Shown here: piece by piece, positions 1 through 64,000 of the stretch
Numbering within the stretch: the first letter of the stretch is position 1
Layout of the letters: every line of letters begins with the position of its first letter
IMG/VR virus record: IMGVR_UViG_3300012202_000039
Span: 1 to 64,000 of that record
Length of the DNA: 64,000 bases
Reading direction: 5' to 3' (one strand)
Origin: a virus
Notes under the pieces: generated by a model
The model's input: only the letters and a program-made list of their open reading frames with translations
The model's database searches: none
What the model was told of the DNA's origin: nothing
Position numbers and translations under genes: made by a program

Positions 1-1
1 A

Positions 2-247
2 GCTATAATTAAAGAAGGAATATCTCTACTAAAAGATGGGTATTTCACCGTAACCAATATCGGTTCGGAACAAAGTACACTAGAAATCTTTAATACTAAC
101 CAAGGTTTGTATTTTAGACGAGATTATTTCTTCGGTAATGAAGAAATATTCAAAGCCCTAGTTACAAATAAATATGGGGATAGTCAGATTGCGAAGATGT
201 ATCTATTAACTATAGAACTAGCTAAACTAAGGTTTAACCTAAACTAA
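2..247 (+). CDS. 3' end of a pentapeptide-repeat family protein (partial; paralogue of 283..993)
   Basis: Manual translation AIIKEGISLLKDGYFTVTNIGSEQSTLEIFNT...MYLLTIELAKLRFNLN* closely matches the C-terminal domain of 283..993. Confidence 0.85.
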   Translation, partial: AIIKEGISLLKDGYFTVTNIGSEQSTLEIFNTNQGLYFRRDYFFGNEEIFKALVTNKYGDSQIAKMYLLTIELAKLRFNLN

Positions 248-282
248 ACACAGTCTGAACCCTAACTAACTGGAGACTTAAG

Positions 283-993
283 ATGAAAACTATAGAAATT
301 AAAGATATCAGAGGTAATCTACTATATAGTATAAAAATTCCCGATAATACTCCTGAAGATCAAGAAATTAAGGTAGCTTTGGAAAAATTAGTCTATCTAA
401 GAGTTAATCTAGACAGAGCTGACCTAGAAGGGATTGATCTAGCAGGAGCTAATCTAAAAGGAGTTGACTTACGAGAAGCTCATCTAAAAGGAGCTAATCT
501 ACTAGGAACTAATCTACGAAACGCTAGACTACTAGGAACTAATCTACAAGGAGCTAATCTACAAGGAGCTTGCCTAACAGGAGCTAGTCTTTATAGATCT
601 AACCTAGAAAGAGCTAATCTACGAGGAGTTGATCTAGAAGAAGCTTACTTACGGGAAGCTAACTTTTATAAAGCTGAACTAAAAGGAGCTAACCTAATAG
701 GAGTTGACTTATTATGTACTAACTTAGAAAGAGCTAACTTAGAAGAAGCTACAATCAAAGAAGGTATTACTTTACTGAAAGATGGGTATTTCACCGTAAC
801 TAATATCGGTTTGGAACAAGGTACACTAGAAGTTTTTAACACCAAAGTTGGTTTATATTTTAAACAAGATTGTTTTTTTGGTAACGAAGCGGAGTTTACA
901 GCCGCGATTACCGATAAACATGGAGATAATCAAATTGCTAAAATGTATCTATTAACTATAGAACTAGCCAAACTTAGGTTTAACCTAAACTAA
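283..993 (+). CDS. Pentapeptide-repeat protein
   Basis: Long run of A(N/D)LxG-type pentapeptides (ADLEG IDLAG ANLKG...) with 15-nt periodicity; GGAG RBS. Confidence 0.9.
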   Translation: MKTIEIKDIRGNLLYSIKIPDNTPEDQEIKVALEKLVYLRVNLDRADLEGIDLAGANLKGVDLREAHLKGANLLGTNLRNARLLGTNLQGANLQGACLTGASLYRSNLERANLRGVDLEEAYLREANFYKAELKGANLIGVDLLCTNLERANLEEATIKEGITLLKDGYFTVTNIGLEQGTLEVFNTKVGLYFKQDCFFGNEAEFTAAITDKHGDNQIAKMYLLTIELAKLRFNLN

Positions 994-1024
994 ACACAGT
1001 CTGAACTAATACTAGGAGATTAAA

Positions 1025-1348
1025 ATGCCTTTTATACCGATCACGACTGAACAGTATGAGAGAGCTATTTCAGAAGTTAAAAAAGTACGACGAGTACAGG
1101 CTAAAAGAGTGTGCATTTATGTTAATAATTTAGGTATTACAAACATAACTTTATATTTAGATAATAACATACATATATCATTTTCAAGTTCTGTTTTAAC
1201 AGAATGGAAAGAACTAACTAGTAAGCAACTGGAAACTATTCATTTATCGGCAACTGAAGATGCTTTGGCCGTCGATGATAGTGATGTACATATTTCCATT
1301 GCTGGGCTATTAAGGGATATATTTACTAGTGTAGTTACGATTACATAG
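1025..1348 (+). CDS. DUF2442-like (antitoxin-type) protein
   Basis: Pattern LxxLTSKQLETIHLSATEDALAVDDSDVHISIAGLLRDIF resembles the DUF2442 consensus. Confidence 0.55.
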   Translation: MPFIPITTEQYERAISEVKKVRRVQAKRVCIYVNNLGITNITLYLDNNIHISFSSSVLTEWKELTSKQLETIHLSATEDALAVDDSDVHISIAGLLRDIFTSVVTIT

Positions 1349-1377
1349 AACGTTTGAACTAAATGTAGGAGATTTCT

Positions 1378-1662
1378 ATGTTTTTTGTGAATGAGTTAAT
1401 TCAAACGAAGAATGGACACAAAGGTAAAGTTATTTATACAGATTTCATTGAAAATGAAGACGATAAACCACTAATAGTGGTGCTTATCTATGATTTAAGT
1501 ATAGAAGATACATATATGGGTAAAAATACCTTGCTTTTCTATTCTCAAGATGGAAATTTAATTAGTGATTTACCTGACGATGATGATCTAGACTTGATTG
1601 TACCTGAACAAGTTTTTCATAATTTTATAAAGGAAAAACTTAGTACTCAAATTTGCATATAA
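1378..1662 (+). CDS. Hypothetical acidic protein
   Basis: ORF track; AGGAG RBS. Confidence 0.7.
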   Translation: MFFVNELIQTKNGHKGKVIYTDFIENEDDKPLIVVLIYDLSIEDTYMGKNTLLFYSQDGNLISDLPDDDDLDLIVPEQVFHNFIKEKLSTQICI

Positions 1663-1696
1663 ATGTTTGAACTAAAAGTAAAAACGGAGTAAAGTT

Positions 1697-1843
1697 ATGC
1701 CAATTAAGTTGTTCTTTTCGTGTAGAGAAGAAATGTACCAATTTTTCTTAATATTTATTTTACCAGATCAAACTATTAAGCACGTAGTATTAAACTACAA
1801 CATCAATGAAATTACGGTATTTAAAGATAATCGTATAGCATAA
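1697..1843 (+). CDS. Small hypothetical protein (48 aa, MPIKLFFSCREEMYQFFLIF...)
   Basis: Manual translation; GGAG RBS; flanked by motif copies at 1665 and 1846. Confidence 0.65.
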   Translation: MPIKLFFSCREEMYQFFLIFILPDQTIKHVVLNYNINEITVFKDNRIA

Positions 1844-1870
1844 ACGTCTGAACTAACAAGAGTAACTAAA

Positions 1871-2425
1871 ATGTATATTGTAATTGAAGATGTATACGGT
1901 GATATTTTACATGAAGTTAATATTAACGATAACACGCCCTTAGATCAAAGAATTAAGGTAGCCGTCGAACAATTAGTTAAAGAAGATAAAAGTTTAGCTT
2001 ATGCCGATTTATCTTATTGCAATCTGCAAAGAGTTGATCTTAGAAGAGCAAATTTAAATCAGGCAAATTTAAAAGGAGCAGATCTAACTGATGCTAATCT
2101 AGATTATACTGAACTAGAAAACGCATATTTAGGTAAAGCCAATCTAACAGGTGTTTGTTTAATCGCAGCTCTTATGAAAAATACTTTATTAAATGCTGCC
2201 ATTATAGAGCAAGATATTATCTTAGTAGCTAAGGATAATTATTTTATCATAGACGACGTAGAGATATTCAATACTAATAAAGGTCCCTATTTTAGATACA
2301 CAGAATTTTTTGGAAATGCAGAAAAATTTGAAATGTTTATAAATAGAACTTTTGAATATAACAATATAGTTAAATATTATCTAAATATACTTAAGCTAGC
2401 TAAATACGCTTTTTCTGATAGATAA
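1871..2425 (+). CDS. Pentapeptide-repeat protein (diverged paralogue)
   Basis: ADLSY CNLQR VDLRR ANLNQ ANLKG repeats; N-terminal (DNTPLDQRIKVAVEQLV) and C-terminal domains match 283..993. Confidence 0.9.
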   Translation: MYIVIEDVYGDILHEVNINDNTPLDQRIKVAVEQLVKEDKSLAYADLSYCNLQRVDLRRANLNQANLKGADLTDANLDYTELENAYLGKANLTGVCLIAALMKNTLLNAAIIEQDIILVAKDNYFIIDDVEIFNTNKGPYFRYTEFFGNAEKFEMFINRTFEYNNIVKYYLNILKLAKYAFSDR

Positions 2426-2452
2426 ATCTAGTCTGAACTAACGGAGGTTATC

Positions 2453-2776
2453 ATGACTAAAAGCCTAAATGAGGCCATTAAGTCACTATCACCAGAAATT
2501 CAAATGTTTATAAATAACAGACATAAAGAAATTCGTGAAAAATATTTAGCTATGCTAAAGACCAAGTTAGACAGACTCTTAAAATACTATGAGATAGATA
2601 CAGACAGATTTATTGAACAATATAGTTTAGATAGTGTAGTACCAGCGATTTGCATGAATGAAGATTGTAATAACATAGATAATATGGAACCTGATCAAGG
2701 CGAAGGCTATTGTGAAGAATGTCACACTAATACTGTGGTGAGCGGTCTAATTCTTATAGAAGAATTACATGAATAA
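2453..2776 (+). CDS. Zn-ribbon protein with HigA/XRE-antitoxin-like N-terminal helix
   Basis: CMNEDC...CEEC Zn ligands; N-terminus MTKSLNEAIKSLSPE resembles antitoxin N-termini. Confidence 0.5.
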   Translation: MTKSLNEAIKSLSPEIQMFINNRHKEIREKYLAMLKTKLDRLLKYYEIDTDRFIEQYSLDSVVPAICMNEDCNNIDNMEPDQGEGYCEECHTNTVVSGLILIEELHE

Positions 2777-2810
2777 TCGTTTGAACTAATACTAAAAGGA
2801 TAATAACTTA

Positions 2811-2996
2811 ATGAAGCAATCATCGTATAATGATTTGCGAGACTCACTAATACAGGATCTGATTGACGTAAGTGAAGAAGTAATAGGGTTACGTAAGATA
2901 ACTCCAGGATATTTTAAACCTATAGATAGATTAGAAATTATTTTAGATGCTTGTCAACGTAATAAAATCAGAGATATTTTGTTTAATAAAAATTAA
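2811..2996 (+). CDS. Hypothetical protein
   Basis: ORF track; AAGGA RBS after motif copy 2779. Confidence 0.6.
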   Translation: MKQSSYNDLRDSLIQDLIDVSEEVIGLRKITPGYFKPIDRLEIILDACQRNKIRDILFNKN

Positions 2997-3088
2997 GGAT
3001 ATTTATAAAGAGTATAAAAATACAGAAGATTTTGATGAATTTCAAGAAGAACTACACCGTGCGATCACGCTAATCTAAGGCGCAGGAA

Positions 3089-3352
3089 ATGACGCAAGAG
3101 TTGAAGACCGTTTGTGTACAGATGACTCAGAAAAATTATGATCGTCTAGTTAGTCTACGTGACCTTACCGATGCTAGTGGTGACACTGAGGTAATTGCTA
3201 ATGCTCTTCGTCTCTACGAAGATATCGTAGAAAAATATAGGGAAGGAACTACTTTTTATGTTATGAAAGATGGTCTCAGTATGCCGGAGTTATCTTCTTC
3301 TCACGAAGACTACGAAATATATGAGATGTTCATCTGTAGTGAATTTAAATAG
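3089..3352 (+). CDS. Ribbon-helix-helix (CopG-like) DNA-binding protein
   Basis: Beta-strand KTVCVQM followed by helices DRLVSLRDLT..DTEVIANALRLYE. Confidence 0.6.
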   Translation: MTQELKTVCVQMTQKNYDRLVSLRDLTDASGDTEVIANALRLYEDIVEKYREGTTFYVMKDGLSMPELSSSHEDYEIYEMFICSEFK

Positions 3353-3369
3353 GCAGTAAATATAAAAAT

Positions 3370-3402
3370 AAAATGCGTAGGATTAAATCCTACGCATTTT
3401 TG
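3370..3402 (+). terminator. Intrinsic terminator
   Basis: AAAATGCGTAGGAT-TAA-ATCCTACGCATTTT inverted repeat with T tail. Confidence 0.85.
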
Positions 3403-3449
3403 TTGTTCAGGTAAATATGTAGATAAGTTATTAAATTTTAGGAGAAAAG

Positions 3450-4778
3450 ATGAAACTTCTAAGTCCTAAAATTGAATTGAAAATATTAAAAACATTATTA
3501 ATTAATAAAAATCCTCAAGTTTCCGCTTTATTACTTTCTACCCTATCTAAAGATGATTTCTATTATCCTCCCACTCAAGTAGCTTTTGAGCGTACTTTAC
3601 TCTTAACTAAGAAAAAATCTCGTCCACCAACTTGGGACGAGATTGTTCATGATCCTACAATCGACGAAGATAATCGCCTAGTTTTACAGAAGTTTAAAAC
3701 TAGAGGTTATTCTGATACAGATCGGGCTAAGATTGGTTTATCTATTTTAGAAAAATACAAGAAGTTTAGACAATTCGCCTATCTATCTAACGACATTATG
3801 AAAGAGTTAAAGAAACCTAAGATAGATTTTGAGAAATTAACCAAGAAAACAACAGATGAACTAACTAAAATTAAGACACATACCGATAAAGATAACTGCT
3901 TTTTTCATGTAGGTAAAGGTGGAAACTCTTTAAAACTAGTTAAACGCGTACTAAAAGGTAATAGTAATAAATACATACCTACTGGCTTTAAGACTTATGA
4001 TGATACTAACCATGGATTTGCTCGTGGCAGTGTAGCGTTAATTTGTGGAACTACCGGTGCGGGTAAGACTCTATTAGCACGACAGATACAAAGAAATATG
4101 TCCGATCGTGGATTGATTAAGACATGTTTCGTATCTCTAGAGATGGATGAAGAGGAGAATATACAGCGTGATTTAGCTAATATTTCTGATACATCATTAT
4201 TAGATATTATAGCCTCAAAAACTCGCTTAACTAAGACGCAAAAAGATAATATTGAAAAATTATTTGTACGACGGAATAGGTTACTTAAACAAAAACAAGT
4301 AACTGAGACTACATTTATTCCTCCAGAAGATTATACTATGGAGGAAATTCTATTTCTTCTTAAACCATATGGCTATGATGTAATTTTTATCGATTATATC
4401 GGATTATTAGGTGGGATGGATGGCGATCTTCAGTGGCAAAAACTAGGAGAAGCTGTACGTTTCGCTAAGATGTTTGCTAAACATACTAATACATTAATAA
4501 TTATTAATGCACAATTATCAGAAGAAATGGTTATTAGGTATTCTAAAGCGCTTAAAGAGCACGCCTCGAATATGTGGGCCTTCTCTTATTCAGAAAACAA
4601 TATAATTTTTATTGATCAACAGAAAGCAAGACAAGGTAAACGCTTTAGATTTCCTTTGTATTCTGATCATGATAAAATGGCTGTTAGAGATTTAAGGGAC
4701 GTGGAACTTCAAAATATAGAGCAACAACAAGATAGTAATCAAACTAATAAGAATAAACCATCCTACGCTAAGAAATAA
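3450..4778 (+). CDS. dnaB: DnaB-like replicative helicase
   Basis: IPTGF, Walker A GTTGAGKT, FVSLEM, Walker B VIFIDY, NAQL and QKARQG motifs. Confidence 0.9.
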   Translation: MKLLSPKIELKILKTLLINKNPQVSALLLSTLSKDDFYYPPTQVAFERTLLLTKKKSRPPTWDEIVHDPTIDEDNRLVLQKFKTRGYSDTDRAKIGLSILEKYKKFRQFAYLSNDIMKELKKPKIDFEKLTKKTTDELTKIKTHTDKDNCFFHVGKGGNSLKLVKRVLKGNSNKYIPTGFKTYDDTNHGFARGSVALICGTTGAGKTLLARQIQRNMSDRGLIKTCFVSLEMDEEENIQRDLANISDTSLLDIIASKTRLTKTQKDNIEKLFVRRNRLLKQKQVTETTFIPPEDYTMEEILFLLKPYGYDVIFIDYIGLLGGMDGDLQWQKLGEAVRFAKMFAKHTNTLIIINAQLSEEMVIRYSKALKEHASNMWAFSYSENNIIFIDQQKARQGKRFRFPLYSDHDKMAVRDLRDVELQNIEQQQDSNQTNKNKPSYAKK

Positions 4779-4813
4779 GTAATTTATGTCATCTCCTTAA
4801 AAGGAATATTAAA

Positions 4814-5359
4814 ATGTTAGCTAGTCAAGAAGATCTGGTTACTGCTTTAGTTAATAAAGATCCTACTTTTCAAGTGTCAGATCATTTTACGGTTAAAGAA
4901 CTAGTTTATAGTGAAACTGCGGTTAATAAAGGGATTGATAATTATCCTAACGATATTAACGCTCCCATTCCTTTAAGTGAAATAGCTAGTAACCTTCTTA
5001 TTTTAATACAAGATATTTTGGAACCTATTCGTGTTAAACTGGCTATTCCATTTTCACCTAACTCTTGTTTTCGTTGCTATGATCTTAATCAAGCTTTAGG
5101 AAGTAAAGATACCTCACAACATTTATTAGGTCAAGCGGCTGATTTAGATATTCCAGGTATTTCTACGGTAGATTTCGGTTATTGGTGTCAGAAAGAAGGT
5201 AGTTTATCTAATGGATTCGGACAATTAATTTTAGAAGCTATTACTCCTGGTGTAGCCTCTTCTGGTTGGATTCATTTATCTATTAAGAATATTAAATATA
5301 ATAATCAGGTTTTAACGATAACTAATCGTGGTGTTACAAAGTTAGGATATAATCCTTAA
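4814..5359 (+). CDS. Peptidase M15 family Zn peptidase, probable endolysin
   Basis: HFTVKEL, FRC..LN..LG, SQH..GQAAD and WIHLS motifs. Confidence 0.85.
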   Translation: MLASQEDLVTALVNKDPTFQVSDHFTVKELVYSETAVNKGIDNYPNDINAPIPLSEIASNLLILIQDILEPIRVKLAIPFSPNSCFRCYDLNQALGSKDTSQHLLGQAADLDIPGISTVDFGYWCQKEGSLSNGFGQLILEAITPGVASSGWIHLSIKNIKYNNQVLTITNRGVTKLGYNP

Positions 5360-5380
5360 AAATTAAGGTAATAAAATGTT

Positions 5381-5734
5381 ATGTACTTACATGATGCAGT
5401 TAATTTAAGATCTGTTATTAGTAATACAAGTCCTATTCGCATAGATATACCTAATATATTTATTCTATTAAAAATAGAGTATGTTTTCTTATATTATATG
5501 TCTTTGAAGATTAGGCGAGAATGTAATTATCAAATACATATTAAGACGATAAAAGATTTTTATATTAAAGTAGATTATTTTAATAAATCTTTTATTATTA
5601 TTACATTTCCACTTAACGATATACGTACAGATGATGTCATCTTAGCCTTATTAAATAAAGTTTATGAAATAACTAATAAACCTCTTTATATGTTAGATAG
5701 AAAAGGTAAGCGTATAGATATTAATACAAATTAA
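5381..5734 (+). CDS. Hypothetical protein
   Basis: ORF track only. Confidence 0.55.
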   Translation: MYLHDAVNLRSVISNTSPIRIDIPNIFILLKIEYVFLYYMSLKIRRECNYQIHIKTIKDFYIKVDYFNKSFIIITFPLNDIRTDDVILALLNKVYEITNKPLYMLDRKGKRIDINTN

Positions 5735-5745
5735 GGAGTATTATT

Positions 5746-5913
5746 ATGCAGTTAAATAAGTTAGAAGAAAATAAACATGAATGGTATACTTATGATTTTA
5801 TGAAGTATGAATGCTGCCGCAAATGTGGTATAATTCGTCGCAGTGATGATAAAAATAATCCATGTAAAAATGAAATGGCTTTAAGGGATTCAGAAGGCAA
5901 TAAATATGTCTGA
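5746..5913 (+). CDS. Small Cys/His-rich protein (55 aa)
   Basis: Manual translation MQLNKLEENKHEW...CCRKCG...PC; AGGAG RBS. Confidence 0.65.
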   Translation: MQLNKLEENKHEWYTYDFMKYECCRKCGIIRRSDDKNNPCKNEMALRDSEGNKYV

Positions 5914-6310
5914 ACTAATAGCTACTTATTTTCCTGGTGATGATTATTTATTTTGTAGCGAACAAGAAGAAGTAGAATATGATATTTTATATGTAGATGT
6001 ATGTTTATCTTTACAATTATCTAAAGACAAGCGTCTAGTCGGGTTACAAATTAATAATTATTCTTTCCTTATTAAAAGATTTATTAACATATATAATTCT
6101 TTAATGTTAAAGTCATATAGACAAGGTAAAGAAGTACGAATATCTACTTTATTAGAAATAAGCTTGACTGCTGGATTATTATCTTTTGTTATAGATGAAA
6201 CTAAGGATAAAGAAGATTTTCAAAGATTAAATCATTATTATGGATTAGCTAAGGCTTTTACTGATCATTATAAATTGAAGATGAAGATAAATAATAACGA
6301 TCAACTATGA
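5906..6310 (+). CDS. Hypothetical protein (weak DUF2283-like N-terminus)
   Basis: YFPGDDYLF...RLVGLQI pattern. Confidence 0.5.
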   Translation: MSELIATYFPGDDYLFCSEQEEVEYDILYVDVCLSLQLSKDKRLVGLQINNYSFLIKRFINIYNSLMLKSYRQGKEVRISTLLEISLTAGLLSFVIDETKDKEDFQRLNHYYGLAKAFTDHYKLKMKINNNDQL

Positions 6311-6318
6311 CGTTAATC

Positions 6319-6352
6319 AGGTTGGATTACAGCTGTAATCCAACCTTTTCTT
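6319..6352 (+). terminator. Intrinsic terminator (perfect 28-bp palindrome)
   Basis: AGGTTGGATTACAG|CTGTAATCCAACCT followed by TTTCTT. Confidence 0.8.
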
Positions 6353-6375
6353 CGTTTAGCTCCTAATTTAGTAAC

Positions 6376-6867
6376 ATGAGACAGCGTAAACCGCGCCAAT
6401 CTAAAGTAGCTATTAGATTTCTTGAAGATATCCAAAGAAAATTTGATTTACCGTATATTTATCACGCTAAAAATGGTGGTGAAGTAGAAATTAATTATTT
6501 TAAGGTAGATGGTTTTATAAAAGAATTTAATCTAATTTTAGAATTTCATGGTAGTTGCTGGCACGGTAATATATCCGTGTACAAAGATAAGGATCGTTGT
6601 AATCCACGTAATCGTAAAGTAACAGCTAGATATTTATATAATAAGACTTTAGCTAGAGAGAAAACTTTATGTGATTTAGGATTTAACGTCGCAGTAATAT
6701 GGGATTATCAATACAAAAATAAGAAATTATTTAATAAATGGTGTGATCAATTTAGACAATATATAAAATCCTCTAACAAATTTTATTTATCGTCGACTGA
6801 AGAATTACCTATATTACGAAAAAAGCCTAGTGCTGACTTAAATTTTAAGAGTATATTGGAGTTTTAA
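6376..6867 (+). CDS. Vsr-like PD-(D/E)XK endonuclease
   Basis: YHAKNGGE...KVDGF...LEFHGSCWHG...LGFNVAVIWD. Confidence 0.75.
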   Translation: MRQRKPRQSKVAIRFLEDIQRKFDLPYIYHAKNGGEVEINYFKVDGFIKEFNLILEFHGSCWHGNISVYKDKDRCNPRNRKVTARYLYNKTLAREKTLCDLGFNVAVIWDYQYKNKKLFNKWCDQFRQYIKSSNKFYLSSTEELPILRKKPSADLNFKSILEF

Positions 6868-6909
6868 TCATGATATATAAATCATATAATCCTTTAAGGA
6901 AAAATAATA

Positions 6910-8082
6910 ATGGCCGACAATATTTGGTTACGCGATTATCTCGGTGTGAATACCCTCCTTAGAACTAAAGATACTGGTTCGGGACATTCACTATTAACCT
7001 GTTTAGGTGATGCTACAGGTAATTATTTTTCTTCTAATAGTCCATTACCAGTATCTATTACTGGTTCAGCCACTATAATGGCTACGGTTGATAATGTAGA
7101 GTTATCAGTTAACGACGCTGACGTTAACTCGGGTAATCCTCTACCAGTAAGTATAGTTGGTGCTAGTTCTAGTAGTGTTGGTTTATTATTAAATAATATG
7201 GCTTTAACTTCATCGAATGCCTTACCAGTTAGTATATCTGGATCGAGTACCGTTAATGGTAACGTAGGTTTATTAGTTAATAGTGCTAGTATTACTTCAT
7301 CTAATTCACTTCCAGTTAGCATTGTTGGATCTACAAATTTAGCAGTCACGGTAGATAACGTAGAATTAACGGTGAATGATGCAGATGTCACTTCGAGTAA
7401 TCCCTTACCAGTTAGTATAGTTGGAGCTAGTGCTTCTAGCGTTGGTTTATTAGTTAATAGTAGTGAATTAACTACCTCAAATTCACTTCCAGTCAGTATT
7501 GTGGGGTCTAGTGCCTATAATGTTGGATTACTACTTAATAGTGCTAGTTTAACTTCTTCAAATGCGTTACCGGTTAGCGTAGTTGGAGCCAGTTCTAGTA
7601 ACGTAGGATTATTAATTAATAATAGCAGCGTTACAACATCTAACTCCATACCTGTCAGTATAGTGGGATCTAGTGGTACCAATAACGTTAATGTAGTGAC
7701 ATTACCAGCTACGCCTGCGGGTACAAATTTAATTGGTAAAGTCTCTCTTCAAGAAAATAGTTCGGATATATCATCTAGTAACCCTCTAGATGTACAAGCT
7801 AATCCTAAGCGTGGTACAGCTACAGATCGTAGTGGTACTATTACTTTAGGTGGTACTGCGCAGTCTTTAATGTCTTCTAACGCTAACCGTAATTATCTTT
7901 ATGTGCAGAATAATTCTATTGGTGATATCTGGATTAATTTTACGACTACCGCAGTAGTAGGACAGCCTTCTATACGAATTATTTCTTTAAATGTATTTGA
8001 AATGAAAACTTTCGTATCTACTGAAGCTATGTCTATTATAGGTGCAACTTTAGGTCAAGCTTTTACGGCAAAGGAAGGTTAA
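6910..8082 (+). CDS. Repeat-containing probable virion protein
   Basis: About 8 imperfect ~29-aa repeats (SSNxLPVSIVG...VGLLxN) plus a beta-rich C-terminal domain. Confidence 0.65.
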   Translation: MADNIWLRDYLGVNTLLRTKDTGSGHSLLTCLGDATGNYFSSNSPLPVSITGSATIMATVDNVELSVNDADVNSGNPLPVSIVGASSSSVGLLLNNMALTSSNALPVSISGSSTVNGNVGLLVNSASITSSNSLPVSIVGSTNLAVTVDNVELTVNDADVTSSNPLPVSIVGASASSVGLLVNSSELTTSNSLPVSIVGSSAYNVGLLLNSASLTSSNALPVSVVGASSSNVGLLINNSSVTTSNSIPVSIVGSSGTNNVNVVTLPATPAGTNLIGKVSLQENSSDISSSNPLDVQANPKRGTATDRSGTITLGGTAQSLMSSNANRNYLYVQNNSIGDIWINFTTTAVVGQPSIRIISLNVFEMKTFVSTEAMSIIGATLGQAFTAKEG

Positions 8083-8481
8083 ATGCCCTCGTATAAATAT
8101 GGTAATGAACGCTATAGTGAAGCAGTTCTGAGTGCACAGAATACTTTCTGTGCACCATTTTGTCCAGTTAAAGCGATGAACATGTCTATTCAGATTCCAG
8201 CCTCCGGAGGAGCTTGGTCAGGTACATTAACGCTACAAAAAAGTTACAATTATTTTAAATATTTAAATAATCCTGGTCAAGGTTTTGACGGCCCAACCGT
8301 AGCCGCAGCTAGCGCAACCTGGCAAGATACTACTATGAGTGTCGCTAGTGGTACTGTAGTAGAAAGTACGAATATTATTGAGTCAGAACAATATACTTAT
8401 TATAGATTAGGTTTTAAAACAGGTAATTATACTAGTGGTTCCGTGTACGTTAGATTAGGTAGTACAAATTTTTGGTATTAA
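8083..8481 (+). CDS. Probable virion beta-sandwich protein
   Basis: WSGTLTLQKS...YRL...YTSGSVYVRL; translationally coupled to the previous gene. Confidence 0.5.
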   Translation: MPSYKYGNERYSEAVLSAQNTFCAPFCPVKAMNMSIQIPASGGAWSGTLTLQKSYNYFKYLNNPGQGFDGPTVAAASATWQDTTMSVASGTVVESTNIIESEQYTYYRLGFKTGNYTSGSVYVRLGSTNFWY

Positions 8482-8493
8482 AGTTGAGGTATT

Positions 8494-9123
8494 ATGACTT
8501 ATAAAGAACGGATGAAGCGTAATCGTGAACGACATTTAAAAAATAAGATAAAAGAATTAAAACATTGGGAAGATAAAGAGAAACTAGTAGCCAAATTTAA
8601 CGAAAGAGAAGTTTTACTTTCACGACAGCAGCAGATAAAAGAAGTAGATCGTAAAGCTAAACAGGATATCGAAGATTGGATTAAATCTAACAATATTAGT
8701 TTTTCTACTAAAGAATTTAGTAACCTATGGGATAATATTTCTAAAAAATACCATCGTCGTATGATAAAATTGATGATAACCTATTTAGCTTTAGGCGAAG
8801 CTGCTAATAATGCTAATAAAACATTTGAGCATAGTTTCAAGCTAGAAAATTCTGGCTTAGATATCGATGAATTATCCGGGTATCTACTGAAGCTTAGTCG
8901 AATAGATATAGTAAATTTATTAACGCAGGCGATGGATATAGCTCCACAACATAAACAAGATATTAAGCGCAGAGTAATAGCCAAAGAGTTCCCTACTAAA
9001 GATAACTTAACCCCTATAACTAAACCCACGCAAACTAATACTGCACCAACGCAAGATGTTAATAAAGCTATTCACGACGGTATACGTCAAGAAGTCGACC
9101 GTATAAATCGGAGTAATAAATGA
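8494..9123 (+). CDS. Hypothetical coiled-coil protein
   Basis: ORF track; GAGG RBS. Confidence 0.6.
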   Translation: MTYKERMKRNRERHLKNKIKELKHWEDKEKLVAKFNEREVLLSRQQQIKEVDRKAKQDIEDWIKSNNISFSTKEFSNLWDNISKKYHRRMIKLMITYLALGEAANNANKTFEHSFKLENSGLDIDELSGYLLKLSRIDIVNLLTQAMDIAPQHKQDIKRRVIAKEFPTKDNLTPITKPTQTNTAPTQDVNKAIHDGIRQEVDRINRSNK

Positions 9124-9530
9124 TTCATGATAATATACAACGATATTATGAACTAAGTAAAGATAATGATTATTATTCACGTTATTATGTATTGTCTAAG
9201 TTAAGCCAGCAAGTATTATTAAAGAAATTTCCTCCTAAGTACAATAATGTATATTGTCACCATATAACTTGGCGTGGATTACGCGGTACTAATTCTCCAG
9301 AGATTAAATCGGCTAAAGTTATTGGTTACGTCAATAAAAATGATATAGAAGCTTTAATAGTTAGTTTAGATGGTAATATACATCGGGATGATGGTAGTTT
9401 ATATCATATTACTATAAGTTTAGATGAGGCTAAAGGTAGAAAACCAGTAGATAGTAATTCTATACTAAAAGATTACCATAAGATAGATAATCCAATTAAT
9501 ATCAAGTTATCTAAGCCACAGAAACTCTAG
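9120..9530 (+). CDS. 2H phosphoesterase family protein
   Basis: Two hHhT motifs: CHHITW and YHITIS. Confidence 0.7.
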   Translation: MIHDNIQRYYELSKDNDYYSRYYVLSKLSQQVLLKKFPPKYNNVYCHHITWRGLRGTNSPEIKSAKVIGYVNKNDIEALIVSLDGNIHRDDGSLYHITISLDEAKGRKPVDSNSILKDYHKIDNPINIKLSKPQKL

Positions 9531-9539
9531 AGATTAATC

Positions 9540-9836
9540 ATGAATACCGAATCAACAATTAATAATATAATCTCTAAACTTACGGAAAGTCTTTCTCCTA
9601 CTAGTCTCATACTATTCTTAGGTTTAATACTTTTAAGTTTAGTAATACGTAATTTATGGAAAACTTTAGCCGATAACACCGATAAATACTCTAAACAAAT
9701 AGAATCTACTAATAGATTTTTTATTGATAATCTTAAAGAACAAACACAGGCTGTTAATAATTTATCTCATGCCATAGAGTTATTTCGTGTAGAAGTATCA
9801 TCACAGTTAAGATCTACTACTCGTTCAAAATCTTAA
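9540..9836 (+). CDS. Holin-like membrane protein
   Basis: Single N-terminal hydrophobic helix, coiled coil, basic C-terminus. Confidence 0.45.
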   Translation: MNTESTINNIISKLTESLSPTSLILFLGLILLSLVIRNLWKTLADNTDKYSKQIESTNRFFIDNLKEQTQAVNNLSHAIELFRVEVSSQLRSTTRSKS

Positions 9837-9850
9837 AGTCGGATGATATT

Positions 9851-10030
9851 ATGAATTTTATTTATAAACTATTTAGCCATAGAAATAAAATAGATGAAAA
9901 AGATAAAGAAGTACATAATGCTCTACAAGATTATACAATATCTATGGAACGACTTAATAAAGCAGCATCAGAACTGTACGATACCTTAAAAAATAATAAT
10001 CCGGATATTCATCATGGGAATACCACATAA
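9851..10030 (+). CDS. Small hypothetical protein (59 aa)
   Basis: Manual translation MNFIYKLFSHRNK...; fills the gap between neighbouring genes. Confidence 0.55.
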   Translation: MNFIYKLFSHRNKIDEKDKEVHNALQDYTISMERLNKAASELYDTLKNNNPDIHHGNTT

Positions 10031-10442
10031 TATAATTCTAGCTTTAATTAATAGTGTAAGTCCCACAGTTGTGTTAATAGGTTTTATAATTATAACTATA
10101 TACTTTAAATGGATATATAGTATGACTATAGAACGTATTACTAAGAATAAGTCATACCCAGTATTTTTACCTTTAATTCTAGGAATAATATTAGCTTGGC
10201 TAGGTAATGATATACGTACATCTACCGCAGTAGTAGACAGAAGTTTTGCTTTAAAAGTCATACAAGCTAATGATTATACTATTATTTCATACCTACTAGG
10301 TAGTTTTATAGTATACATTGGCGGTCTATTCCACATATTTGGTTTCTTAAAAGCTATAGAATTTAATAAGAAGTACATTCTTTATACATTACTATTACTT
10401 ATATATCCTATTATGTTTATTTTATATCTTTATGTTTTATAA
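10014..10442 (+). CDS. Multi-pass membrane protein
   Basis: About four hydrophobic segments. Confidence 0.6.
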   Translation: MGIPHNIILALINSVSPTVVLIGFIIITIYFKWIYSMTIERITKNKSYPVFLPLILGIILAWLGNDIRTSTAVVDRSFALKVIQANDYTIISYLLGSFIVYIGGLFHIFGFLKAIEFNKKYILYTLLLLIYPIMFILYLYVL

Positions 10443-10929
10443 AAGGAAAGTAATAATGAAAACTTCCGTAGAAATGCATAAAGAAGCTGATAATTTATAT
10501 ACTCAGGCTAATAATATTCGTAATGAAGCTATTAAACTAGAAAAATTAGAAGCAGAGCAGAGACTTAAAAATAATACAACTATTCCAGTAGATCGTAGTG
10601 ATATACAACTATCTATAGATGGATCTGTACCACTTGATAAGTCGCATACTGAAATATTACCTAGTGGTATGCAGAAAGATTATGTAATTCTATCTGAAAA
10701 AGAGCGGACTAAAGGCTTCGTAAGACCTTTTAGAGATGCTTATAGGCACCTAAAGTGTAGTAAGATTACCACAATGAGTCGTGCTATTGCTGAAACTTAT
10801 GCTCGTGATCCTTATTTTTATAGCGGTACATTTTGTTCGAGTTGTAAGGCGCATTTTTCAGTAGGAGAAGATGGAGAATTTACTTGGTATGAAATGGACG
10901 GTAGTGAAGGACCCAAAGTTGGGAAATAA
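10432..10929 (+). CDS. Hypothetical Zn-binding phage protein
   Basis: HLKC...FCSSC ligands; GFVRP and AETYARDP motifs; true start may be the ATG at 10456. Confidence 0.65.
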   Translation: MFYKRKVIMKTSVEMHKEADNLYTQANNIRNEAIKLEKLEAEQRLKNNTTIPVDRSDIQLSIDGSVPLDKSHTEILPSGMQKDYVILSEKERTKGFVRPFRDAYRHLKCSKITTMSRAIAETYARDPYFYSGTFCSSCKAHFSVGEDGEFTWYEMDGSEGPKVGK

Positions 10930-10931
10930 AT

Positions 10932-11135
10932 ATGCAGAATATTTACAAATATTTTAATAGTAGTTCTTCTATACATGAAGAACTAAATAAAGCAGAACTA
11001 TTAATTAGGTCTATTTTGGAGATTATCACGGACGGACCTGATCAATCCGATATAAGTGATGCTCTGGAACGCTTACGTTTTATAAATAAAAATTTATCTG
11101 AATTATATGATAATTGGGATAATCTAGCGGGGTAA
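10932..11135 (+). CDS. Hypothetical protein
   Basis: ORF track. Confidence 0.55.
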   Translation: MQNIYKYFNSSSSIHEELNKAELLIRSILEIITDGPDQSDISDALERLRFINKNLSELYDNWDNLAG

Positions 11136-11137
11136 TT

Positions 11138-11485
11138 ATGTTTACCTATATTAAAAATATTTGGATTGCTTTCGTTAACCTTATTAAAACTATTATTATC
11201 TATAAATTTAATCTAAACATCCAAAATGTTTACCAAGATTTACGCGCGTTAGACCGTCTAGGTAACGCCGTCGGTGATGGTTTACCAACTATGACGATTT
11301 CACAGCGAGCATCCCTATCCCGAGAAGACTATAAAGCAGGCAAAAATAAACGAATATGGGGGTGTGTATGTTGCCGTATATTAGATTGGTTAGATCCCTA
11401 TCATATATGGCCCTTCGATCATTGTAAATTTGCAATTACTGGTGACAATGGTTCGCCTTTAGATCTGACTAAGGTAAAGAAATAA
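11138..11485 (+). CDS. Hypothetical phage protein (Cys-rich C-terminus)
   Basis: LDRLGNA..TISQRA..WGCVCCRILD..DHC pattern. Confidence 0.6.
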   Translation: MFTYIKNIWIAFVNLIKTIIIYKFNLNIQNVYQDLRALDRLGNAVGDGLPTMTISQRASLSREDYKAGKNKRIWGCVCCRILDWLDPYHIWPFDHCKFAITGDNGSPLDLTKVKK

Positions 11486-11737
11486 TTATGTTAAATCTTA
11501 TTAAACGAAGTTGATAATAACGGAGTATACGTACGCGTAAGATTTAGTCTTAAATCGTGTAAATTATTATATGATTGGATATTGTATCCATATACAAAAC
11601 GCCTATTTAGCAGAAGCATTACATTCTACGATTATATATTCTAATAAACCCTTTAGAAATAGTTTATGAAAAACTAGAGGCGATACGAACTGACTTTGAT
11701 GGGACTAAAGGATCTTAATATAACAAAGGAAACAATC

Positions 11738-12715
11738 ATGACGGAAATGGATATTGTTCAAGTAGCAGTTCACAGTCAACCCACGGGTGATAATGGTACG
11801 GGTATTCGTATCACGACGAAAGATGGTAGTTGGGTTATTACTGCCGCTCATATCTTCGCTCAGGCTAATGCCACTACTGATATTCAAGTAGTGCCAATGA
11901 ATCCTAACTTTCCTCAGAGTGATGGTGTAACCGCACCGCCTATTACACCTATTTTATGGCGATTAGATACTAATCAAGATTTAGCTCTAATTACGTTAAC
12001 TCAAAATTCTGTTACGTTAAGTCCAGCTTTACAAGTGGATTTTACCGGAGGCCAGGTAGAAACTGGAGGTTTCCCTGGTACTAGTGGCACTACACCTACT
12101 TATCAAACTGGTGGCGCTACTCCAGTTAATAATACACTACAGTTTGATGCTAATGGTATTGTTATAGTTCAAGGTGAAAGCGGTTCACCCATTGCCATTC
12201 CTAATGGCGGCCCAGTCGTAGGTATAGTAACGCATACTACTTTTGGTACATTACTAAGTGATGCAAATGTAGCCGAAATTCTTAGATGGATTCAACTTGA
12301 TAATGGCGGGCCAAAAAATCCCATTTATCATCTAGTTGGTCCACAAGGATTTAATTTCTATACCCAATATATGACTGAGGTTATGGCTTTAGTTAATAGC
12401 AATAGTGGTTGGCAATTAAAAGGTATTGCTTTTAGTTCTGGTGGTACTATTCCCGTATTTCGTCTAGTTAATACAATCAACGGTTTTCATTTTTGGACTG
12501 CAAGTGCTGCTGAACAAGCAGCGGTATTAAATACTCCAGGATGGCAGTCTGAAGGTATTGGTTGGAATGCCTCTTCTTCAGGTATCGCCGTAAACCGGTT
12601 GTCTAGTAAACTAAATGGCGATCATTCCTATGTAGCTGATCCAGTAGAATTAGCTAACTTACTAGCTACTGGAAACTATAATAATGAAGGTATCTCATTC
12701 TATTCTCCTTTATAA
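11738..12715 (+). CDS. Trypsin-like serine protease with C-terminal DUF5648-like repeats
   Basis: Catalytic TAAH, DLAL and GESGSP; three P(I/V)xRL...HF(W/Y)T...EGI repeats; ATG 11738 follows an AAAGGA RBS. Confidence 0.8.
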   Translation: MTEMDIVQVAVHSQPTGDNGTGIRITTKDGSWVITAAHIFAQANATTDIQVVPMNPNFPQSDGVTAPPITPILWRLDTNQDLALITLTQNSVTLSPALQVDFTGGQVETGGFPGTSGTTPTYQTGGATPVNNTLQFDANGIVIVQGESGSPIAIPNGGPVVGIVTHTTFGTLLSDANVAEILRWIQLDNGGPKNPIYHLVGPQGFNFYTQYMTEVMALVNSNSGWQLKGIAFSSGGTIPVFRLVNTINGFHFWTASAAEQAAVLNTPGWQSEGIGWNASSSGIAVNRLSSKLNGDHSYVADPVELANLLATGNYNNEGISFYSPL

Positions 12716-12728
12716 TATAGGACGTGAG

Positions 12729-13448
12729 ATGTTAAAAATAACTAATGAAAGTAACGAAATCGTTGCAACTGTAAAGGGTGGGTTACTTTATAAAGTAACC
12801 CACCCTTGTGTCATTGCGACTAATGAATTTCATTTAGGTATAGTATTTTATACTTATACTAAAGGTAAGTATATTTACTTATTAAGATTAACTCATCATA
12901 CACCCTTACCATTGACTACCCTAGATTACCAAAAATTATTATCTAGTTCCGTAGCGATAAAAACTAAGAATTATAACGATTGGATGTTACTATTCTTAAC
13001 CTGGAATTATGTTAATAACATAAATAATTACCGGATCAAATTCTATAAATATATACTAACGTCTAATATATCTAAAGATTACCAACAAGTGCCTAATTAT
13101 CTCTATAGAGGTTTAATTTTACCTAAAAGTTCTTTAGCTAGGTTAGAAAATAAGCAATATTTTACATTAAAACCACGTAAAGTGTCATCTTGGTCAACTA
13201 ACATCGACGTAGCCTATACCTTTGCTGAACGACGTTTAGATAAAACTAGTGTGGGTTATGTGATTAAAAAGAAGATTCCTAGTAGTGAGATCCTATTAGA
13301 TATCGATACTCTACTATTAGATTATTTTACTACTGAGGAATATGAAAATTTAAGCGATTACGCTTTAGAGCAAGAATATTTAGTTAAGCAAGAGGATAAA
13401 TCCTTAACTCGTATAGATAGTTCAAACTTAGTTAAAATATACAAATAG
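12729..13448 (+). CDS. ADP-ribosyltransferase (R-S-E clade)
   Basis: LYRG, SSWST and EQEYLV motifs in canonical order; in-frame ATG 12729 avoids overlap with the upstream gene. Confidence 0.7.
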   Translation: MLKITNESNEIVATVKGGLLYKVTHPCVIATNEFHLGIVFYTYTKGKYIYLLRLTHHTPLPLTTLDYQKLLSSSVAIKTKNYNDWMLLFLTWNYVNNINNYRIKFYKYILTSNISKDYQQVPNYLYRGLILPKSSLARLENKQYFTLKPRKVSSWSTNIDVAYTFAERRLDKTSVGYVIKKKIPSSEILLDIDTLLLDYFTTEEYENLSDYALEQEYLVKQEDKSLTRIDSSNLVKIYK

Positions 13449-13513
13449 GTAATAATTATGCAACTATTAAATATATAAAATTTAAACCGGGAGCCTATTA
13501 CTAAGGTATAATT

Positions 13514-15637
13514 ATGAAAACCAAGTCAATTTATAATAAGCCAGAAGTTGATTCCTTATTAAATTTTATGGACAAGGTAGAAGATAATTCTAATACTCCT
13601 AAAAATCAAATAACCTCGTATACTAACCGTGATATAAGAAAGACCATACAACGGGCTATTAATTCTCATGCTCCAATAGCTACAAATCTTAAGATAGATG
13701 ATAAAGATTTCAAACAAGCAGATAATTTCTATAATTTTACTACTATGAAGAAATATGCTCTGACCGACCCACCTTTCGCGATGCAGATGCATATGGTTAT
13801 TCAGGCTTTAGGTGAGTGGAACCCCCTTAAGTCTGACACTAAGTGGTTAAATACTAAATTACAGGCTGATACCCCTTTAGATGAATATCGCGATCACATA
13901 TGTTTATTAAAACAAGGTATATGTCCGAAGACTAAAGTAACCAAATCTGAATTAATTAAACAAAAGATACTTAACCCTTATAGCCAACTAATTGCGTGCT
14001 GGGGTCAGCGCAGCGGCAAGAGCTTAACTATCGCGCAAATTCTAGCATACATGGCTCATGGCCATCTAAAATTACAAAATCCTTCAGAAGTATTTGGCGT
14101 AGCTACGCATGCCTCCCTATTATCTTATTCTTTAGTATCTCTAACTTTTAAACAAGCATTAGAGAACCTTTATCATCCGTTTTATCAAATCGTAGGTGCA
14201 TCAGATTGGTTTCAGAATTATTTCCAAATGTTGGATGAGTACAGCCGTAAACAATCCGTTGAATTATATAAATTCAATGATACATTCTTGTCTTTTCGCT
14301 CACATAATATGATTGTAGCTGTATCTGGGCCAGACAAAAGAATATTACGCGGACGTGCCCGCCCCTTCTTTGCTATAGATGAGGCAGATTGGTTATTTTC
14401 ATCCAATAAGTCTGCTTCAGTAAAATATAACGTTGAGGAGATTTATGCGGCTTTACGGAATAGTATGATGGATATAGTAAGAGGGTGGAAAAATCTTCTA
14501 AATGATGGGTATAATTCTATAGTACCTCCGATGGCGTGTAATATATCTTCACCTTCGTCTAAGTTTGCTTTTATGATACCTATGATTGAGAAATCTAAAC
14601 ATTCTAGGAATATCTTTACTAGTCATCTATCTACACCAGAAGTTAATCCGAAGTTTACCTACGAAGACCTATATGAAGAAATTGTACCTCTACAAGGTGA
14701 AGAAGCATTTTTAAGAGATTTTATGGCGGTGCCGCCGTTATCATCATCTCCTTTTATTAGTGACATACAGAACTTTAAACTAGTAGTTAATCCCAACCGA
14801 GTTAATGGAGTTACGATTAACCAGAAGCAGATGATAGGTAAATCAGATAAATTATTCTCTGTTGGTGGATTCCAAATTGTTGCCGTAGATAATAAAGTAC
14901 CTAAGTTAATGTCGATAGACGCGGGTGAAGTTGACAATAGTTTCGCTTTTACAATCTCTCACAATGAAAAAGTAGATGGTAAATTTAAGCCTATATTTGA
15001 CGTAATGGGGGAAATTATCCCTTCTAAAGAAGCACCAATAAATTTTACGCTAGTAACTGAGCATATATTAATGCCGTTAATTAAGAAGTTTAATGTCAAA
15101 TTTTGCGTATGTGATAGATGGAATAGCATAAAGTTACTCTCTGATTTAGCCCAAGACTGTGATATAGATACCGAAGTATATAGCGTTAAGTATAGAGATT
15201 TCGTATCTTTCCGTGAAGGTATTTATAACGGTAAGTTAGAGCTACCTCGTCCAGAGTTAAAACCTAAGAAAATTTTAACATCTGGCGACGAGGGTTACCC
15301 GTACGGCTTTAAACAATACCCGATATCGCATTTTATCTTCCAATGTCTTACCGTACAAGATCAAGCGGGTAAAGCGGTAACTAAGGGTAAAAATGTTACT
15401 GATGATCTCTTCCGTGCCGCAGTTTTAGCCCATTCTTTTCTCGTTGATGTAGAATACCAAGAGTTATTCGAGGGCACCTCAGCTAATAAAGGTAGTCCCG
15501 GTTTAGCTATTATGGGTAGTTTATCAGGTTTCGGCAGTTATAATCCAGGACAATCTTCAAATATGGGGGTAGTGGGTACTTTATCAGGTACAGGACAATC
15601 TATGGGAACATCTTCCCGTGTTTTTGCACGTAAATAA
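13514..15637 (+). CDS. terL: Terminase large subunit
   Basis: Walker A WGQRSGKS, LRG, Walker B FAIDE, SSP motif, RNase H-like nuclease SIDAG...DRWNS...DDLFRA. Confidence 0.9.
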   Translation: MKTKSIYNKPEVDSLLNFMDKVEDNSNTPKNQITSYTNRDIRKTIQRAINSHAPIATNLKIDDKDFKQADNFYNFTTMKKYALTDPPFAMQMHMVIQALGEWNPLKSDTKWLNTKLQADTPLDEYRDHICLLKQGICPKTKVTKSELIKQKILNPYSQLIACWGQRSGKSLTIAQILAYMAHGHLKLQNPSEVFGVATHASLLSYSLVSLTFKQALENLYHPFYQIVGASDWFQNYFQMLDEYSRKQSVELYKFNDTFLSFRSHNMIVAVSGPDKRILRGRARPFFAIDEADWLFSSNKSASVKYNVEEIYAALRNSMMDIVRGWKNLLNDGYNSIVPPMACNISSPSSKFAFMIPMIEKSKHSRNIFTSHLSTPEVNPKFTYEDLYEEIVPLQGEEAFLRDFMAVPPLSSSPFISDIQNFKLVVNPNRVNGVTINQKQMIGKSDKLFSVGGFQIVAVDNKVPKLMSIDAGEVDNSFAFTISHNEKVDGKFKPIFDVMGEIIPSKEAPINFTLVTEHILMPLIKKFNVKFCVCDRWNSIKLLSDLAQDCDIDTEVYSVKYRDFVSFREGIYNGKLELPRPELKPKKILTSGDEGYPYGFKQYPISHFIFQCLTVQDQAGKAVTKGKNVTDDLFRAAVLAHSFLVDVEYQELFEGTSANKGSPGLAIMGSLSGFGSYNPGQSSNMGVVGTLSGTGQSMGTSSRVFARK

Positions 15638-15668
15638 CATCTAATTTAAATGTAAATAGGAGATATCA

Positions 15669-16061
15669 ATGCCCATTGGTCGTAAATCACATTTAGATGC
15701 ATTATTAGATACCAATTTTGAAACTAACGCTCATGATTCTCAGCGTTATATCAATGATTCTAACGCTTATTATGAATTTATTCCACAAGTGTACCAGAGT
15801 ATTGGTACCCCAGCACTAACTAAACTAATTAGTGCAATTAACGTCGATGTAATGACGCGCTCTTATCTTAAAGACGGGGTAGCTAATTACTTATATCTAG
15901 TTGATAAAGAAATTGCTAAGTTCAACAAAACTATTTCCCTCTACGTCAACGAGCATATGCAATTCAACCCGGAATGTAACCGTTCTAACCTGGTTACACA
16001 GATTAAATCAGCTTTAATGAATAGTTTCAATATTATTAAATCAGTGCTAAAGGGAAAATAA
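15669..16061 (+). CDS. Hypothetical (head module) protein
   Basis: ORF track; AGGAG RBS. Confidence 0.65.
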   Translation: MPIGRKSHLDALLDTNFETNAHDSQRYINDSNAYYEFIPQVYQSIGTPALTKLISAINVDVMTRSYLKDGVANYLYLVDKEIAKFNKTISLYVNEHMQFNPECNRSNLVTQIKSALMNSFNIIKSVLKGK

Positions 16062-16062
16062 T

Positions 16063-16497
16063 ATGTTTCCATTAACAGGTGATCCAGTTAAAAATGCTAG
16101 TAAACCGTATGAACTCCAGCAGGATTTGCCGCTGAAGTTATCACGTTCTCTATTATCTTATGAGGATTGTGGATTAATTTCTGGGTTATTTTCTAGTATT
16201 ACGGAGAGTTTAAATAACCAAGTGTTCCATAACAAAGAGATTCCTACTAGGGTACAGAATCATTTAATTCGGCAATATATTCAGCTTATTGCCAATCTCT
16301 ATCAGATAGATAAGGATTTTATTACTAAGATTTGTACTATCATTACTTCAGAAGAGAAGGTTAGGGCTGATAAGATCACAGCCTTACCTCTATCTAAACA
16401 ACAAACTAAGTTACCTAATGGTGATACTGCGCTAGCGCAGGTGATGGATTGTCTCTATACAATTTTTAATCGTTATTTTAGAAATAAAGGTGTATAA
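16063..16497 (+). CDS. Hypothetical (head module) protein
   Basis: ORF track. Confidence 0.65.
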   Translation: MFPLTGDPVKNASKPYELQQDLPLKLSRSLLSYEDCGLISGLFSSITESLNNQVFHNKEIPTRVQNHLIRQYIQLIANLYQIDKDFITKICTIITSEEKVRADKITALPLSKQQTKLPNGDTALAQVMDCLYTIFNRYFRNKGV

Positions 16498-16658
16498 TGT
16501 TCGACCCGCTCTTTGCTAAACCTCGTAAACAAGCAGTTAAAGCTTCTAACGAAGTTGTAGCTAACGACGTTATCAACTGCAATATCAAAGCTGATGATGG
16601 GCGTATTATTCCAGTACAAGTTAATACTAAAGAGCGTTTAGTATTTCCAACACGTTAA
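16497..16658 (+). CDS. Small hypothetical protein (53 aa, MFDPLFAKPRKQAVKA...)
   Basis: Manual translation; TAATG coupling; AAGGTG RBS. Confidence 0.65.
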   Translation: MFDPLFAKPRKQAVKASNEVVANDVINCNIKADDGRIIPVQVNTKERLVFPTR

Positions 16659-16668
16659 GAGGTATCTT

Positions 16669-16986
16669 ATGTCTAAAGTTAAGTCTAAGTATTGTAATAT
16701 TCCTATTCACACTGATGAAATCTGGCAGAGAATATTAACTTCAAATTATATCGATAAAATGTTAGCTGAAATAATTACGCCTAAACTAATAGTAGCGGGT
16801 AAGGGCTGGAAAGAAGTTCAGAATCCCAAGGAATTTATATACAACGATATTAGTGGTAAAACTACATTTCGGGGTATAGAAGTTAATTACAATATTCTAT
16901 TTTTATCTGCTGTTGGGTTATCTGAGGATTATTCACTAGGAGCGGTTAAAAACGGAGAGAGTAGATATCTAGAATTCTCTTACTAA
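16669..16986 (+). CDS. Hypothetical protein
   Basis: ORF track; GAGG RBS. Confidence 0.6.
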   Translation: MSKVKSKYCNIPIHTDEIWQRILTSNYIDKMLAEIITPKLIVAGKGWKEVQNPKEFIYNDISGKTTFRGIEVNYNILFLSAVGLSEDYSLGAVKNGESRYLEFSY

Positions 16987-17019
16987 TGAATATTTATTCA
17001 ATTAATTTCTGTATAAGGA

Positions 17020-20000
17020 ATGCATATTTTGATTAAAGGATTTGGTCGAACTGGTGTAGTTTCTTCTAAAGTCGGCGGTAGGTCTTTTACAGAAACCGCG
17101 ACGGATGGAGGAAATCTTAGTGGATTTGGTATCGGAGGTAATTACGGTTTAGGTGCATCAGCTATTATTCCTAACACCGATCTAGAGTTACTAGACGGTC
17201 TAATCTCGTTTAGAAGTGACCAAATTGTTCGGAAAGTATACCGGGATATCTATTGGCACGACGTTATTGCTGGTGGTGCCGTCGATATTCAATCTACTAT
17301 CCCTTTCTCAGATTTTAGCCTATCTGGTATCAACGATCCTAAAGTTCTCGAAGTCTACATGCAAGCTATTGAAAATATGTCTATCTTGACGTTGTTACCT
17401 TCAGTTAGGATCGACCAACTCGTCTTAGGCACATTTATCGGGGTAACTAACTTCGATAGAGAGATTAATAATTATACTTCATTAACTCCGATTAACATAG
17501 ATATGACGCAAATAACCCCGGCTCCATTGTTTGATATGGATCCCATTATTGATTTGCGTTTTGCTAAGGATACTCAGCGGTACCTGAGGAATACTAAAGA
17601 TCATAGGTACCAGCGTATCCGGAATAAAATGCCCCAATGGATGATCGATGGTATTTCCAAAGGACGCGTATTATTAGATTCAGCTAACGTCATCTACTTA
17701 CCTCGGAAGACTTTATCCACAAATAATCTCGGTACTTCCTATTTCCGTAGGATTTTACCGATACATATTATGGAAAAAGCTATATTACGAGGAAGCATAC
17801 AACAGGCATATAGAAGGCAACGAGCTATCGGATGGGCGCGAGTCGGCGACGATGAATGGGAGCCTACAAACAACGAACTAAGTTCTATTTTGAGTATGCT
17901 ACAATGTTTGACGGGTGACACACTTATATCTATAGAAAATAAACTTACACGTTTAGATAAGATTTGTTCGCGTAAAGGTATGCAAAAAGATGAAGGTAAG
18001 AAAATAAATCTAAAGATAAAAGGCAAAGATGGTAAAATAGTTACTGCTAATAAGTGGTGGTATCGCGGTTACGATTATGTTAATAACATTAAGACTGAGC
18101 ACGGATACTCATTAAAAGCCACAGATACTCATCGTATACTGGTACTTAATGACAAATTAAAATTAATCTGGAAATATACTAAAGATTTAAAGATCGGTGA
18201 CAAACTTTGTTTAGATAGTAACATATCTAAAAGTGAAAATAATACCCAATTAAAGGTAGATATTAATCTACCTACATTAGTTACTCGCCCGCAAAGTGGC
18301 GGTATGACAGCTAAAGCTATAGATATTCCTAAAGAAATGTACCCAAAATTAGCTTATTTATTAGGATTATTAGTTAGTGAGGGGCATGTCCATAAGCATT
18401 ATGTAGCTATAACTAATAGTGCAGAAATTTTGCTCGAAGAAGCTATAGATTGTTTTAAAGAAATCTTCTATCTTAATCCTAGAATTGAGTGGATGGATAG
18501 AATAGGACAAGAAATAGTTATAAATGGTGTGCATACGGGTACTACTAGAAGTCTATCTGGTGTAGTACGTGCCCATAGCATATATGCCTCTCATATATTA
18601 CAGAAGCTAGGCGTTAGCTCCAGTGAAACTCTTAGATTAAATGGTGATAAATATCCAGCAAATTATAAAGAAATTCCTTGGTCTATTCTTCAAGCTGATG
18701 ATGAATCTAAATATGCCTTTATTGCAGCATATTTAGATGGTGATGGCGGTCTCGAAGTACATGATACCAATTCGGGTAAAAATATACTTCTTATTATACG
18801 TAGTTTTAGTAAGAAATTACTAAAACAAATGCAGATAATGTTATTAGATCTAGGTTATCATTCTCATATATCCTATGATCTTAATAGGTTAACTATAAAT
18901 CGAAATAATGCGGCTAAATTATATGCTAAAATATCAAAGTATCTCAAGCACCCAGATAGAATTATTAAAGATTGTTCTGGTCAGGCTAACGATATGGGTG
19001 AAGGTATTCCCGTAGCCCCTATTCGGAAGTTATTTCAATCTAGATTCATCCGCTCAGAATATAGAAAACACTTTTTCTTAAATGATGAAGGTAAAGAAAT
19101 CAGTATTAAACATTATGGAGTATTTTTAGCTAAAACTTTAAGTCATAATACTCTTCGTACTGAAGCATATAATAGAGATGAATATAAAAATATATTAGAT
19201 GCTTTAAAAATTATTAGTAAGAAATTTTATAATACAGTTGTAGATTTACTAGGCGTTGGATATAGGTATGAATCTATTACCTCTATTACTAAACTAGCTA
19301 AAAAGCAACATTTATATGATTTAACTATTGATAAAAAATCAGAGTCGGCTTTTGTCGCTAATGGTATAGTTGTTCACAATTCTGCTGATATGGACCCTAT
19401 CGGCGCTTTTCTCGTAACTAGAAATGGTATTGATTATCAAGATATACGAGAAGGTGGACAGTTTTGGTCCTTCAATGATGTCTTCGATACCTTTTCTAAC
19501 GCTAAAATGCGCGGGCTTGGAATTTCAGAGGGATTATTATCCCAAGAAAATACGTATTCAACACTCGAAGCATCCATAAGTATGTTCATGGATCAAATAA
19601 AAAGTGATCGAGAACAGACAACGAGAGAAATGTTCACTAACCGTATATTCGCAAATATCGCTATTACTAACGATTTTAAACGTAAAAATCCACGGATGGA
19701 AGTACCTAACGACGCTGAACAATACCCAACTTTAAGTTCTATGACGACTAAAGGTAGTCCTAGGGGAGTACACCGCACTGAAGATGGCCGTTACTTCGCT
19801 GTTTGTAGTTCAGCTAGTGCTAGATCGCAACTAAGTGAATATCAGATACCCAGTGTTCATTGGCACAAACAGCTCGAACCTAAAGGTGATCGGGATTACG
19901 TTGATTTACTATCTACTCTAGAAGAAAAAGGTGTACCTGTTCCTCTGCGGGTGTACGCCGCATCCGTGGGTGTAGATTTAGATGCTATTGTTCAAGGTAT

Positions 20001-20367
20001 GGATAACGACAAGAAACTCCGTAAAGAATTTGCTAAGTTTAAACAAGAAACTGGTGGTGGCGGTGATGAAGAAGAACAAGGTGGTGGACAAGGTCAGCAA
20101 TTCGCTTCGGATCTGAGTAAAAGTGTGGGTAGTAGCGTAGCTCGTGTTGGTTTAGGTAATAGAACAACGGATGATCCCCGCTACAAGATTAGAGGTTCTA
20201 ATAATAAGGGTACACCGCAGGAACTTTCACGTAAAGGTGAAAAACTAGCTAACGAACGTATGCACAAGTTAGTAGCTAATATCCTAGCCGAGCGGCAACG
20301 TCAGGAAATCGTCAAGGAAAATAGCAAATTTAACAAACTTAAGGGTTTAAGGAAACCAAATAAATAG
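17020..20367 (+). CDS. Portal protein, intein-containing (623 aa after splicing)
   Basis: Lies between terminase and prohead protease; portal-like GTSYFRRILP, LGISEGLLS and PSVHWHKQL blocks; internal intein. Confidence 0.75.
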   Translation: MHILIKGFGRTGVVSSKVGGRSFTETATDGGNLSGFGIGGNYGLGASAIIPNTDLELLDGLISFRSDQIVRKVYRDIYWHDVIAGGAVDIQSTIPFSDFSLSGINDPKVLEVYMQAIENMSILTLLPSVRIDQLVLGTFIGVTNFDREINNYTSLTPINIDMTQITPAPLFDMDPIIDLRFAKDTQRYLRNTKDHRYQRIRNKMPQWMIDGISKGRVLLDSANVIYLPRKTLSTNNLGTSYFRRILPIHIMEKAILRGSIQQAYRRQRAIGWARVGDDEWEPTNNELSSILSMLQCLTGDTLISIENKLTRLDKICSRKGMQKDEGKKINLKIKGKDGKIVTANKWWYRGYDYVNNIKTEHGYSLKATDTHRILVLNDKLKLIWKYTKDLKIGDKLCLDSNISKSENNTQLKVDINLPTLVTRPQSGGMTAKAIDIPKEMYPKLAYLLGLLVSEGHVHKHYVAITNSAEILLEEAIDCFKEIFYLNPRIEWMDRIGQEIVINGVHTGTTRSLSGVVRAHSIYASHILQKLGVSSSETLRLNGDKYPANYKEIPWSILQADDESKYAFIAAYLDGDGGLEVHDTNSGKNILLIIRSFSKKLLKQMQIMLLDLGYHSHISYDLNRLTINRNNAAKLYAKISKYLKHPDRIIKDCSGQANDMGEGIPVAPIRKLFQSRFIRSEYRKHFFLNDEGKEISIKHYGVFLAKTLSHNTLRTEAYNRDEYKNILDALKIISKKFYNTVVDLLGVGYRYESITSITKLAKKQHLYDLTIDKKSESAFVANGIVVHNSADMDPIGAFLVTRNGIDYQDIREGGQFWSFNDVFDTFSNAKMRGLGISEGLLSQENTYSTLEASISMFMDQIKSDREQTTREMFTNRIFANIAITNDFKRKNPRMEVPNDAEQYPTLSSMTTKGSPRGVHRTEDGRYFAVCSSASARSQLSEYQIPSVHWHKQLEPKGDRDYVDLLSTLEEKGVPVPLRVYAASVGVDLDAIVQGMDNDKKLRKEFAKFKQETGGGGDEEEQGGGQGQQFASDLSKSVGSSVARVGLGNRTTDDPRYKIRGSNNKGTPQELSRKGEKLANERMHKLVANILAERQRQEIVKENSKFNKLKGLRKPNK
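17905..19380 (+). mobile_element. Intein with LAGLIDADG homing endonuclease (492 aa)
   Basis: Q/CLTGDT block A, ATDTHR block B, LAYLLGLLVSEG and FIAAYLDGDG, LYDLT..FVANGIVVHN/S C-terminus. Confidence 0.95.
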
Positions 20368-20379
20368 AGGTTTACCTTT

Positions 20380-20850
20380 ATGAACCACATAGAAAGATAT
20401 TTTAAGACTAAGTCTAATCATAAATTTAGTAATATATTAGAATTAGATCCTTGGTCTTTTGACCAACTAAAATTTGGTTGGCGCTATATTTCAGAATTAA
20501 AAGATCAAGAAATAGCTATAATGAGTTACTTAAATAAATATTCATACAATAATACTTGGAAATCAAATACACCTAAATCTACATTTAATCCTATAATCTT
20601 ACCAAGCTTATTATGGTTTCATTTAGGGCAAGTGCAGCTATTTATGAGTAAAGATGCACTTACTGCTCTAAATATAGCTTACAAGTTAGAGTTAAATATA
20701 CAATTTAAAAAATATATTTTAGCCACTGTAGCTTTTGTAGAGAAAGATCATAATAAATTTGAACTAGCTATTAAAAATCTTACAGAGAATAAGCGTGTAA
20801 TTAATACATTAAAGAATAATTTTGATAAAGACTATAAAGATATTTATTAA
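20380..20850 (+). CDS. Hypothetical helical (TPR-like) protein
   Basis: FDQ..GWR, WFHLGQ and YILATVAF pattern. Confidence 0.5.
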   Translation: MNHIERYFKTKSNHKFSNILELDPWSFDQLKFGWRYISELKDQEIAIMSYLNKYSYNNTWKSNTPKSTFNPIILPSLLWFHLGQVQLFMSKDALTALNIAYKLELNIQFKKYILATVAFVEKDHNKFELAIKNLTENKRVINTLKNNFDKDYKDIY

Positions 20851-20864
20851 TAGGAATAAATATA

Positions 20865-21689
20865 ATGCAACTAACTAAAGAGGTAATCTTAGCTAGGATA
20901 GACATTTCTTACCACGATAAAGCCGAAATAATTTACAATTCTATTAAATCCAGCATACTGAAGGGTGATTTAGTAAAAGTACAAAATGCGGAACTAAATA
21001 CTAAATGGGATACTAAAATCTTATACAGATTTAGCAATAAAGAATTTTACGAAAAATATAAGGATATCAAAAATATTCTATTCGCGGATAGTAATCACCC
21101 TAAATTTAAAGACGGCAGAGGTCTAGAGGGGTATAAAAATTACGTAGCACCATTAAAATTACTTTATACCTTTCATATTTATCGGTATGAAAAAGAAGTT
21201 AATATAATTTTAAGAATTAAAGCAAAAGAATTCAATAAAAACCAAATAACTAAGTTATTTGAACTAGATGCTTTAAAGGAAATAATGATACATGAGTTAA
21301 CTCACTATATACAACGTAATAAACTCGTGTATTTTGAATCACCTTTTAAGGAATATAAAAGAGATTATATAAAAACTAGGGAAGAACGTGAGGCTTTTCT
21401 TAATAGCTTAATCGTTATTCTAGATAAATATATATTCCAAAAAGATAAGTCTAGTCTAAGTAATATAAATGATTTTGAAGTAGCTGTTTTACATAAAATA
21501 CTAGATTTAGTAAAAAATAAAACTAAATCTTCTCTTAAAGGTTCTTATGTCGCTACCTATATTAATCTGTCCGAAAAAGATAAACAAACCTATATAGATG
21601 ATTTGTATAGGTATTTCAGGAAGAAATACAATATAACTAAGGAGGGACCGAGAACTAGCACTACTAAGTTATCTATAGGTAAGAAATAG
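20865..21689 (+). CDS. Zincin-like metallopeptidase (paralogue 1)
   Basis: HELTH (HExxH) plus downstream EREA. Confidence 0.65.
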   Translation: MQLTKEVILARIDISYHDKAEIIYNSIKSSILKGDLVKVQNAELNTKWDTKILYRFSNKEFYEKYKDIKNILFADSNHPKFKDGRGLEGYKNYVAPLKLLYTFHIYRYEKEVNIILRIKAKEFNKNQITKLFELDALKEIMIHELTHYIQRNKLVYFESPFKEYKRDYIKTREEREAFLNSLIVILDKYIFQKDKSSLSNINDFEVAVLHKILDLVKNKTKSSLKGSYVATYINLSEKDKQTYIDDLYRYFRKKYNITKEGPRTSTTKLSIGKK

Positions 21690-21697
21690 AGGTAAAT

Positions 21698-21920
21698 AGG
21701 CAACTAACTTTTACCAAAGTATTAGCTACCGTAGATGTTTCTTACTTAGATTAAGCTATAAGTGTTTACAATCTAATAATAGATTTAATTAAAGCAAGTA
21801 AACTTATTAAATCGGAGTTATCTAAAGAAGACGTCTATATGTTAGGTAACGATATAGTAAAGACCTTGAAGAATATATACACTATATTATGTAAACGAAA
21901 TAATATTATTCCCATATTTA
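21698..21920 (+). pseudogene. Decayed third copy of the MQLT... zincin gene 5' end
   Basis: AGG (for ATG)-QLTFTKVLATVDVSYLD*AISVYN aligns to MQLTKEVILARIDISYHDKAEIIYN; TAA at 21752 replaces Lys; GAGG RBS retained; end approximate. Confidence 0.65.
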
Positions 21921-21934
21921 AATAAGAGGTAACA

Positions 21935-23047
21935 ATGAATAACTTAGTCGTCGCATCTAGCCTAAAACGTCGACCATATATTGAAATTACAGCTGGTGAA
22001 GCCCCAGTTATAGAGGATACTATTAAAGCTAAACTAGGTAACAATACTTTTAAGAGCTTACAATCTGATATCAAAGCACGATTTAACGGTAAATCTCAGC
22101 AGGAAGTTGAGAGTAACTTACGTCGAGCTAACGTTATCGGCCGCAAATATGGTTACTCTCAAGTAGCTATGTTAGCTATATTAGCCGAGAAGTTAGGGCC
22201 TAAGGAATTAGGTAAAGTTAAGAAAGAAATAATCGCGGAATACAATAGTATCGAAGATAAAGCGGCTAGAGAAGAAAAGATTGCCTTCGATCTCAACCAA
22301 GTGCAGAAGAAAGGCAAAGTTACTCGGTTAAAATTAACCCCTAAGTACCGTAGGTTATATAGTAAGTTAACTACACAATATCCTAAACAAGTTAAAGAAT
22401 TTCAGCGGCTAACTCTGAGTAACTTCGATAGTCCAGAAGAATTACGGGATTACCTAACTAAAAATGGTGACGTTTTAATTAACGGAAATACACAGGAAAA
22501 TATAGCTTTCTATGAACCAGATAGCAGGTGGAAGAAGTTATTAACTTTCTTACTAACTGCTGTTGGCGGCGGTGCCCTTGGTTTTCTCTTAGGTGCATCT
22601 ATCGGGGAATTAGTTAAGATTATATTTTCTATATTAATTCCAGCAGTAATGAGTTTCTTGTGGGTTAATATCTGGTACTTAGGCTTAATCGCTATTGTTA
22701 TCGCCGCGGGCATTGCAGCGTATGTAACTCTAGTGTTATTAACACATTTTTTGACGACGTTTTGGTACGAGTCTAAGTACGTATTTAAGAGTATCGCCGC
22801 CGTTAGTGTAAGTATCGCCGCTTTCTTAGTTGCCGTAATTGGATTATATGAGTTATTCACTGTTGGTTTAATTATGTCTACTTTAATGCTTGTAGGCGGT
22901 TATGTATTATTAGCTGTAGTAACCGCAGGATTTGTTGGTGTTTTAAGTTATATCATATTAAGTATATATCGGCGGATATTCTCTTCTTCTATGGGAGTTT
23001 ATCTAGAGCCTATATCGCCATCTAATAATATCTTAGCAGTAATATAA
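21935..23047 (+). CDS. Membrane protein: basic soluble N-domain plus about 4-5 TM helices
   Basis: Long hydrophobic C-terminal third. Confidence 0.7.
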   Translation: MNNLVVASSLKRRPYIEITAGEAPVIEDTIKAKLGNNTFKSLQSDIKARFNGKSQQEVESNLRRANVIGRKYGYSQVAMLAILAEKLGPKELGKVKKEIIAEYNSIEDKAAREEKIAFDLNQVQKKGKVTRLKLTPKYRRLYSKLTTQYPKQVKEFQRLTLSNFDSPEELRDYLTKNGDVLINGNTQENIAFYEPDSRWKKLLTFLLTAVGGGALGFLLGASIGELVKIIFSILIPAVMSFLWVNIWYLGLIAIVIAAGIAAYVTLVLLTHFLTTFWYESKYVFKSIAAVSVSIAAFLVAVIGLYELFTVGLIMSTLMLVGGYVLLAVVTAGFVGVLSYIILSIYRRIFSSSMGVYLEPISPSNNILAVI

Positions 23048-23060
23048 TTAGGAGTTACAA

Positions 23061-23192
23061 ATGTCAGATATTAACTTAATCGCAGCTATCGCTAAACTTA
23101 ATGATCAACGTAAATATTCAGCTAATAATACCCATAAAGATGAGCTTAAATTCTTAGTGCCAGATAATAAAATTAATAAGGATACCAAATAA
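23061..23192 (+). CDS. Small hypothetical protein (43 aa, MSDINLIAA...)
   Basis: Manual translation; AGGAG RBS; abuts the protease start. Confidence 0.55.
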   Translation: MSDINLIAAIAKLNDQRKYSANNTHKDELKFLVPDNKINKDTK

Positions 23193-23957
23193 ATGAATAA
23201 CCGTCCTTTTCATATCTATTCTGATTGTCTCGGCTCACTAAAACATGTAGAAGCCTTTGATTTACTAGATGAAAAACGTTCGGATAAGCTGGAGTTATTT
23301 AAGATTCAAGCTGCCGCTACGGATATGACTAAAGATATTAAAGAAACTATTGTAACTGCACCTAAGATTCTCCCCTTCGCTGCGGAGAAATACAATATTT
23401 CACCTAATATTAAAGATTATATTCTCTGTTGCGTAGTAGTTTTACCTTCAGATCTACCCAATAAAAATGGTATTGCTTTTTCTCATGCTGAGCTTAGTTC
23501 GTTCGTTGTGGATGCTGGATCACTATGTTATGATACGTTTAGATATCGTCCGATTCACCTCGAACATGCCAATAAGGACCCTAGCATAGCTAAAGGCATA
23601 ATTTTAAGCTCTAGTTACAAAAGAATGACAGGATTTAAAGGTAATTTGTGGAAAGTTATCTGTCTCTGTGCGGTTGACCGTAATCGCGATAAAGTTTTAG
23701 CCGATCGTGTTCTTAATGAAAAAGATACCGGTTTTTCCTTAGGTAGTCTATGTGCCGATTACCGTTGTTCTATTACTGGTAACCTTTTTAGTTCAGGACA
23801 AGCTGAGAATTATACTAAGTTAGGTAAACCTTCTTTCCAAGTTGTGGGGAATAATTTAGCTTTCTTAAATGCCATAGATTCCTTAATGTTTGAAGTTAGT
23901 GTAGTAGCTTCTGAGGCTTATTCTTCTGCTCGAACACCATATAAGATGACCTTCTAG
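23193..23957 (+). CDS. Prohead (capsid maturation) protease
   Basis: PNKNG..F, PIHLEH (His), KGII, FSLG (Ser), FEVSVV: herpes/HK97-type protease pattern. Confidence 0.8.
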   Translation: MNNRPFHIYSDCLGSLKHVEAFDLLDEKRSDKLELFKIQAAATDMTKDIKETIVTAPKILPFAAEKYNISPNIKDYILCCVVVLPSDLPNKNGIAFSHAELSSFVVDAGSLCYDTFRYRPIHLEHANKDPSIAKGIILSSSYKRMTGFKGNLWKVICLCAVDRNRDKVLADRVLNEKDTGFSLGSLCADYRCSITGNLFSSGQAENYTKLGKPSFQVVGNNLAFLNAIDSLMFEVSVVASEAYSSARTPYKMTF

Positions 23958-24073
23958 TATAAAAGGAATAATAACTGTACTATAAATAGCTAAAGATAGA
24001 ATTTTTCAAGCAATAGTCCGCACTATAATTGGGTTATAAAAAGATATATAAATTTTGACATAAGGTTATTATA

Positions 24074-24823
24074 ATGCAACTAACTAAAGAGGTAATCTTA
24101 GCTAGGATAGATATTTCTTACCACGATAAGGCTGAAGCTATATATAAAATAATTAAACAAGAAGTGCTTAAGGGAAAGTTAATAAAACAAAGTAACACAG
24201 CTTTGAGTAAACATCTAGATTCTACAACTATTTATTTATTAAATTCTGAACGATTTAATGAACTATATAAGAATACGACTATATCTTTCTCTACCTATAA
24301 AACTAGTTCATATTTTAACGAAAATAAGCACGCCTCTGGTTTTACGGATCAGAAAGGTAGTATAAAGCTGTTATATACATTTAGAATTTATACTTCCAAA
24401 TTTAAAAATGATCTCCATTTCTTAGTTCCACGGTTGAATAAGCAAGAAATTATATCTTTCTTTACTTATGATTTGTATAAAGATATATTTATTCATGAGT
24501 TAACGCACTACCTTCAGATACATAAACGTTTATATTTTGAATCTCCCTTTAAGAATGCTGATAATGATTACTTTAAACAAAGAATAGAACGAGAAGCATA
24601 CTTGAATAGTTTTATTGGAGATTTAAAGAATATCATTATAAAAAATCCAGAAAAATATCTACAGTCATTAAACGATTTTAAAAATTTAATAAAATATGAA
24701 TTAAGAAATGGCGGTAATGCTAAAGATATATTAGATAACCTATCCAATACTACGAGAGAGCAATATTATATAGATGTATACGAATATTTCAGGAAGAAAT
24801 ATAAGCAAGGACTAAATACATGA
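24074..24823 (+). CDS. Zincin-like metallopeptidase (paralogue 2)
   Basis: HELTH plus EREA; first 21 aa identical to 20865..21689. Confidence 0.65.
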   Translation: MQLTKEVILARIDISYHDKAEAIYKIIKQEVLKGKLIKQSNTALSKHLDSTTIYLLNSERFNELYKNTTISFSTYKTSSYFNENKHASGFTDQKGSIKLLYTFRIYTSKFKNDLHFLVPRLNKQEIISFFTYDLYKDIFIHELTHYLQIHKRLYFESPFKNADNDYFKQRIEREAYLNSFIGDLKNIIIKNPEKYLQSLNDFKNLIKYELRNGGNAKDILDNLSNTTREQYYIDVYEYFRKKYKQGLNT

Positions 24824-24993
24824 ATAAATTTTATCTCTACTCGCAAAGAGATTCGGTTCTAGAAGATATAGAAGAACAAATGCATAAACTTAAAACTGAA
24901 CACCAGAGACAGACGGAAGATTATAAAACACAAATGGAAAGTTTACGTAAACGTAAAGAATCTCGTATGCAGGGTCTAGGTAAGAACAAATAG
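24820..24993 (+). CDS. Small coiled-coil protein (57 aa)
   Basis: Manual translation MNKFYLYSQRDSVLEDIEEQMHKLK...; ATGA coupling; AAGGA RBS. Confidence 0.6.
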   Translation: MNKFYLYSQRDSVLEDIEEQMHKLKTEHQRQTEDYKTQMESLRKRKESRMQGLGKNK

Positions 24994-24996
24994 GCC

Positions 24997-25004
24997 CTGT
25001 AAAT
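24997..25004 (+). promoter_or_regulatory. Candidate phage promoter element CTGTAAAT
   Basis: Same element at 38655 and 62493, with variants at 3356, 3410, 11558 and 15651, all intergenic. Confidence 0.45.
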
Positions 25005-25063
25005 AGAACACAGAATACCACTAATGGTACTCTAGTTTTTAAATAAATTGAAGGTAAATAGTT

Positions 25064-25873
25064 ATGTCAGTTAATATTGTTCAAAATAAGTTTCTTGAAT
25101 ATATCGTCAGCGAATGTCACGATCGTGGTAATTTAATCGAGATGAATATTCATCTCGTAAATAATGTACGTTTAGTTGGACATATTATTGGTTACGATGA
25201 CGATTCCATCATTCTTAATGGTCGTGGTAAAACGCAGATTGTCTTCAAGAAGGCTATTTTGACTATTTGTCCTGGCGACAAGGGTGACGTAAACATGCTT
25301 AAGGCATGTTTACCTGATACGCTTAGTGAAGCTGCGCTTAATAGGTTAGTAGGTAATACTAGTACATATAGGCACTACACTTCTTCAAATTTAGATAAAA
25401 CTAGCCACCAACCTTATTACGGTGAGCCCCAGACAGATTTAAATCCAGTAAAAGAACCTATTGATATAATCAAACAAGTTGAAGGTAAGGTCGGCGAGGG
25501 TAGTTGTAGTGGGATCGGCGGTGAGGTTAATAACCAGCTAATTCCTAGTTATGATGCTATCCTGAACTACCATAAGAATAAAGGTAATTCTGTTTCAGAA
25601 GAAGATAAGGTCAGTGATAATGCCGAGGAATCTCGGGCTCCTACTGAGAGAGAAGAATTTAATAAGTATCTAAAAGAGAAGTATTCTAGTTCAGATGATA
25701 AGGGACGTAAAGAACTTTTAGAACAATTAAAGCTAAAAAATAACATTGGCGCATGTTTTAGTGATCCTGATGATGATATGTATTATCCTAGTAATATGAG
25801 TAATCTTCTTTCAGAAGAAGAGAAGATTACTCAAGAAATGCACGATAATGGTACTGACAGTGTTGCAGTTTAA
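25064..25873 (+). CDS. hfq: Hfq-like Sm protein with ~200-aa acidic C-terminal extension
   Basis: VQNKFL...IHLVNNVRLVGHIIGYDDDSIIL...TQIVFKKAILTICP aligns with Hfq LQDPFL...[23 protein letters not shown]...SQMVYKHAISTVVP. Confidence 0.85.
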   Translation: MSVNIVQNKFLEYIVSECHDRGNLIEMNIHLVNNVRLVGHIIGYDDDSIILNGRGKTQIVFKKAILTICPGDKGDVNMLKACLPDTLSEAALNRLVGNTSTYRHYTSSNLDKTSHQPYYGEPQTDLNPVKEPIDIIKQVEGKVGEGSCSGIGGEVNNQLIPSYDAILNYHKNKGNSVSEEDKVSDNAEESRAPTEREEFNKYLKEKYSSSDDKGRKELLEQLKLKNNIGACFSDPDDDMYYPSNMSNLLSEEEKITQEMHDNGTDSVAV

Positions 25874-25899
25874 TTAAGTTCAAAGAGGAAATAATTAAG

Positions 25900-27027
25900 A
25901 TGTCTACGATTGATTTCCCCGAGTTAGATATTGAAACCTATATCTCTGCTGACCCTATCGACGTAGTACCAGATAATAGCAAGGGTTCACAGAAGATTGC
26001 TATTCTAGGCTTAGGTCAAGCCGGCGGACGTATAGCAGAAGCTTTCCAAGACATTGGGTATAATAAAACTATTTATGTTAATACTACCGCACAAGATATT
26101 AATAATATTGTCTATAAATGTATTATTGGTATTACTGGTCGACCAGGCGGTGCTGGTAAGAATATGGCTATTGCTAGGGAAGCCTTTAATCAATGTGAAT
26201 CAACTATTACTAACTTGATGACTAAAGTGTACGGTAAAGTTGATCATATTCTAGTATGTGCTGCGTTAGGCGGAGGTACTGGCTGCGGTTCCGTGGTTTC
26301 TGCTTTAGAATTAGCTAAGAAGTATATGCGTTATATCGGACACGCCGATGCAGATAAGCGAGTTGGGGCGGTTATTACTATCCCAACTAATGGTGAACTT
26401 AACCCGCAAGTATTAAGTAATACTCTAGAAACCGCCGAAGAATTATCTAGGTTAGCAGATAATCAAGAAATCAGCCCTTTGATTATGGTGGATAACGAGA
26501 AGCTTAAGCTTCTCTATCAGACTAAAATTCCTATTGCGAAGTACCACACAACTATTAATAATCTTATTGTCCAGCTTATTGATAGTTTTAATACTATTTC
26601 TAACCAAGCTAGTGAATACATCACCTTCGACGCCACAGATTATGAAACCATCCTACAATGTGGCGGTCATATGATTTCCGGGGTAACTCGGGTAGATAAT
26701 TGGTTAGATAAAGATCTAGTAGTTAAAGCATTTCGAGATAATTTGATGGGTGCATTATTATCCTCTGATTTCGACCTAACTACGGCTACTCACGGCGGTG
26801 TAGTAGTAATGGTTGACGAGGAGTTGATTAATACTGATGTAAATCTTCAAGCTTTTATTGAAGCTGGATTTGATTCGATTAATCTCCTATGTCCTAAGGC
26901 CACTATTCATCGTGGTTTATACAAATGTAAGCCGACTAAGTTGAGTAAAGTTCGCGTATATACCACACTAGCTGGATTAAAGACACCTACTCGTAAATAT
27001 GATAAGTTATCTGCTTTATTGAACTAA
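25900..27027 (+). CDS. Tubulin/FtsZ-superfamily GTPase (PhuZ/TubZ/CetZ-like)
   Basis: GLGQAGGRIA, VNT, GAGKN, signature GGGTGCG, P..E, DNEKL, T7-loop FDATD. Confidence 0.92.
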   Translation: MSTIDFPELDIETYISADPIDVVPDNSKGSQKIAILGLGQAGGRIAEAFQDIGYNKTIYVNTTAQDINNIVYKCIIGITGRPGGAGKNMAIAREAFNQCESTITNLMTKVYGKVDHILVCAALGGGTGCGSVVSALELAKKYMRYIGHADADKRVGAVITIPTNGELNPQVLSNTLETAEELSRLADNQEISPLIMVDNEKLKLLYQTKIPIAKYHTTINNLIVQLIDSFNTISNQASEYITFDATDYETILQCGGHMISGVTRVDNWLDKDLVVKAFRDNLMGALLSSDFDLTTATHGGVVVMVDEELINTDVNLQAFIEAGFDSINLLCPKATIHRGLYKCKPTKLSKVRVYTTLAGLKTPTRKYDKLSALLN

Positions 27028-27040
27028 AGGAGTAACACAA

Positions 27041-27253
27041 ATGAACGAACCTAAGAAAATTTTACATATTACAGTTGGTTCTGATGATTGGTATTCTACT
27101 AATGTAGAATTGGAGCAAGTTTATAATTTATTTAAAAATGGTATATTAAATGCGCATAATTGTGTTACACAAAGAGGTATTGAAGTTAAGGCTATAGATA
27201 ATATTGAAGATATAGATGAAATTGTCATCAGGCGTAAGATGAAATTACCTTAA
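27041..27253 (+). CDS. Stand-alone homologue of a portal subdomain (70 aa)
   Basis: ILHITVGSDDWYSTNVEL...VTQRGIEVKAI aligns to spliced portal IGWARVGDDEWEPTNNEL...VTRNGIDYQDI. Confidence 0.65.
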   Translation: MNEPKKILHITVGSDDWYSTNVELEQVYNLFKNGILNAHNCVTQRGIEVKAIDNIEDIDEIVIRRKMKLP

Positions 27254-27285
27254 ATAATACACCAAAACTAGCCAATTCTATATGG

Positions 27286-27320
27286 AATAGCCCTAAGGTA
27301 TCACCTTAGGGCTATTTTTT
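27286..27320 (+). terminator. Intrinsic terminator closing the hfq-tubulin unit
   Basis: AATAGCCCTAAGGT-ATC-ACCTTAGGGCTATT plus T run. Confidence 0.9.
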
Positions 27321-27388
27321 CGTTTAAAGTTATCTAATTTATTAGATACTATTCAATAGTATCTAATTCTCTCCTAAAGGAATATAAA

Positions 27389-28309
27389 ATGTACCTAGGC
27401 CACGTAGTCAAAGCTGAAGCTATCCCTCAGTGGTTTTCTGATATGAATAAAGAAGGTCAACAAGGCTACTTAAAAGATCACCCTAACTCCAAGATTGCTC
27501 ATACAGTTAAGAATAATCCGAAAGCTTTGAAATCTGGTAGTAGGGGTGGAACTAATAAACCAGCTCCACACGATCCTAAGAAGACTCTAGATATTATCAA
27601 AAAGAATCCTAGGGTTCAGAAGGCGCTTAAACCAAATTCTCCAGAACGACAGGAATTAGCTGGTAATTTAAAGAAATATAAAAAATTAATGGATAAGACC
27701 TATAAAGGATTAGATTTAGAAACTAGAGATGCACTTAGGGCTACTTCTGCTAAACTAAAAGCTGGTAAGAAATTAGATGAAAAAGATATGCAAGGTATAG
27801 TAAATTTAACAAATGAATATACTAAGAAAAATAAATACGGATTAGGTAAGGCGGCAGCCAATGCAGTTGGTGCGGGTATTGGTGTTGCTGCTATGAACGT
27901 GGGCGGAGCGTTAACATTATATACTGGTGGTTTGGCAGGAACATTAGGAATTGGGGCAGCAGGTACAGCTGCCGCTATTGCCGCTCCTCTTGGTATTGGG
28001 CTGTTAGCAGTTGGCGCAGGTATATATGGGTATAATGCATTTAAGGGTATTAGAGGAAATTTTAGAAATTTACGAGGCAAAACTAAAATTAACGACAGAG
28101 AAACCCAAGAATTACTTAAACACAAGAATGAATTCAGTACTATTACAGCTTACTTCTACACTAAAGCAGAAGACAATACTCCCGATGATCCTATTCAAAC
28201 TATTCTAGATCACATGTCTAAGGCGGTGCAGACTACTAATCTCTCCCCAGAGATGTGGGCACAGATGTTAACTCCTATTAAAAGTGAAGCTAAAGAAAAA
28301 GAGGAATAG
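27389..28309 (+). CDS. Candidate internal head protein with Gly/Ala-rich hydrophobic hairpin (paralogue A)
   Basis: WFSDMNKEGQQGYLKDHPNSK motif; long GxxxG-rich segment. Confidence 0.55.
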   Translation: MYLGHVVKAEAIPQWFSDMNKEGQQGYLKDHPNSKIAHTVKNNPKALKSGSRGGTNKPAPHDPKKTLDIIKKNPRVQKALKPNSPERQELAGNLKKYKKLMDKTYKGLDLETRDALRATSAKLKAGKKLDEKDMQGIVNLTNEYTKKNKYGLGKAAANAVGAGIGVAAMNVGGALTLYTGGLAGTLGIGAAGTAAAIAAPLGIGLLAVGAGIYGYNAFKGIRGNFRNLRGKTKINDRETQELLKHKNEFSTITAYFYTKAEDNTPDDPIQTILDHMSKAVQTTNLSPEMWAQMLTPIKSEAKEKEE

Positions 28310-28311
28310 AG

Positions 28312-29160
28312 ATGTATTTTCCCTCTGAAAAAGAATATTTTAAAATAATGTCTAGTGTTGGCAAGCTAGACATTAATATAGATTTAAATGAAATATTATC
28401 TTCAGTAATACCTCTACATAATATCAGGTCTTATTACGAAGGTGCTAAAGCTTTACCTAAGTTCGACAAATCTAGTCTCAATAAGATATCACAGTCTGGA
28501 ACTAAGTCTATAAATAAAGCTAAAACTACATTAAAATCTAACGGCGTTAATATAACTTTACTTCAAAGCTTATGCTATAAGTATGGTAAAACCTATCGTG
28601 CCGGCTTTGATCCACAGAAATTCGCTCAACATATCAAAGAAATTCACACTAAAGTATCAGTTAAAGAGTTACCTAAAACTATACTATTATTACTAGTCAT
28701 GCTTATAGCCTCGTTATTATTTCAAATGATATTATTCTCAATTATAGTAACCGGTTTATCCGCTGTCGGTATATCTATAGCTGGAGGCTTTATATTTACA
28801 ATAGTTAACATCATTTACTTAGTTCTAGGGGCGCCTATATTTGAAGAAACTGCCAAAAAATACGCAAATGAACATGGATTTGGAAATACTTATGTAACAT
28901 TATTTACTTACGCCGAATTTGCTAAATACGTAATTACTTTTGCACATGCCGGCGTTGCCGTCCTAACTATTGTAGCTTATAGAATATTAGCAGCAGTTCT
29001 TCATTTTTATACACATTATTTACAAAAAGAAAATGTAGATTTTACGGGTAAGAAAAGTGATATTAAGAATGCAGGTTACAAAACAGGACTAGCAGTTCAC
29101 GGTCTTTGGAATTTTTGTTTAGGCGGCTTACCCATGGTACTACAACTTATTCTTAAATAA
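28312..29160 (+). CDS. PrsW/CPBP-type intramembrane glutamic protease
   Basis: TM helices with APIFEETAK (EExxK), FTYAE, AVLH and HGLWN motifs. Confidence 0.75.
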   Translation: MYFPSEKEYFKIMSSVGKLDINIDLNEILSSVIPLHNIRSYYEGAKALPKFDKSSLNKISQSGTKSINKAKTTLKSNGVNITLLQSLCYKYGKTYRAGFDPQKFAQHIKEIHTKVSVKELPKTILLLLVMLIASLLFQMILFSIIVTGLSAVGISIAGGFIFTIVNIIYLVLGAPIFEETAKKYANEHGFGNTYVTLFTYAEFAKYVITFAHAGVAVLTIVAYRILAAVLHFYTHYLQKENVDFTGKKSDIKNAGYKTGLAVHGLWNFCLGGLPMVLQLILK

Positions 29161-29177
29161 TATAGGAAGCTAGAGAA

Positions 29178-29894
29178 ATGCCAGATAAAAAAGCTTTACA
29201 AAAAATTATCGATGATCCCCGAACTAAAAAGGCTATGCAATCTAACTCTCCTGAAAGACAAGCTTTAGCTAAGACAATTCTCAAATATAGAAAACCCGTA
29301 CAGAAAGTTTATAAATCTCTCCTACCAGGAGAGAAATTACTTATGGATGCTATAGCTAATAAGTTACGTAAGAATGAGAAACTAGATAAGAATGATATTA
29401 AGGATTTATCTAGTTTCACTCAAAGATATACACAGGAGATCGATCCCGCTTCCTATAAAAACATGTATAAGTATGAACGAAATAGTAGTTTACAAGGAGG
29501 ATTATTAGCATTCGCTTTAATACCTTGGGCTGCTAAAGGTTTAGCAACTCAATTTAGTGGTCCTCTTGTTGGTCTCGCGGCAGGTGTTGTTTCTTTCCCA
29601 CCGGCCGTAATTTTTGGTACAGCAGCTTTAGCTGGTTTATCTTTAGGTATGGAAATATATAGTGCATATAAAGGTATTAAGAATTGGATTATGCGTATAA
29701 GAGGTACGGATAAAATTGATACAGATCAACTAAAAAGTGTATTAAAACATCAACCTTTAAGTCATGTACATGCTTACTATATATCAGCGGATAACGATAA
29801 TTCTGAAGCAACCGTCGATACAATTCTAAAAGCCACGGCTAAAGCAATTTTAACTGTTAAAATTAATCCAGAGGATCTTATGAAAGCTGCGTAA
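29178..29894 (+). CDS. Candidate internal head membrane protein (paralogue B)
   Basis: NSPERQALA and YSAYKGIK..RGTDKI shared with 27389; hydrophobic hairpin. Confidence 0.55.
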   Translation: MPDKKALQKIIDDPRTKKAMQSNSPERQALAKTILKYRKPVQKVYKSLLPGEKLLMDAIANKLRKNEKLDKNDIKDLSSFTQRYTQEIDPASYKNMYKYERNSSLQGGLLAFALIPWAAKGLATQFSGPLVGLAAGVVSFPPAVIFGTAALAGLSLGMEIYSAYKGIKNWIMRIRGTDKIDTDQLKSVLKHQPLSHVHAYYISADNDNSEATVDTILKATAKAILTVKINPEDLMKAA

Positions 29895-29895
29895 T

Positions 29896-30720
29896 ATGTT
29901 AATATTTGCTACTGAAGATAAAAATTCTTGGTTCTACGATATGAATAAAGATCAACAGGATTTGTATATCACTAGGCATCCTAACTCCAAATTCGCTAAA
30001 CAAGCGTCACCAGAACAAGGTGACGCTGATGCTTTTTCTACACATATTTTAGACGATAAAAAAGTACAGAAGGCTACACAGCCTCACTCCAAACAGCGTA
30101 AACAAGCCGCTAATAGTGTTACTAACCAAGGGAAATTAATCGAGGATTATTATAGTAAACTGCCTAAGACTGATAAGCTTAAGTTAGATAGTTTCACTAA
30201 AAAATTAAGTAATAAAGAAAAGATATCTAAAGTAGATTTTAAACCAGTTAAAACATTCTTTAATAAATATCAAAAGTGGGTTAAAGGTTTAGATAGCGAA
30301 AAAATTGGTAAACTAGCTATTAAGGGTGCGGCCGTTTTTGCTATTGGCTCTTTCGTGGCAGCTAATATACCTCTAGCTGCTTTAGCTGGAGTGGTATTTT
30401 TATCTAGTAAGTTTAAAGGACCGGAACCTAAATTTTTGGGTCCAGTTAGGCAGCCTAAAAAAGAAGCAGAAACTGAAGAATCTGCACCTAAGTATACTAA
30501 ATCCAAGCCTAATATAATCGATACTGAATACGAAGAAGTTCCTAACGATGAGTATCTTGATCATAAACAACCTAAGCAATTGCAACATATCACTAGCTAC
30601 TTTAATATAGCAGCAGTAGATAATACTCCACAAATTCTAGTTAAGCATTTAGCTGATGCACTTCAGTCACATAACTTTACCAAAGAACAGTGGCAATATT
30701 TATTACGGCACCAATCATGA
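29896..30720 (+). CDS. Candidate internal head membrane protein (paralogue C)
   Basis: WFYDMNKDQQDLYITRHPNSK shared with 27389; hydrophobic segment. Confidence 0.55.
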   Translation: MLIFATEDKNSWFYDMNKDQQDLYITRHPNSKFAKQASPEQGDADAFSTHILDDKKVQKATQPHSKQRKQAANSVTNQGKLIEDYYSKLPKTDKLKLDSFTKKLSNKEKISKVDFKPVKTFFNKYQKWVKGLDSEKIGKLAIKGAAVFAIGSFVAANIPLAALAGVVFLSSKFKGPEPKFLGPVRQPKKEAETEESAPKYTKSKPNIIDTEYEEVPNDEYLDHKQPKQLQHITSYFNIAAVDNTPQILVKHLADALQSHNFTKEQWQYLLRHQS

Positions 30721-32342
30721 TTAATCTCGCTGCTTTCTACGAAGAACAAGCTAACGCTATTACTATCGATGAAAAGCTGATAGAAGAATTAATTCAATAC
30801 ATCTCAGATGTAGCTGATATATTAGAATTTGGTCCGTTAAAAGTAGAAGAATACAAGTTACTTCATGTTAGAAATTTTACTAATCAAATATTAAAAAATC
30901 ACCCTGTTCGTAATAAATATACCTACCTTTACCGTTTTCACTACGGTAAAGCTTTTGTACATATTAACCCCACTACTAATATCAAAGCAGTTAAATTTAT
31001 AGTAACTGCAACCGAACAACAGATAGAAAAGCCCAAACCACATAAAATTATTGCCTATACTAGTATAATTGATAATCTACCTCTAAGATGGGATCCTAAA
31101 ACTAAGAAGAATATTAAAACTCAGTTAAAAACTATCTACACCGAAGAAGAACTTCGGGTGATAATAAACCGATTTAAACAAAAGAACCCCGGTTCAGATG
31201 ATATGGATATCGCTAAATATTTGATGTTATTATTAAAACATCCGCCTAAGGGTCATGAATCTATCTTAGATGGTTTATCACTTAATGATGCTGAAAAACA
31301 AGTCATTGTTCAGAGTTTATCTCCTCACGAAATTAACGAAGTAATCGCAATTTGGCGAGAAAGTTTTCAAGGTAAAAATCATCCGATTCAATTCTTATTT
31401 AAAAATGCTATATTACGTAACAAACGTCGTGTACCCGTATCTAAACAAATATTAGATAATAAAACTAAACTTATTAATTCTTTAGCTATTGATAAAGAAG
31501 ATAAATATACTTTAGATAATAAGTTCTCTTATGTAGAAATTATCGATATAGTGGAAGCTTACAAAAAACGTACTGGTAATGAACAACCTACTATCTTAAA
31601 TCTTAGTGATCTTTTTCAAATAGTATTAGATGATTACGTAGCTATGAATATTCGCTTTATTCTAACTAAAGTGGGTACGGCGGATTGGCCGAAAATCCAT
31701 GAAGAACTTGATCACCAATCTTATTTAAATCCAGGTAAAGATATTAATTTTACCGATGATGAGCGTCTACCGCCCCATCTACTCAAAGAAGAACCAGATT
31801 TTTATAAAGAAGAAAAAACTCTTATTGAAACCCCAAGAGATCTTTATAAAGGTTTTATTAATTTTATTACATCGGGTAGACTATATATTAATGCCCGAGC
31901 CTACGAGACCTGGTATTTATCCGAAGGCATAGCAAATTACTTCGCTTTCGAGGTATACAAAGCCCACCCGTTTAAGAATGAATTTCAGCAGCCGTTTACA
32001 TTATTACCTTCTATCTTAACCTACGATAATCTAAAAGCTCCTATTTTAATATCTCCCTGGTATATAGCCGCTATATTAGAGACCTTCCCTGAAGCAGCTA
32101 TTAAGCGAGTAACGTCTAACACTAAATATCTCTTAGATATCAAGCGTGTCTCGCATCGTTTACAACGAGTTTTCGGAGAAAAGGGGGCTTATGCTGTAAT
32201 TTTACATCATGAAGGTACTAATAAACATGTTCATCCTATTTCTGCGGTAGAAGCTAAACCGCAGTCCGCTAATATTACTATTCCAACTGGTGTACCTTCA
32301 CGTCAAGTAATAGAATATTTAGATAATTATATGAGAGTATAA
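30717..32342 (+). CDS. Hypothetical protein
   Basis: ORF track; in-frame ATG 30717 gives ATGA coupling to the upstream stop. Confidence 0.65.
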   Translation: MINLAAFYEEQANAITIDEKLIEELIQYISDVADILEFGPLKVEEYKLLHVRNFTNQILKNHPVRNKYTYLYRFHYGKAFVHINPTTNIKAVKFIVTATEQQIEKPKPHKIIAYTSIIDNLPLRWDPKTKKNIKTQLKTIYTEEELRVIINRFKQKNPGSDDMDIAKYLMLLLKHPPKGHESILDGLSLNDAEKQVIVQSLSPHEINEVIAIWRESFQGKNHPIQFLFKNAILRNKRRVPVSKQILDNKTKLINSLAIDKEDKYTLDNKFSYVEIIDIVEAYKKRTGNEQPTILNLSDLFQIVLDDYVAMNIRFILTKVGTADWPKIHEELDHQSYLNPGKDINFTDDERLPPHLLKEEPDFYKEEKTLIETPRDLYKGFINFITSGRLYINARAYETWYLSEGIANYFAFEVYKAHPFKNEFQQPFTLLPSILTYDNLKAPILISPWYIAAILETFPEAAIKRVTSNTKYLLDIKRVSHRLQRVFGEKGAYAVILHHEGTNKHVHPISAVEAKPQSANITIPTGVPSRQVIEYLDNYMRV

Positions 32343-32343
32343 A

Positions 32344-32640
32344 ATGAAAACTATAAACGAACTTATATTATCTTATACTATTCCTATCGATCAATACTGC
32401 GACGAAATCGATAAATATTGTGAAACTGCTAATATTAAAATTGTAAAACCGTGCACCTTTAACGACTCAGTTTATTCTATTATTATAGCTAATATTTTAC
32501 ATTATGATAAATTTCGTGAACTTCTGACTAATATAGAGTTACTCTGTCGTTCACATGGTCGTTATGATATGTATATTATCTCTAGTTCTTTAGGTTTAAA
32601 AATCACAATTAAAGTCTATGATCAATATTTAAAGGCTTAA
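32344..32640 (+). CDS. Hypothetical protein
   Basis: ORF track. Confidence 0.55.
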   Translation: MKTINELILSYTIPIDQYCDEIDKYCETANIKIVKPCTFNDSVYSIIIANILHYDKFRELLTNIELLCRSHGRYDMYIISSSLGLKITIKVYDQYLKA

Positions 32641-32643
32641 ATT

Positions 32644-33468
32644 ATGCCAGCACAGGGACCACATGTATCTACTACTCGCTTCCTAAATAAAAAAGCTACA
32701 CATAGTGATGATAATAAATCTGAAGAAAACATTCGTCATCTAATTAAAATATATCGAGATATTAAAACTATTACTGGTAATTGCCAACTTAAGGATGATA
32801 AGATTCTCATCTTTGAAGAGAATTTTAGCCAATTTGTTATGAAGTTAAAAGAAGATGGATGGAAGTTATCTAACCTTACTTTTAGTACGCACACTAAAAC
32901 TATATATATGAAGAAGGATGATATCGAGATAGGATTAGATAACCGAATTAATCAAAATCAAACTAGTCCGATAAAGTTATATATCTATAATACTATAGAT
33001 GAAGATTTAGATAATAAGCCCACGGGTATGTTACCGATGGATATGATAATGAATTCTCCAGCATATAAAAAAATGCACGAGGAAGAATCCGCTTTCGGTG
33101 ATAAACTTAAGAAAGGATTTAATCTAACCAATATAATTAAATCTTTATTAAAGTATTTAGTATCTAAGCAGGAAAGAGATAGTGCTAAAAAACTCTTAAA
33201 ATTATCCAAAGAAATTGAAGATTCTATCGATGAACACGAGGAACGTATACGTAGCGAAATGAAGTATTTAGCTCAAACTATTAACCCTCTTATTAACGAC
33301 ATTAAGAAACTCAAGGTTAGTATAGATGAATTAGATGAATCCGGGGGTAAACAGAAATTAAAGCAAAACTTAGATAACTATTTAAATCATTTAGTAGATT
33401 ACGTCCGTAATCCTCTGATTAGCTGTGCAGAAATAACTAAGTCTATCTCTGAAAGACTAGAGTCATGA
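32644..33468 (+). CDS. Hypothetical protein with coiled-coil C-terminus
   Basis: ORF track. Confidence 0.6.
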   Translation: MPAQGPHVSTTRFLNKKATHSDDNKSEENIRHLIKIYRDIKTITGNCQLKDDKILIFEENFSQFVMKLKEDGWKLSNLTFSTHTKTIYMKKDDIEIGLDNRINQNQTSPIKLYIYNTIDEDLDNKPTGMLPMDMIMNSPAYKKMHEEESAFGDKLKKGFNLTNIIKSLLKYLVSKQERDSAKKLLKLSKEIEDSIDEHEERIRSEMKYLAQTINPLINDIKKLKVSIDELDESGGKQKLKQNLDNYLNHLVDYVRNPLISCAEITKSISERLES

Positions 33469-34463
33469 ATATCCCACGTATTGTAGGTAGATTATGTAAC
33501 TACGTAGACAATAAATTTTTCCCTCACCATATATACTCTTCTACTAAAATCACTTTAAAGCCTCTACCGGTTATGTGGTTTGAGAATGAGAAAGGTGATA
33601 AAATTTCTTTTATGTATGAAGGTAAGCCTCCTACAGAAGAAATGCCAGATATAAAAGACTACCCTTATGCGCATATGCGCATGAATGCTATTATTAGAGA
33701 TGATATTTTTAAACGAGATAAAACTGGAGATGATGGTGATAATATTATTGGTAGTAGGCAGCGAGGGTTTAATGGAGATTTAGCCCTTAGTCTGGCTAAT
33801 AATTCTAACTTAAAATTATCTGAAGCTATTGCGTTTTGTGCTACATGCTGCGAAAGATGTATGAATTTATTAGCGAATAAATTAGGTTTATCTTGGGGAT
33901 ATACGCCAGATAGTGAAGATGCTAAGAAAGTTAATACTTCTTGTGAGGTTTGCCCGCAAGTAGCAGAGTTATTTCCTAAAGATAGTATCAAGTATAGCAT
34001 AGAAAAAGCTTCTACTTTAGATATAGATACTCAGCTAGACTTTAAAAGATATTATCATACTGCAAATATAGATTGGTCATATTATGCAGAAGATGAAATA
34101 GCTAGAATAGTAGCTAAATTCTTACCTTATGATATTAAGTTAACTTCCAATTTAAAAGATAGTATACATACTTTTATAAATAAGTGTCAGAAAGAGAATT
34201 GGTTCGAAGTACAAGCTAAAGAATCTTATCGGTATCTTATTAACTCAGCTATACTTAATCTTATCTCTAGTTTAAAATCTAATTCTAAACAGCCCAAGAT
34301 ATTATTGATTAAGGCTAAGATATATCCTCTGTATAGTAATGAAGCCAATCTATTTATTCCTAAAGAAATGCCCTTATCTCGCTACCAACACGATATATTA
34401 GCTACTATTCTTAATAAAAATGTAAAAGAAATAACTCCAAAAATGCTAAAATATATCAATTAA
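33465..34463 (+). CDS. Hypothetical protein with Cys cluster
   Basis: CATCCERC...CEVC. Confidence 0.6.
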   Translation: MNIPRIVGRLCNYVDNKFFPHHIYSSTKITLKPLPVMWFENEKGDKISFMYEGKPPTEEMPDIKDYPYAHMRMNAIIRDDIFKRDKTGDDGDNIIGSRQRGFNGDLALSLANNSNLKLSEAIAFCATCCERCMNLLANKLGLSWGYTPDSEDAKKVNTSCEVCPQVAELFPKDSIKYSIEKASTLDIDTQLDFKRYYHTANIDWSYYAEDEIARIVAKFLPYDIKLTSNLKDSIHTFINKCQKENWFEVQAKESYRYLINSAILNLISSLKSNSKQPKILLIKAKIYPLYSNEANLFIPKEMPLSRYQHDILATILNKNVKEITPKMLKYIN

Positions 34464-34481
34464 TATATCATGGCAAACATT

Positions 34482-34525
34482 AAATATAAATAGCCGGGAA
34501 TATATTCGCGGCTATTTATATTTTT
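34482..34525 (+). terminator. Intrinsic terminator
   Basis: AAATATAAATAGCCG...CGGCTATTTATATTT inverted repeat. Confidence 0.75.
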
Positions 34526-34631
34526 AGAGCTATTTTGGCATTTTTACTACATTAATAATTTATCGCATATGTTTGATTGAAGGTTGATCAAATATGTGTT
34601 TACTTTAGCCATTTAATGAAGGATTATTTTT

Positions 34632-36656
34632 ATGCAAAACGCTCGTCTGGCTAAGATCCTTAGTACTGCCAAACTCCCGCTGATCGTAGCCCACAAGAAG
34701 GGTGAGATCCGAGCGACTAATCTACGTCGCTTTCGCGATACGGAGGCTAAGGTACGCCTGGTGACGAATGATATGAAGGCCCCGATGTCTATTCTTTCGG
34801 GTTCTCCATTAAAGCAAGATCTTAGGGCTACTGTAGTTATTAGCGCTTCTGATATTGCTAAGCTCGTACCTTTTGCTTATTCAAAGAAGACTAATATTGT
34901 ATATCGCACTACTCCTGAAATAGCACGAGCATTCTCTAGAATTGAAAATGCTCGTGTGCATTGCGCAGTTTCTTCTGCGGTTATGTCAGTTAATATTAAT
35001 AAGACTGTATTAGCCGCAGCTATGGAGACTGATGTTAGTTTAAAACATAATACGAAATTCCCAGGTGAGATGGGCGAAGATGATAATCCCGTTACCACTA
35101 TGGACACATCTGAACTTGACTCAGATGATTTAGATGCGCTTAATGGCGACGCCATGGATGATAATAGGGTTCCATTAGATGAAGATGAGCGTGTTGAAGA
35201 TGATTACGAAGCTCCAGATGGTGGTTATCGTCAGGTAGAGAAAGACGATATGGATAATCACGGGCTACCCAAGGTGGCTGCTTCAGTTAAGAAAAATAGA
35301 ATTGCCGCTAAAAAGCGTCGTGTAAAGGCCGCAGAAATGAAGGGTTTGGACGATAATACTACTCCTTCGCGCGGCGGCGGTTACGATTATGAAGGTGGCG
35401 ATGATAATGAAACAAAGATGAGTGATGATGACGATATGGACATGGATGATGACATGTCCGATGATGACGATATGGACATGGATGACGACATGTCTGATGA
35501 AAAAGATATGGATGATGATAATGGTGACGAAGATGCGTCAGAAGCTGACAGTGAATCCGGGGTTGATGATCAAGAATCCCGAGATATGTTAGCTGATGGC
35601 GATACAACAATGAATGACGGCGATATGCGCGCCCGTGATGGCGATAATGATGAAACTATGATGAGCGATGACGACGACATGAATATGTCGGAAAATGAAG
35701 ATGATGAAAAAGATATGGATGATGATGGTGAAGAAGATGTTTCCGAAGATGATAGTGAATTAATGAATGATGATGGCGCACCGAATAATGTACAGTCGCC
35801 AAATAATATGCGTCGAGCCCCTGATGGTAATACAGAAATGGCATCTGTGTACCGGGCTAATCTATTAGAAGAATTATCTGCTTTGAAGAATAAGCGTGTT
35901 GATATTGTCGAAGCTGGTGGTGATAAATCAGTATATTATCTTTTCTATAATCATAATCCTGTTGCAGTTATGAATCCAATTCATGCATCAGATATGGTTA
36001 AGCAATTAGCTGCTTTTCCAGTTAAATTTAAGCATGCTTTCTTTGCAGCTACTCGGGATAAGGGTATTACTGCAAGTGTAGCTAAAGATTTTGGTTTAAA
36101 ACCGCTGGTTATTAAACTTACCGCCGCTACTCTTATCAATAAAGCTATTGCTAAGAAAGTAAAGGAAATTAAGGCTAATTACCACCGTCGTGGTAATAAT
36201 ATTCGTAAGCGTTTACAGCACAGCATTAATATTGCTGCTGTTGGTATTAATAAGAATTTCTGGAAGGCTACAACTAACCCTCTGCGGGAAAATCTTTGCC
36301 AGGAATTAGCCGCTAATAATGTTCGTAATCCTGAACGTATTATCGATAAGGTTTTCGAACATCATGGCGAAGAGTATCTTCGTACTATTATGACACGAGC
36401 TTCTATTATCGCTAAAAAGCCGCCTTCTTTCCGTGAAGAACTCGCTCATACAGTTGAAGATGCAAATTATCAGCCAATTAAGCGTAGCGAAGGTGATGTG
36501 CTTGTTGAACGTTTAGTTCATGGTAATCAGATAGTTAGTGATGATGAAGATTTCAGCGTAGAATCTTCAGATAATAGTGATTATGATTATCGTAATCCTA
36601 ATGTCGATGAGGTTACTGCCCTGCGTAATCAGCTAAAGCTTGGTGGTCGGCGTTAA
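34632..36656 (+). CDS. Scaffold/prohead-core-like protein with Asp/Met-rich low-complexity centre
   Basis: Two genes upstream of the MCP; highly acidic repeat centre, basic flanks. Confidence 0.55.
   Translation: MQNARLAKILSTAKLPLIVAHKKGEIRATNLRRFRDTEAKVRLVTNDMKAPMSILSGSPLKQDLRATVVISASDIAKLVPFAYSKKTNIVYRTTPEIARAFSRIENARVHCAVSSAVMSVNINKTVLAAAMETDVSLKHNTKFPGEMGEDDNPVTTMDTSELDSDDLDALNGDAMDDNRVPLDEDERVEDDYEAPDGGYRQVEKDDMDNHGLPKVAASVKKNRIAAKKRRVKAAEMKGLDDNTTPSRGGGYDYEGGDDNETKMSDDDDMDMDDDMSDDDDMDMDDDMSDEKDMDDDNGDEDASEADSESGVDDQESRDMLADGDTTMNDGDMRARDGDNDETMMSDDDDMNMSENEDDEKDMDDDGEEDVSEDDSELMNDDGAPNNVQSPNNMRRAPDGNTEMASVYRANLLEELSALKNKRVDIVEAGGDKSVYYLFYNHNPVAVMNPIHASDMVKQLAAFPVKFKHAFFAATRDKGITASVAKDFGLKPLVIKLTAATLINKAIAKKVKEIKANYHRRGNNIRKRLQHSINIAAVGINKNFWKATTNPLRENLCQELAANNVRNPERIIDKVFEHHGEEYLRTIMTRASIIAKKPPSFREELAHTVEDANYQPIKRSEGDVLVERLVHGNQIVSDDEDFSVESSDNSDYDYRNPNVDEVTALRNQLKLGGRR
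35418..35770 (+). repeat. Intragenic 36-nt tandem repeat (MSDDDDMDMDDD) and duplicated acidic block
   Basis: MSDDDDMDMDDD x2 then MSDEKDMDDD; second block NDETMMSDDDDM...EKDMDDDGEEDVSE. Confidence 0.8.
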
Positions 36657-36685
36657 ATTTTTAACTCAATATAGGAAAATATATT

Positions 36686-37417
36686 ATGATCAACCAGAAT
36701 CGTACGAAGCCAACCAAATCTATCGATTTCTTAATCAGTGGTAGTGTGACCACTATTATTGAAGGCGCCGTTCTGATCACCCAGACGGAAGCTGATGGGT
36801 TTAACCATGTTCTACCCTCGGCAGGTTCTAGCGGCGAGATTTTCGCTGGTATCGCTTATAGCCAGATGATGACTCCGACTACTTTCCCTCGGGTTAATCT
36901 GGTTACTGTTCCGCTGACTTCACCTTATACGGTTACGCTGGATCGTACTCCGGTTACCTATAATCTGGATATCAGCGTTAAGCGTAATAGCAATAATACA
37001 CTTCTGACCATTGATAACGGTGGTACTACGCCAGCTACTGGTCACGTTGCGTTAGCAGTTGCGGGTAATGTGCTTACCTTTAACGCGGCTGATGCCGGTT
37101 TAGCCATGACCGTGGTTTTCCGCTTTAATCTCAGTGTGGCAGAAGCTGAATTTATTGCAGGTGATGGTGTTATAGGTGCTCGCACTCCTGTGCAATTAGC
37201 TGGTTCAGTTGGTGTTATTCAGGGCGGTTTAGTTTATACCGATCAATTTGATCCTACCGTAGATTGGACAGCCCCTGCTATCGCTAATCTAGCTACTGGT
37301 GCTGGTGGTCGTTTAACTCGTGGTGGGTCAGGCTTTTCATTAACCAATGCGGGCATTTATGTAATTAAAGTGCCACAAATTGATGATCCTTACCTCGGTA
37401 TCGCCCTTAGCGCCTAA
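36686..37417 (+). CDS. Head decoration/structural protein
   Basis: Immediately upstream of the MCP; beta-rich; FAGIAY and YTDQFD motifs. Confidence 0.6.
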   Translation: MINQNRTKPTKSIDFLISGSVTTIIEGAVLITQTEADGFNHVLPSAGSSGEIFAGIAYSQMMTPTTFPRVNLVTVPLTSPYTVTLDRTPVTYNLDISVKRNSNNTLLTIDNGGTTPATGHVALAVAGNVLTFNAADAGLAMTVVFRFNLSVAEAEFIAGDGVIGARTPVQLAGSVGVIQGGLVYTDQFDPTVDWTAPAIANLATGAGGRLTRGGSGFSLTNAGIYVIKVPQIDDPYLGIALSA

Positions 37418-37455
37418 TTATATTTTTATAAAATTATTCCAAAGGAATATAGGTT

Positions 37456-38553
37456 ATGAAAGCAACTGTTGCTCGTCGCCCTGCTGTCCCAGCTTTACAT
37501 GCACGTTTTAATGGTAGTAATGAACGTATCGTCGGTCGAGACAATCATATTAATGCGGGTTCTAATAAGGAACTTCTAACCCGCATTAAAGATCTGGCGG
37601 AAATGGTCACCGCTGGTTCTATTGATATGTCGCCCTATAATAAGAATAATCAAGTTACTGCGGCTGACGTTCAAACTCGTAATCAAAAATTATCAGCAGC
37701 ATTTTATACCCAGAATAATTCCCGTCCGTGGGCAAATATGGGTGCCGCAGTTAGTGCCGATCTTTCGGAAGCCGCTGACCGTGAAGGCTTTATGCGTCGT
37801 CTCTTACTTAAGGTTGACGTAGCCAACGGAACTATTCCACGTATCCGCGTTAAGCAGAAGAATATTATCGCCTTAATCGCTTCTTCGGGGTTAGATAATC
37901 GGCCGGTATACTTACGTGATAAGTATATTACGCCTCCAGAATTTTATATTAAGCATAATATTCGCGTGGAAGAACGTGAAATTGTGCAGGGGTCTGGGGA
38001 TATTCTTGAAGATAAGTTCTTCGAGACCCAGGAAGGTATTATGGTGCAGGAAGATCGTAAGTTTATCTCTCTGCTAAATGATACTATTGGTATCGCTAAT
38101 AGTAATCAGCTTTTAGCGGGTGGTTTATCTCCTGCTACCTTATCACAGATGCGCACACAGATTCTACAGTGGAATCTGCCAGCATCTACTCTGTTAATTG
38201 CATCTGATGTGCTTAATGATATCGTTGGTCAGGGCGCAAATACTTTTGGCGGCTATTTTGATCCGGTGTCACAGTTTGAAATCGTTCAGACTGGTATGAT
38301 TGGTACCTTAATGGGTATGCAGGTTATCACGGATTCGTACCGTGCCCCAACTCTTAAGGTTCTTAATGCCGGTGATATCTGGGTACTTTCTAATCCAGAA
38401 ATGCTCGGTGCCTTTACGGATCGTGGTCCCGTGCAGTCACAGGAAGTTAATTCATACATGGAAGGTTCGCCCGCTCGTGGTTGGAACTTCTTTGAATTAC
38501 TGAGTATGACTATAACTAACCAACGGTCAGCCGTCCACGGAAGTCGAGTTTAA
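37456..38553 (+). CDS. Major capsid protein (HK97 fold)
   Basis: 365 aa; REGFMRRLL, QEDRKF, GMIGTLMGMQVIT (GxLxG), RGP and RGW motifs; position in head module. Confidence 0.8.
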   Translation: MKATVARRPAVPALHARFNGSNERIVGRDNHINAGSNKELLTRIKDLAEMVTAGSIDMSPYNKNNQVTAADVQTRNQKLSAAFYTQNNSRPWANMGAAVSADLSEAADREGFMRRLLLKVDVANGTIPRIRVKQKNIIALIASSGLDNRPVYLRDKYITPPEFYIKHNIRVEEREIVQGSGDILEDKFFETQEGIMVQEDRKFISLLNDTIGIANSNQLLAGGLSPATLSQMRTQILQWNLPASTLLIASDVLNDIVGQGANTFGGYFDPVSQFEIVQTGMIGTLMGMQVITDSYRAPTLKVLNAGDIWVLSNPEMLGAFTDRGPVQSQEVNSYMEGSPARGWNFFELLSMTITNQRSAVHGSRV

Positions 38554-38607
38554 ATTAGACCAAAATGCTGTTTAATACATGGCATTAGTTATAAAAGGGT
38601 CAAATTA

Positions 38608-38701
38608 CTAATTTAAGCGACATTATATTATATAACTCAAGATCTCTATTAAAACTGTAAATGAACAGAGATCTTGAGTTATAAATGTCGGCTTAAGTTA
38701 G
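38608..38701 (+). promoter_or_regulatory. Long inverted repeat upstream of the endonuclease gene
   Basis: Perfect 17-bp arms TATAACTCAAGATCTCT (38631-47) / AGAGATCTTGAGTTATA (38667-83) with imperfect outer arms; CTGTAAAT in the loop. Confidence 0.75.
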
Positions 38702-38712
38702 GAGAGTTTAAA

Positions 38713-40026
38713 TTGGAACGTTCAGAACAATATTATGATAGTTTAAAGAACGAACATATTAGAAAATTTAACGAAACACATGGTAAGGGTGAATATAAAT
38801 TCTTATCTAAGATTTATCGTAAACAATTAGACACATATAAATATAAGCATAAATGTGGGCTAATTTTTGAATCTACGGCTATGAGCCTACAACATGGCAG
38901 ATCTAAGTGTGTTTGCCAACATAAAATAAATATTCCGAATACACCTGAAGGGTTTAAAATTAGATCTGCTGCTTCAAATAAAGGCCAAGCTGGACGTTAT
39001 AAAACCTATCGTAAGAAAATGCAAGTAATATTAAACGAAAAGTACGGTGAAAATGAATATAAACTTTTAACTAAGAAATATGAGGGTGGAACTAAAACTT
39101 ATACCTTTAAGCATTCTTGTGGATTAAAATTTAAATCTACTGCTGCTTGTTTATCTAGAGGTTTATCTAAGTGTCCTTGTTTACACATTGTAAGAAGTAA
39201 AGGACTTACTCTAGAAGAACATAATATAGATTTACAAGCTAAAAAAGGTAACGATTATACTTGTACTAAATATTTTAGTATGCATGATCCAAATAATGAA
39301 TATATACACAATATATGTGATAATGCTTTTAAATCCCGTGCAGCAGCTGTTCTAGGTGATTTAAAAGGTTGTATCCATTGCTCGGGTAAAGACGGTAGTT
39401 TAATTAATAGAGTGACTAAACGTCAATTTATGAAAGAATTAAATAGTGTTGAAAATGGAAGAGATTACCGAATTATCGGAGATTTTGAGGGTAAGTCTAA
39501 AATAACAGAGTTTAAACATAATTGTGGTAATAAATTTAAAGCTAAGCCTTATGATGTATTAATGAATCGTATTAGATGTTATACATGTTATCCTATATTA
39601 AGTAATAAAGAAGTAGAAGTAAATAATAAAATTTTTACTTTACGTGGATATGAACCTTTCGCTTTAGAACGATTATTAAAGCTTTACAGTTATAAAGATA
39701 TTCTTGATTCTAAGTCAAAAGAGTTTCCTCATTTTAAATACACAATAAATAGGATACGCCGAAATTATATTCCAGATCTTTATGTTAAATCTAATAATCT
39801 AGTAATTGAGGTTAAGAGTTTATCAACTATGGGTTTAGAAAATTCATATTTTAATGATAAAGATGGTATCGATTTATTTGATAGAAATAGCGCCAAAGCA
39901 AAAGCAGTACTAAGAAAGGGTTACAAATTTAGGATGTACTTATTCGATAGTAAAGGTGTACGGATAACACTACCAAAATACTGGTATACGTTATCTAAAA
40001 CAGATGTGTTAGATTATATTTCTTAA
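38713..40026 (+). CDS. Free-standing (homing-type) endonuclease: Zn-finger repeats plus PD-(D/E)XK domain
   Basis: Four HxC..F...CxC/CxxC repeats; GYEPFAL and YIPDLY...IEVKS; TTG 38713 follows a GGAG RBS. Confidence 0.75.
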   Translation: MERSEQYYDSLKNEHIRKFNETHGKGEYKFLSKIYRKQLDTYKYKHKCGLIFESTAMSLQHGRSKCVCQHKINIPNTPEGFKIRSAASNKGQAGRYKTYRKKMQVILNEKYGENEYKLLTKKYEGGTKTYTFKHSCGLKFKSTAACLSRGLSKCPCLHIVRSKGLTLEEHNIDLQAKKGNDYTCTKYFSMHDPNNEYIHNICDNAFKSRAAAVLGDLKGCIHCSGKDGSLINRVTKRQFMKELNSVENGRDYRIIGDFEGKSKITEFKHNCGNKFKAKPYDVLMNRIRCYTCYPILSNKEVEVNNKIFTLRGYEPFALERLLKLYSYKDILDSKSKEFPHFKYTINRIRRNYIPDLYVKSNNLVIEVKSLSTMGLENSYFNDKDGIDLFDRNSAKAKAVLRKGYKFRMYLFDSKGVRITLPKYWYTLSKTDVLDYIS

Positions 40027-40074
40027 TAGTAATTTAATCAAAGGGAAGCCTTCTATGCTGAAGGGAAAAGTATT

Positions 40075-40908
40075 ATGAAATCGCTTAACGCTAAGAATTT
40101 AGAAATACTGCAAAGGTGCAGTAAGCAAATCGCTAGTATGCTTAAAGAAAATCATATTGTTATCTCTAGTAACGAAGTATTAGATGATATTCTGAATATG
40201 GTTCTCAGTAAGGCTAATGGTGGTAAATCTACAGTTACGGCAGCTACAGCACCAACTACGTTACCACAACATAATCCTGCTGCTGATATTCTTTGTTTAG
40301 CCTTTGCACATTTTCAAGAGGGTGAATTAGAGACTTCACTTAAATATGTATCCGCAGCTTTTGAAGCCGAAGGTATCGAAGAACTCGTGCAAGCTATGGA
40401 ATCGATGAATAATGAAGTTGAAGAGGCATCATTTAATAAGGATGCTGATAGTTTAGCTCAACTAAATCCATTTAATGGTAATATGAGTCTAGTTGATTTA
40501 GATATTGACGATATGGTTGATGAAGCTGACCTCGATTATCAAAGCACTAATGTTCCGGTAGATCATTCCCAGACGGATGAAATAAATACAGATTACCTTG
40601 ATGACGAAGACGAAGACGAAGACGAAGACGACGATGATCCTAGTGTAACTATCGAAGTTAAATCTAGTGATCTTGGCGTCGTTACTAGTCAGGATGATGA
40701 TAACGAGTTACAAGATGAGAATGAAGACGAAGAACCGCGTGATGATAATATGGACTTCGATGACGAAGAAGATAATTTAAATAGTGATGATGATTTCGAA
40801 GATGAGGATGAAGTTAAAGCCAATATTATTCTAGCAAATAATATGTCTCTATATGGTGATACTATTAGTCGAAATAAAGCCAGTAGACTATTAAATAAAC
40901 GTGGTTAA
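40075..40908 (+). CDS. Acidic head-associated protein
   Basis: D/E-rich C-terminal half; downstream of the MCP. Confidence 0.55.
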   Translation: MKSLNAKNLEILQRCSKQIASMLKENHIVISSNEVLDDILNMVLSKANGGKSTVTAATAPTTLPQHNPAADILCLAFAHFQEGELETSLKYVSAAFEAEGIEELVQAMESMNNEVEEASFNKDADSLAQLNPFNGNMSLVDLDIDDMVDEADLDYQSTNVPVDHSQTDEINTDYLDDEDEDEDEDDDDPSVTIEVKSSDLGVVTSQDDDNELQDENEDEEPRDDNMDFDDEEDNLNSDDDFEDEDEVKANIILANNMSLYGDTISRNKASRLLNKRG

Positions 40909-40936
40909 TTATTTCTTGGTCTTACTACTAGTTGGT

Positions 40937-40976
40937 AAAAGGGAGACTACTGATTTGCTCAGTAGTCTCCCTTTTT
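40937..40976 (+). terminator. Intrinsic terminator
   Basis: AAAAGGGAGACTACTGA-TTTGC-TCAGTAGTCTCCCTTTT. Confidence 0.9.
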
Positions 40977-41000
40977 CTTAATAAAAATTGGGTTATTAAT

Positions 41001-41654
41001 ATGCAGGTAGAATCAAAAATATTTGAAGCTTCTTTAGAATATTTTATGAATATGTTGAAAGTTACCTTTAGTAAACCTAACTCCGAAAGGATAGAAGTAG
41101 TTAATACTCAGGGTCCTCAACAGATGCGTGAAATTGCACGTAGACTAGGCGGACAAGTTAAGTTTCCTTATATGGCTACTATGTTGGAATCTATACAAAA
41201 AGATCGTGAGAGTTACCCTGGTCGTAATATGAAACGTTTAACAGTTAATGGAGCGAAGAATTTAGATAATGGTACGGTATTAAAGTACCAACTTAAGCCA
41301 ATAGAAGCTAATATTACTACTAAATTTATCTGTCAAGATTATGCAGACGGTATAGATTTTTGTAAAAAACTTATATATTTAGATGAAACTTTTAACTTTG
41401 TATTAATGCAGGGTAATACTCGGATAAATATTCACGTTTTAACTGATGATGCCATACAATTCCCTGAAATACAACTAGATGATATTGATAGTATATTTCA
41501 GTTCGAAACTGTTATAAAAATAAAAACTTACATAGGTACTGTTGAACAATTTAAGTTAGTTAAAAATGTAACTGTTAATACCAATATTCCTTATAACGAT
41601 TATAGTGATTTTATAGTAGTTAGTAGTGAAAACTTTGCTCAAAATTCTTCATAG
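41001..41654 (+). CDS. Probable tail completion/terminator protein
   Basis: Upstream of the sheath; start moved to ATG 41001 because the upstream TTG frame runs through the terminator. Confidence 0.45.
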   Translation: MQVESKIFEASLEYFMNMLKVTFSKPNSERIEVVNTQGPQQMREIARRLGGQVKFPYMATMLESIQKDRESYPGRNMKRLTVNGAKNLDNGTVLKYQLKPIEANITTKFICQDYADGIDFCKKLIYLDETFNFVLMQGNTRINIHVLTDDAIQFPEIQLDDIDSIFQFETVIKIKTYIGTVEQFKLVKNVTVNTNIPYNDYSDFIVVSSENFAQNSS

Positions 41655-41663
41655 GAAAATCAG

Positions 41664-42038
41664 ATGGCTTTAGTTCCTGATACATTAACTTTCGATCACA
41701 TATTATATAAATCAGCTGCTAATGTTCGTGAAATACTTACTTCTTCTCGGGTATTCCTTTCCATATTTAATTGGACTAAAACTACGGTAGATATAGCAAA
41801 TAATACTTCATTTGCTATATCTACCGGTATAACGTTATTTATCGATATAAATTGTCGTAATCCAATGAAGTTAACTCTAGTATCTAATATACCTGGAACT
41901 AACACACCTCAGACCTATATAGTGCTGATTAATAACCGTTTCTTCTTTACTGGTGCTCTAACCTCTTTAACTCTCACTAATCCCAATCCTACATCGCCTA
42001 ATTTAGATCCAATACAGTGTAAAATTATATATGCCTAA
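41664..42038 (+). CDS. Hypothetical virion protein
   Basis: ORF track; tail module context. Confidence 0.55.
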   Translation: MALVPDTLTFDHILYKSAANVREILTSSRVFLSIFNWTKTTVDIANNTSFAISTGITLFIDINCRNPMKLTLVSNIPGTNTPQTYIVLINNRFFFTGALTSLTLTNPNPTSPNLDPIQCKIIYA

Positions 42039-42333
42039 GGAAATTGATATGATCGTACAAAATAAAACAGCTTTATCTATTGGTTTAGACTCGCATGATC
42101 GTGATCATGTACAGATTCCTCCACATTCTACTAAACAAGTTGATGATAAATTCTATTGGCAGTTTCCACCACATAAATTGAAGTTAATTAAACCCCCAGT
42201 CGGTGTAGAAGTTATTCTAGATGTAGATACTCCTACACCTATTAATGATAGTATTTCTGTTGAAGTTATTAATCCTCCTATTTTAGTTCAAGAAATTTCA
42301 TCTAATTTCGTCACTACAAAATCTAACTTATAA
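42031..42333 (+). CDS. Hypothetical protein
   Basis: ORF track. Confidence 0.55.
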   Translation: MPKEIDMIVQNKTALSIGLDSHDRDHVQIPPHSTKQVDDKFYWQFPPHKLKLIKPPVGVEVILDVDTPTPINDSISVEVINPPILVQEISSNFVTTKSNL

Positions 42334-42366
42334 CATATAGATATTTTAATATAAAAGGATATTATA

Positions 42367-44979
42367 ATGCCACAATTTTATCTTTCTCCTGGCGTCTACA
42401 ATACTGAAATAAATTTATCCCAGAGAGTGCAGGCAGCAGCATCTTCTACGGGTGCCGCAGTATTTGAATCGCATAAAGGTGCTTTAGGCCAACAGTTCTA
42501 TACTAATCGTGATGATTTTTTACGTGATTACGGTAACCCAGATCCTACTGTCAGTTTCGGTCACGATTGTGTATTAGATTTCTTTACCCAATCTAATTCT
42601 ATGTGGGTTGATCGAGTAATTAATGGATCTACTTGGGCAGGATCCTTTGTACATAATAATACAGGTGATAGTACAGCAACCTCCACTTATTATGATAAGT
42701 TTGATATTGGTAATAATAATCAATTTGATGGTGGCACTGAACAAGATATCACCGTCTTAACTTTTAGTGGAGCTATAATAACTGCTAATAGCATTACAGG
42801 TACTGTTACTGATGGTATTGTGACTTCTCCAGTTACGATTGGCCCTACGGTTTTTGCTACGAGTAATAATGCCACTTTAACCGCTTTTGCTACGGCTATT
42901 CAAAATGCTATTAATTCAATTAATGGTACTTACGCTGCTTTAGGTGGCGTAGCTGAAGTTATAGACACAGGAACAGCTAATAATCGTAGTATTAGGGTTA
43001 TTGCACCACAAGGAGTTATTTTAACTTTTACTGGTCTTGTGATTACTTTAGGTGCTAGCCAAGCTACTATTTCTGATCAAACCGGGGTTAAATTATTTGA
43101 CGTTTTCGCGATCGGTCCTGGTACTTATGCTAATGGCGCAGTTGGGTTTAAAACTAGTGGTATAAATCAAGGTATCCCCTCACGATATAATATATCATTT
43201 AGCGCCGCTTTAATTACGAGTAACGTATTTAGTGGAACAGTTAATGGCTTTAATATTGGATTTAATCAGGTACTGACATTAACTTTCAGTACAACTTTAG
43301 TAACTGGTAACGTATTTAATGCTACAGTTAACGGTGTAGCTTTAACTCCGATTAATTTTACGACGGATAGCGCTACGACTATGGCAGCTATTGCCACAGC
43401 AATTCAAGCGGCTACAGTTACATTAAATCCAGGATCTACCGCTACAGTTAGCGGTAATGTAATTACTGTGACTTGTGGTCGTCCCTTATATAACGTCAAT
43501 ACTATTACTGGTTCTGTTGTTACTGGTGGTGCTGGACAGGCTACTGTTACCTTAGCTACCGCATCTCCTGTGCAAACTAACGTAATATTTTCTGCTAATA
43601 ATAACCAAATGTTAAGTGATATTGCTACAGCTATTCAATATGCAATGGACATTAATATTAGTACAGGAGGTAGTACTGCTATAGTTAGTATACCAGGTTC
43701 ATTGACTATGAACCGACAGATTAACGTAGTTACTCCTAAAGCTACTTTTGATCTGACTTTTGCTAATCTATTAGTTACTAGTGGCTCTAGTCAAGCTAGT
43801 GTGGTCGTTAGTCAGACATTAGTTCGTACTCCACCTAACGGCACTTTTCAATTTCAAGTATTTGCTAACGGTAATGTTGTCACTCCTGTTGAATCATACG
43901 TTGTATCTATGGCAAATCAGCAGGATGGTTTTGGTAATCAACAGAATATTGCTCAGGTAATTAATCTAAGTGCTAGGGCTTCTAAATATGTACGAATTTG
44001 GCAGCCAAGTACTTCTTTAAGTTTACCTATAGTTACGGATACAGGTGGATCTATTATTTTTCTTGCAAATGGTGGTGATGGTTCAGCCGCTACTTCGTCA
44101 AATATCAATGCAGGTTGGAATACCTTTATTAACCGTGATCAAAATGAAATTCGTATTCTATTAAATTGTGGTTACACTAACGTCGCTGTTCAGCAGAATA
44201 TTGATGCTTTAGCTAATAGTCGATTTGACTGTTTTGGTATTCTTGACACACCCTCAAACTTACAGGCGACGACTAGTGCAACTAACTATCGTCTTAATAC
44301 ACTAAACATCAATTCATCTTATTCTGGTATGTATAGTCCAGATTCTCAAATTGTAGATGAATTTACGGACCAAATTAGATTTATTCCTAATTCTGGTAAC
44401 GTAGGTGCTACTTTCGTCTTTACGGATACATCTCGGGCAACGTGGTTTTCTCCCGCTGGTTTAAATCGTGGTCAAATTCGTAACATTCAAGCGTTACGGG
44501 TTGATTATGAACAAGGTGATCGTGATCAACTGAGTCCTAATCAAGTTAATGCTATTATTAAGAAACGTGGTAAAGGTTTCTTTGTTTTTGATGATCAAAC
44601 TCTATCTGCGGTAAAGAGTGCATTATCTAACATTAACGTTCGCCGTCTATTAATCTTTATCGAAGTTGCTATTACCGATGCATTAGACTTCGATCTTTTT
44701 GAACCAGATGACGATTTTCTTGGATTTACTATTGTACAAATGTTGAATGATTTTCTCTTACCTATTCAACGAGGTAGAGGATTATTTGACTTTCTAGTAG
44801 TATCTGACGATACGAATAATTCAGCTTCAGATATAGATGCTGGACAGCGTAACGTTGATATTTATCTGAAGCCTACGTTAGCCGCACGAGTTATTAAAGT
44901 ACGTACAGGTATAACAAAGACAGGGGCTAACTTCAGTGAATTAGTTGCTGCGGGTGGATTAGCAGCTGTCGCTGGATAA
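42367..44979 (+). CDS. Tail sheath protein with inserted repeated domains
   Basis: SPGVY, WFSPAG.NRG, INVRRL, FEPDD and RGLFDF motifs. Confidence 0.92.
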   Translation: MPQFYLSPGVYNTEINLSQRVQAAASSTGAAVFESHKGALGQQFYTNRDDFLRDYGNPDPTVSFGHDCVLDFFTQSNSMWVDRVINGSTWAGSFVHNNTGDSTATSTYYDKFDIGNNNQFDGGTEQDITVLTFSGAIITANSITGTVTDGIVTSPVTIGPTVFATSNNATLTAFATAIQNAINSINGTYAALGGVAEVIDTGTANNRSIRVIAPQGVILTFTGLVITLGASQATISDQTGVKLFDVFAIGPGTYANGAVGFKTSGINQGIPSRYNISFSAALITSNVFSGTVNGFNIGFNQVLTLTFSTTLVTGNVFNATVNGVALTPINFTTDSATTMAAIATAIQAATVTLNPGSTATVSGNVITVTCGRPLYNVNTITGSVVTGGAGQATVTLATASPVQTNVIFSANNNQMLSDIATAIQYAMDINISTGGSTAIVSIPGSLTMNRQINVVTPKATFDLTFANLLVTSGSSQASVVVSQTLVRTPPNGTFQFQVFANGNVVTPVESYVVSMANQQDGFGNQQNIAQVINLSARASKYVRIWQPSTSLSLPIVTDTGGSIIFLANGGDGSAATSSNINAGWNTFINRDQNEIRILLNCGYTNVAVQQNIDALANSRFDCFGILDTPSNLQATTSATNYRLNTLNINSSYSGMYSPDSQIVDEFTDQIRFIPNSGNVGATFVFTDTSRATWFSPAGLNRGQIRNIQALRVDYEQGDRDQLSPNQVNAIIKKRGKGFFVFDDQTLSAVKSALSNINVRRLLIFIEVAITDALDFDLFEPDDDFLGFTIVQMLNDFLLPIQRGRGLFDFLVVSDDTNNSASDIDAGQRNVDIYLKPTLAARVIKVRTGITKTGANFSELVAAGGLAAVAG

Positions 44980-45006
44980 AACTCATTAAAGCACAAATGT
45001 TAATCT

Positions 45007-45043
45007 AAAACAGCTACTAGGATTAATCCTAGTAGCTGTTTTT
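45007..45043 (+). terminator. Intrinsic terminator (perfect palindrome)
   Basis: AAAACAGCTACTAGGATT|AATCCTAGTAGCTGTTTT. Confidence 0.85.
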
Positions 45044-45100
45044 GTTTTAAACAAATATAACTAATTTAAGGTATTAAATCTATATACAAAGGTAAGAAAT

Positions 45101-45634
45101 ATGCCACGTATTTCACTGTCTGATGTGCAATCTTTACATGATCCTATCAGTTCTGAAGCTTATGTACTACAATTAGGCACAATTCCTAATTCTATCGGTA
45201 ATGATCGAGAATTAGCAATTAAATGCTTAAATGCTAATATGCCGGGATTTTCTAATGAAGCTTTTGAAGTAAATTTACACTCGCATGTGCGTAACGTACG
45301 TGGTCGTAAGATGTACCCACGAACACTGGCCGTGACATATATTGAAGATTCTACATTACATACAACTAACTTATTACGTTCATGGAGTGAATTTATTGTA
45401 GGCTCGCAATCTGGTACTTCTGCGGGCGATATTGCTCAGTATTCAGTTACCGCCAATCTTCAGGTATTTAACCACCAGGGTACGATAATTCAGGATATCA
45501 ATTTCTTTCATTTCTTTATTCAGGAAGTTCCTGATGTGCAGCTTACGGGTGAATCTTCGACTTTAATGCAAATTCCAGTTACATTTAAATATGATCATTT
45601 CTTAACTAATATTGGACCAGTTACCACAAGGTAA
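45101..45634 (+). CDS. Tail tube protein (T4 gp19-like)
   Basis: Follows the sheath; 177 aa; MPG..GRK..VTYIED..LRSW..VTFKYD. Confidence 0.8.
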   Translation: MPRISLSDVQSLHDPISSEAYVLQLGTIPNSIGNDRELAIKCLNANMPGFSNEAFEVNLHSHVRNVRGRKMYPRTLAVTYIEDSTLHTTNLLRSWSEFIVGSQSGTSAGDIAQYSVTANLQVFNHQGTIIQDINFFHFFIQEVPDVQLTGESSTLMQIPVTFKYDHFLTNIGPVTTR

Positions 45635-45638
45635 TTAT

Positions 45639-46532
45639 ATGAAAAGGGTATCACTTAACGACGTTCAATCTATACCTGATTTTGCACAAAAAGATAATTT
45701 TAATTTCGTATTAGGTAATACTCCTGGTGGAAGTACAGATAGAAAATTACACATAAAGTGTAATTCTATTACATTTCCACCATTAGAGAATGAACCTATT
45801 ATAGTAAATCTTTGGGGGCATAAAGTAAAACATCGTGGTAAATTTGTGCCTCCACAAGATATCACGGTTACTTATTATGAAGATAATAAATATAGAACTT
45901 TAAAAGCTTTACGTTCTTGGCATAACGCTGTTGTTAATCCGGTTACTGGATCAACAGCTTATGGCAAAGTTGGCTATACTACTATAAGTGAATTAAGTTT
46001 ATATGATCAAAAAGGTCATATAGGTTATGGGATAGGTTTCGTAAATATGTTTCCACAGAGGATAGAAGGTTTTGAATTAAGTGGTGACTCTTCTGGTCCT
46101 ATATTAATATCAGTGAATTTTGGTTACGATTATATGGTTGAAGTTGGAAGTTTTGGTGGTATAGGTGGATTATTAACGGGTAGTAGTGCCCTAGGTGGTG
46201 TAGTTAATACAGTTATATCTAATTTAGGTTTAAGTGCTAATGTTCTAGGTATTGATGTAGGTTTAAATCCTAATGGATTAACATTAAATGGTGGTGGTAT
46301 TGGTTTAACTGCCGGGTTAGATGGCGTAGGTATAGATACCGGTGGAGTAATTAGTAAAGCCTTTGATATTTTTGCAGGTAATGGAATATTTGGAGGTAAT
46401 AATATAGGACAATCTAATGGTGCTGGTGGTATTCCTGGTGCTGGTACATTAGGAGATGATTCAGCAACTAATCCACAAGTATCGAATAATGCTCCGCAAA
46501 GTGTAATTACTTCTAATCTTGGATTAGGCTAA
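45639..46532 (+). CDS. Tube-like baseplate protein (gp54-like) with Gly-rich tail
   Basis: Paralogous to 45101 (RVSLNDVQS; TYYED..LRSW; VNFGYD). Confidence 0.65.
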   Translation: MKRVSLNDVQSIPDFAQKDNFNFVLGNTPGGSTDRKLHIKCNSITFPPLENEPIIVNLWGHKVKHRGKFVPPQDITVTYYEDNKYRTLKALRSWHNAVVNPVTGSTAYGKVGYTTISELSLYDQKGHIGYGIGFVNMFPQRIEGFELSGDSSGPILISVNFGYDYMVEVGSFGGIGGLLTGSSALGGVVNTVISNLGLSANVLGIDVGLNPNGLTLNGGGIGLTAGLDGVGIDTGGVISKAFDIFAGNGIFGGNNIGQSNGAGGIPGAGTLGDDSATNPQVSNNAPQSVITSNLGLG

Positions 46533-47029
46533 TGATACCCTCCCTATCACGTAATCGCGCCCAGCAATTAGCACCACCTGCGATTGATTGGCGTTGGGTA
46601 GTTAATTTACCTAGTATACCCGGGGCTCCTAATTCAAAAAATATAGTTGTTGAAGCAATAGAATTTCCTCATTTTAGTATATCTGCTATTCCTAGGTTTA
46701 ATGGAGCTTCTAATCGTCATTATCCTGGTATATCAGAAATATCCGCATTCGCTATGACATTTTATGAAGATAATATGTTTAGTGCAACTAAATATTTATA
46801 TGCTTGGAAAAGCTTAGTAGTTGATACTAATGGAATTTATGGTGTTCCAGCTGATTATAAAAAAGATCTTCGCTTAAGAATGTATGATATTCAAGACCAT
46901 ATAATGTTTAATGGTACATTACAAGAATGCTGGCCAACTAATATTTCTTCTTATAGTCTTAATTATAATGATTCTAATCGTTTAACTATATCAGCACAAT
47001 TTGCTACAGATGGTTCTACGGTAGTTTAA
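46532..47029 (+). CDS. Third tube-fold paralogue
   Basis: YPG...MTFYED...AWK...WPTNI. Confidence 0.6.
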   Translation: MIPSLSRNRAQQLAPPAIDWRWVVNLPSIPGAPNSKNIVVEAIEFPHFSISAIPRFNGASNRHYPGISEISAFAMTFYEDNMFSATKYLYAWKSLVVDTNGIYGVPADYKKDLRLRMYDIQDHIMFNGTLQECWPTNISSYSLNYNDSNRLTISAQFATDGSTVV

Positions 47030-47128
47030 TTCTGGTTCTTATCTTTGGTCTATAGCTCGTGGGTTCGAGCTTGTCATCTAGTAGTTAGCGTACATGGTTA
47101 ACCCAATTTTTATTTTTAAGGAAATGTC

Positions 47129-48316
47129 ATGAATATTACTCCGGTTAAGCCTGGTTCTATTAATGCAGCTTTAGAAAAGCACACAGTATGGGAAGATGGT
47201 AACGATGGTACCATCATCTCTAATACGCAACCGCGAACTCCTTCCGCGGTGCGTATACCTGGACAACATAATAAGCAAAATATGGTCCAGCCCCCGCTAA
47301 ATCCCCCTGTATCATCTAATATAACTAATCCACAATTACCAAAAGGTTCTACTATTGGAGTAGAACCTTTAGTCGTTACTGAAGAACAGCATAAACCTAA
47401 AGTAGATCATAGAGTAGAAGTAGATAATCTCGAAGATATTAAGTATGTCAAAGCACAATCTAAGAATCCTAATAATATTCGTGAGTCTTTGCCTTCACAT
47501 TGTTTACCTTATGATTTTGATGATATTGAAATAAGACAATTTAAAGCTAGAGATTTATCCAAAATATATCGTTCAGCAATAGATGAGAATTTTTCATTAA
47601 TCGTTGACGCTATTGGTGCTACAGTTAATATAGATATTCGTCAATTAACTATGGGGGATTTTACATTTTTAATGTATTGGCATCGGATTAATAGTTATCC
47701 GAAATCGCCTTACATCATCGAGTGGACTAGTCGGTATGGTAATGCAAACAAATATACAGTTAATGGCACTAACTTAATTATTAATGAAATGAAGCTAACT
47801 CAATTAGAATTTGATACTTATTCTGGAATGGGTTTATGCTTACCTACAGTTAAAGATCTAGAAGTTCTACAAACTATTAGATTAACTCCTGATCAACAAT
47901 ATATTTATAACTTAGCCCAATTTATTAAAGGTGATTCTATTAAGGAAAAAATAGAAATCTTAGATTCTTTTGAAGATTTAAGTATTCAGGAGTATATTAA
48001 GGAATTTCGTGAAAAAACTGAACATGGCGTCATTGAAACTGTTAAAGTTATTGATAATAATTTTGATTTAAATATTAGTATTGCTAATATACAAAAACAG
48101 CAAGATAATCAATTAATAATGTTTAAGAGTAGATTTAAACAAAATATGCAGGAGTCTGAATTAATACGACTATTTCAGTTAAATATGACTCCACAGCAAA
48201 AAGACCTATTCGAAGAATTAGAGATTATGCGCTATCATTTAGAGCAAGGAAAGACGTATTTACCGCGGGAGGAGGAGCTAACACTCACAGTGAATGCCCT
48301 CAGCTTCTTTCCCTAG
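47129..48316 (+). CDS. Tail assembly chaperone / baseplate hub assembly protein (gp26-like)
   Basis: LPSHCLPY, LTMGDF.FLMYW.RINSY; ends SFFP; directly upstream of the tape measure. Confidence 0.65.
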   Translation: MNITPVKPGSINAALEKHTVWEDGNDGTIISNTQPRTPSAVRIPGQHNKQNMVQPPLNPPVSSNITNPQLPKGSTIGVEPLVVTEEQHKPKVDHRVEVDNLEDIKYVKAQSKNPNNIRESLPSHCLPYDFDDIEIRQFKARDLSKIYRSAIDENFSLIVDAIGATVNIDIRQLTMGDFTFLMYWHRINSYPKSPYIIEWTSRYGNANKYTVNGTNLIINEMKLTQLEFDTYSGMGLCLPTVKDLEVLQTIRLTPDQQYIYNLAQFIKGDSIKEKIEILDSFEDLSIQEYIKEFREKTEHGVIETVKVIDNNFDLNISIANIQKQQDNQLIMFKSRFKQNMQESELIRLFQLNMTPQQKDLFEELEIMRYHLEQGKTYLPREEELTLTVNALSFFP

Positions 48317-48503
48317 TATATCTCATAAAGATCTTCTAGATCGCTGGTATTCTTTAGAAAATCAAGAAGGTCCAGGGTTAAAAATAAATCTTGATGAAAT
48401 AGTAGCTGCGGATTTTCTTTATCTATACTCATTATATGAAAAAGATAAACGAGATGCTGTTTTACGTAATTACGTAAATAAATCACAGAAAAGCATAAAA
48501 TAA
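48294..48503 (+). CDS. Chaperone C-terminal extension ORF (probably reached by +1 frameshift)
   Basis: +1 frame overlapping TTC TTT CCC TAG at 48305-48316. Confidence 0.55.
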   Translation: MPSASFPSISHKDLLDRWYSLENQEGPGLKINLDEIVAADFLYLYSLYEKDKRDAVLRNYVNKSQKSIK

Positions 48504-48505
48504 AG

Positions 48506-51500
48506 GTGTTACAAATGGTTCAGCCCATTCATGCTTCTCTAGCTAAAGACATCCTTGGTAGTGGCGGCTCCAATGTGCCGGGGCGCGATCTCCGTATGGA
48601 GATCGATAATAAAAAGCACGCTATTAGGGGCATGAATGCAGCTAATCAAAATAGTCTTGCTTTAGTGGCATCTAACTCTAAAATAATTGCAGCTATTAAT
48701 AATGGCGGTAAGACTGCTTCGTTATTAGCATCTGGATTAAAGTTCGAACAAGGACAGTTAGCCCAATTAAAGTTGATATCATCACAGGGGGAGCGGGAAT
48801 ATAAGAAGATTTCTCCCGCTCTCCAAAAACAATTTGATATGGAAACTAAGTTTGATCAGATAACCCGATTTAAAGTACTAGAAAAGCCATATTACGTCAA
48901 TAACTTATTGCAGTTTAAACAGTGGAAATTAGATGTTAAAAATGCCGTATTAGAGAAACAATATCGGCATATGGTCGATAAAAAACAATTGGATATACTA
49001 GGTATTATAGCCGAGAAAATCGGTTTAGTTAAACACGGGAAATCTAGTAATCCTTTAGATATTGTATTAGGTGCTTTTGCTGGTGCAGCTAAGATAGCCT
49101 ACAGAGGATTAGCTATTGGCGTCGGTGCTTTAATTAAAAATATTATGTCAGGTGAAAGTATTAAATCCGGCATAGGTGGATTAGGTACAGCTTTAGGTGC
49201 TGTCGGTGGATTTTTACTAAAGGGTGGACCCTTAGGTATCTTAATAAAAGGTATAGCTATTTTAGGTACATCATTTGCTGCGTCTAAATTTGGCTCGTTA
49301 CTAACTGAAGAAAATTTTCAATTAGTAGCAGATAAAGCAGTTAGTGGAGCTAATAAAATATATGATATAGTATCTGATTTCGCAACAAGTATAGATGTTA
49401 AAGGTTTATTAGATAGTGGTAGTAAACGTATATCAGAAATATATGATAGTGCTAAAATAACTATTAACGAACAAATAGACGCTTATCAGAGAGTTGGATT
49501 TCAACAGTATATAACTAATATTTGGGACAATAATAAATACCTGTTAGACTATGCTGGCAAGAAGATAAGTGATCTATATGATGGAGCTAATAAATTTATA
49601 GATGGGCAAGTTAATACCTATACAGCAGCAGGTAGTTTTCAAGGTTATATTACTAATATATTTGATTCCACCGTATTAGCTTTGAGTGGTGCCTTATCTA
49701 GTATTAGTAATTATTTAGGTGGTACCGAATTTGCTAATAAAATAAAAGAAAATATGACGGCAGAGAATATTAAAACACTAACTACTATAGCCTACGACTC
49801 CTCTATAAATATGCTTAAATCGGGATTAATGACAGTATCTAACTTTGTATCCGGCCCTTCTGCTACTCCCGATCAAGATAAATCTAAATCAATAGGAAGT
49901 TTAGTTTTAAGTACAGCTTTAGACTTATCCTGGACAGCAATTAAATTTGCTTTTAGTACTATCGGTTCAGGTTTATTATCTATAGGACAATATGCAGCAG
50001 ATAAGTTAAGTGGTGTACCTATTGTAATAGGTGCATTGGCACCTATATTAGAGCCTATTTCACAAGTATTTAAATATATAGGTGGTAGTTTAACGATATT
50101 AAAAGATAATATTTACATCTATGCTAATAGTTTTAGAACTTTTGAACAAAGTTTTAGAACTATGCAAGAAATAGTAAATCCGGTTACAGGTACAATTGAA
50201 TTAGTAGCAAAAAATATAGAAACTACAGGATTTTTTGCATCTAAAACTATGAGTTTATTTCAGGTTATAGGGGATGCAGTTAGACCTTTTGAAGGTGCTT
50301 TTAAACTCATAGGTAGTGCTGGAGAATTATTAGGTAAAATAGCTTGGCCGCTTCAAGTGGTTTTTAGTATATTTGATTTTTTCAGTGGATTTAATAATGC
50401 TGCGGATAATTTACATATAGATAAAGACAAAATTACTACTATGCAAAAGATTGGTGGCGGTATTGGCGGTATTATTAGTGGTTTATTAGACTTTCCAATT
50501 AAAGCAATAAATTGGTTGGGTCAAGGTCTGTTTGGCGATAGTTTTGAAATAACTAGTGGCCAGGATATCGGTAATGCAGTTGGAGGTTGGCTAGCAAAAC
50601 TATTCACACCTAATCAGAAATTCCCCAATATAATGGGGACTTTAGTAGAAGGTTTATATTTTTTACCAATAACTGCTGTTAATTGGCTAGGTAAAAAGCT
50701 ATTCGGTGATAGTTTCTCTATAGGAAGTCCAGAAGAATTGGGTGCAGCTGTAGCTAAATCCGTAGAAAATGCATTTAGTTTTGTATCCGATACGATCAGT
50801 TTATTTGAAAAAATGGCTAATGAGATAGGTAATTTCTTTGTAAAATTATACCATAAAGCTACCGATTGGATTCCGACATTTAAAGTATTTAGTGAATTAC
50901 CTCCTGAACAAAATAAAGCTATAATGGAAGGTGCCTCTCAATTAGGCATAGGTTCTAATTTTATTCCCCCTCAAGCTAAAGGTGGAGCTTTTTCAGGTAA
51001 CGTTATTCCTTTCGCTGATGGTGGTATTGTAAGCGGACCTACTAACTTCGGTATTGGTGGAACTAATGCTACAGGATTAGTGGGGGAAGCTGGTCCTGAA
51101 GCTATTATGCCCTTACAGCGTGATATTAAAGGACGTATGGGCGTATCAGTAGCAGATTTTTATAAATTCAAAGATAAAGCTATCATTATCGGTAATGCGG
51201 CTATAGATGCCGGACAATCTACTATACAAGGGATACAAAATAATACTAATCCCTTGATGAATAAAATGACTAATACTGCTTCTAGTATAGGTTCTTCAGT
51301 ATCTAATACTTGGCATGATGCTTCTGGAAGAGTCTCAGATTTTATTCAGAAAATTCTTCCTGGTGCTCAAGAAGCTTCTAAACAAACGGGTATTCCTGTA
51401 GAAGCTATTATAGGTCAGGCTGGATTAGAGACAGGTTGGGGTAAATCCGCACCGGGTAATAATCTTTTTGGTATTAAAGCAGATAGTAGTTGGACGGGTA

Positions 51501-52255
51501 AAACTCAGACCTTGCCAACAAGGGAAGTGATAAATGGTCAATCCCAGATGGTTGATCAGGTATTTAGAGCCTATGATGATATAAGTGATAGTATTAAAGA
51601 TCACGTCAAATTTTTACAAGATAATAGTAGGTATACAAAAGCTGGCGTATTTGATGCTAAAACACCGGAAGCTTACGGTGTAGCTTTACAAAAAGCTGGA
51701 TATGCTACAGATCCTAATTATGGTTCTGCCGTTGCTGGTGCTGCTAATACAGTTAGAAATAGTCTTGGCACTGCGGGGACTTACGTAGCCAATACGGCAT
51801 CTAATGTAGCTTCTAGTGTAGGTTCAGGATTTAATAAGGTTAAAGAATCTGTCGAAGGTTCCGATCATAAAGCTATTATTGGTAATGCTTTAGGTGCTTT
51901 AGGTGTACCTCAGTCAGGTATAGATAGAATTATTGCTACCGCAGAAAATCAGACTAAAGGTATTTTTACTGCGGCACCATTATCTGCCGCATTCGAGCAT
52001 GGGCACGCTAATGGAATATTAGGTCAGGAATCTCCTTCCTCTTATATGCAGATACCAGCACCTGATAGAACTCAGTATATACCACCTAACCGTATTCCAT
52101 CTGATGATACTCCTAATGAGCACATAATAAAGCCAAATGATAAACAAAGTTATAATTTTCCTCCGGTTAGCACTACGCCGACGATAGATTCCATTCCTAT
52201 TATTATTGATAACATGGGATTAATCTTAATTAATTCTCGCCTACTAGATGCTTAA
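48506..52255 (+). CDS. Tape measure protein with C-terminal GH73 (FlgJ-like) muramidase
   Basis: Long amphipathic repeats; FADGG..GEAGPEAIMPL; QAGLETGWG, NNLFGIKA, FRAY and GYATDPNY. Confidence 0.88.
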   Translation: MLQMVQPIHASLAKDILGSGGSNVPGRDLRMEIDNKKHAIRGMNAANQNSLALVASNSKIIAAINNGGKTASLLASGLKFEQGQLAQLKLISSQGEREYKKISPALQKQFDMETKFDQITRFKVLEKPYYVNNLLQFKQWKLDVKNAVLEKQYRHMVDKKQLDILGIIAEKIGLVKHGKSSNPLDIVLGAFAGAAKIAYRGLAIGVGALIKNIMSGESIKSGIGGLGTALGAVGGFLLKGGPLGILIKGIAILGTSFAASKFGSLLTEENFQLVADKAVSGANKIYDIVSDFATSIDVKGLLDSGSKRISEIYDSAKITINEQIDAYQRVGFQQYITNIWDNNKYLLDYAGKKISDLYDGANKFIDGQVNTYTAAGSFQGYITNIFDSTVLALSGALSSISNYLGGTEFANKIKENMTAENIKTLTTIAYDSSINMLKSGLMTVSNFVSGPSATPDQDKSKSIGSLVLSTALDLSWTAIKFAFSTIGSGLLSIGQYAADKLSGVPIVIGALAPILEPISQVFKYIGGSLTILKDNIYIYANSFRTFEQSFRTMQEIVNPVTGTIELVAKNIETTGFFASKTMSLFQVIGDAVRPFEGAFKLIGSAGELLGKIAWPLQVVFSIFDFFSGFNNAADNLHIDKDKITTMQKIGGGIGGIISGLLDFPIKAINWLGQGLFGDSFEITSGQDIGNAVGGWLAKLFTPNQKFPNIMGTLVEGLYFLPITAVNWLGKKLFGDSFSIGSPEELGAAVAKSVENAFSFVSDTISLFEKMANEIGNFFVKLYHKATDWIPTFKVFSELPPEQNKAIMEGASQLGIGSNFIPPQAKGGAFSGNVIPFADGGIVSGPTNFGIGGTNATGLVGEAGPEAIMPLQRDIKGRMGVSVADFYKFKDKAIIIGNAAIDAGQSTIQGIQNNTNPLMNKMTNTASSIGSSVSNTWHDASGRVSDFIQKILPGAQEASKQTGIPVEAIIGQAGLETGWGKSAPGNNLFGIKADSSWTGKTQTLPTREVINGQSQMVDQVFRAYDDISDSIKDHVKFLQDNSRYTKAGVFDAKTPEAYGVALQKAGYATDPNYGSAVAGAANTVRNSLGTAGTYVANTASNVASSVGSGFNKVKESVEGSDHKAIIGNALGALGVPQSGIDRIIATAENQTKGIFTAAPLSAAFEHGHANGILGQESPSSYMQIPAPDRTQYIPPNRIPSDDTPNEHIIKPNDKQSYNFPPVSTTPTIDSIPIIIDNMGLILINSRLLDA

Positions 52256-52267
52256 AGGATTTTAATA

Positions 52268-52948
52268 ATGGCTTTAAGTAAGAATCCTAATTATCTATTA
52301 GCTATAACTCAACAAGATACAGGAATTAGTATTAGGGCAAATTTACCTGAAAATTTCGTGATTTCTACAGGATCACAATGGGAATCACGCATGGCTAACT
52401 TATCTAGTGTTAAAAATTTAATAGAAAATAACGCACCCGGAGCAACTAAATTGTTAGCTAGCGGAGCATTATTTGCAACCAATTTTGATCCTATTATTCA
52501 ATCTTTAACTTTTCAAAGTTGGCAAAGTAGTGCACCTATAGAATTTAATATGAGTATACAATTTGATGCTCAAACTGACCCTAAAGAAGATATTATTAAA
52601 CCAATGGCCATGCTACAAGCTATGTCCTTACCCTATATAACTGGCGATGGTAGTGCAGGGATATTATTACCTCCTGGACCTTCTCCAGCTTTTCCTAATC
52701 GTGCAAGAATTAGTGTAAGATTAGGAAGAATGATGTATATTCATAGTGTTGTATTAAAATCTGTTACTAACTCTGTTGATACAAGATTCGATAAAAATGG
52801 TCAACCCATTTCAGGCCAATCGGAAATAACTTTCGCCACAATTAATACTCCATCGTCGCAAGATGTAACTACATTTTATAGTGCTATAGCTGGAGAAAAT
52901 ACTGCCTATGGTACTCGTAGTGGTCTAATACCTGGAGTAGCTCGATGA
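52268..52948 (+). CDS. Baseplate/tube initiator (gp48-like)
   Basis: Position after the tape measure; tube-fold-like pattern. Confidence 0.55.
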   Translation: MALSKNPNYLLAITQQDTGISIRANLPENFVISTGSQWESRMANLSSVKNLIENNAPGATKLLASGALFATNFDPIIQSLTFQSWQSSAPIEFNMSIQFDAQTDPKEDIIKPMAMLQAMSLPYITGDGSAGILLPPGPSPAFPNRARISVRLGRMMYIHSVVLKSVTNSVDTRFDKNGQPISGQSEITFATINTPSSQDVTTFYSAIAGENTAYGTRSGLIPGVAR

Positions 52949-53319
52949 GTACTTCAACTGTACCAAATTTATATACTTTTTATAATCCGCAATATGCTTT
53001 ATCTAACATATTAGGCGTAGTTACAATTAAAGGTATAGATTATCTTGATATGTTAGATCCACGTATAATCAAATTTATTAATAGTGTTAAGAATTTCCAA
53101 ATTACTGTATATGATTCATCCGTACCTTTAACCACTTTAGCTTATCAAATATATGGTACAACAACTTTATATTGGACTATATTAGTTTTTAATGGATATT
53201 TTCATGAATTAGAAATTCCAGTCGGTGCAGTATTAAAACTTCCAAATCTTAATGATTTCAAAGATATATTTATTCCACAAGTAGCTGCCCAACGTCGTGG
53301 GCAAACTATAACGGTATAA
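52945..53319 (+). CDS. Baseplate wedge protein gp53-like (LysM)
   Basis: LAYQIYG...YWTILVFNG...G.VLKLP. Confidence 0.75.
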   Translation: MSTSTVPNLYTFYNPQYALSNILGVVTIKGIDYLDMLDPRIIKFINSVKNFQITVYDSSVPLTTLAYQIYGTTTLYWTILVFNGYFHELEIPVGAVLKLPNLNDFKDIFIPQVAAQRRGQTITV

Positions 53320-53321
53320 AA

Positions 53322-54512
53322 ATGACTAATAAAATAAATATAGGTGACCAGTATTATCTCATCATTAGTATAGATAATCAACCTTTTTATATATCTCCTT
53401 CTAGTTTTAGTTTATACATCACACAAAGTGTATTAACCAAATTACCTGTATTAAAATTGAATTTACGTAATGATCCTACAGGAAGATTAACACATTATTT
53501 TCAAGTTAGTGATGGTATATCTATTACTACAGAAATTGGTAGAGAAAGTGATCAAACTCGTAAAATAAAGAATTCTTGGCGTATGTTTGGACCACCAAAA
53601 TTTTCACCAGCAGCTGGTGGTATGAATGTCGAAATAATAGCAATATTAGATAGTATGGATTTTTTAAATAAGCAAGTACCACAATCTTATTCTAACATGC
53701 CAACTTCTGCAATAATAGATGCTATCGCTAATAGTTTAGGTTTTAAGACTAGTAATTATCGTGGAGAAAATACCATAGATCGCTCAATTGATACGCAAAC
53801 TTGGCGACCTACAACAAGAAAATATGCTGAGTTTGTTGATCATATAACTAGGCATGCTTATAATTCTAATTCTTCTGTATTTGTCACTTGTGTGGATGAA
53901 GAAAAAACTCTTTATTTTAAAGAACTTACTTCATTAATAGGAGTTAAGCCTAAAGGTATTTTTACACATAATGTAAGAGCACAATCCTCAACTAATCAAG
54001 TTATATATCCGATATTAGATTATAAAATTAAGTCTAATGCCGGACCATTGAATAGTCATATAGGTTTTGCTTTTAAAACTTTACAAGAAAGCTTAGGCGG
54101 TCTAACCACATCTTTAGTTAATACACAGATTACTCTACCTTCCAATTTTATTGAATTAAATAAAAATATTAAAGATTTAATTGGAGAAGGTAATTCTCTC
54201 TTTGAGTACCGTCCTTTAGATTGTGGAAATGTTCATTCTAATACTGAAAAAGCTTATTATCAAAATAAAAGAATAAAAGCTTTATATTCATCAGGTTTTG
54301 ACGTTTTAACTGAAACATTAACTAATGAAGATATATTATCGCCAGTTAGTTTTGATATAACGGATCCAGTTACCCGAGAATCTAATGCTATGTATCGTGG
54401 TATTTATTTAGTGTCAGCTAAAACTCGTTGTATAGTTGGTTCACGCTATTATGAAAAATTTAGTCTAGTAGCTGCCGGCCGTGCAGTTGATGATTTTGAT
54501 AGGGTAATTTAA
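53322..54512 (+). CDS. Baseplate hub protein (gp27/GpD-like)
   Basis: Size, synteny and GIYLV motif near the C-terminus. Confidence 0.65.
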   Translation: MTNKINIGDQYYLIISIDNQPFYISPSSFSLYITQSVLTKLPVLKLNLRNDPTGRLTHYFQVSDGISITTEIGRESDQTRKIKNSWRMFGPPKFSPAAGGMNVEIIAILDSMDFLNKQVPQSYSNMPTSAIIDAIANSLGFKTSNYRGENTIDRSIDTQTWRPTTRKYAEFVDHITRHAYNSNSSVFVTCVDEEKTLYFKELTSLIGVKPKGIFTHNVRAQSSTNQVIYPILDYKIKSNAGPLNSHIGFAFKTLQESLGGLTTSLVNTQITLPSNFIELNKNIKDLIGEGNSLFEYRPLDCGNVHSNTEKAYYQNKRIKALYSSGFDVLTETLTNEDILSPVSFDITDPVTRESNAMYRGIYLVSAKTRCIVGSRYYEKFSLVAAGRAVDDFDRVI

Positions 54513-54514
54513 TA

Positions 54515-55204
54515 ATGTTTGATCCAACATCACAATTAAAGAAACCTTCTTTTTTAGATCATGTTTTTAAAGCTAAAGTGGTTAATAATAATGATCCTTT
54601 GAAAAATCAACGTGTAACTATTCGTATAAATGGATTACACGATACTGTACAAGATGTAGATTTACCTTGGGCAATTAAACGTGGTAATTCTTCTATAACA
54701 GGTAATACAGGTCATACTGGTGAAGTTAGCGTGCCCGATATAGGTTCAGATTTACACGTAATTATGCAAGATGAAAGTGATAATTATCCTATTTACGTAG
54801 GTTACGGTTTCTTCGGTAACTCCATTCCGATAGAATTACTAAATTTAGATTATCCTAATACCGTAGGATTTATAGATAAGAATAATAATTTATTTTTTAT
54901 TAATAAACATACCAACGAAGTTAAATATAATCATAAATCAGGAACAATACTTAATATATTACCTAGTGGAGAAATACATATAATATCCTCATCCGGTGGT
55001 AATATTAATATTAGTTCTAATGGTACTACACAAATACTATCTTCAGGTATAACTAATATATCAGCTATGGATAGATTACAAATATTATCATCTAGTAGAA
55101 TAGACATTAGTGCACCTGCAATAACATTCTGGTCACCCAATGTTAGTACGATATCTACATTAATACTTCCAATTGGGCCTCTATCTCCTACTGTTAGGAG
55201 TTAA
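54515..55204 (+). CDS. Baseplate spike (gp5/GpV-like OB fold plus beta-helix)
   Basis: VVNNNDP...RV.IRI.GLH...LPWA...VPDIGS; HKSG; I.S repeats. Confidence 0.85.
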   Translation: MFDPTSQLKKPSFLDHVFKAKVVNNNDPLKNQRVTIRINGLHDTVQDVDLPWAIKRGNSSITGNTGHTGEVSVPDIGSDLHVIMQDESDNYPIYVGYGFFGNSIPIELLNLDYPNTVGFIDKNNNLFFINKHTNEVKYNHKSGTILNILPSGEIHIISSSGGNINISSNGTTQILSSGITNISAMDRLQILSSSRIDISAPAITFWSPNVSTISTLILPIGPLSPTVRS

Positions 55205-55207
55205 TCA

Positions 55208-55651
55208 ATGACTATACCTCCACAAGTAACTATACTGCCAACTAATATACATAGTCGCATAGTAATTTATAATGATATAAATTTAAATTTTACGATAGAT
55301 AATGATCCTTTTATTGTAAATAATGTCTTAGCTATTAATAAGAAAATAATTAATTTATTACAAACAACGATAGGCAGTCGACCATGGGAACCAACTTTTG
55401 GCTCTAGAGTACCAGATCTACTTTTTGATCCAGTTGATGATATTACAGCTTGGGAATTAGAAACAGCTATATTTGATGCTATACAAACTTGGTTGGGCAC
55501 TGAAATTCAATTAGATTTAACTAATACTTTAATAATACCAGATAAAGATAATGGAGAATTTCTAGCTAGAATAGCTTATATTATAAAAAAGAATAATGTA
55601 GTTACTTCTATCGAAGTGAATTTATCGCCAAATAACAATATGAGTATATAA
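55208..55651 (+). CDS. Baseplate wedge gp25-like
   Basis: NLLQT.IGSRPWEPTFGS. Confidence 0.85.
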   Translation: MTIPPQVTILPTNIHSRIVIYNDINLNFTIDNDPFIVNNVLAINKKIINLLQTTIGSRPWEPTFGSRVPDLLFDPVDDITAWELETAIFDAIQTWLGTEIQLDLTNTLIIPDKDNGEFLARIAYIIKKNNVVTSIEVNLSPNNNMSI

Positions 55652-55655
55652 AGCA

Positions 55656-57083
55656 ATGACAGTCCCTATTCCTCCACCGATAGTTCTTTCACAAATTACT
55701 CCCGACTTCGAAGATATCGCCTCTCAATTAATTTCCGATTTATCTACACCTACTTCAACTTGGGCAGATAAATTAACTGTTGATCCAGCACAATCTTTAA
55801 TTCAGATAGTTGCTGGAGTTGGTGCCGCTTCACAATTATCTATAATTCGTGCTCTTCAAGAGAGTATGGGAGATACGGCACAACTACCTTCTAGCCGATA
55901 TATAATTGCACGAATGTTTTCTATTCATATTCAGCGTAAAATAAGTGCTAATACTGTTGTCACTTTGACTAACAAAGATATAACACAATTTGTATTTATA
56001 CCCGCATATTCACAATTTAATGTGGATAATGATTTCTATTTTAATCGTACAGCAATAACCTTTAATGTAGGTGTAGCTACACAAATAGTTACCTTATATC
56101 AAGGTACAATTACTACACAAGATTTTATTAGCGATGGTACTCCATTTCAATCTTTTATTTTTGGTTTACAAGATTTTTCTACATCTGATATTGATTTATT
56201 TTGTATAGTTAATGGTACAATGACTTTTAATTCTATTACTAACGGCATATGGAATTACGGTCCTAACGATCAAATTTTTTATGAAAATAGTTATCCTAGT
56301 GGTGAAGTAGAGGTTAGATTCGGTAATAATATTTACGGTAAAATTCCTCCTATTAATTCAACTTTAGTTTTTACATATGCTTTAGTATCGGGCGTACAAG
56401 GTAATGTTAGTACTACCGGTAGAATAGTAAGTATTATTACCCAACCATTAATCTCTGGGGTTACTACTACTCCATGCGTAGGTGGATTAGAGCAAAAAGA
56501 TTCTAGTTTTTATAGTATAGTTGGTCCGACTATATTTGCGGCTAATCAGCGGGCAGTTACTCGTACTGATTACGTAGCGCAAGCCTTACAATACCCAGGT
56601 GTTATTGATGCTATATTTCGTGGTCAAGCAGATATAGCTCCTAACGATATTAGGTTCATGAATATAGTATATGCTACAATATTAACTAATCCGTTATTCA
56701 CTGATATACAGTTTCAAGCTTTTATTACTTATTTAAAAAATTTAGCCACCTATCAAGTGTTTATAGAAAGAGCTGATCCATCGCCCGTACCCGTTACAGT
56801 GTCTGCTACTATTTCTTGTAAATTGCAATCTAATCTCGCATCAATAATGACTACAGTATTAAGTAATCTAAATGCATTTTTTACTTTAAAGGTCGGTAGT
56901 TTAGGCTTTTCTATATATCGTAGTGATCTACATGATATTATATTAAATTCAGATCCTAATATTGTTTTCGTAGTAATAAATTCCCCAAATAATGATATTT
57001 TAGTTAATCAGTTACAATACGTTACCTTATCAGGTACACCAATATTAACTATGAATTATACTACTAGGTCAGTGAGTCCGTAA
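55656..57083 (+). CDS. Baseplate wedge gp6/J-like
   Basis: PDFEDI, VRFGNNIYGKIP, RAVTRTDY. Confidence 0.85.
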   Translation: MTVPIPPPIVLSQITPDFEDIASQLISDLSTPTSTWADKLTVDPAQSLIQIVAGVGAASQLSIIRALQESMGDTAQLPSSRYIIARMFSIHIQRKISANTVVTLTNKDITQFVFIPAYSQFNVDNDFYFNRTAITFNVGVATQIVTLYQGTITTQDFISDGTPFQSFIFGLQDFSTSDIDLFCIVNGTMTFNSITNGIWNYGPNDQIFYENSYPSGEVEVRFGNNIYGKIPPINSTLVFTYALVSGVQGNVSTTGRIVSIITQPLISGVTTTPCVGGLEQKDSSFYSIVGPTIFAANQRAVTRTDYVAQALQYPGVIDAIFRGQADIAPNDIRFMNIVYATILTNPLFTDIQFQAFITYLKNLATYQVFIERADPSPVPVTVSATISCKLQSNLASIMTTVLSNLNAFFTLKVGSLGFSIYRSDLHDIILNSDPNIVFVVINSPNNDILVNQLQYVTLSGTPILTMNYTTRSVSP

Positions 57084-58384
57084 TGACCATTCCCCCAATT
57101 ATAGATTATAGCAATTTTTTAACTGAACCTTTTGCTAAAAATCAATTATGGGTAGATTTAATTAATTCTGTGTCCAACGTCATGGAATATAATATTAATG
57201 CCCCACGACGTTTATTAGAAAATATTAGACATACGTCTTCAGAGAGATTATATCTTCAAAAAAATGTTAAGATGTTAGGTTTTGAAGATAAATCTTCTAT
57301 TTTACTAGATGATGATTATCGTCGTTTATTACAATTTATTTCTTTATATCATGAACAAAATGGTAACGTTAGTTTTACAAATTTCTATGGATATATTAAG
57401 GGTTCATTTTTTAATATATTTCAATTATGGACAAAAGATTACATAACGTTTGTCGAAGATTTTCAGATAAATATGGCTACTCAGCCAATAACTCGTGGCG
57501 GTAATTTTTATCCAACCTCTCATGTTAACTTATATTTTGATGCTGAAACTTTTCCTATTCAAGATCCTAAAGATTTAACTCCTTTCTTCTATAGAATTGC
57601 CCCTATTCACTTAGTACTCAAAGATATTATAGCTACTATATTTGGTAATACTAGCCTTACTTTAGATACTGGTAATGCAGGATTAGTTGAGATTCAGGAT
57701 GTAGGAGTATTCGTTGACTTATTCGTACAAAAATACTCTACTACGGCCATAGCCAATCAAATAGTATTTAATACTGGGGTGAATAATATATCACCTATGG
57801 TATTTTCTATTAATGGAATTAATTTCTTTAACGCTATTTCTATAAGCTCTCCAGGATCTAATACTTTAATATATAATTCAACATTAGGCAATTATAATAT
57901 TCAAGCTGGAGATGTTGTAAATGTTCTCTATAATATAAATGATAGTAGTTACATACAAAAATTAAATATAACAGCTACATTAAATCAAACAGTATTTAAT
58001 GTAGGTATTGTCGGATTAACTTTTATATCTATATTTATTAATGGAATTAATTTCCCTTTAGAATGTTTTATTTATCCTAATGGATCTACTTTAGTCACAT
58101 ATAATCCTATGTTAACTAGTTATACTATACAAGCTGGAGATATAGTTTTATTTTTATATTCTCCTGCTAATACTAATCCTTTAAGAGAATTATTATTTAC
58201 GGCAACAGCTAATCAAATAAATTTTGTTACTACTGTATCTAATGTTGTACCTTTAGCTTTTTATGTTAAAGGTACTGATAAAATCAATGCTTGTACTACT
58301 AGTGGTAATACTGTTATATATAATCCTAGTACCGGTATGTACACAATACAAGCTGGTGATATCATAGTTATACGAGTACAATAA
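57083..58384 (+). CDS. Baseplate wedge gp7/I-like protein with three C-terminal repeat domains
   Basis: FYRIAPIHLVL; 3x TAxxNQxxF...INGIN...YxIQAGD. Confidence 0.65.
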   Translation: MTIPPIIDYSNFLTEPFAKNQLWVDLINSVSNVMEYNINAPRRLLENIRHTSSERLYLQKNVKMLGFEDKSSILLDDDYRRLLQFISLYHEQNGNVSFTNFYGYIKGSFFNIFQLWTKDYITFVEDFQINMATQPITRGGNFYPTSHVNLYFDAETFPIQDPKDLTPFFYRIAPIHLVLKDIIATIFGNTSLTLDTGNAGLVEIQDVGVFVDLFVQKYSTTAIANQIVFNTGVNNISPMVFSINGINFFNAISISSPGSNTLIYNSTLGNYNIQAGDVVNVLYNINDSSYIQKLNITATLNQTVFNVGIVGLTFISIFINGINFPLECFIYPNGSTLVTYNPMLTSYTIQAGDIVLFLYSPANTNPLRELLFTATANQINFVTTVSNVVPLAFYVKGTDKINACTTSGNTVIYNPSTGMYTIQAGDIIVIRVQ

Positions 58385-58393
58385 GGTGTTATT

Positions 58394-59176
58394 ATGCAAG
58401 AACAACTATTAAATACTGGGCGTAATGCCTTAGTTAATGCCTTAATAACAAATACTCCGATTAATATTACTAAACTACATATCAGTGCTATACCTAATAT
58501 AACTTTAGATCCTGCTGCTACAGACGTAGTTGGCGGTATAGTTTATTCTAGTTCTTCCGGTAATATATTTGCTGATGTAATTAATAGTAATGAGTTACGT
58601 ATTCTAGTCAAGTTGGATCAGACAATAGGTAGTTTTTTAATAGGCAATGTTGTACTTTTCTTAGATGATGGTACACCATTTATGTCGGGATCGATAACAA
58701 CCGCGGTGCAAAAATTAGTACAAAATCTACCTAGTGAAGTCGGTAATATTGTAACGCTAAATATGACATTAACTTATACTAACGTAACTACCGCGGTTAA
58801 TGTTACTATTTTGAATCCTCTATATGCTACTCTGCCATTTATCACGGACACGAATGCTTTACCAATAGCTGGATTTGCAGCTTACGATGTATATAATGTA
58901 CAAAATGATGTACGTAGTGGTAGGCCAGTAATAGTATTTCGTCGCGCTAGTGATAATACTTGGTGGAGTTCACCTATAGTCGATCCTTATGATTCAGCTG
59001 ATTTTGGTTTAGTAGTATTAGATGGTGGTGTTTTACAAGATAATATGTTAACTGCGCCAACGCGTATAGTTGGGGGAGCTTTGTATAGTCCTCCTTTAAT
59101 AACAAGAAATATAGATTTTGGGCAATATACTGGGCCAGCGCCGACTACCAATCGTGATTTTGGTACTTACACATAG
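58394..59176 (+). CDS. Tail-fibre attachment / N-terminal fibre protein
   Basis: GRNAL...IGSF.IGNV.LFLDDGT pattern of P2 gpH-like N-termini. Confidence 0.6.
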   Translation: MQEQLLNTGRNALVNALITNTPINITKLHISAIPNITLDPAATDVVGGIVYSSSSGNIFADVINSNELRILVKLDQTIGSFLIGNVVLFLDDGTPFMSGSITTAVQKLVQNLPSEVGNIVTLNMTLTYTNVTTAVNVTILNPLYATLPFITDTNALPIAGFAAYDVYNVQNDVRSGRPVIVFRRASDNTWWSSPIVDPYDSADFGLVVLDGGVLQDNMLTAPTRIVGGALYSPPLITRNIDFGQYTGPAPTTNRDFGTYT

Positions 59177-59184
59177 GTAATTTT

Positions 59185-59586
59185 ATGAGGAATGAAATAC
59201 TTAAATTTGTTAGAAAAATAGGTAATTGGAATACTTCTATAGGAAGATATCCGGATGTAGCTGAACCCTTCTATGATGCGTCAAATAGTAGTGCTGGAGT
59301 CGGTGATGGAACATCTAATCCACCTATATTTTTAACTAACAAAAACCAAGCTATTGGCACATTGATAATAATGGCAACTCCGATAGCTCCAGATAATAAT
59401 TTCTTAATATGTAATGGACAAGCTATATCAAGAACTACTTATTCGGTACTATTTTCAATAATAAATGTAGCCTGGGGTGCTGGAAATGGTTCAACTACCT
59501 TTAATTTACCACCAGCTAATGCTATAGGTACTTTAATATCACCCGCTACATTATATATACGAGTTTTACAGACGGTATTAACTTAA
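59185..59586 (+). CDS. Tail collar domain protein
   Basis: FLICNGQAISRTTYSVLF..WGAGNGSTTFNLP. Confidence 0.85.
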   Translation: MRNEILKFVRKIGNWNTSIGRYPDVAEPFYDASNSSAGVGDGTSNPPIFLTNKNQAIGTLIIMATPIAPDNNFLICNGQAISRTTYSVLFSIINVAWGAGNGSTTFNLPPANAIGTLISPATLYIRVLQTVLT

Positions 59587-59599
59587 AGGAATAGTTTAT

Positions 59600-60439
59600 A
59601 TGACGGATAAATTGCAATTTAGACGAGGGGTAGCTTCTGCTAGACCAGCAATAGATATAGGTGAACCCGCGTGGGATACTGATACTAAAATTCTTAACGT
59701 AGGTGATGGTACGGGATCACCACCACAAGTACTGATGAATAATGCTAATCAAATATTAGCTAATAAAGTAATACAACATATACTACCTACAGCAGTTGGT
59801 GGACTAAATACCTTTGTTATAACTATAACTAATACTTTTTTGACTGCTTATAGTTTAGGTGATGAATTCCAATTTATAGCTAATAATCCTAATACCTCAA
59901 CAACTGTTACATTAAATGTAAATTCTATAGGTGCTTTACCTATTACGACAAATAATGGTGTTGGATTACTAATCGGAGAAATTCAGACAGGAATAATTGT
60001 TCGTGTTATATATGATGGGACGCTATTTCGTTTAATAGGTTCGGGGTCTACCGTACCTGGTAATGAAACTGGTACTAATCAGAATAGTTTTTCTATAGGT
60101 GACGGTTTAGCCTCAGATAAAAAGTTAATAGCAGGAAATGATGATACCAATAAACCTTATATAGTATTTTCTGAAAGTAATAATACATGGCAATGGTCCA
60201 ATGACGGCACTACGGTAACATCATTTGGTACCGCATCTACGTTAGGAAATACGACGAATTTAGGTGATGGTACTAACGGTAATAAGGTATTACAAGCTAA
60301 TACCGCAGCTTCACCCAAACCAGCAATTAGATGGAATCAAACTACTACTGTTTGGGAATTCTCTAACGATGGCACTAACTTTCTTGCTTTAGGTGCTGGT
60401 GGTAGTGATTTATTTAATTTTGCTAATAATATTACCTAA
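59600..60439 (+). CDS. Tail fibre protein with Mtd-N-like domain
   Basis: LQFRRG...GEPAWDTDTKILNVGDG; two W(Q/E)xSNDGT repeats. Confidence 0.65.
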   Translation: MTDKLQFRRGVASARPAIDIGEPAWDTDTKILNVGDGTGSPPQVLMNNANQILANKVIQHILPTAVGGLNTFVITITNTFLTAYSLGDEFQFIANNPNTSTTVTLNVNSIGALPITTNNGVGLLIGEIQTGIIVRVIYDGTLFRLIGSGSTVPGNETGTNQNSFSIGDGLASDKKLIAGNDDTNKPYIVFSESNNTWQWSNDGTTVTSFGTASTLGNTTNLGDGTNGNKVLQANTAASPKPAIRWNQTTTVWEFSNDGTNFLALGAGGSDLFNFANNIT

Positions 60440-60454
60440 AGGAATAATTATAAA

Positions 60455-60841
60455 ATGGCTAATCAATCTTTATATGTAGCTACACCTTTAACTTGGCTTG
60501 CTCAAATATCAGCAGCTAATGCAAACTTAGATGGTACTGGTACTTTAGTTACGGTTATGACTGCAACTACGGCATTAGGATCACGCATAGATCGTGGTTT
60601 CGTTCAATCTATAGTTACAACATCTGCCGGTATGGTTCGTTTATTTATGAATAATACCACTAATATGCGTTTATTTTATGAACTTCCTGTAGGTGCACAA
60701 ACACCAAGTTCAACTTTTCCAGCTTGGGCAGATAATTTTAGTTTTGATGGTGGTTTATTTGTGCCCAATGGTTGGTCAATTATGGCAGGCACACAAATAG
60801 CTAATACATTTAATGTGTTTTTAAGTGGAGGTAATTTCTAA
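60455..60841 (+). CDS. Hypothetical virion/fibre-associated protein
   Basis: ORF track; context. Confidence 0.55.
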   Translation: MANQSLYVATPLTWLAQISAANANLDGTGTLVTVMTATTALGSRIDRGFVQSIVTTSAGMVRLFMNNTTNMRLFYELPVGAQTPSSTFPAWADNFSFDGGLFVPNGWSIMAGTQIANTFNVFLSGGNF

Positions 60842-61959
60842 TGCCTGATACTGGCGCTTTTGTAGTACCTAAATCAACTAAGTTAGGTCCGCGTGGATCT
60901 AATTTTAATAACACATCTATATGGACTAATCTACGTATGTATTTTGTACCAGGTGTTTATACTTGGTATCCACCGGATGGTGTAAGTTATGCTCGTGGTG
61001 CTGTTTTAGGTGGCGGTGGCAGTCCAGCTGCTAGTTTTTCTTCTGCTGGCGGAGGAGGAGGTTATGCTCATGATATATTCAAAACTACAAAAGGAACTCC
61101 AATTACTGTTACAGTAGGTGCCTCAGGTTCTACTTCTTCAGTAGGTCCTTATGTTTCTGCTACTGGTGGAGCAACACCCACTACTTCTACAGGTGGTGTA
61201 GGAGGTACAGGATCATTTACTTCACCTTATGGATTTGCTGCTAGTGGCGGTACCGGTGGTAATGGCCAATCAGGAACTAAAGCTGGTGGTGGGGGTGGTG
61301 CTAGTGGATCACCTTATGGAATTGGTGGCGGCGGCGGTACTACTAATTCTAGTTCGGGTCCAGGTGGTGGTGGTGGTGGCTGGGGAGGTAGCGGTGGTAG
61401 TACTAATACGACTGTTGGTGGATCTGGTGGCGCTGGCGGTGGTGGGGGTGGTGGTTCTTTAGGAATACCAGGATTTCTTATTGTTGGCGGTGGTGGTAAT
61501 GCCGGATATGCAGGTGGACAAGGATTAGTTCCAGGAGGATTAGGAGGAGCATCTTTAGCGGCAGCAGCTACTTCTGGTACAGCTGGTAATGGTATATCTG
61601 GTGGTAGTTTAGCCTTACCTAATGCTCCAAATGCATCACCTTTTTATATTTTAGGTAGTGGTGGTGGTGGTGGTGGTAGTGCTGGTGCTTCTGGATCTAC
61701 AGCGGGCATAGGTGGTGCTGGTGGAAATGGTAGTGGTGGTGGGGGTGGTGGCGGCGGAGTTAACATTACTTCTTCTACAGATTTTACAGGTGGGCAAGCT
61801 GGCGGTCATGGTGGATTTGGTGGTGGTGGTGGTGGTGGCGGAGGTTCTTCTTCCGGCAGTGGATCTGTAAGCAATTATGGTGGTAATGGTGGACTTGGCG
61901 GTGGTGGTGGTGGTAATATTTCTGTAGGTGGCGGCGGCTATGCAGAAATTGCATTTTAA
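60841..61959 (+). CDS. Glycine-rich adhesin-like protein
   Basis: PGVYTW.PP.GV start followed by many poly-Gly tracts. Confidence 0.7.
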   Translation: MPDTGAFVVPKSTKLGPRGSNFNNTSIWTNLRMYFVPGVYTWYPPDGVSYARGAVLGGGGSPAASFSSAGGGGGYAHDIFKTTKGTPITVTVGASGSTSSVGPYVSATGGATPTTSTGGVGGTGSFTSPYGFAASGGTGGNGQSGTKAGGGGGASGSPYGIGGGGGTTNSSSGPGGGGGGWGGSGGSTNTTVGGSGGAGGGGGGGSLGIPGFLIVGGGGNAGYAGGQGLVPGGLGGASLAAAATSGTAGNGISGGSLALPNAPNASPFYILGSGGGGGGSAGASGSTAGIGGAGGNGSGGGGGGGGVNITSSTDFTGGQAGGHGGFGGGGGGGGGSSSGSGSVSNYGGNGGLGGGGGGNISVGGGGYAEIAF

Positions 61960-61974
61960 TATAGGAGTAATATA

Positions 61975-62445
61975 ATGACAACGTGGGCTAGAATTATAAA
62001 TAATGATTTGATTGCAGAAGTAACAGAAATAGATCCTAAAGATAGATTTCATTCGGATATAATATGGTCTATTGTACCAGAAGGAACTAAACAAAATGCT
62101 ACATTAATTAATGGTGTTTGGACTAACCCTGTTCCACCTCCTGTCGTGGTACCTTCGCCACCCCCACCACCAGGAATTGGTACTACGACGCCATCTCCAG
62201 CTATAGTTTTTACTTTATTGACTTTACAAGAAAATATAGATTTACGTGCTAGTACTGATCTAGGTGTACTAGCTTGGTTACGCATAGTAGATGATTTACG
62301 TCTAACTGAAGTTAATCTAACAACTCCACCTGTTATTCAAGCTGTCAACTATTTAACTACAATAGCAGTACCTAATACAGTTCCATCTAGGACTATATTA
62401 ACTGCTGATCGTCCAGCACATATATTAGCAGGATTTTATCCTTAA
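61975..62445 (+). CDS. Tail fibre assembly/chaperone-like protein
   Basis: WARI...AEV...DP..RFH N-terminus; Pro-rich linker. Confidence 0.55.
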   Translation: MTTWARIINNDLIAEVTEIDPKDRFHSDIIWSIVPEGTKQNATLINGVWTNPVPPPVVVPSPPPPPGIGTTTPSPAIVFTLLTLQENIDLRASTDLGVLAWLRIVDDLRLTEVNLTTPPVIQAVNYLTTIAVPNTVPSRTILTADRPAHILAGFYP

Positions 62446-62457
62446 TTAATGTAAAAT

Positions 62458-62491
62458 AAATAAGCGGGGAAATCGATTTCCCCGCTTATTT
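62458..62491 (+). terminator. Palindromic terminator-like hairpin
   Basis: AAATAAGCGGGGAAATC|GATTTCCCCGCTTATTT. Confidence 0.8.
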
Positions 62492-62529
62492 CCTGTAAAT
62501 TATATTTAGTTAGTATTCGGAGTAATATT

Positions 62530-62802
62530 ATGTCAGAAGATACTTTAGTTCATGCGTCTAATTTTTATTTTACTTATGATAAGTTTAATTTTCTTATACA
62601 ATTTACCCAGATATTAAATGAAGTTATTAACGACGAATCTGGTAGATCATTACAATTCACACAAAAAATTATCCCAGAGCAATATGTTATGTCACCACAA
62701 GCTTTCAAAGAAATGATGCATATGGGAGCTAAACTTATACGAGAATATGAAGAAAAAAATGGAAAAATGGAATTTATTAAAGGTCCTGATGATAAAGAAT
62801 AA
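62530..62802 (+). CDS. DUF3467-like protein
   Basis: ASNF...F.I.F.Q...MSPQAFK...YEEKNG. Confidence 0.6.
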   Translation: MSEDTLVHASNFYFTYDKFNFLIQFTQILNEVINDESGRSLQFTQKIIPEQYVMSPQAFKEMMHMGAKLIREYEEKNGKMEFIKGPDDKE

Positions 62803-62818
62803 TATAAGGAATTAAAGA

Positions 62819-63040
62819 ATGCCTTCGCCACCTACTCCACCTTCACCTCCACCGTCTATAACGGTCAGTGATCAGGTGATTCTTACTGAGGCCATGATTC
62901 AATATGCAATATATTACTATCTGGCATCAATAGGCATCACTATTAGTGCTTCAACCGCAGTTTATACAGTCACTGATCCAAACTGGAATGATCCTATTAA
63001 CGTAACTAAACCCGTAGTAACTATAGTTTGGACTCCATAA
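62819..63040 (+). CDS. Small hypothetical virion protein
   Basis: ORF track; AAGGA RBS. Confidence 0.55.
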   Translation: MPSPPTPPSPPPSITVSDQVILTEAMIQYAIYYYLASIGITISASTAVYTVTDPNWNDPINVTKPVVTIVWTP

Positions 63041-63052
63041 ATGAGGTAAATA

Positions 63053-63424
63053 ATGGCAAATCCAGGTACTTATGATATTATTGCTCGTCAATCAAGTGAT
63101 CTTAATATAATTTTCTTATGGAAAGATAATAATGGAAATCCTATTAATCTAACGGGTTATCTTGGGGCATTTATGCAAGTTAGACAATCTTTTGGTAGTC
63201 CTCAAGTATTTTTTGATTATAATACTAATAATAGTAAATTAACTCTAGGCGGTATGACTGGTACTATTACTTTATTTGATTCTGGCATTAACACTCTAGG
63301 GTATGCGGCTAATTTTAAAGGTGTATACGATTTAATTTTAGTTGGCCCAACAGACACGAGAATTACTATTCTTAGTGGTAATTTTACGGTGCAGCAGGGT
63401 GTAACTCTGGTGCCACTGCCATGA
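63053..63424 (+). CDS. Ig-like fibre-adaptor protein (LtfC/BppU-N-like)
   Basis: PINLTGY..MQVR...GVYDL...LSG.FTV..GVT. Confidence 0.65.
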   Translation: MANPGTYDIIARQSSDLNIIFLWKDNNGNPINLTGYLGAFMQVRQSFGSPQVFFDYNTNNSKLTLGGMTGTITLFDSGINTLGYAANFKGVYDLILVGPTDTRITILSGNFTVQQGVTLVPLP

Positions 63425-63921
63425 CCGTAGTAGTTAACAACGTTCCCTATAGTATAACAATAACACAAAATAATATTTCTCAGACAGTTAGCGTTAATCC
63501 CACAGTTACAACAGTTTCTATATTAGAGAATTTCTCTTTAGCTACTAACTTGTTATTAGCGGGTGATGTAACTGGTGGTGCCGGTACATTTATATTAAAC
63601 ACTACACTAGCAGCAGTTAATTCTGCACCAGGTAGTTATACCAATCCAAACATAACTGTTGATAGTAAAGGTCGTATTACTAATATTTCTGCCGGCAGAA
63701 ACATATTAATAAATACTCAATATTTTTCACCAACTAATAGTCAAATAACTTTCGTAACAACCGGATTCAATATAGTTTTATTAGCAGTATATATTAACGG
63801 AATTAATTATACAGGTGCTTGTACGGTATCACCCATAGGGTCGGGGACTATAGTATATAACCCTACCGTGGGAGTATATACTATACAATCTGGAGATACA
63901 GTTTTAATTCAATGGCAATAA
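63421..63921 (+). CDS. Fibre-like protein sharing the C-terminal repeat domain of 57083..58384
   Basis: LAGDVTG, GSYT..ITVDSKGRIT, YINGIN...YTIQSGD. Confidence 0.6.
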   Translation: MTVVVNNVPYSITITQNNISQTVSVNPTVTTVSILENFSLATNLLLAGDVTGGAGTFILNTTLAAVNSAPGSYTNPNITVDSKGRITNISAGRNILINTQYFSPTNSQITFVTTGFNIVLLAVYINGINYTGACTVSPIGSGTIVYNPTVGVYTIQSGDTVLIQWQ

Positions 63922-63934
63922 TTGGAGTATAGTT

Positions 63935-64000
63935 ATGGAATTTAATTTTTATGAAATAAAAAATATAATTAATTGTATTAATGAATTAAAAGATCAAGAT
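63935..64000 (+). CDS. Start of a truncated ORF
   Basis: GGAG RBS then MEFNFYEIKNII..., open to the window end. Confidence 0.4.
   Translation, partial: MEFNFYEIKNIINCINELKDQD

Follow-up and report, generated by a model that had tools for sequence, protein, structure and literature searches.

An Hfq-like protein, a TubZ/RepX-like tubulin and a free-standing portal-segment domain in the head operon of a putative soil jumbo phage: probably accessory genes rather than a three-part system

Three neighbouring genes at positions 24,997-27,320 of the viral record IMGVR_UViG_3300012202_000039 raise the question of whether they act together or only lie together. Within the stretch of DNA analysed here (the window: 64,000 nt, positions 1-64,000 of the record) they encode an Hfq-like protein, a tubulin-family GTPase and a small protein, p70, that resembles a part of the phage portal. 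A sequence-only reading of the locus had proposed that they constitute a single cytoskeletal module, in which the Sm ring serves as an adaptor and the portal mimic links the filaments to packaging.

Judged from 80 kb of an estimated 230-kb genome, the phage is most likely an uncultured soil jumbo phage, a myovirus with PaBG-like TerL and portal; these two proteins resemble those of the PaBG-, Lu11- and Erwinia-type jumbo phages, not those of T4, and blastn of the window against isolate phages gave no DNA match. As had been described, the three genes are co-oriented neighbours, separated by 26 nt (Hfq-like gene and tubulin) and 13 nt (tubulin and p70), and a purine-rich ribosome-binding site is found ahead of each. 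Because they lie between the genes for the prohead protease and the major head protein, they are located inside the head module, in agreement with the earlier placement after the protease, and their G+C content is that of the remaining window. The strong terminator noticed after the third gene was confirmed: at 27284-27318 a 16-bp stem leads into a run of U, and none of 200 shuffles equalled it. In the gap ahead of the Hfq-like gene there was no significant fold (z -0.4), and neither a promoter nor a terminator was established in it. Moreover, no second convincing + strand terminator was found between 12 kb and 27 kb, and therefore the transcription unit may start far upstream and need not be self-contained. 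The motif CTGTAAAT in this gap had been regarded as recurring, but it was present in the window three times against 4.6 expected, which means that it is not enriched and represents no recurring signal. In addition, its three contexts did not align with each other.

Table 1. Positions of the genes, domains and signals considered in this study (window numbering).
Feature	Position (nt)	Strand	Residues	Remarks
Portal gene	17020-20367	+		phrog_16240, E 4.5e-116; paralogous source fold of p70
Portal intein with LAGLIDADG domain	17908-19380	+	297-787	Pfam Intein_splicing, LAGLIDADG_3
Prohead protease gene	23193-23957			phrog_18299, E 1.6e-52
Upstream gap, 70 nt	24994-25063	+		holds CTGTAAAT; precedes Hfq-like gene
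Hfq-like gene	25064-25873	+	269 aa	
Sm/Hfq domain	about 25064-25288	+	about 1-75	Pfam match aa 21-72, nt 25124-25279
Acidic tail of Hfq-like protein			76-269 (194 aa)	pI 4.7; orphan
Tubulin gene	25900-27027	+	375 aa	
T1 loop	26008-26028	+	G37-G43	GxGQxGG-like
T4 signature	26263-26289	+	G122-G130	GGGTGxG
T7 aspartates	26629-26640	+	D244, D247	in this superfamily, T7-loop acidic residues complete the neighbour's active site
p70 gene	27041-27253	+	70 aa	
p70 homologous part	27053-27205	+	5-55	matches portal segment between two stem helices
Predicted intrinsic terminator	27284-27325	+		closes transcription unit; dG -23.2 kcal/mol, z -4.9
Major head protein gene	37456-38553			
Candidate neck genes	40075-42333			ahead of sheath gene

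All three domain calls of the sequence-only reading stood up in profile searches. The first protein matched the Pfam Hfq family PF17209 with 43.1 bits (46.1 bits in a search of its own genome; cut-off 27), and the Sm1 and Sm2 motifs of bacterial Hfq align over the matched part. Its closest solved relative was the Aquifex Hfq (PDB 5szd, E 1.9e-5). Only 29 relatives were detected at E<=1e-3 among 1.8 billion representatives, all of them covering the Sm core alone, and tblastn against isolate phages yielded nothing; the long acidic tail, also recognised earlier, had no usable match in the atlas search. In contrast to bacterial Hfq, the window protein has this tail, a six-residue insertion ahead of strand 1, and an altered pocket and rim. 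Residues were placed by the E. coli Hfq numbering, in which the positions of interest are Q8, R16, R17, R19, K31, F42 (F or Y), K56 and H57. By alignment, the equivalents of Q8 and K56 are kept as Q7 and K62, a basic residue is retained at the K31 position, and the proximal uridine pocket, formed in Hfq by positions 8, 42, 56 and 57, is altered (its aromatic residue F42 to Asp47, H57 to Lys63). The arginine patch of the rim (R16, R17, R19) is missing, with just one Arg in this stretch. The protein is most likely a predicted Sm ring carrying an acidic, probably disordered tail, and such a ring may bind nucleic acids or assist assembly rather than act as a classical sRNA matchmaker.

The second protein matched Pfam Tubulin (PF00091) over residues 32-203 with 41.2 bits against a cut-off of 33, and the T1, T4 and T7 motifs expected of an intact GTPase are present. 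The residues G37, G39, Q40, G42 and G43, the stretch G122-G130, D244 and D247 are invariant or nearly so in about 26-27 homologues (27 were found, with 36-51% identity). Its sequence makes this protein a GTPase of the TubZ/RepX-like type in which all nucleotide-binding loops and the catalytic T7 aspartates are kept. It falls just below the cut-offs of the TubZ-type families (Tubulin_2, 26 bits; TubZ-like_C, PF22453, 17 against 26), which its close relatives exceed (P0012, for example, scored 27.8 bits for PF22453). The top solved match of the family profile was RepX (4ei7, E 3.8e-24), followed by archaeal FtsZ, CetZ and TubZ, and no PhuZ chain was present among the best 60 of 65 solved matches. 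With TubZ and RepX, the tubulins of type III plasmid and prophage partition (PDB 4ei7, 3m89, 2xka, 3v3t, 4xcq), the protein shares the tubulin/FtsZ GTPase fold and the T1, T4 and T7 motifs. In contrast to these systems, this tubulin is encoded in a jumbo myovirus head operon, it has no TubR-like winged-helix neighbour (no HTH family match), no centromere repeats, iterons or tandem repeats occur near the cassette, and members of the family share an acidic extension at the N-terminus, which is conserved, and end in a short, basic C-terminus. The family spans hundreds of uncultured phage contigs as well as Planctomycetota chromosomes; among isolate phages, tblastn matched Bacillus phage G only (26%), and in a FastTree tree the window tubulin was placed on a long branch. 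PhuZ of the Chimalliviridae is likewise a phage-encoded tubulin of jumbo phages; it carries an acidic C-terminal tail, whereas the C-terminus of the window tubulin is basic. The TerL and portal found here differ as well, being of the PaBG type as judged from the 80 kb seen, and to our knowledge PaBG-, Lu11- and Erwinia-type jumbo phages form no phage nucleus. The functions of PhuZ are to keep the replication compartment central and to deliver capsids (PMC7824862). The window tubulin would polymerise in a GTP-dependent manner, and its filaments would place phage DNA or capsids within the cell.

The third protein had been interpreted as a free copy of a portal subdomain, and several comparisons agreed with this. 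Within the window proteome p70 matched the portal with E 0.005, a score that none of 500 shuffles equalled. When a portal HMM was made from the portals of 10 other phages, leaving out that of the window, p70 scored 18.4 bits (E 3.5e-8 with p70 as the single target, 6.6e-4 in a set of 20,612 ORFs), the best of 2000 shuffles reaching 5.5 bits, and hhalign of p70 with the portal resulted in E 2.4e-5. Across the portals of 10-26 other phages, it was one and the same 50-residue segment to which p70 aligned. These profiles show p70 to be genuinely homologous to a portal segment that is conserved. This segment is probably the clip, as suggested by topology and the numbering of T4 gp20: in a model of the portal family, residues 278-329 (pLDDT under 50) are flanked by helices 256-276 and 340-352, T4 gp20 was the solved structure that matched the model best, and the T4 clip residues map to about 291-339. 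By sequence, neither the portal exteins nor the portal family profile had a solved relative. The portal gene of this phage also contains an intein, which interrupts the same segment that p70 resembles.

Structure prediction was less informative for p70: the model used had a pLDDT of 70, and four of the five models did not exceed 52. Two independent low-confidence models showed a beta-grasp fold, the nearest solved neighbour of which is the microtubule-binding doublecortin domain; the values obtained (Foldseek E 0.02, VIA Z 5.3, atlas TM 0.63) are at the level of a common fold only. Fold searches with the p70 model retrieved weak, generic ubiquitin-like or doublecortin folds and no portal. In comparisons with non-portal ORFs, p70 gave E values from 4.6e-7 to 1.5e-3, and the four ORFs that were checked fall in phrog_11049, whose C-terminal half corresponds to the clip-like domain. 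These relatives also match the portal family phrog_16240 at positions 289-340, whereas p70 itself did not reach E 0.01 with either phrog_11049 or phrog_16240. The phrog_11049 relatives are 127-279 aa long, whereas p70 is a bare 70-aa domain. These matches place p70, as a minimal member, in a family of portal-clip-like domains that stand on their own. As a modulator, it may either bind what docks on the clip of the portal, such as terminase or adaptor arms, or join portal assembly.

If the three proteins worked as one module, their genes would be expected to travel together, and gene neighbourhoods had been suggested as a check. Relatives of the Hfq-like protein, p70, p249 or p57 were found beside the tubulin in 0 of 239 related tubulin loci, a set that includes neither a 185-kb contig carrying identical proteins nor the tubulins nearest to this one (P0002-P0015, whose contigs reach 138 kb). 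PF17209 was also absent from eight larger tubulin-bearing viral contigs, three of them complete. We also compared 23 jumbo phages with the same type of portal, 17 of which are at least 90% complete. None of the 23 had the tubulin; one had an Hfq above the cut-off, a 70-aa protein encoded about 100 kb from its portal gene; and six had p70-like domains, within open frames of 127-480 aa far from the portal. The three genes thus did not co-occur in any of these sets, and p70-like domains occur in genomes without tubulin. Since each gene is present without the other two in related phages, there is no sign of one machine. At the same time, the Hfq-like protein and p70 are very divergent, and therefore distant relatives next to other tubulins may have escaped detection. 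Scans of viral contigs with the Hfq-like protein, the tubulin or the N-extein of the portal as single proteins found nothing.

The neighbours of the tubulin family vary: one clade of viral contigs has membrane proteins there, the closest kin have HExxH proteins, and in Planctomycetota the neighbours are housekeeping genes. Around the closest relatives among the examined loci (L083 and L084, 49-50% identity) lie genes for HExxH proteins, for small membrane proteins and for a secreted protein of 249-278 aa without a Pfam family. The similarity between p249, also an HExxH protein, and the HExxH proteins upstream of the L083 tubulin was not significant. A predicted complex of the Hfq-like protein, p70 and the tubulin received a median score of 0.00, with one run at 0.52, which speaks neither for nor against an interaction.

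We therefore consider it probable (roughly 0.6) that the locus is not a conserved three-part system and that its three genes, lying where a late head operon ends, are accessory genes acquired independently of each other. This reading is based on gene structures, domain identities and phyletic distributions, whereas the activities of the proteins and the timing of their expression are what we infer.

The alternative that fares best connects two of the genes at the portal vertex. T4 uses host Hfq as a transient gate of its neck, docked beneath the clip of the portal (2026, PMC12929587; PDB 9lu5, 9lu6), and therefore a portal-vertex role for the Hfq-like ring and p70 is a testable alternative. 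The phage-encoded ring would be a transient second gate and an assembly aid on the neck stopper, p70 would regulate or chaperone the docking of terminase or adaptor arms to the portal clip, and the tubulin would be unrelated or would only move capsids. The presence of the host Hfq hexamer in the T4 gp13/gp14 neck intermediates and the fact that adaptor arms dock into the clip domains of the portal (PMC12929587) are in line with this scheme, as are the location of both genes in a head and neck morphogenesis context with candidate neck genes ahead of the sheath gene, the remodelled pocket and rim of the Hfq-like protein with the basic residue kept at the K31 position, and the homology of p70 to the segment between the portal stem helices. 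However, the Hfq-binding surface of gp14 is reported to be specific to T4-like phages (PMC12929587), whereas TerL and portal are PaBG-like here; the sole other clear Hfq in this portal lineage is encoded far from the head genes, and p70-like domains occur without any Hfq. T4 borrows its Hfq from the host, whereas the protein described here is phage-encoded. We regard this explanation as possible but rather unlikely.

The cytoskeletal module, in which the Sm ring would serve the tubulin filaments, by way of its acidic tail, as an adaptor for nucleic acid or cargo and p70 would couple the filaments to packaging, has the layout of the locus in its favour. The adjacency, common strand, tight spacing and shared terminator fit functional coupling, and the order of a nucleic-acid-binding protein, a tubulin and a small protein loosely echoes the tubR-tubZ-tubY gene order; both observations count against three independent genes. 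The likeness of the p70 models to doublecortin would also fit, but it stays below the level that would mean more than a common fold. Against this module, none of the three gene pairs co-occurred in the 239 tubulin loci or the 31 larger related genomes, the p70 family is found in phages without tubulin, and the neighbours of the tubulin family keep changing. Thus, while the domain assignments of the sequence-only reading hold, its functional interpretation is unsupported by the distribution of the genes, and we find it improbable. A long shot is that the phage owns a kit for handling its capsids and controlling the portal vertex, expressed from the end of the head operon, in which its acidic-tailed Hfq ring would replace the borrowed host Hfq of T4 as a second genome gate, the free clip domain would time terminase or adaptor docking on the portal, and a TubZ-like filament would join capsids and DNA. 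Finally, a TubZRC-type partition cassette, which would maintain the genome in the manner of a plasmid, as a pseudolysogen, and have the Hfq-like protein in place of TubR as centromere binder, would suit a tubulin profile closest to the plasmid partition and replication tubulins RepX and TubZ and the ability of Hfq to bind DNA as well as RNA (PMC12929587), but it is highly improbable given the lack of iterated centromere-like repeats in or around the cassette and of a winged-helix protein, the location inside a late structural operon of a myovirus, and the absence of linkage between Hfq and the tubulin family elsewhere.

A three-part system would be striking if true, but the distribution data do not support it. 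The significance of the locus lies in its individual genes, each of which offers a lead that can be tested. The tubulin belongs to a large TubZ-like family, undescribed as far as we found, that is common to many uncultured phages and Planctomycetota chromosomes. Given the host Hfq gate in T4, the presence of an Hfq-like gene in a head operon makes a phage-encoded neck gate directly testable. In addition, p70 indicates that a segment of the portal, probably the clip, is maintained by jumbo phages in free-standing copies, in a family with no assigned function (phrog_11049), and such copies could regulate packaging or neck attachment.

According to the sequence-only reading, the Hfq-like gene, the tubulin gene and the gene of the 70-aa protein p70 may form one cytoskeletal system of an Hfq-like ring, a tubulin and a portal mimic. 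However, a search for co-occurrence of the three genes found none in related loci or genomes. Genes were called in 239 related tubulin loci and every neighbour at most four genes away was compared with the window proteins; relatives of the Hfq-like protein, p70, the HExxH protein p249 and p57 (another window protein) lay beside the tubulin in none of them. Hfq was likewise found in none of eight larger tubulin-bearing viral contigs (three complete), and none of the 23 jumbo phages of the same portal family (17 of them at least 90% complete) carried a window-type tubulin. The distributions of the three genes are therefore independent, which leaves the proposed system unsupported; lack of co-occurrence is among the outcomes that the sequence-only reading had itself listed as refuting. 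Among the same 23 phages, p70-like domains were present in six and a clear Hfq in one. This Hfq is 70 aa long, shares 44% identity with the window protein over the Sm core and is encoded about 100 kb from the portal, far from the head genes; like the window protein, it has no aromatic residue at the position equivalent to 42.

Features of the window and of related loci (L-numbers) discussed in the text
Feature	Position	Remarks
Large terminase	13514-15637	
Portal	17020-20367	
Portal intein	17908-19380	aa 297-787
Prohead protease	23193-23957	
p249	24074-24823	HExxH motif; two genes 5' of Hfq-like gene
Hfq-like gene	25064-25873	
Tubulin gene	25900-27027	same orientation; 26-nt gap before it
p70 gene	27041-27253	same orientation; 13-nt gap before it
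Terminator	27284-27318	dG -23.2 kcal/mol, z -4.9
Perfect inverted repeat	27341-27367	13 nt, 1-nt spacer; next gene at 27389
Three basic paralogues	27389-30720	306, 238, 274 aa; hydrophobic centres rich in Gly/Ala
Multi-pass membrane protein	28312-29160	interrupts the paralogues
Major head protein	37456-38553	
HNH endonuclease	38674-40026	immediately 3' of major head protein gene
Three tail-tube paralogues	45101-47029	in a row after sheath gene
Sheath, tape-measure/lysin protein, baseplate genes		also in structural region
Small membrane proteins flanking tubulin	L005-L023, L038, L041	104-109 aa, N-terminal membrane helix; 126 aa, signal peptide and C-terminal anchor
HExxH proteins 5' of tubulin	L083:6232-7918	270-295 aa in closest relatives
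Chromosomal tubulin clade	L163-L241; e.g. L169, L135:1597-3174	GTDB genome contigs
Hfq of related jumbo phage	L332:1489-1698 (-)	IMG/VR contig of 190,918 bp
phrog_11049 proteins	L334:1165-2001; L336:1240-1689 (-); L337:1345-1725 (-); L338:1171-1755	PaBG-like jumbo phages

The individual proteins had been recognized correctly. The tubulin gene product is, as had been claimed, an intact tubulin/FtsZ GTPase (PF00091, 41.2 bits). Its T1 loop, its GGGTG signature and both T7 aspartates were invariant across 26 homologues, so that the GTPase is very probably activated by assembly. The family profile matched RepX best (E 3.8e-24), followed by archaeal FtsZ, CetZ and TubZ, and close relatives of the window tubulin passed the Pfam cut-offs of Tubulin_2 and TubZ-like_C. 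The Sm/Hfq domain with an acidic tail was also confirmed: the Pfam Hfq domain scored above threshold (43.1 bits, aa 21-72), and residues 76-269 are acidic (pI 4.7). Among 1.8 billion representatives just 29 proteins matched the Hfq-like protein, over the Sm core only, and the tail had no relative; an atlas search with the tail gave no usable match. The protein could be aligned to solved Hfq proteins. In E. coli numbering, where F42 is the aromatic residue of the uridine pocket, Q8 and K56 were retained (as Q7 and K62), F42 and H57 were replaced by Asp47 and Lys63, and the rim arginine patch was absent. Phage-encoded Hfq genes are rare among isolate phages: a search with a related Hfq gave just five matches, including two Salmonella records.

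The tubulin homologues (n=27) were 36-51% identical, and family members occurred in 152 viral contigs, about 200 metagenome contigs and 111 contigs of bacterial MAGs, the last nearly all from Planctomycetota or Omnitrophota, with housekeeping genes around and a paralogue often adjoining. Tubulin neighbours varied by clade. In one IMG/VR phage clade the tubulin was always flanked by two small membrane proteins and a large terminase lay four genes 3' of it; this clade suggests a membrane-tethered filament system near packaging genes. In the closest accessible kin (49-50% identity) the neighbours were HExxH proteins, small membrane proteins and a secreted protein matching no Pfam family. The HExxH proteins, directly 5' of tubulin in the closest relatives, are near p249 in length, and their pairwise similarity to it was not significant. 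Planctomycetota (Phycisphaerae, Pirellulales, Sedimentisphaerales) and Omnitrophota carry on their chromosomes a clade about 40% identical to the phage tubulin. Its genes adjoin accD- and rpe-like genes, commonly in tandem with a paralogue whose tubulin domain is joined to an AAA+ lid and a Fis-type HTH. This cellular clade was nested among phage clades in the tree.

The source contig (79,973 bp, IMG/VR), of which the window is part, had a CheckV completeness of about 35%, implying a genome of more than 200 kb. A 185-kb contig carries the same proteins, and the sequencing runs containing the window DNA were soil metagenomes only. The genes are arranged as in the structural region of a myovirus, and TerL and the portal show 28-39% identity to their counterparts in jumbo phages, among them PaBG, Lu11, NCTB and jumbo phages of Erwinia and Dickeya. 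A purine-rich ribosome-binding site precedes each of the three ORFs, and the strong terminator proposed after p70 was verified. The proposed 5' boundary with a recurring CTGTAAAT gained no support: this motif occurred 3 times versus 4.6 expected, in unalignable contexts, and the upstream gap had no significant fold. Since, in addition, no other convincing + strand terminator was found between 12 and 27 kb, the three genes may do no more than close a long head transcript as its final cistrons. The inverted repeat behind the terminator resembles an operator or a promoter-associated site serving the downstream paralogue block. The proteins of this block had no PHROG or Pfam matches; they may act in ejection or be internal proteins of the head.

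The portal gene contains an intein with a LAGLIDADG homing-endonuclease domain, the intein beginning with Cys 297, ending with His-Asn 786-787 and followed by Ser at +1. It is inserted within the segment best conserved among portals, of which p70 is a copy, and the p70 alignment runs across the junction that splicing leaves in the mature portal (E 0.005 within the window proteome). The similarity was 6.6 SD above shuffles, none of 500 equalling it. Against an HMM of ten intein-free portals of other jumbo phages, from which the window portal was left out, p70 scored 18.4 bits (E 3.5e-8 as single target, 6.6e-4 against 20,612 ORFs; best of 2000 shuffled p70, 5.5 bits), and hhalign to 26 further portals hit the same columns, PaBG portal residues 278-329 (E 2.4e-5). 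Judged by sequence, p70 is thus a homologue of a portal segment, in keeping with the free portal subdomain originally suspected. In the portal family model, whose best solved match was T4 gp20, helices 256-276 and 340-352 flank this segment, and its prediction is poor, which would be normal for a part packing between subunits; the topology, with the gp20 clip at residues ~291-339, suggests that it would be the clip. The p70 search of related jumbo phages matched portals at the same place, and in six genomes also non-portal ORFs (open frames of 133-480 aa, E 4.6e-7 to 1.5e-3), in five of the six more strongly than any portal. Four of these ORFs were checked; they fall in phrog_11049, a family without assigned function, and have matches to the portal family phrog_16240 at positions 289-340. 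With its free-standing domain, phrog_11049 appears to be a family of portal-segment paralogues, as yet unstudied.

Fold and sequence searches also brought up PDB 9lu5 and 9lu6, T4 portal-neck complexes with E. coli Hfq. In T4 the host Hfq stabilises the gp13/gp14 neck, and its hexamer caps the gp14 stopper, where it serves as a second, transient gate for the genome; the neck docks via adaptor arms that insert between the clip domains of the portal (PMC12929587). As the Hfq-like gene and the clip-like p70 gene both lie in the head operon, a portal-vertex role for the phage-encoded ring and the free clip-like domain suggests itself. We regard it as unlikely, since the Hfq-binding surface of gp14 was found in T4-like phages only (PMC12929587), whereas the window phage is PaBG-like, and Hfq-like and p70-like genes do not travel together elsewhere. 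The reading that we favour, with a probability of roughly 0.6, is that three accessory genes were acquired independently of one another and stand last in a late head operon. If so, the tubulin would be a TubZ-like filament former, the Hfq-like protein a ring of remodelled Hfq with an acidic tail that is an orphan, and p70 a minimal member of an unstudied portal-clip-like domain family.

Follow-up and report, generated by a model that had tools for sequence, protein, structure and literature searches.

Small-RNA regulation in many bacteria centres on Hfq, which phages depend on or rewire, as described for T2 (bioRxiv 10.64898/2026.06.19.733364) and for the VpdS sRNA of VP882 (reviewed in PMC13603594). 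A literature search found no experimentally characterised phage-encoded Hfq. A 64,000-nt stretch of an IMG/VR virus record (hereafter the window) carries a gene that had been read, from its letters alone, as encoding an Hfq with remodelled RNA-binding faces and a tail of about 200 residues. This raises the question whether it is a phage-borne RNA chaperone of novel specificity or mimics the host's and thereby disables it, and what a long Hfq C-terminal domain can do without the basic rim that it normally regulates. For such questions a jumbo-phage Hfq whose three RNA surfaces are altered and whose 170-residue tail is unique offers a compact test case that is easy to express; its value is limited by its being a singleton from a soil metagenome.

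The gene and its locus

The contig represents part of the genome of an uncultured jumbo myophage from soil, and the Hfq-like gene lies in its head-morphogenesis block, between the genes for the prohead protease (23193-23957) and the major head protein (37456-38553). The open reading frame was found exactly where the original prediction had placed it (Table 1), with GAAGGT as ribosome-binding site (RBS) 8 nt 5' of the start. Shuffling the window 60 times gave stop-free runs of at most 183 codons, which the Hfq-like frame exceeds, and in its tail part the other frames each hold 7-40 stops. Its base composition is the phage's own (GC 0.36, GC3 0.26-0.32). A frame that is intact, far longer than chance and phage-like in composition points to a maintained gene. 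In two soil runs, independent Logan contigs cover 25055-28000 without a single difference or indel, and the same protein is also encoded on a 185-kb contig. A run search for the protein returned only two soil DNA runs, possibly the source sample, and none of RNA.

Table 1. Features of the Hfq-like gene, its product and the genes and hairpins around it (positions in the window)
Feature	Position	Strand	Description	Basis
Hairpin 5' of the gene	25011..25040	+	Palindromic hairpin followed by a T-run (25036-25040), in the 70-nt gap 5' of the gene	Scan, which put the stem on the minus strand
Diverged Hfq-family ORF	25064..25873	+	Complete, 269 aa plus stop, ATG start	ORF list, Pfam
Sm/Hfq core	25064..25273	+	Residues 1-70	AlphaFold2 (pLDDT 80-97), Foldseek, E. 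coli Hfq alignment
Two short helices after the Sm core	25280..25351	+	Residues 73-96	AlphaFold2, phmmer, P0012 alignment
Orphan net-acidic tail	25352..25870	+	Residues 97-269	No homologue, composition, pLDDT
Predicted helical hairpin in the tail	25646..25750	+	Residues 195-229	AlphaFold2 helices, charge
Inverted repeat	25797..25833	+	Perfect 13-bp repeat, 11-nt loop	Repeat search
TubZ/FtsZ-like GTPase	25900..27027	+	375 aa; RBS AGAGGA	Pfam Tubulin, 41 bits
70-aa ORF	27041..27253	+	Final gene before the terminator; RBS AAGGAG	ORF list
Strong intrinsic-terminator-like hairpin	27284..27318	+	16-bp stem and T-run; perfect 14-bp arms	Terminator scan

The TubZ/FtsZ-like gene starts 26 nt 3' of the Hfq-like gene and the 70-aa frame, for which no family match was found, starts 13 nt past the tubulin gene. 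The terminator-like hairpin closes this compact same-strand three-gene unit, in which the Hfq-like and TubZ/FtsZ-like genes are probably co-transcribed. Upstream, the hairpin in the 70-nt gap is a possible terminator or processing site parting the gene from the preceding ones. The perfect inverted repeat falls in the last 25 codons of the Hfq-like frame, some 65 nt short of the start codon of the tubulin gene, and the RNA fold of 25780-25910 has an energy of -29.5 kcal/mol (z = -2.7). A CTGTAAATA motif 5' of the Hfq-like gene is not recurrent, and an RBS-like repeat within the frame is not followed by an in-frame start codon. No Rfam family and no tRNA were found in the window; the 80-kb record, which covers only some 35% of a genome, showed neither a chimallin nor a second Sm/LSm gene.

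The closest solved structures of the tubulin-like protein are RepX (top PDB match), FtsZ and TubZ; RepX is a TubZ-type protein carried by pXO1. The relatives of the tubulin give no pointer to the host: the cellular ones are mostly Planctomycetota MAGs, yet their 35-41% identity equals that of the viral ones. The phage GC of 33% does not fit Planctomycetota MAGs either.

Family membership and relatives

Judged by its sequence and predicted fold, the gene product truly belongs to the Hfq (bacterial Sm) family, within which it is highly diverged. Pfam PF17209 (Hfq) matched residues 21-72 (profile positions 10-61 of 64) at 43.1 bits, above the curated cut-off of 27 (E 3e-11), a six-frame profile search gave PF17209 at 46.1 bits, and phmmer against the PDB returned exclusively Hfq chains down to E 2e-5. 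This was further supported by structure prediction, where AlphaFold2 (8-sequence alignment) gave a pLDDT of 80-97 for residues 1-85, with a helix (2-20) and five strands (26-31, 36-44, 48-53, 56-61 and 65-70). The top Foldseek matches to this model were the Hfqs of Caulobacter, Bacillus, Listeria, Neisseria and E. coli (target TM 0.71-0.87, rmsd 1.3-1.9 A). The relation to bacterial Hfq, originally proposed from the Sm motifs, is thus borne out by profile, predicted fold and structural matches alike. All ESM Atlas neighbours carried PF17209 as well; their scores of 0.81-0.84 are leads only. The protein missed the cut-offs of the NCBIfam Hfq equivalogs TIGR02383 / NF001602 (37.2 vs 61.7 bits and 36.1 vs 95 bits), and it is therefore not an ordinary auxiliary Hfq.

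Among billions of sequences the protein stands alone as a singleton. Its relatives cover no more than residues ~6-96, with phmmer matches reaching residue 96, and over the core no known Hfq is more than about 45% identical to it. Orthologues were absent from 5.8 billion clusters (near and shorter lengths), 1.84 billion representatives and IMG/VR, so that purifying selection is not measurable. Peptide-pattern searches of IMG/VR with the protein, its neighbours and a three-sequence alignment gave no close relative, and none was found in GTDB genomes. Against 50,697 phage records, tblastn gave zero matches at E 1e-3 and blastn likewise no close relative. A metagenome scan for relatives yielded only the 2.1-kb contig of P0010.

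RNA surfaces, tail and known systems

The RNA-contact residues were mapped by MAFFT alignment with E. coli K-12 Hfq, and positions are given in E. coli numbering. On the proximal face D9 is replaced by N8 of the phage protein, F42 by D47 and Y55-K56-H57 by F61-K62-K63, and on the distal face Y25 is replaced by H30 and G29 by N34. At the rim, R16/R17/R19 have become V15/S16/L24, flanking a 6-residue insertion, E17-G22 (E-C-H-D-R-G). The alignment thereby reproduced every substitution that had been called by hand (D9N, Y25H, G29N, F42D and YKH to FKK), as well as the loss of the rim arginine patch to an insertion, and added Q41D, Q33V and S60L. Q8, K56, N28, D40, Q52, T61 and P64 are kept, F39 is kept as Y, and I30V and K31R are conservative changes. 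Q8 and K56 are reported to be the proximal residues whose mutation severely lowers E. coli Hfq activity (PMC5348863).

To place these changes we refer to the 52 nearest Hfq domains, in which position 25 is F/Y in 49 and His once, and position 29 is Gly in 50 and Asn in a single case; Q8 is Q in 33 of them and K56 is K in 47. As both sequence-specific faces carry rare substitutions, a known RNA motif cannot be assigned. The Sm2 motif is F-K-K, not Y-K-H, and the proximal uridine pocket is not canonical (Q41D, F42D, H57K). The change at H57 is no bar to Sm-domain folding or crystallisation, as crystal structures exist of P. aeruginosa Hfq changed at H57 (PDB 3inz and 3m4g, among the Foldseek matches). 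Whereas the Sm core of E. coli Hfq has a charge of +2 (pI 9.4), that of the phage protein is neutral (net 0, pI 7.0); this neutral core, two Asp in the proximal pocket and a tail of net charge -14 all speak against RNA binding. In the closest metagenomic relatives, P0010 and P0012, positions 40-42 are likewise an acidic D-D-D/N and position 57 is not His. The RNA faces are thus remodelled as claimed, in the proximal, distal and rim regions, but in part this is common to P0010 and P0012 and not specific to the phage. The beta4-beta5 edge reads Q-I-V-F-K-K-A-I-L-T-I-C-P, with 7/13 residues identical to Q-M-V-Y-K-H-A-I-S-T-V-V-P of E. coli, and this well-conserved edge is what speaks for a putative hexameric ring of Hfq type.

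Residues 73-269 have a net charge of -14 and a pI of 4.7. Immediately after the core, helices 73-82 and 89-96 (pLDDT about 87 and 67) lie in a region common to the relatives P0012 and P0002, and the truly orphan tail is therefore ~173 aa. Its homologues were absent from the 1.84 billion representatives and the 5.8 billion clusters, and an ESM Atlas search with the tail found nothing. The pLDDT is <50 at residues 97-186, 228-249 and 256-269, and the end is acidic and aromatic, with D-P-D-D-D-M-Y-Y and then S-E-E-E. Between these stretches, helices 195-207 and 212-229 were predicted with a pLDDT of about 80 at zero alignment depth, and also in a single-sequence run. This hairpin is K/E-rich with a net charge of +2; being ordered in prediction and slightly basic, it leaves the tail neither uniformly acidic nor uniformly disordered. 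Of the original picture of an acidic, probably disordered tail of ~200 aa, the length, the net charge and the mostly low pLDDT hold, and it is refined by residues 73-96, which relatives share, and by the helical, slightly basic 195-229. The tail is roughly twice the longest of the compared Hfq C-terminal domains (E. coli, Caulobacter, Acinetobacter baumannii). Many tandem-Hfq matches had suggested a decayed second Hfq domain, and this was rejected: a 49-domain Hfq HMM gave zero matches in the tail, while the same HMM matched 244/500 shuffles with a maximum of 3.1 bits.

Long or regulatory Hfq C-terminal domains are likewise variable, disordered and acidic towards the end (E. coli, PMC5606850; Caulobacter, PMC6561178; A. 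baumannii, PMC11617691). That of A. baumannii has GGFGGQ repeats (PMC11617691), whereas the phage tail is non-repetitive, contains a predicted helical hairpin and has no basic rim to act on. In E. coli Hfq the acidic tip binds the basic rim patch and is an established nucleic-acid mimic (PMC5606850). The comparison of the phage tail to an exaggerated auto-inhibitory C-terminus is weakened accordingly, because the patch bound by such tails is missing. With bacterial Hfq in general (E. coli 1HK9/3QHS; Caulobacter 6GWK) the phage protein shares the family, the Sm fold, the beta4-beta5 edge and a disordered C-terminal extension that is acidic at its end, but its extension has about 200 residues and a helical hairpin as compared to 37 residues in E. 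coli Hfq.

Extra, diverged Hfq copies without the rim arginines are also found in B. anthracis, as Hfq3 on pXO1 (I-E-E-Q) and the chromosomal Hfq1, and these accessory Hfqs have negative patches on the proximal face as well (PMC5348863). The basic rim patch is not universal in the family, and Hfq3, an accessory Hfq on a mobile element, binds RNA via a subset of faces without it (PMC5348863). Unlike the phage protein, Hfq3 and Hfq1 are short, plasmid-borne or chromosomal and have no long tail; Hfq3 has a truncated C-terminus and a kept Sm2 motif.

The phage protein is an unusual variant of a known family, and other Hfq/Sm-like phage proteins exist (IEBH gp78, phrog_13793, the T4 GoF family). 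Bacillus phage IEBH gp78, its counterpart in phage 250 and phrog_13793 are likewise Hfq-family genes on phage genomes, and gp78, which adjoins replication and actin-like partition genes, has a deviating Sm2 motif too (F-K-S). IEBH and phage 250 differ in being temperate and plasmid-like siphophages, whose genomes have about 53-56 kb and whose Hfqs are tail-less proteins of 90 aa, and phrog_13793 matched our protein with a weak score only (E 0.002-0.01). T4 GoF/MotB.1/Frd.2 have an N-terminal Sm-type fold, often with an extension, as in the phage Hfq, and for GoF (D25Y) a role in RNA stability was proposed (PMC12152347). In the BFVD, the structural neighbours are 'Hfq-like/Sm-like domain' proteins of Mycobacterium phages Phabba and Tonenili and Synechococcus phage S-CAM3. 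GoF-type and BFVD proteins are recognisable by structure alone (12-19% identity), whereas the present protein is an Hfq at sequence level; the tblastn search of the 50,697 phage records gave no sequence match to Tevenvirinae GoF/MotB.1/Frd.2, and only the fold class is common. In the cyanobacterial Hfq of Synechocystis the RNA-binding residues are poorly conserved. Synechocystis Hfq, a short cellular protein, has a protein partner, the pilus ATPase PilB1, among whose interactors it is listed (bioRxiv 10.1101/2021.06.11.447907).

Role of the protein

We lean, with some reserve, towards an accessory phage Hfq-family protein that acts as an RNA-binding ring of non-canonical specificity and has a post-transcriptional role during infection. 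The subunits would assemble into an Hfq-type ring via the beta4-beta5 edge, the ring would bind RNA with non-canonical specificity and act post-transcriptionally in infection, and the six tails per ring may gate access to it or recruit partners; ring formation, RNA binding, the role of the tail and the time of expression are what we infer here. With the uridine-stacking F42, Q41, H57, the distal Y25 and G29 and the rim arginines lost, the protein should not bind RNA like enterobacterial Hfq, and enterobacterial-style binding of U-rich sRNA 3' ends, A-R-N tracts and duplexes is not expected of it.

The best conserved part of the protein is the beta4-beta5 interface and its RNA-contact residues are changed on all three surfaces, which would also suit an anti-Hfq subunit that co-assembles with nascent host Hfq into defective mixed rings, or soaks up Hfq partners. 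Hfq is a plausible phage target, and B. anthracis Hfq1, reported as dominant-negative to E. coli Hfq (PMC5348863, citing Vrentas 2015), gives a precedent. We consider such a subunit unlikely, as co-assembly is uncertain at a core identity of at most about 45%, the host may have no Hfq, several 'inactivating' residues are common to the tail-less P0010 and P0012 and so pre-date the phage protein, and the 170-residue tail is left unexplained. A little more doubtful again is its form as an outright weapon, ring-competent with disabled RNA faces and six acidic, nucleic-acid-mimicking tails, poisoning host rings or titrating partners. If true, such a weapon, like either route of the anti-Hfq subunit, would shut down sRNA-based stress and defence regulation in infection, and it would be the first viral subunit mimicry against the host's central RNA chaperone. 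Alternatively, the Sm domain might merely hexamerise six acidic, partly nucleic-acid-like tails, which would bind some basic protein of the host or the phage and neutralise it; the assembly could then be a nucleic-acid mimic, a chaperone of basic proteins or a protein inside the head. The tail with its net charge of -14 and its D/E plus aromatic stretches at the end, the neutral core with acidified pockets and the position inside the head-morphogenesis block are in line with this, and so is the established mimicry of nucleic acid by the acidic tip of the Hfq C-terminus (PMC5606850). However, the tail lacks a homologue, motif or fold match, the retained Q8 and K56 are needless for a pure scaffold, and the position in the head module may be incidental because the neighbouring tubulin is clearly no head gene; the scaffold, too, seems unlikely to us.

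The tubulin gene suggests a further role, as adaptor or regulator of a TubZ/FtsZ-like filament in the slot of TubR, where nucleic acid would be bound by the ring and the tubulin's basic C-terminus by the acidic tail. Both genes belong to one unit bounded by a terminator, the Hfq-like gene lying 26 nt 5' of the tubulin gene; RepX and TubZ are among the nearest solved relatives of the tubulin-like protein, and Bacillus phage G has a small winged-helix-like gene next to the homologous FtsZ-like gene. Phage G gp137 has zero similarity to the Hfq-like protein. The linkage is not conserved, however, as an Hfq-like frame within 5 kb of related tubulin genes was found at 0/157 loci (80 viral and 77 genome) in a search that recovered its positive control at E 5e-20, and none of 20 whole viral records with a related tubulin had a PF17209 match over the cut-off. 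Shared neighbours were absent altogether, and 23900-28400 contains no iteron-like repeat array. In TubZRC systems a TubR of winged-helix fold is encoded upstream of tubZ and centromere repeats lie beside the operon, whereas the Hfq-like protein has an Sm fold and its operon no iterons. Complex prediction for the two proteins scored 0.00, a 'no answer' that weighs neither way, and we regard the adaptor as quite improbable. Least credible of all is a decaying passenger, an old Hfq capture drifting without function, with a tail made by read-through after stop loss into non-coding or foreign sequence. That the protein is a singleton, has lost many canonical residues and has a tail without relatives and of low predicted order would fit such decay, but a stop-free tail of 173 codons in DNA of 36% GC is very unlikely without selection, given the 7-40 stops in other frames and the shuffle maximum of 183 codons for the whole window. 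Moreover, the core folds with high confidence in prediction, and both the RBS and the operon structure are intact.

The Hfq-like protein and its phage

The IMG/VR record has 79,973 bases, the first 64 kb of them being the window, and a CheckV completeness of ~35%; it represents part of an uncultured jumbo myophage genome from soil. This follows from its gene set, from a terminase ~33% identical to those of jumbo phages (200-260 kb; Erwinia, Xanthomonas, Pseudomonas) and from the presence of the window DNA in two soil metagenome runs. The phage has a GC content of ~33%, and all long ORFs of the window lie on the + strand.

Features of the window, with gene identities from PHROG and Pfam matches where so marked
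Feature	Position	Remarks
DnaB-like helicase	3450-4778	PHROG/Pfam
Large terminase	13514-15637	PHROG/Pfam
Portal, interrupted by intein with LAGLIDADG domain	17020-20367	PHROG/Pfam; 1115 aa; Pfam Intein_splicing at residues 323-787, LAGLIDADG homing-endonuclease domain at 565-638; PHROG portal match in two stretches
Prohead protease	23193-23957	PHROG/Pfam
249-aa protein	24074-24823	H-E-L-T-H (HExxH-type) motif; just upstream of Hfq-like ORF
Palindromic hairpin and T-run	25011-25040	in 70-nt gap before Hfq-like ORF
Hfq-like ORF	25064-25873	+ strand; 269 codons, ATG, Shine-Dalgarno GAAGGT 8 nt upstream
Inverted repeat	25797-25833	perfect, 13 bp, 11-nt loop; within last codons of Hfq-like ORF, shortly 5' of tubulin RBS; local RNA fold z = -2.7
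TubZ/FtsZ-like GTPase	25900-27027	26 nt downstream of Hfq-like ORF; Pfam Tubulin 41 bits
70-aa ORF		13 nt after tubulin gene
Strong terminator	27284-27318	3' of 70-aa ORF
Palindrome	27341-27367	perfect, 13 bp, 1-nt spacer (ATTAGATACTATT / AATAGTATCTAAT); between terminator and next gene (27389)
Virion protein and major head protein	36686-38553	PHROG/Pfam
HNH-type endonuclease	38674-40026	PHROG 559; Pfam DUF7487 in C-terminal part; directly 3' of major head protein gene
Tail sheath	42367-44979	PHROG/Pfam
Baseplate genes	55656 onward	PHROG/Pfam

The Hfq-like ORF is not a chance frame: 60 shuffles of the whole window gave stop-free runs of at most 183 codons, and each of the other five frames has 7-40 stops across the tail part (residues 97-269). 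Logan contigs of both soil runs, which may come from the source sample, cross 25055-28000 with zero differences and zero indels, so a misassembly of the IMG contig does not explain the fusion of core (residues 1-96) and tail.

Pfam Hfq matched residues 21-72 with 43.1 bits (cut-off 27), which bears out the original prediction of a phage-encoded Hfq. The NCBIfam Hfq equivalog cut-offs were not reached (37 vs 61.7 bits) and the protein is thus a member of the Hfq family, not an orthologue-grade Hfq. A phmmer search of all PDB sequences returned Hfq chains only (best 5szd, E 2e-5), save two alginate lyase chains at chance level (E 0.12). AlphaFold2 on the single sequence gave a poor model (pLDDT 40) in which the Sm topology was already visible, and with an alignment of eight single-domain relatives residues 1-85 reached pLDDT 80-97, with a predicted helix at 2-20 and strands at 26-31, 36-44, 48-53, 56-61 and 65-70. 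The best Foldseek matches were solved Hfqs of Caulobacter, Bacillus, Listeria, Neisseria, Pseudomonas and E. coli (target TM 0.71-0.87, rmsd 1.3-1.9 A). An Sm fold is thus predicted, as the original prediction required.

RNA-contact surfaces and the tail

When the protein was aligned to E. coli K-12 Hfq (RefSeq record), every substitution listed in the original prediction was reproduced. Altered from E. coli to phage are D9 to N8, R16 to V15, R17 to S16, R19 to L24, Y25 to H30, G29 to N34, Q33 to V38, Q41 to D46, F42 to D47, Y55 to F61, H57 to K63 and S60 to L66, and between the equivalents of R17 and R19 there is an insertion of six residues (E17-G22). Retained or conservatively replaced are Q8 (Q7), N28 (N33), I30 (V35), K31 (R36), F39 (Y44), D40 (D45), Q52 (Q58), K56 (K62), T61 (T67) and P64 (P70). 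The Sm core has net charge 0 and pI 7.0, compared with +2 and 9.4 in E. coli.

In a comparison with the 52 closest Hfq domains, F/Y occupies position 25 in 49 domains and His in one, Gly occupies position 29 in 50, and Leu never occurs at position 60; at position 42 just 27 have F/Y and 12 have Asp or Asn, while His is present at position 57 in 28. By these counts, the rare changes are those of the distal face. The acidified proximal pocket and the non-His Sm2 residue also occur in a small set of diverged Hfqs, including the two closest single-domain metagenomic relatives, P0010 (72 aa; G-Y-D-D-D, Y-K-N) and P0012 (130 aa).

A phmmer search of 1.84 billion cluster representatives recovered the protein itself and 28 others, all of which align only inside residues about 6-96, and a word-indexed search of 5.8 billion clusters gave nothing beyond the protein itself. 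Residues 73-96 form two predicted helices (pLDDT 87 and 67) common to P0012 and the phmmer match P0002; for residues 97-269 neither search found a relative. In the ESM Atlas the tail had no match and the whole protein matched Hfq clusters only, with lead-level scores. Because many phmmer matches are tandem two-domain Hfqs, the tail was examined as a decayed second Hfq domain and this was rejected: with an HMM of 49 Hfq domains the tail did not score at all, whereas 244 of 500 shuffles did (maximum 3.1 bits).

The acidic, probably disordered tail described originally holds in most of its length, as it is S/E/K/N/D-rich (net -14, pI 4.7 over residues 73-269) with predicted disorder (pLDDT <50) at 97-186, 228-249 and 256-269. 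Residues 195-229 depart from this pattern and form a predicted helical hairpin rich in K/E (pLDDT about 80). It ends in acidic/aromatic stretches, D-P-D-D-D-M-Y-Y and then S-E-E-E. The proposed likeness to the auto-inhibitory C-terminus is weakened, since the E. coli acidic tip competes with RNA for the arginine rim, acidic tips and basic rims co-occur (PMC5606850), and the rim of the phage protein is not basic.

The nearest relatives (P0002-P0027) are mostly tandem Hfqs of 130-200 aa, with domain 1 usually basic (pI 9-10.6) and domain 2 acidic (pI 4-6), which looks like a built-in asymmetric ring design. On metagenome contig Ga0194059_1023346 (1-2145) P0010, the closest of the single-domain relatives, lies just 3' of an open-ended 527-aa ORF that ends in a C-x-x-x-x-C motif and by eye resembles ribonucleotide reductase.

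Tubulin linkage and possible roles

The Hfq-like ORF, the tubulin gene and the 70-aa ORF look like one unit, located between the prohead protease and major head protein genes. The nearest solved structures of the tubulin-like protein are RepX, FtsZ and TubZ. In TubZRC systems tubR lies upstream of tubZ, and we therefore tested for Hfq-tubulin linkage. Many relatives of the tubulin-like protein exist at 32-51% identity; at 25-42% the family covers about 150 IMG/VR stretches and 83 stretches of GTDB genomes. These genomes are for the most part Planctomycetota MAGs (Phycisphaerae, Pirellulales, Sedimentisphaerales) and include a closed 2.96-Mb chromosome. An HMM that matched the window's own gene as positive control (E 5e-20) detected no Hfq-like ORF within 5 kb of related tubulin genes, either at 80 viral loci or at 77 loci in genomes, most of them Planctomycetota MAGs, and none of 20 whole viral records carrying a related tubulin (three complete) had Pfam Hfq over cut-off. 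Genes upstream of the related tubulin genes are heterogeneous and no other common neighbour was found at these loci; in phage G a winged-helix-like gene abuts the homologous FtsZ-like gene. The adjacency is thus peculiar to the window's phage, which counts against an obligate Hfq-tubulin machine; the pairing could still be a local innovation.

Phage-borne Hfq/Sm proteins as such are not new. Bacillus phage IEBH gp78 carries the annotation 'RNA chaperone Hfq' and has a copy in phage 250, and one Hfq-like PHROG family, phrog_13793, lacks an annotation. Mycobacteriophage and cyanophage proteins with an 'Hfq-like domain' are listed in BFVD (12-19% identity), and a recent paper describes T4 GoF/MotB.1/Frd.2 as LSm-like (PMC12152347). 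Our literature searches turned up no phage-encoded Hfq that has been studied functionally. Three features set the window's protein apart from all of these: it belongs to Hfq at sequence level and at the same time carries rare distal-face substitutions, it has an orphan tail of about 170 residues, and it is encoded on a jumbo phage beside a tubulin gene. In IEBH (NC_011167.1 44296-50478) gp78 directly follows a replication protein and adjoins an MreB/actin-like 'partition protein'. With the window this gives two phages in which an Hfq-like gene neighbours a cytoskeletal gene of partition type, an anecdotal parallel only.

What we conclude with confidence concerns anatomy: the protein combines an Hfq-type Sm domain, whose ring-forming edge is conserved, with non-canonical RNA surfaces and a unique tail. 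The original observation stands and its interpretation is supported in part. Our preferred reading, a tentative one, is that the protein would act as a ring that binds RNA with altered specificity. Of the proximal residues it retains Q8 and K56, at which mutation causes a severe loss of activity in E. coli Hfq (PMC5348863); Q52, T61 and a basic side chain at position 31 are also retained. Hfqs of mobile elements, for example pXO1 Hfq3, work via a subset of faces and without the rim patch (PMC5348863). Points against this reading are the pair of aspartates in the uridine pocket, the neutral charge of the core and the acidity of the tail.

A dominant-negative subunit acting on host Hfq, as originally suggested, would fit the conserved interface with altered RNA faces and has a real precedent in B. 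anthracis Hfq1 (PMC5348863), but it leaves the tail unexplained and some of the 'disabling' residues are older than the phage protein. Lesser rivals are a pure scaffold or nucleic-acid mimic, in which the six acidic tails would have a role, and a tubulin adaptor. The protein, although a metagenomic singleton, is a clean and cheap experimental target.

Neighbouring elements

The inverted repeat at the end of the Hfq-like ORF may be a processing or stability element, and the palindrome behind the terminator looks like an operator. The 249-aa protein, which had no family match in Pfam, PHROG or NCBIfam, may be an unrecognised metallopeptidase adjoining the prohead protease. At 24070-24136 the Logan contigs of both runs are interrupted, leaving loose ends of 255 nt, and 3 differences are seen in a short contig there; this points to a strain variant, or to the boundary of a repeat, where this gene starts. 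The structural module holds two selfish elements, the portal intein and the HNH-type gene, which is probably a homing element.

Follow-up and report, generated by a model that had tools for sequence, protein, structure and literature searches.

The window analysed here comprises 64,000 nucleotides of an IMG/VR viral contig of 80 kb, and since this record is estimated to be 35% complete, the phage it belongs to is taken to be a jumbo phage. The window contains a head module (terminase, portal, prohead protease) and, within it, three genes for an Hfq-like, a tubulin-like and a 70-aa protein, the latter referred to in the following as P0001, which look like one transcription unit (25064-27318) ended by a terminator. 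The coordinates of the smallest gene are exact: an ORF of 70 codons running on the + strand from the ATG at 27041 to the stop at 27253. The relevant features are the following.

13514..15637, + strand: large terminase subunit (phrog_17415, 1e-139), a candidate clip-binding partner given for context only
17020..20367, + strand: portal gene, 1115 aa, interrupted by an intein and representing the parent fold of the clip unit; exteins match phrog_16240
17842..17904, + strand: N-extein half of the portal clip unit (residues 275-295), with first strand, loop and clip helix
17905..19380, + strand: intein (residues 296-787; Intein_splicing and LAGLIDADG_3), in the clip domain just past the clip helix
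19381..19452, + strand: C-extein half of the portal clip unit (residues 788-811), with loop and second strand
23193-23957: prohead protease, head module
25064..25873, + strand: gene for an Hfq-domain protein of 269 aa (Pfam Hfq, 3.1e-11), first of the apparent unit
25900..27027, + strand: gene for a tubulin/TubZ-like GTPase (Pfam Tubulin, 2.8e-10)
27026..27032, + strand: Shine-Dalgarno sequence AAAGGAG, 8 nt before the ATG at 27041, read directly from the sequence
27041..27253, + strand: P0001, a 70-aa stand-alone portal clip-domain protein (homology, AF2, Foldseek, VIA, HMM)
27284..27318, + strand: hairpin resembling an intrinsic terminator (16-bp stem with 6 GC pairs, followed by a T run), just 3' of P0001

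The Shine-Dalgarno sequence overlaps the stop codon of the tubulin-like gene, from which P0001 is separated by a gap of 13 nt, and the two genes are probably co-transcribed. P0001 adjoins a tubulin-like gene, and TubR and TubY, partners of TubZ with a helix-turn-helix DNA-binding fold, are likewise encoded beside tubZ; however, no HTH family was matched in Pfam, and both sequence and fold indicate a portal clip. The Pfam search of P0001 gave no hit of any kind, hence the protein is also devoid of an Acb2/Tad1 domain. The motif CTGTAAAT was considered as a recurring promoter element and rejected, as its three occurrences (window positions 24997, 38655 and 62493) compare with 4.6 expected in shuffles and it is therefore not enriched.

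Homology between P0001 and the portal clip

Both exteins of the portal match the portal family phrog_16240 (3e-64 and 4e-51). When the portal was spliced in silico by removing the intein, BLASTP aligned residues 12-52 of P0001 with residues 275-317 of the spliced protein (13/43 identical, 25.4 bits, E 1e-4 in this one comparison), the alignment crossing the splice junction at 295/296. This single match is suggestive rather than conclusive, because the pair was chosen from the whole window and an all-against-all correction would remove its significance. Profile comparisons provide independent evidence that does hold. A leave-one-out HMM, built from the units of the other small relatives with P0001 excluded, scores P0001 at 50.6 bits and the spliced portal at 48.6 bits (residues 274-318), the next best among 671 six-frame ORFs of the window reaching 8.0 bits. 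On the unspliced portal, the same model matches in two halves, residues 275-297 and 788-811, which flank the intein. An HMM of all small units finds every one of the 40-odd related portals at 35-75 bits, and an hhalign comparison between the alignment of the small proteins (A3) and that of 14 intein-free portals (A2) gives a probability of 99.2% and an E value of 3.1e-19 over 60 columns. Finally, two small relatives from cultured phages, BcepSauron gp210 and Lu11 gp133 (P0003/P0004), match phrog_16240 directly (1.5e-14 and 6.4e-9) at profile positions 291-346.

Judged from these sequence comparisons, the similarity between P0001 and the portal is one of real homology that is limited to the clip segment. 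The preliminary description had proposed that P0001 is a free-standing copy of the portal segment across the intein site, a proposal on which BLASTP, the leave-one-out HMM and the highly significant profile-profile alignment now agree, and its alignment on both sides of the splice junction is reproduced by BLASTP against the spliced portal. P0001 is a real gene that encodes the clip knob alone: the full wing-stem-clip-stem-crown architecture of about 600 aa is absent from its 70-aa product, which consists of the clip unit only, and a protein devoid of stem, wing and crown cannot be a portal.

The overlap of P0001 with the intein site is without special meaning. At the DNA level, P0001 and the portal exteins show a codon-aligned identity of 50%, with 15/36 bases matching around the junction, and no DNA-level similarity of P0001 to the exteins or the homing site was found. 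It follows that P0001 did not arise by recent duplication and is not a plausible target or decoy of the intein endonuclease, and its interpretation as a relic of, or decoy for, a homing site is ruled out. Related portal ORFs with intein-sized insertions were also found (1090-2036 aa; L037-L041, L044, L045, L047 and L048), the insertions being identified by size and not by intein domains. Their clip unit is mostly intact, so that any insertion sits elsewhere, and inteins may occur at several sites within the portal family.

Which part of the portal is represented by P0001 can be judged from predicted structures. For P0023, which among the intein-free portals is the closest (53% identity in the N-extein), the AF2 model reaches a mean pLDDT of only 59, yet its core still allows Foldseek to recognise portals, including T4 gp20, G20c and lambda, with a probability of 1.0. 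Its homologous segment (257-316) is predicted to contain the end of a helix, a strand (266-270), a helix (279-292) and another strand (300-304), and is flanked by long helices at 241-261 and 321-336. In T4 gp20 the order is stem-clip-stem, the clip being formed by three strands and one helix and protruding from the capsid (PMC4493910). The order in the model is the same, and given its position between two stem helices, the segment copied by P0001 is the clip domain.

The AF2 model of P0001 itself (pLDDT 64) displays a strand (7-12), a helix (21-33) and a second strand (47-52), followed by a low-confidence acidic/basic tail (53-70), and the beta-alpha-beta pattern is common to the models of P0001 and of the portal segment. 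Among 350,542 PDB chains searched with Foldseek, ranks 1-8 are all occupied by portal chains, and the best match has a probability of 0.96 and an rmsd of 2.5 A over 50 columns, its E value of only 0.2 being expected with only 50 residues compared. VIA-align places residues 1-56 of the model on one contiguous mid-chain segment of solved portals (Z 2.2-4.2), with portals in 17/18 of the rows shown; in the G20c portal the aligned range is 234-292, where the clip helix and adjacent loop comprise about residues 263-275 (10.1101/713933). The model of P0001 is hence found to superpose, strand-helix-strand, on solved clips, with moderate model confidence and scores. The preliminary description had regarded the copied segment as probably the exposed clip region, and the strand-helix-strand order between long stem helices, the portal-only top ranks of Foldseek and the likeness of the two predicted folds all speak in its favour. 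A sequence search with the relative P0005 recovered no solved portal, and the prediction of a complex of four P0001 copies gave a score of 0.12 and a mark of 0.42, which is counted neither for nor against self-association through the inter-subunit beta-sheet.

A rare family of free-standing clip units

P0001 belongs to a rare family of about 20 intact relatives, each with one or two clip units, in which a known domain is used as an independent protein. When searched with phmmer against 1.84 billion representatives, P0001 yielded 11 matches below E 1e-3, of which nine are true small relatives (E 8e-6 to 7e-4; 76-256 aa; one to two copies of a unit of ~50 residues) and two, P0006 and P0010, are repeat proteins and were rejected as false positives; a profile search added six further relatives. 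Matches of P0001 by tblastn in 50,697 phage genomes are only weak (E 0.2-8), some falling in portal genes (GR7B) and the best in small ORFs of BcepSauron/BcepSaruman and Lu11, and the relative P0008 gives significant tblastn matches in both portals and small ORFs, one from BCSR5 included. A homologue search with P0001 alone returned only P0001 itself, megablast of its region against phages found nothing, and no related loci were returned from IMG/VR for P0001, P0008, P0015 or the tubulin-like protein. Most of the relatives sit on contigs of 1-5 kb.

The core of the family reads h-H-h-x-h-G-x-x-x-W-x-P-T-x-x-E-L ... F, which in most members is followed by DPxG and TRxG, and the residues H, G, W, L and F are invariant in the family alignment (A1). 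P0001 carries this core in a protein without other portal domains and is divergent, with Ser where the family has Pro and the DPxG loop missing; its identity amounts to 41-42% with the nearest small unit and 30% with the clip of its own portal. Four architectures can be distinguished: a single unit of 70-86 aa (P0001, P0008 and P0016), tandem units in 111-256 aa (BcepSauron gp210 and five metagenomic proteins), an N-terminal phrog_11049 domain followed by one unit (Lu11 gp133 and relatives) and one unit followed by a C-terminal domain (P0012, P0017 and P0020). An Atlas search with the Lu11-type N-terminal domain led to unnamed viral clusters only. Two tandem-unit proteins on JGI contigs of about 1.6 kb, P0007 and P0015, have N-terminal extensions that resemble export signals, one with a twin-arginine-like motif (RRSFLVG) and the other with a hydrophobic segment that resembles a signal sequence and terminates in a Cys. 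Internal Met codons are present in both directly 5' of the first unit, and the extensions could be either gene-calling artefacts or truly exported forms. Free-standing clip proteins were not found described in the open-access papers and preprints searched. Three points appear to be specific to this window, namely the coincidence with an intein located in the portal's own clip, the context of a tubulin/Hfq operon and the highly diverged form of the single-unit type.

Relatives from cultured jumbo phages provide genomic context on a larger scale. BcepSauron, Lu11 and BCSR5 each also encode a full-length portal ORF of 652-668 aa, which lies 30-170 kb from the small gene, and the neighbours of the latter are small hypothetical genes, tRNAs, an HNH endonuclease gene and a GroES gene, not structural genes. 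For instance, BcepSauron gp210 (L001:2875-3339, NC_049851) is a protein of 154 aa made of one and a half to two clip units and a helical tail, and the portal-sized ORF of 652 aa follows at a distance of about 31 kb on the downstream side, near 150.0 kb of the record; the label 'portal protein' that gp210 bears in RefSeq is misleading for a protein of this size. In Lu11, gp133 (in L003:601-3426, gp132-gp136) lies three genes from a Holliday-junction resolvase gene. A published function for gp210, Lu11 gp133 or the BCSR5 protein was not found in the literature searched.

The C-terminal domain shared by P0012, P0017 and P0020 is probably, rather than certainly, Acb2-like. Its sequences match nearly the whole 58-position profile of the Pfam family Acb2_Tad1_hairpin (E 0.034, 0.033 and 3.4e-4, respectively), all of them below the gathering score. 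The alignment of these three metagenomic proteins reveals an invariant Tyr-Lys pair with a spacing of 15 residues, embedded in the pattern YRxLSxEE...VKxL. Acb2 binds cGAMP through Y11 and K26, and the primers used for its mutagenesis translate to G-Y-R-D-L-S-Q-E and M-M-N-R-V-K-E-L (PMC10312549). A free-standing homologue of the domain, with 76 aa (L066:2989-3219), is encoded in the early region of the podophage MW202738, between HTH, exonuclease and RecT genes. A profile of the domain recovered neither Acb2 nor Tad1 from the PDB sequences, and NCBIfam returned nothing. If the assignment holds, at least one lineage combines clip units with an anti-CBASS sponge in a single protein.

The mini-clip family is selectively retained but patchy. 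An extra clip ORF within 10 kb of the portal was seen in 0/42 IMG/VR loci with related portals, and ten large related jumbo records, five of which are at least 90% complete, gave the portal match only; the mini-clip gene, being missing from these ten, is accessory. A tree of 77 clip units, based on only 55 columns, places the portal of the window phage in a well-supported portal clade (97) with P0001 outside it, among other small units in the free tree, and puts the small units of Lu11 and of BcepSauron/BCSR5 beside their own portals with modest support. In AU tests, a tree that joins P0001 to the clade of its own portal is not rejected (p 0.42), and the same holds for one in which all small units are united (p 0.52). 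With 55 columns, such a tree does not settle the origin, or the number of origins, of the small units.

Possible functions of a free clip

Three kinds of clip binder have been published, namely the terminase, the adaptor or neck protein, and immune sensors. The TIR defence SpbK uses its N-terminal domain to dock onto the clips of YonE, the portal of SPbeta, and YonE with a mutated clip helix escapes it. Avs4 senses the portal clip while also contacting stem and wing, and Avs11 senses portals as well (10.64898/2026.01.04.697583). With regard to assembly, the one beta-sheet that links the main chains of neighbouring subunits in the portal ring is made by the strands of the clip (T4 gp20, PMC4493910), and T4 reportedly employs host Hfq to plug the portal-neck complex transiently (PMC12929587). 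Given this plug, the presence of a phage-encoded Hfq-domain gene near the putative clip mimic is worth noting in its own right.

In the proposed mechanism, P0001 is an expressed, stand-alone paralogue of the beta-alpha-beta clip knob that lies between the portal stem helices and, being free, would act as a soluble mimic that occupies some protein normally bound to the portal clip. The likeliest target may be a host immune sensor that detects portal clips, in which case the free clip would be a competing ligand of the sensor that does not present the assembled or full-length portal, its trigger. That P0001 is a soluble clip mimic tying up a clip-binding partner, most likely a portal-sensing immune sensor, is the reading tentatively preferred here, albeit with somewhat less than an even chance of being right. 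It fits the sensing of portal clips by SpbK and Avs4, and it is favoured, though only indirectly, because the distribution is accessory and patchy, the branches are long, the fusions are varied (the Acb2-like one included) and the neighbourhoods in cultured phages are non-structural. Nevertheless, P0001 itself lies in the head module, probably co-transcribed with tubulin-like and Hfq-like genes, a setting which an assembly role fits at least equally well; Avs4 also contacts stem and wing, and a clip-only fragment would offer just part of that interface; and P0001 is divergent, with the S for P exchange and without the DPxG loop. The Acb2 argument, moreover, is tempered by Pfam matches below the gathering score and a PDB profile search that did not retrieve Acb2, and even a genuine fusion could mean that the clip unit is a mere oligomerisation module. 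No phage-encoded clip decoy against sensing by SpbK or Avs4 was found described in the open-access papers and preprints searched. A bolder version, in which jumbo phages repeatedly detach their own clip as a decoy that blinds SpbK-like TIR and Avs4/Avs11-like STAND systems, in some lineages fused to an Acb2-type cyclic-nucleotide sponge as a two-pronged counter-defence, is more doubtful; if true, it would define a new class of anti-defence proteins, derived from part of the very structural protein that acts as the trigger.

Assembly offers the principal competing explanation, which is less likely though it deserves serious consideration: P0001 may be a putative modulator of packaging or head completion that engages the large terminase or else the portal adaptor by its C-terminal arm, either timing or chaperoning their docking on the portal or sabotaging the packaging of a co-infecting phage. 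The gene is located between the prohead protease and late-looking genes, at 6.7 kb downstream of the portal, and shares its unit with an Hfq-like gene. This setting agrees with such a role, as do the successive docking of the terminase gp17 and then the neck protein gp13 on the T4 clip (PMC4493910; PMC9958956) and the insertion of the C-terminal arm of gp13 between two adjacent clip helices (PMC12929587), which tandem two-unit relatives could imitate as a pair of neighbouring clips. The Hfq plug of T4 makes an assembly-related operon with an Hfq-like gene conceivable, but it stems from a different phage lineage, in which Hfq contacts gp14 and not the clip. Furthermore, the gene is absent from ten related jumbo records, of which five have a completeness of at least 90%, and hence does not encode a core assembly factor, its counterparts in BcepSauron, Lu11 and BCSR5 lie far from the structural genes, and a soluble competitor of the phage's own portal would be costly unless regulated. 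A rather improbable further explanation is that P0001 caps the exposed edge of portal monomers, acting as a chaperone before ring formation or as a poison of the rings of a rival phage. The three-stranded sheet of the T4 clip is indeed assembled from two neighbouring subunits (PMC4493910) and the strand residues are the best conserved of the small family (H, G and W are invariant), yet the patchy distribution argues against such a role and an identity of only 30% with the portal's own clip gives no hint that an interface of paired strands has closely co-evolved.

It is quite improbable that no mimicry is involved at all, P0001 being instead a degenerating copy left behind by the movement of inteins or homing endonucleases at the portal gene, or the unit having been reused as an oligomerisation or scaffold domain. 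Such an origin would accord with a unit that spans the intein insertion point, with the HNH endonuclease gene near BcepSauron gp210 and with the fusion of clip units to unrelated domains. Against decay stand an intact ORF with ribosome-binding site and terminator, about 20 intact relatives with a common conserved core and the absence of DNA similarity to the portal exteins or the homing site, while single-unit members such as P0001 carry no further domain to scaffold.

The portal clip is a docking hub, used by the packaging motor and then by the neck, and according to recent work also a surface that is read by bacterial immunity. The existence of patchily distributed but conserved stand-alone clips, some of them with an Acb2-like fusion, suggests that phages use a piece of their own structure as a soluble mimic. 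If the partner of this mimic is an immune sensor, it would represent a new principle of counter-defence and provide a handle on portal-sensing defences in the hosts of uncultured jumbo phages; if it is the terminase or an adaptor, an unrecognised layer of control in head completion would be revealed. Since cultured phages (BcepSauron, Lu11 and BCSR5) carry relatives, the question of the partner is directly testable.

When compared with known systems, P0001 is closest to the portal clip itself (phrog_16240-type; T4 gp20 279-358, PDB 3JA7/6UZC; G20c, HFTV1 and Mu), which has the strand-helix-strand order predicted for P0001, is connected to it by significant profile homology and is the equivalent mid-chain segment returned by the fold search from solved portals. 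Unlike portals, P0001 has 70 instead of about 620 aa, is separately encoded and lacks the stem helices, the wing and the crown, and its identity with the clip of its own phage amounts to only about 30%. The same clip unit occurs in free-standing form in gp210 of BcepSauron and BcepSaruman, Lu11 gp133 (196 aa) and BCSR5 QRE00113 (152 aa), whose phages, like the one described here, encode at another site of the genome a full-length portal that belongs to this family; in contrast to P0001, gp210 has one and a half to two units and a helical tail, Lu11 gp133 an extra N-terminal phrog_11049 domain, and all these genes lie outside the head module, whereas that of P0001 lies inside. With the Acb2 sponge (PaMx33 Acb2, T4 Vs.4) the likeness is confined to three relatives, in which the putative Acb2-like domain has its Tyr and Lys spaced as Y11 and K26 and matches Pfam below the curated cut-off, whereas P0001 itself is devoid of such a domain. 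Finally, the portal-sensing pairs SpbK-YonE and Avs4-portal demonstrate that the clip is a surface read by immunity, and as such exploitable by a decoy, with the difference that SpbK and Avs4 are sensors of the host and P0001 is a protein of the phage.
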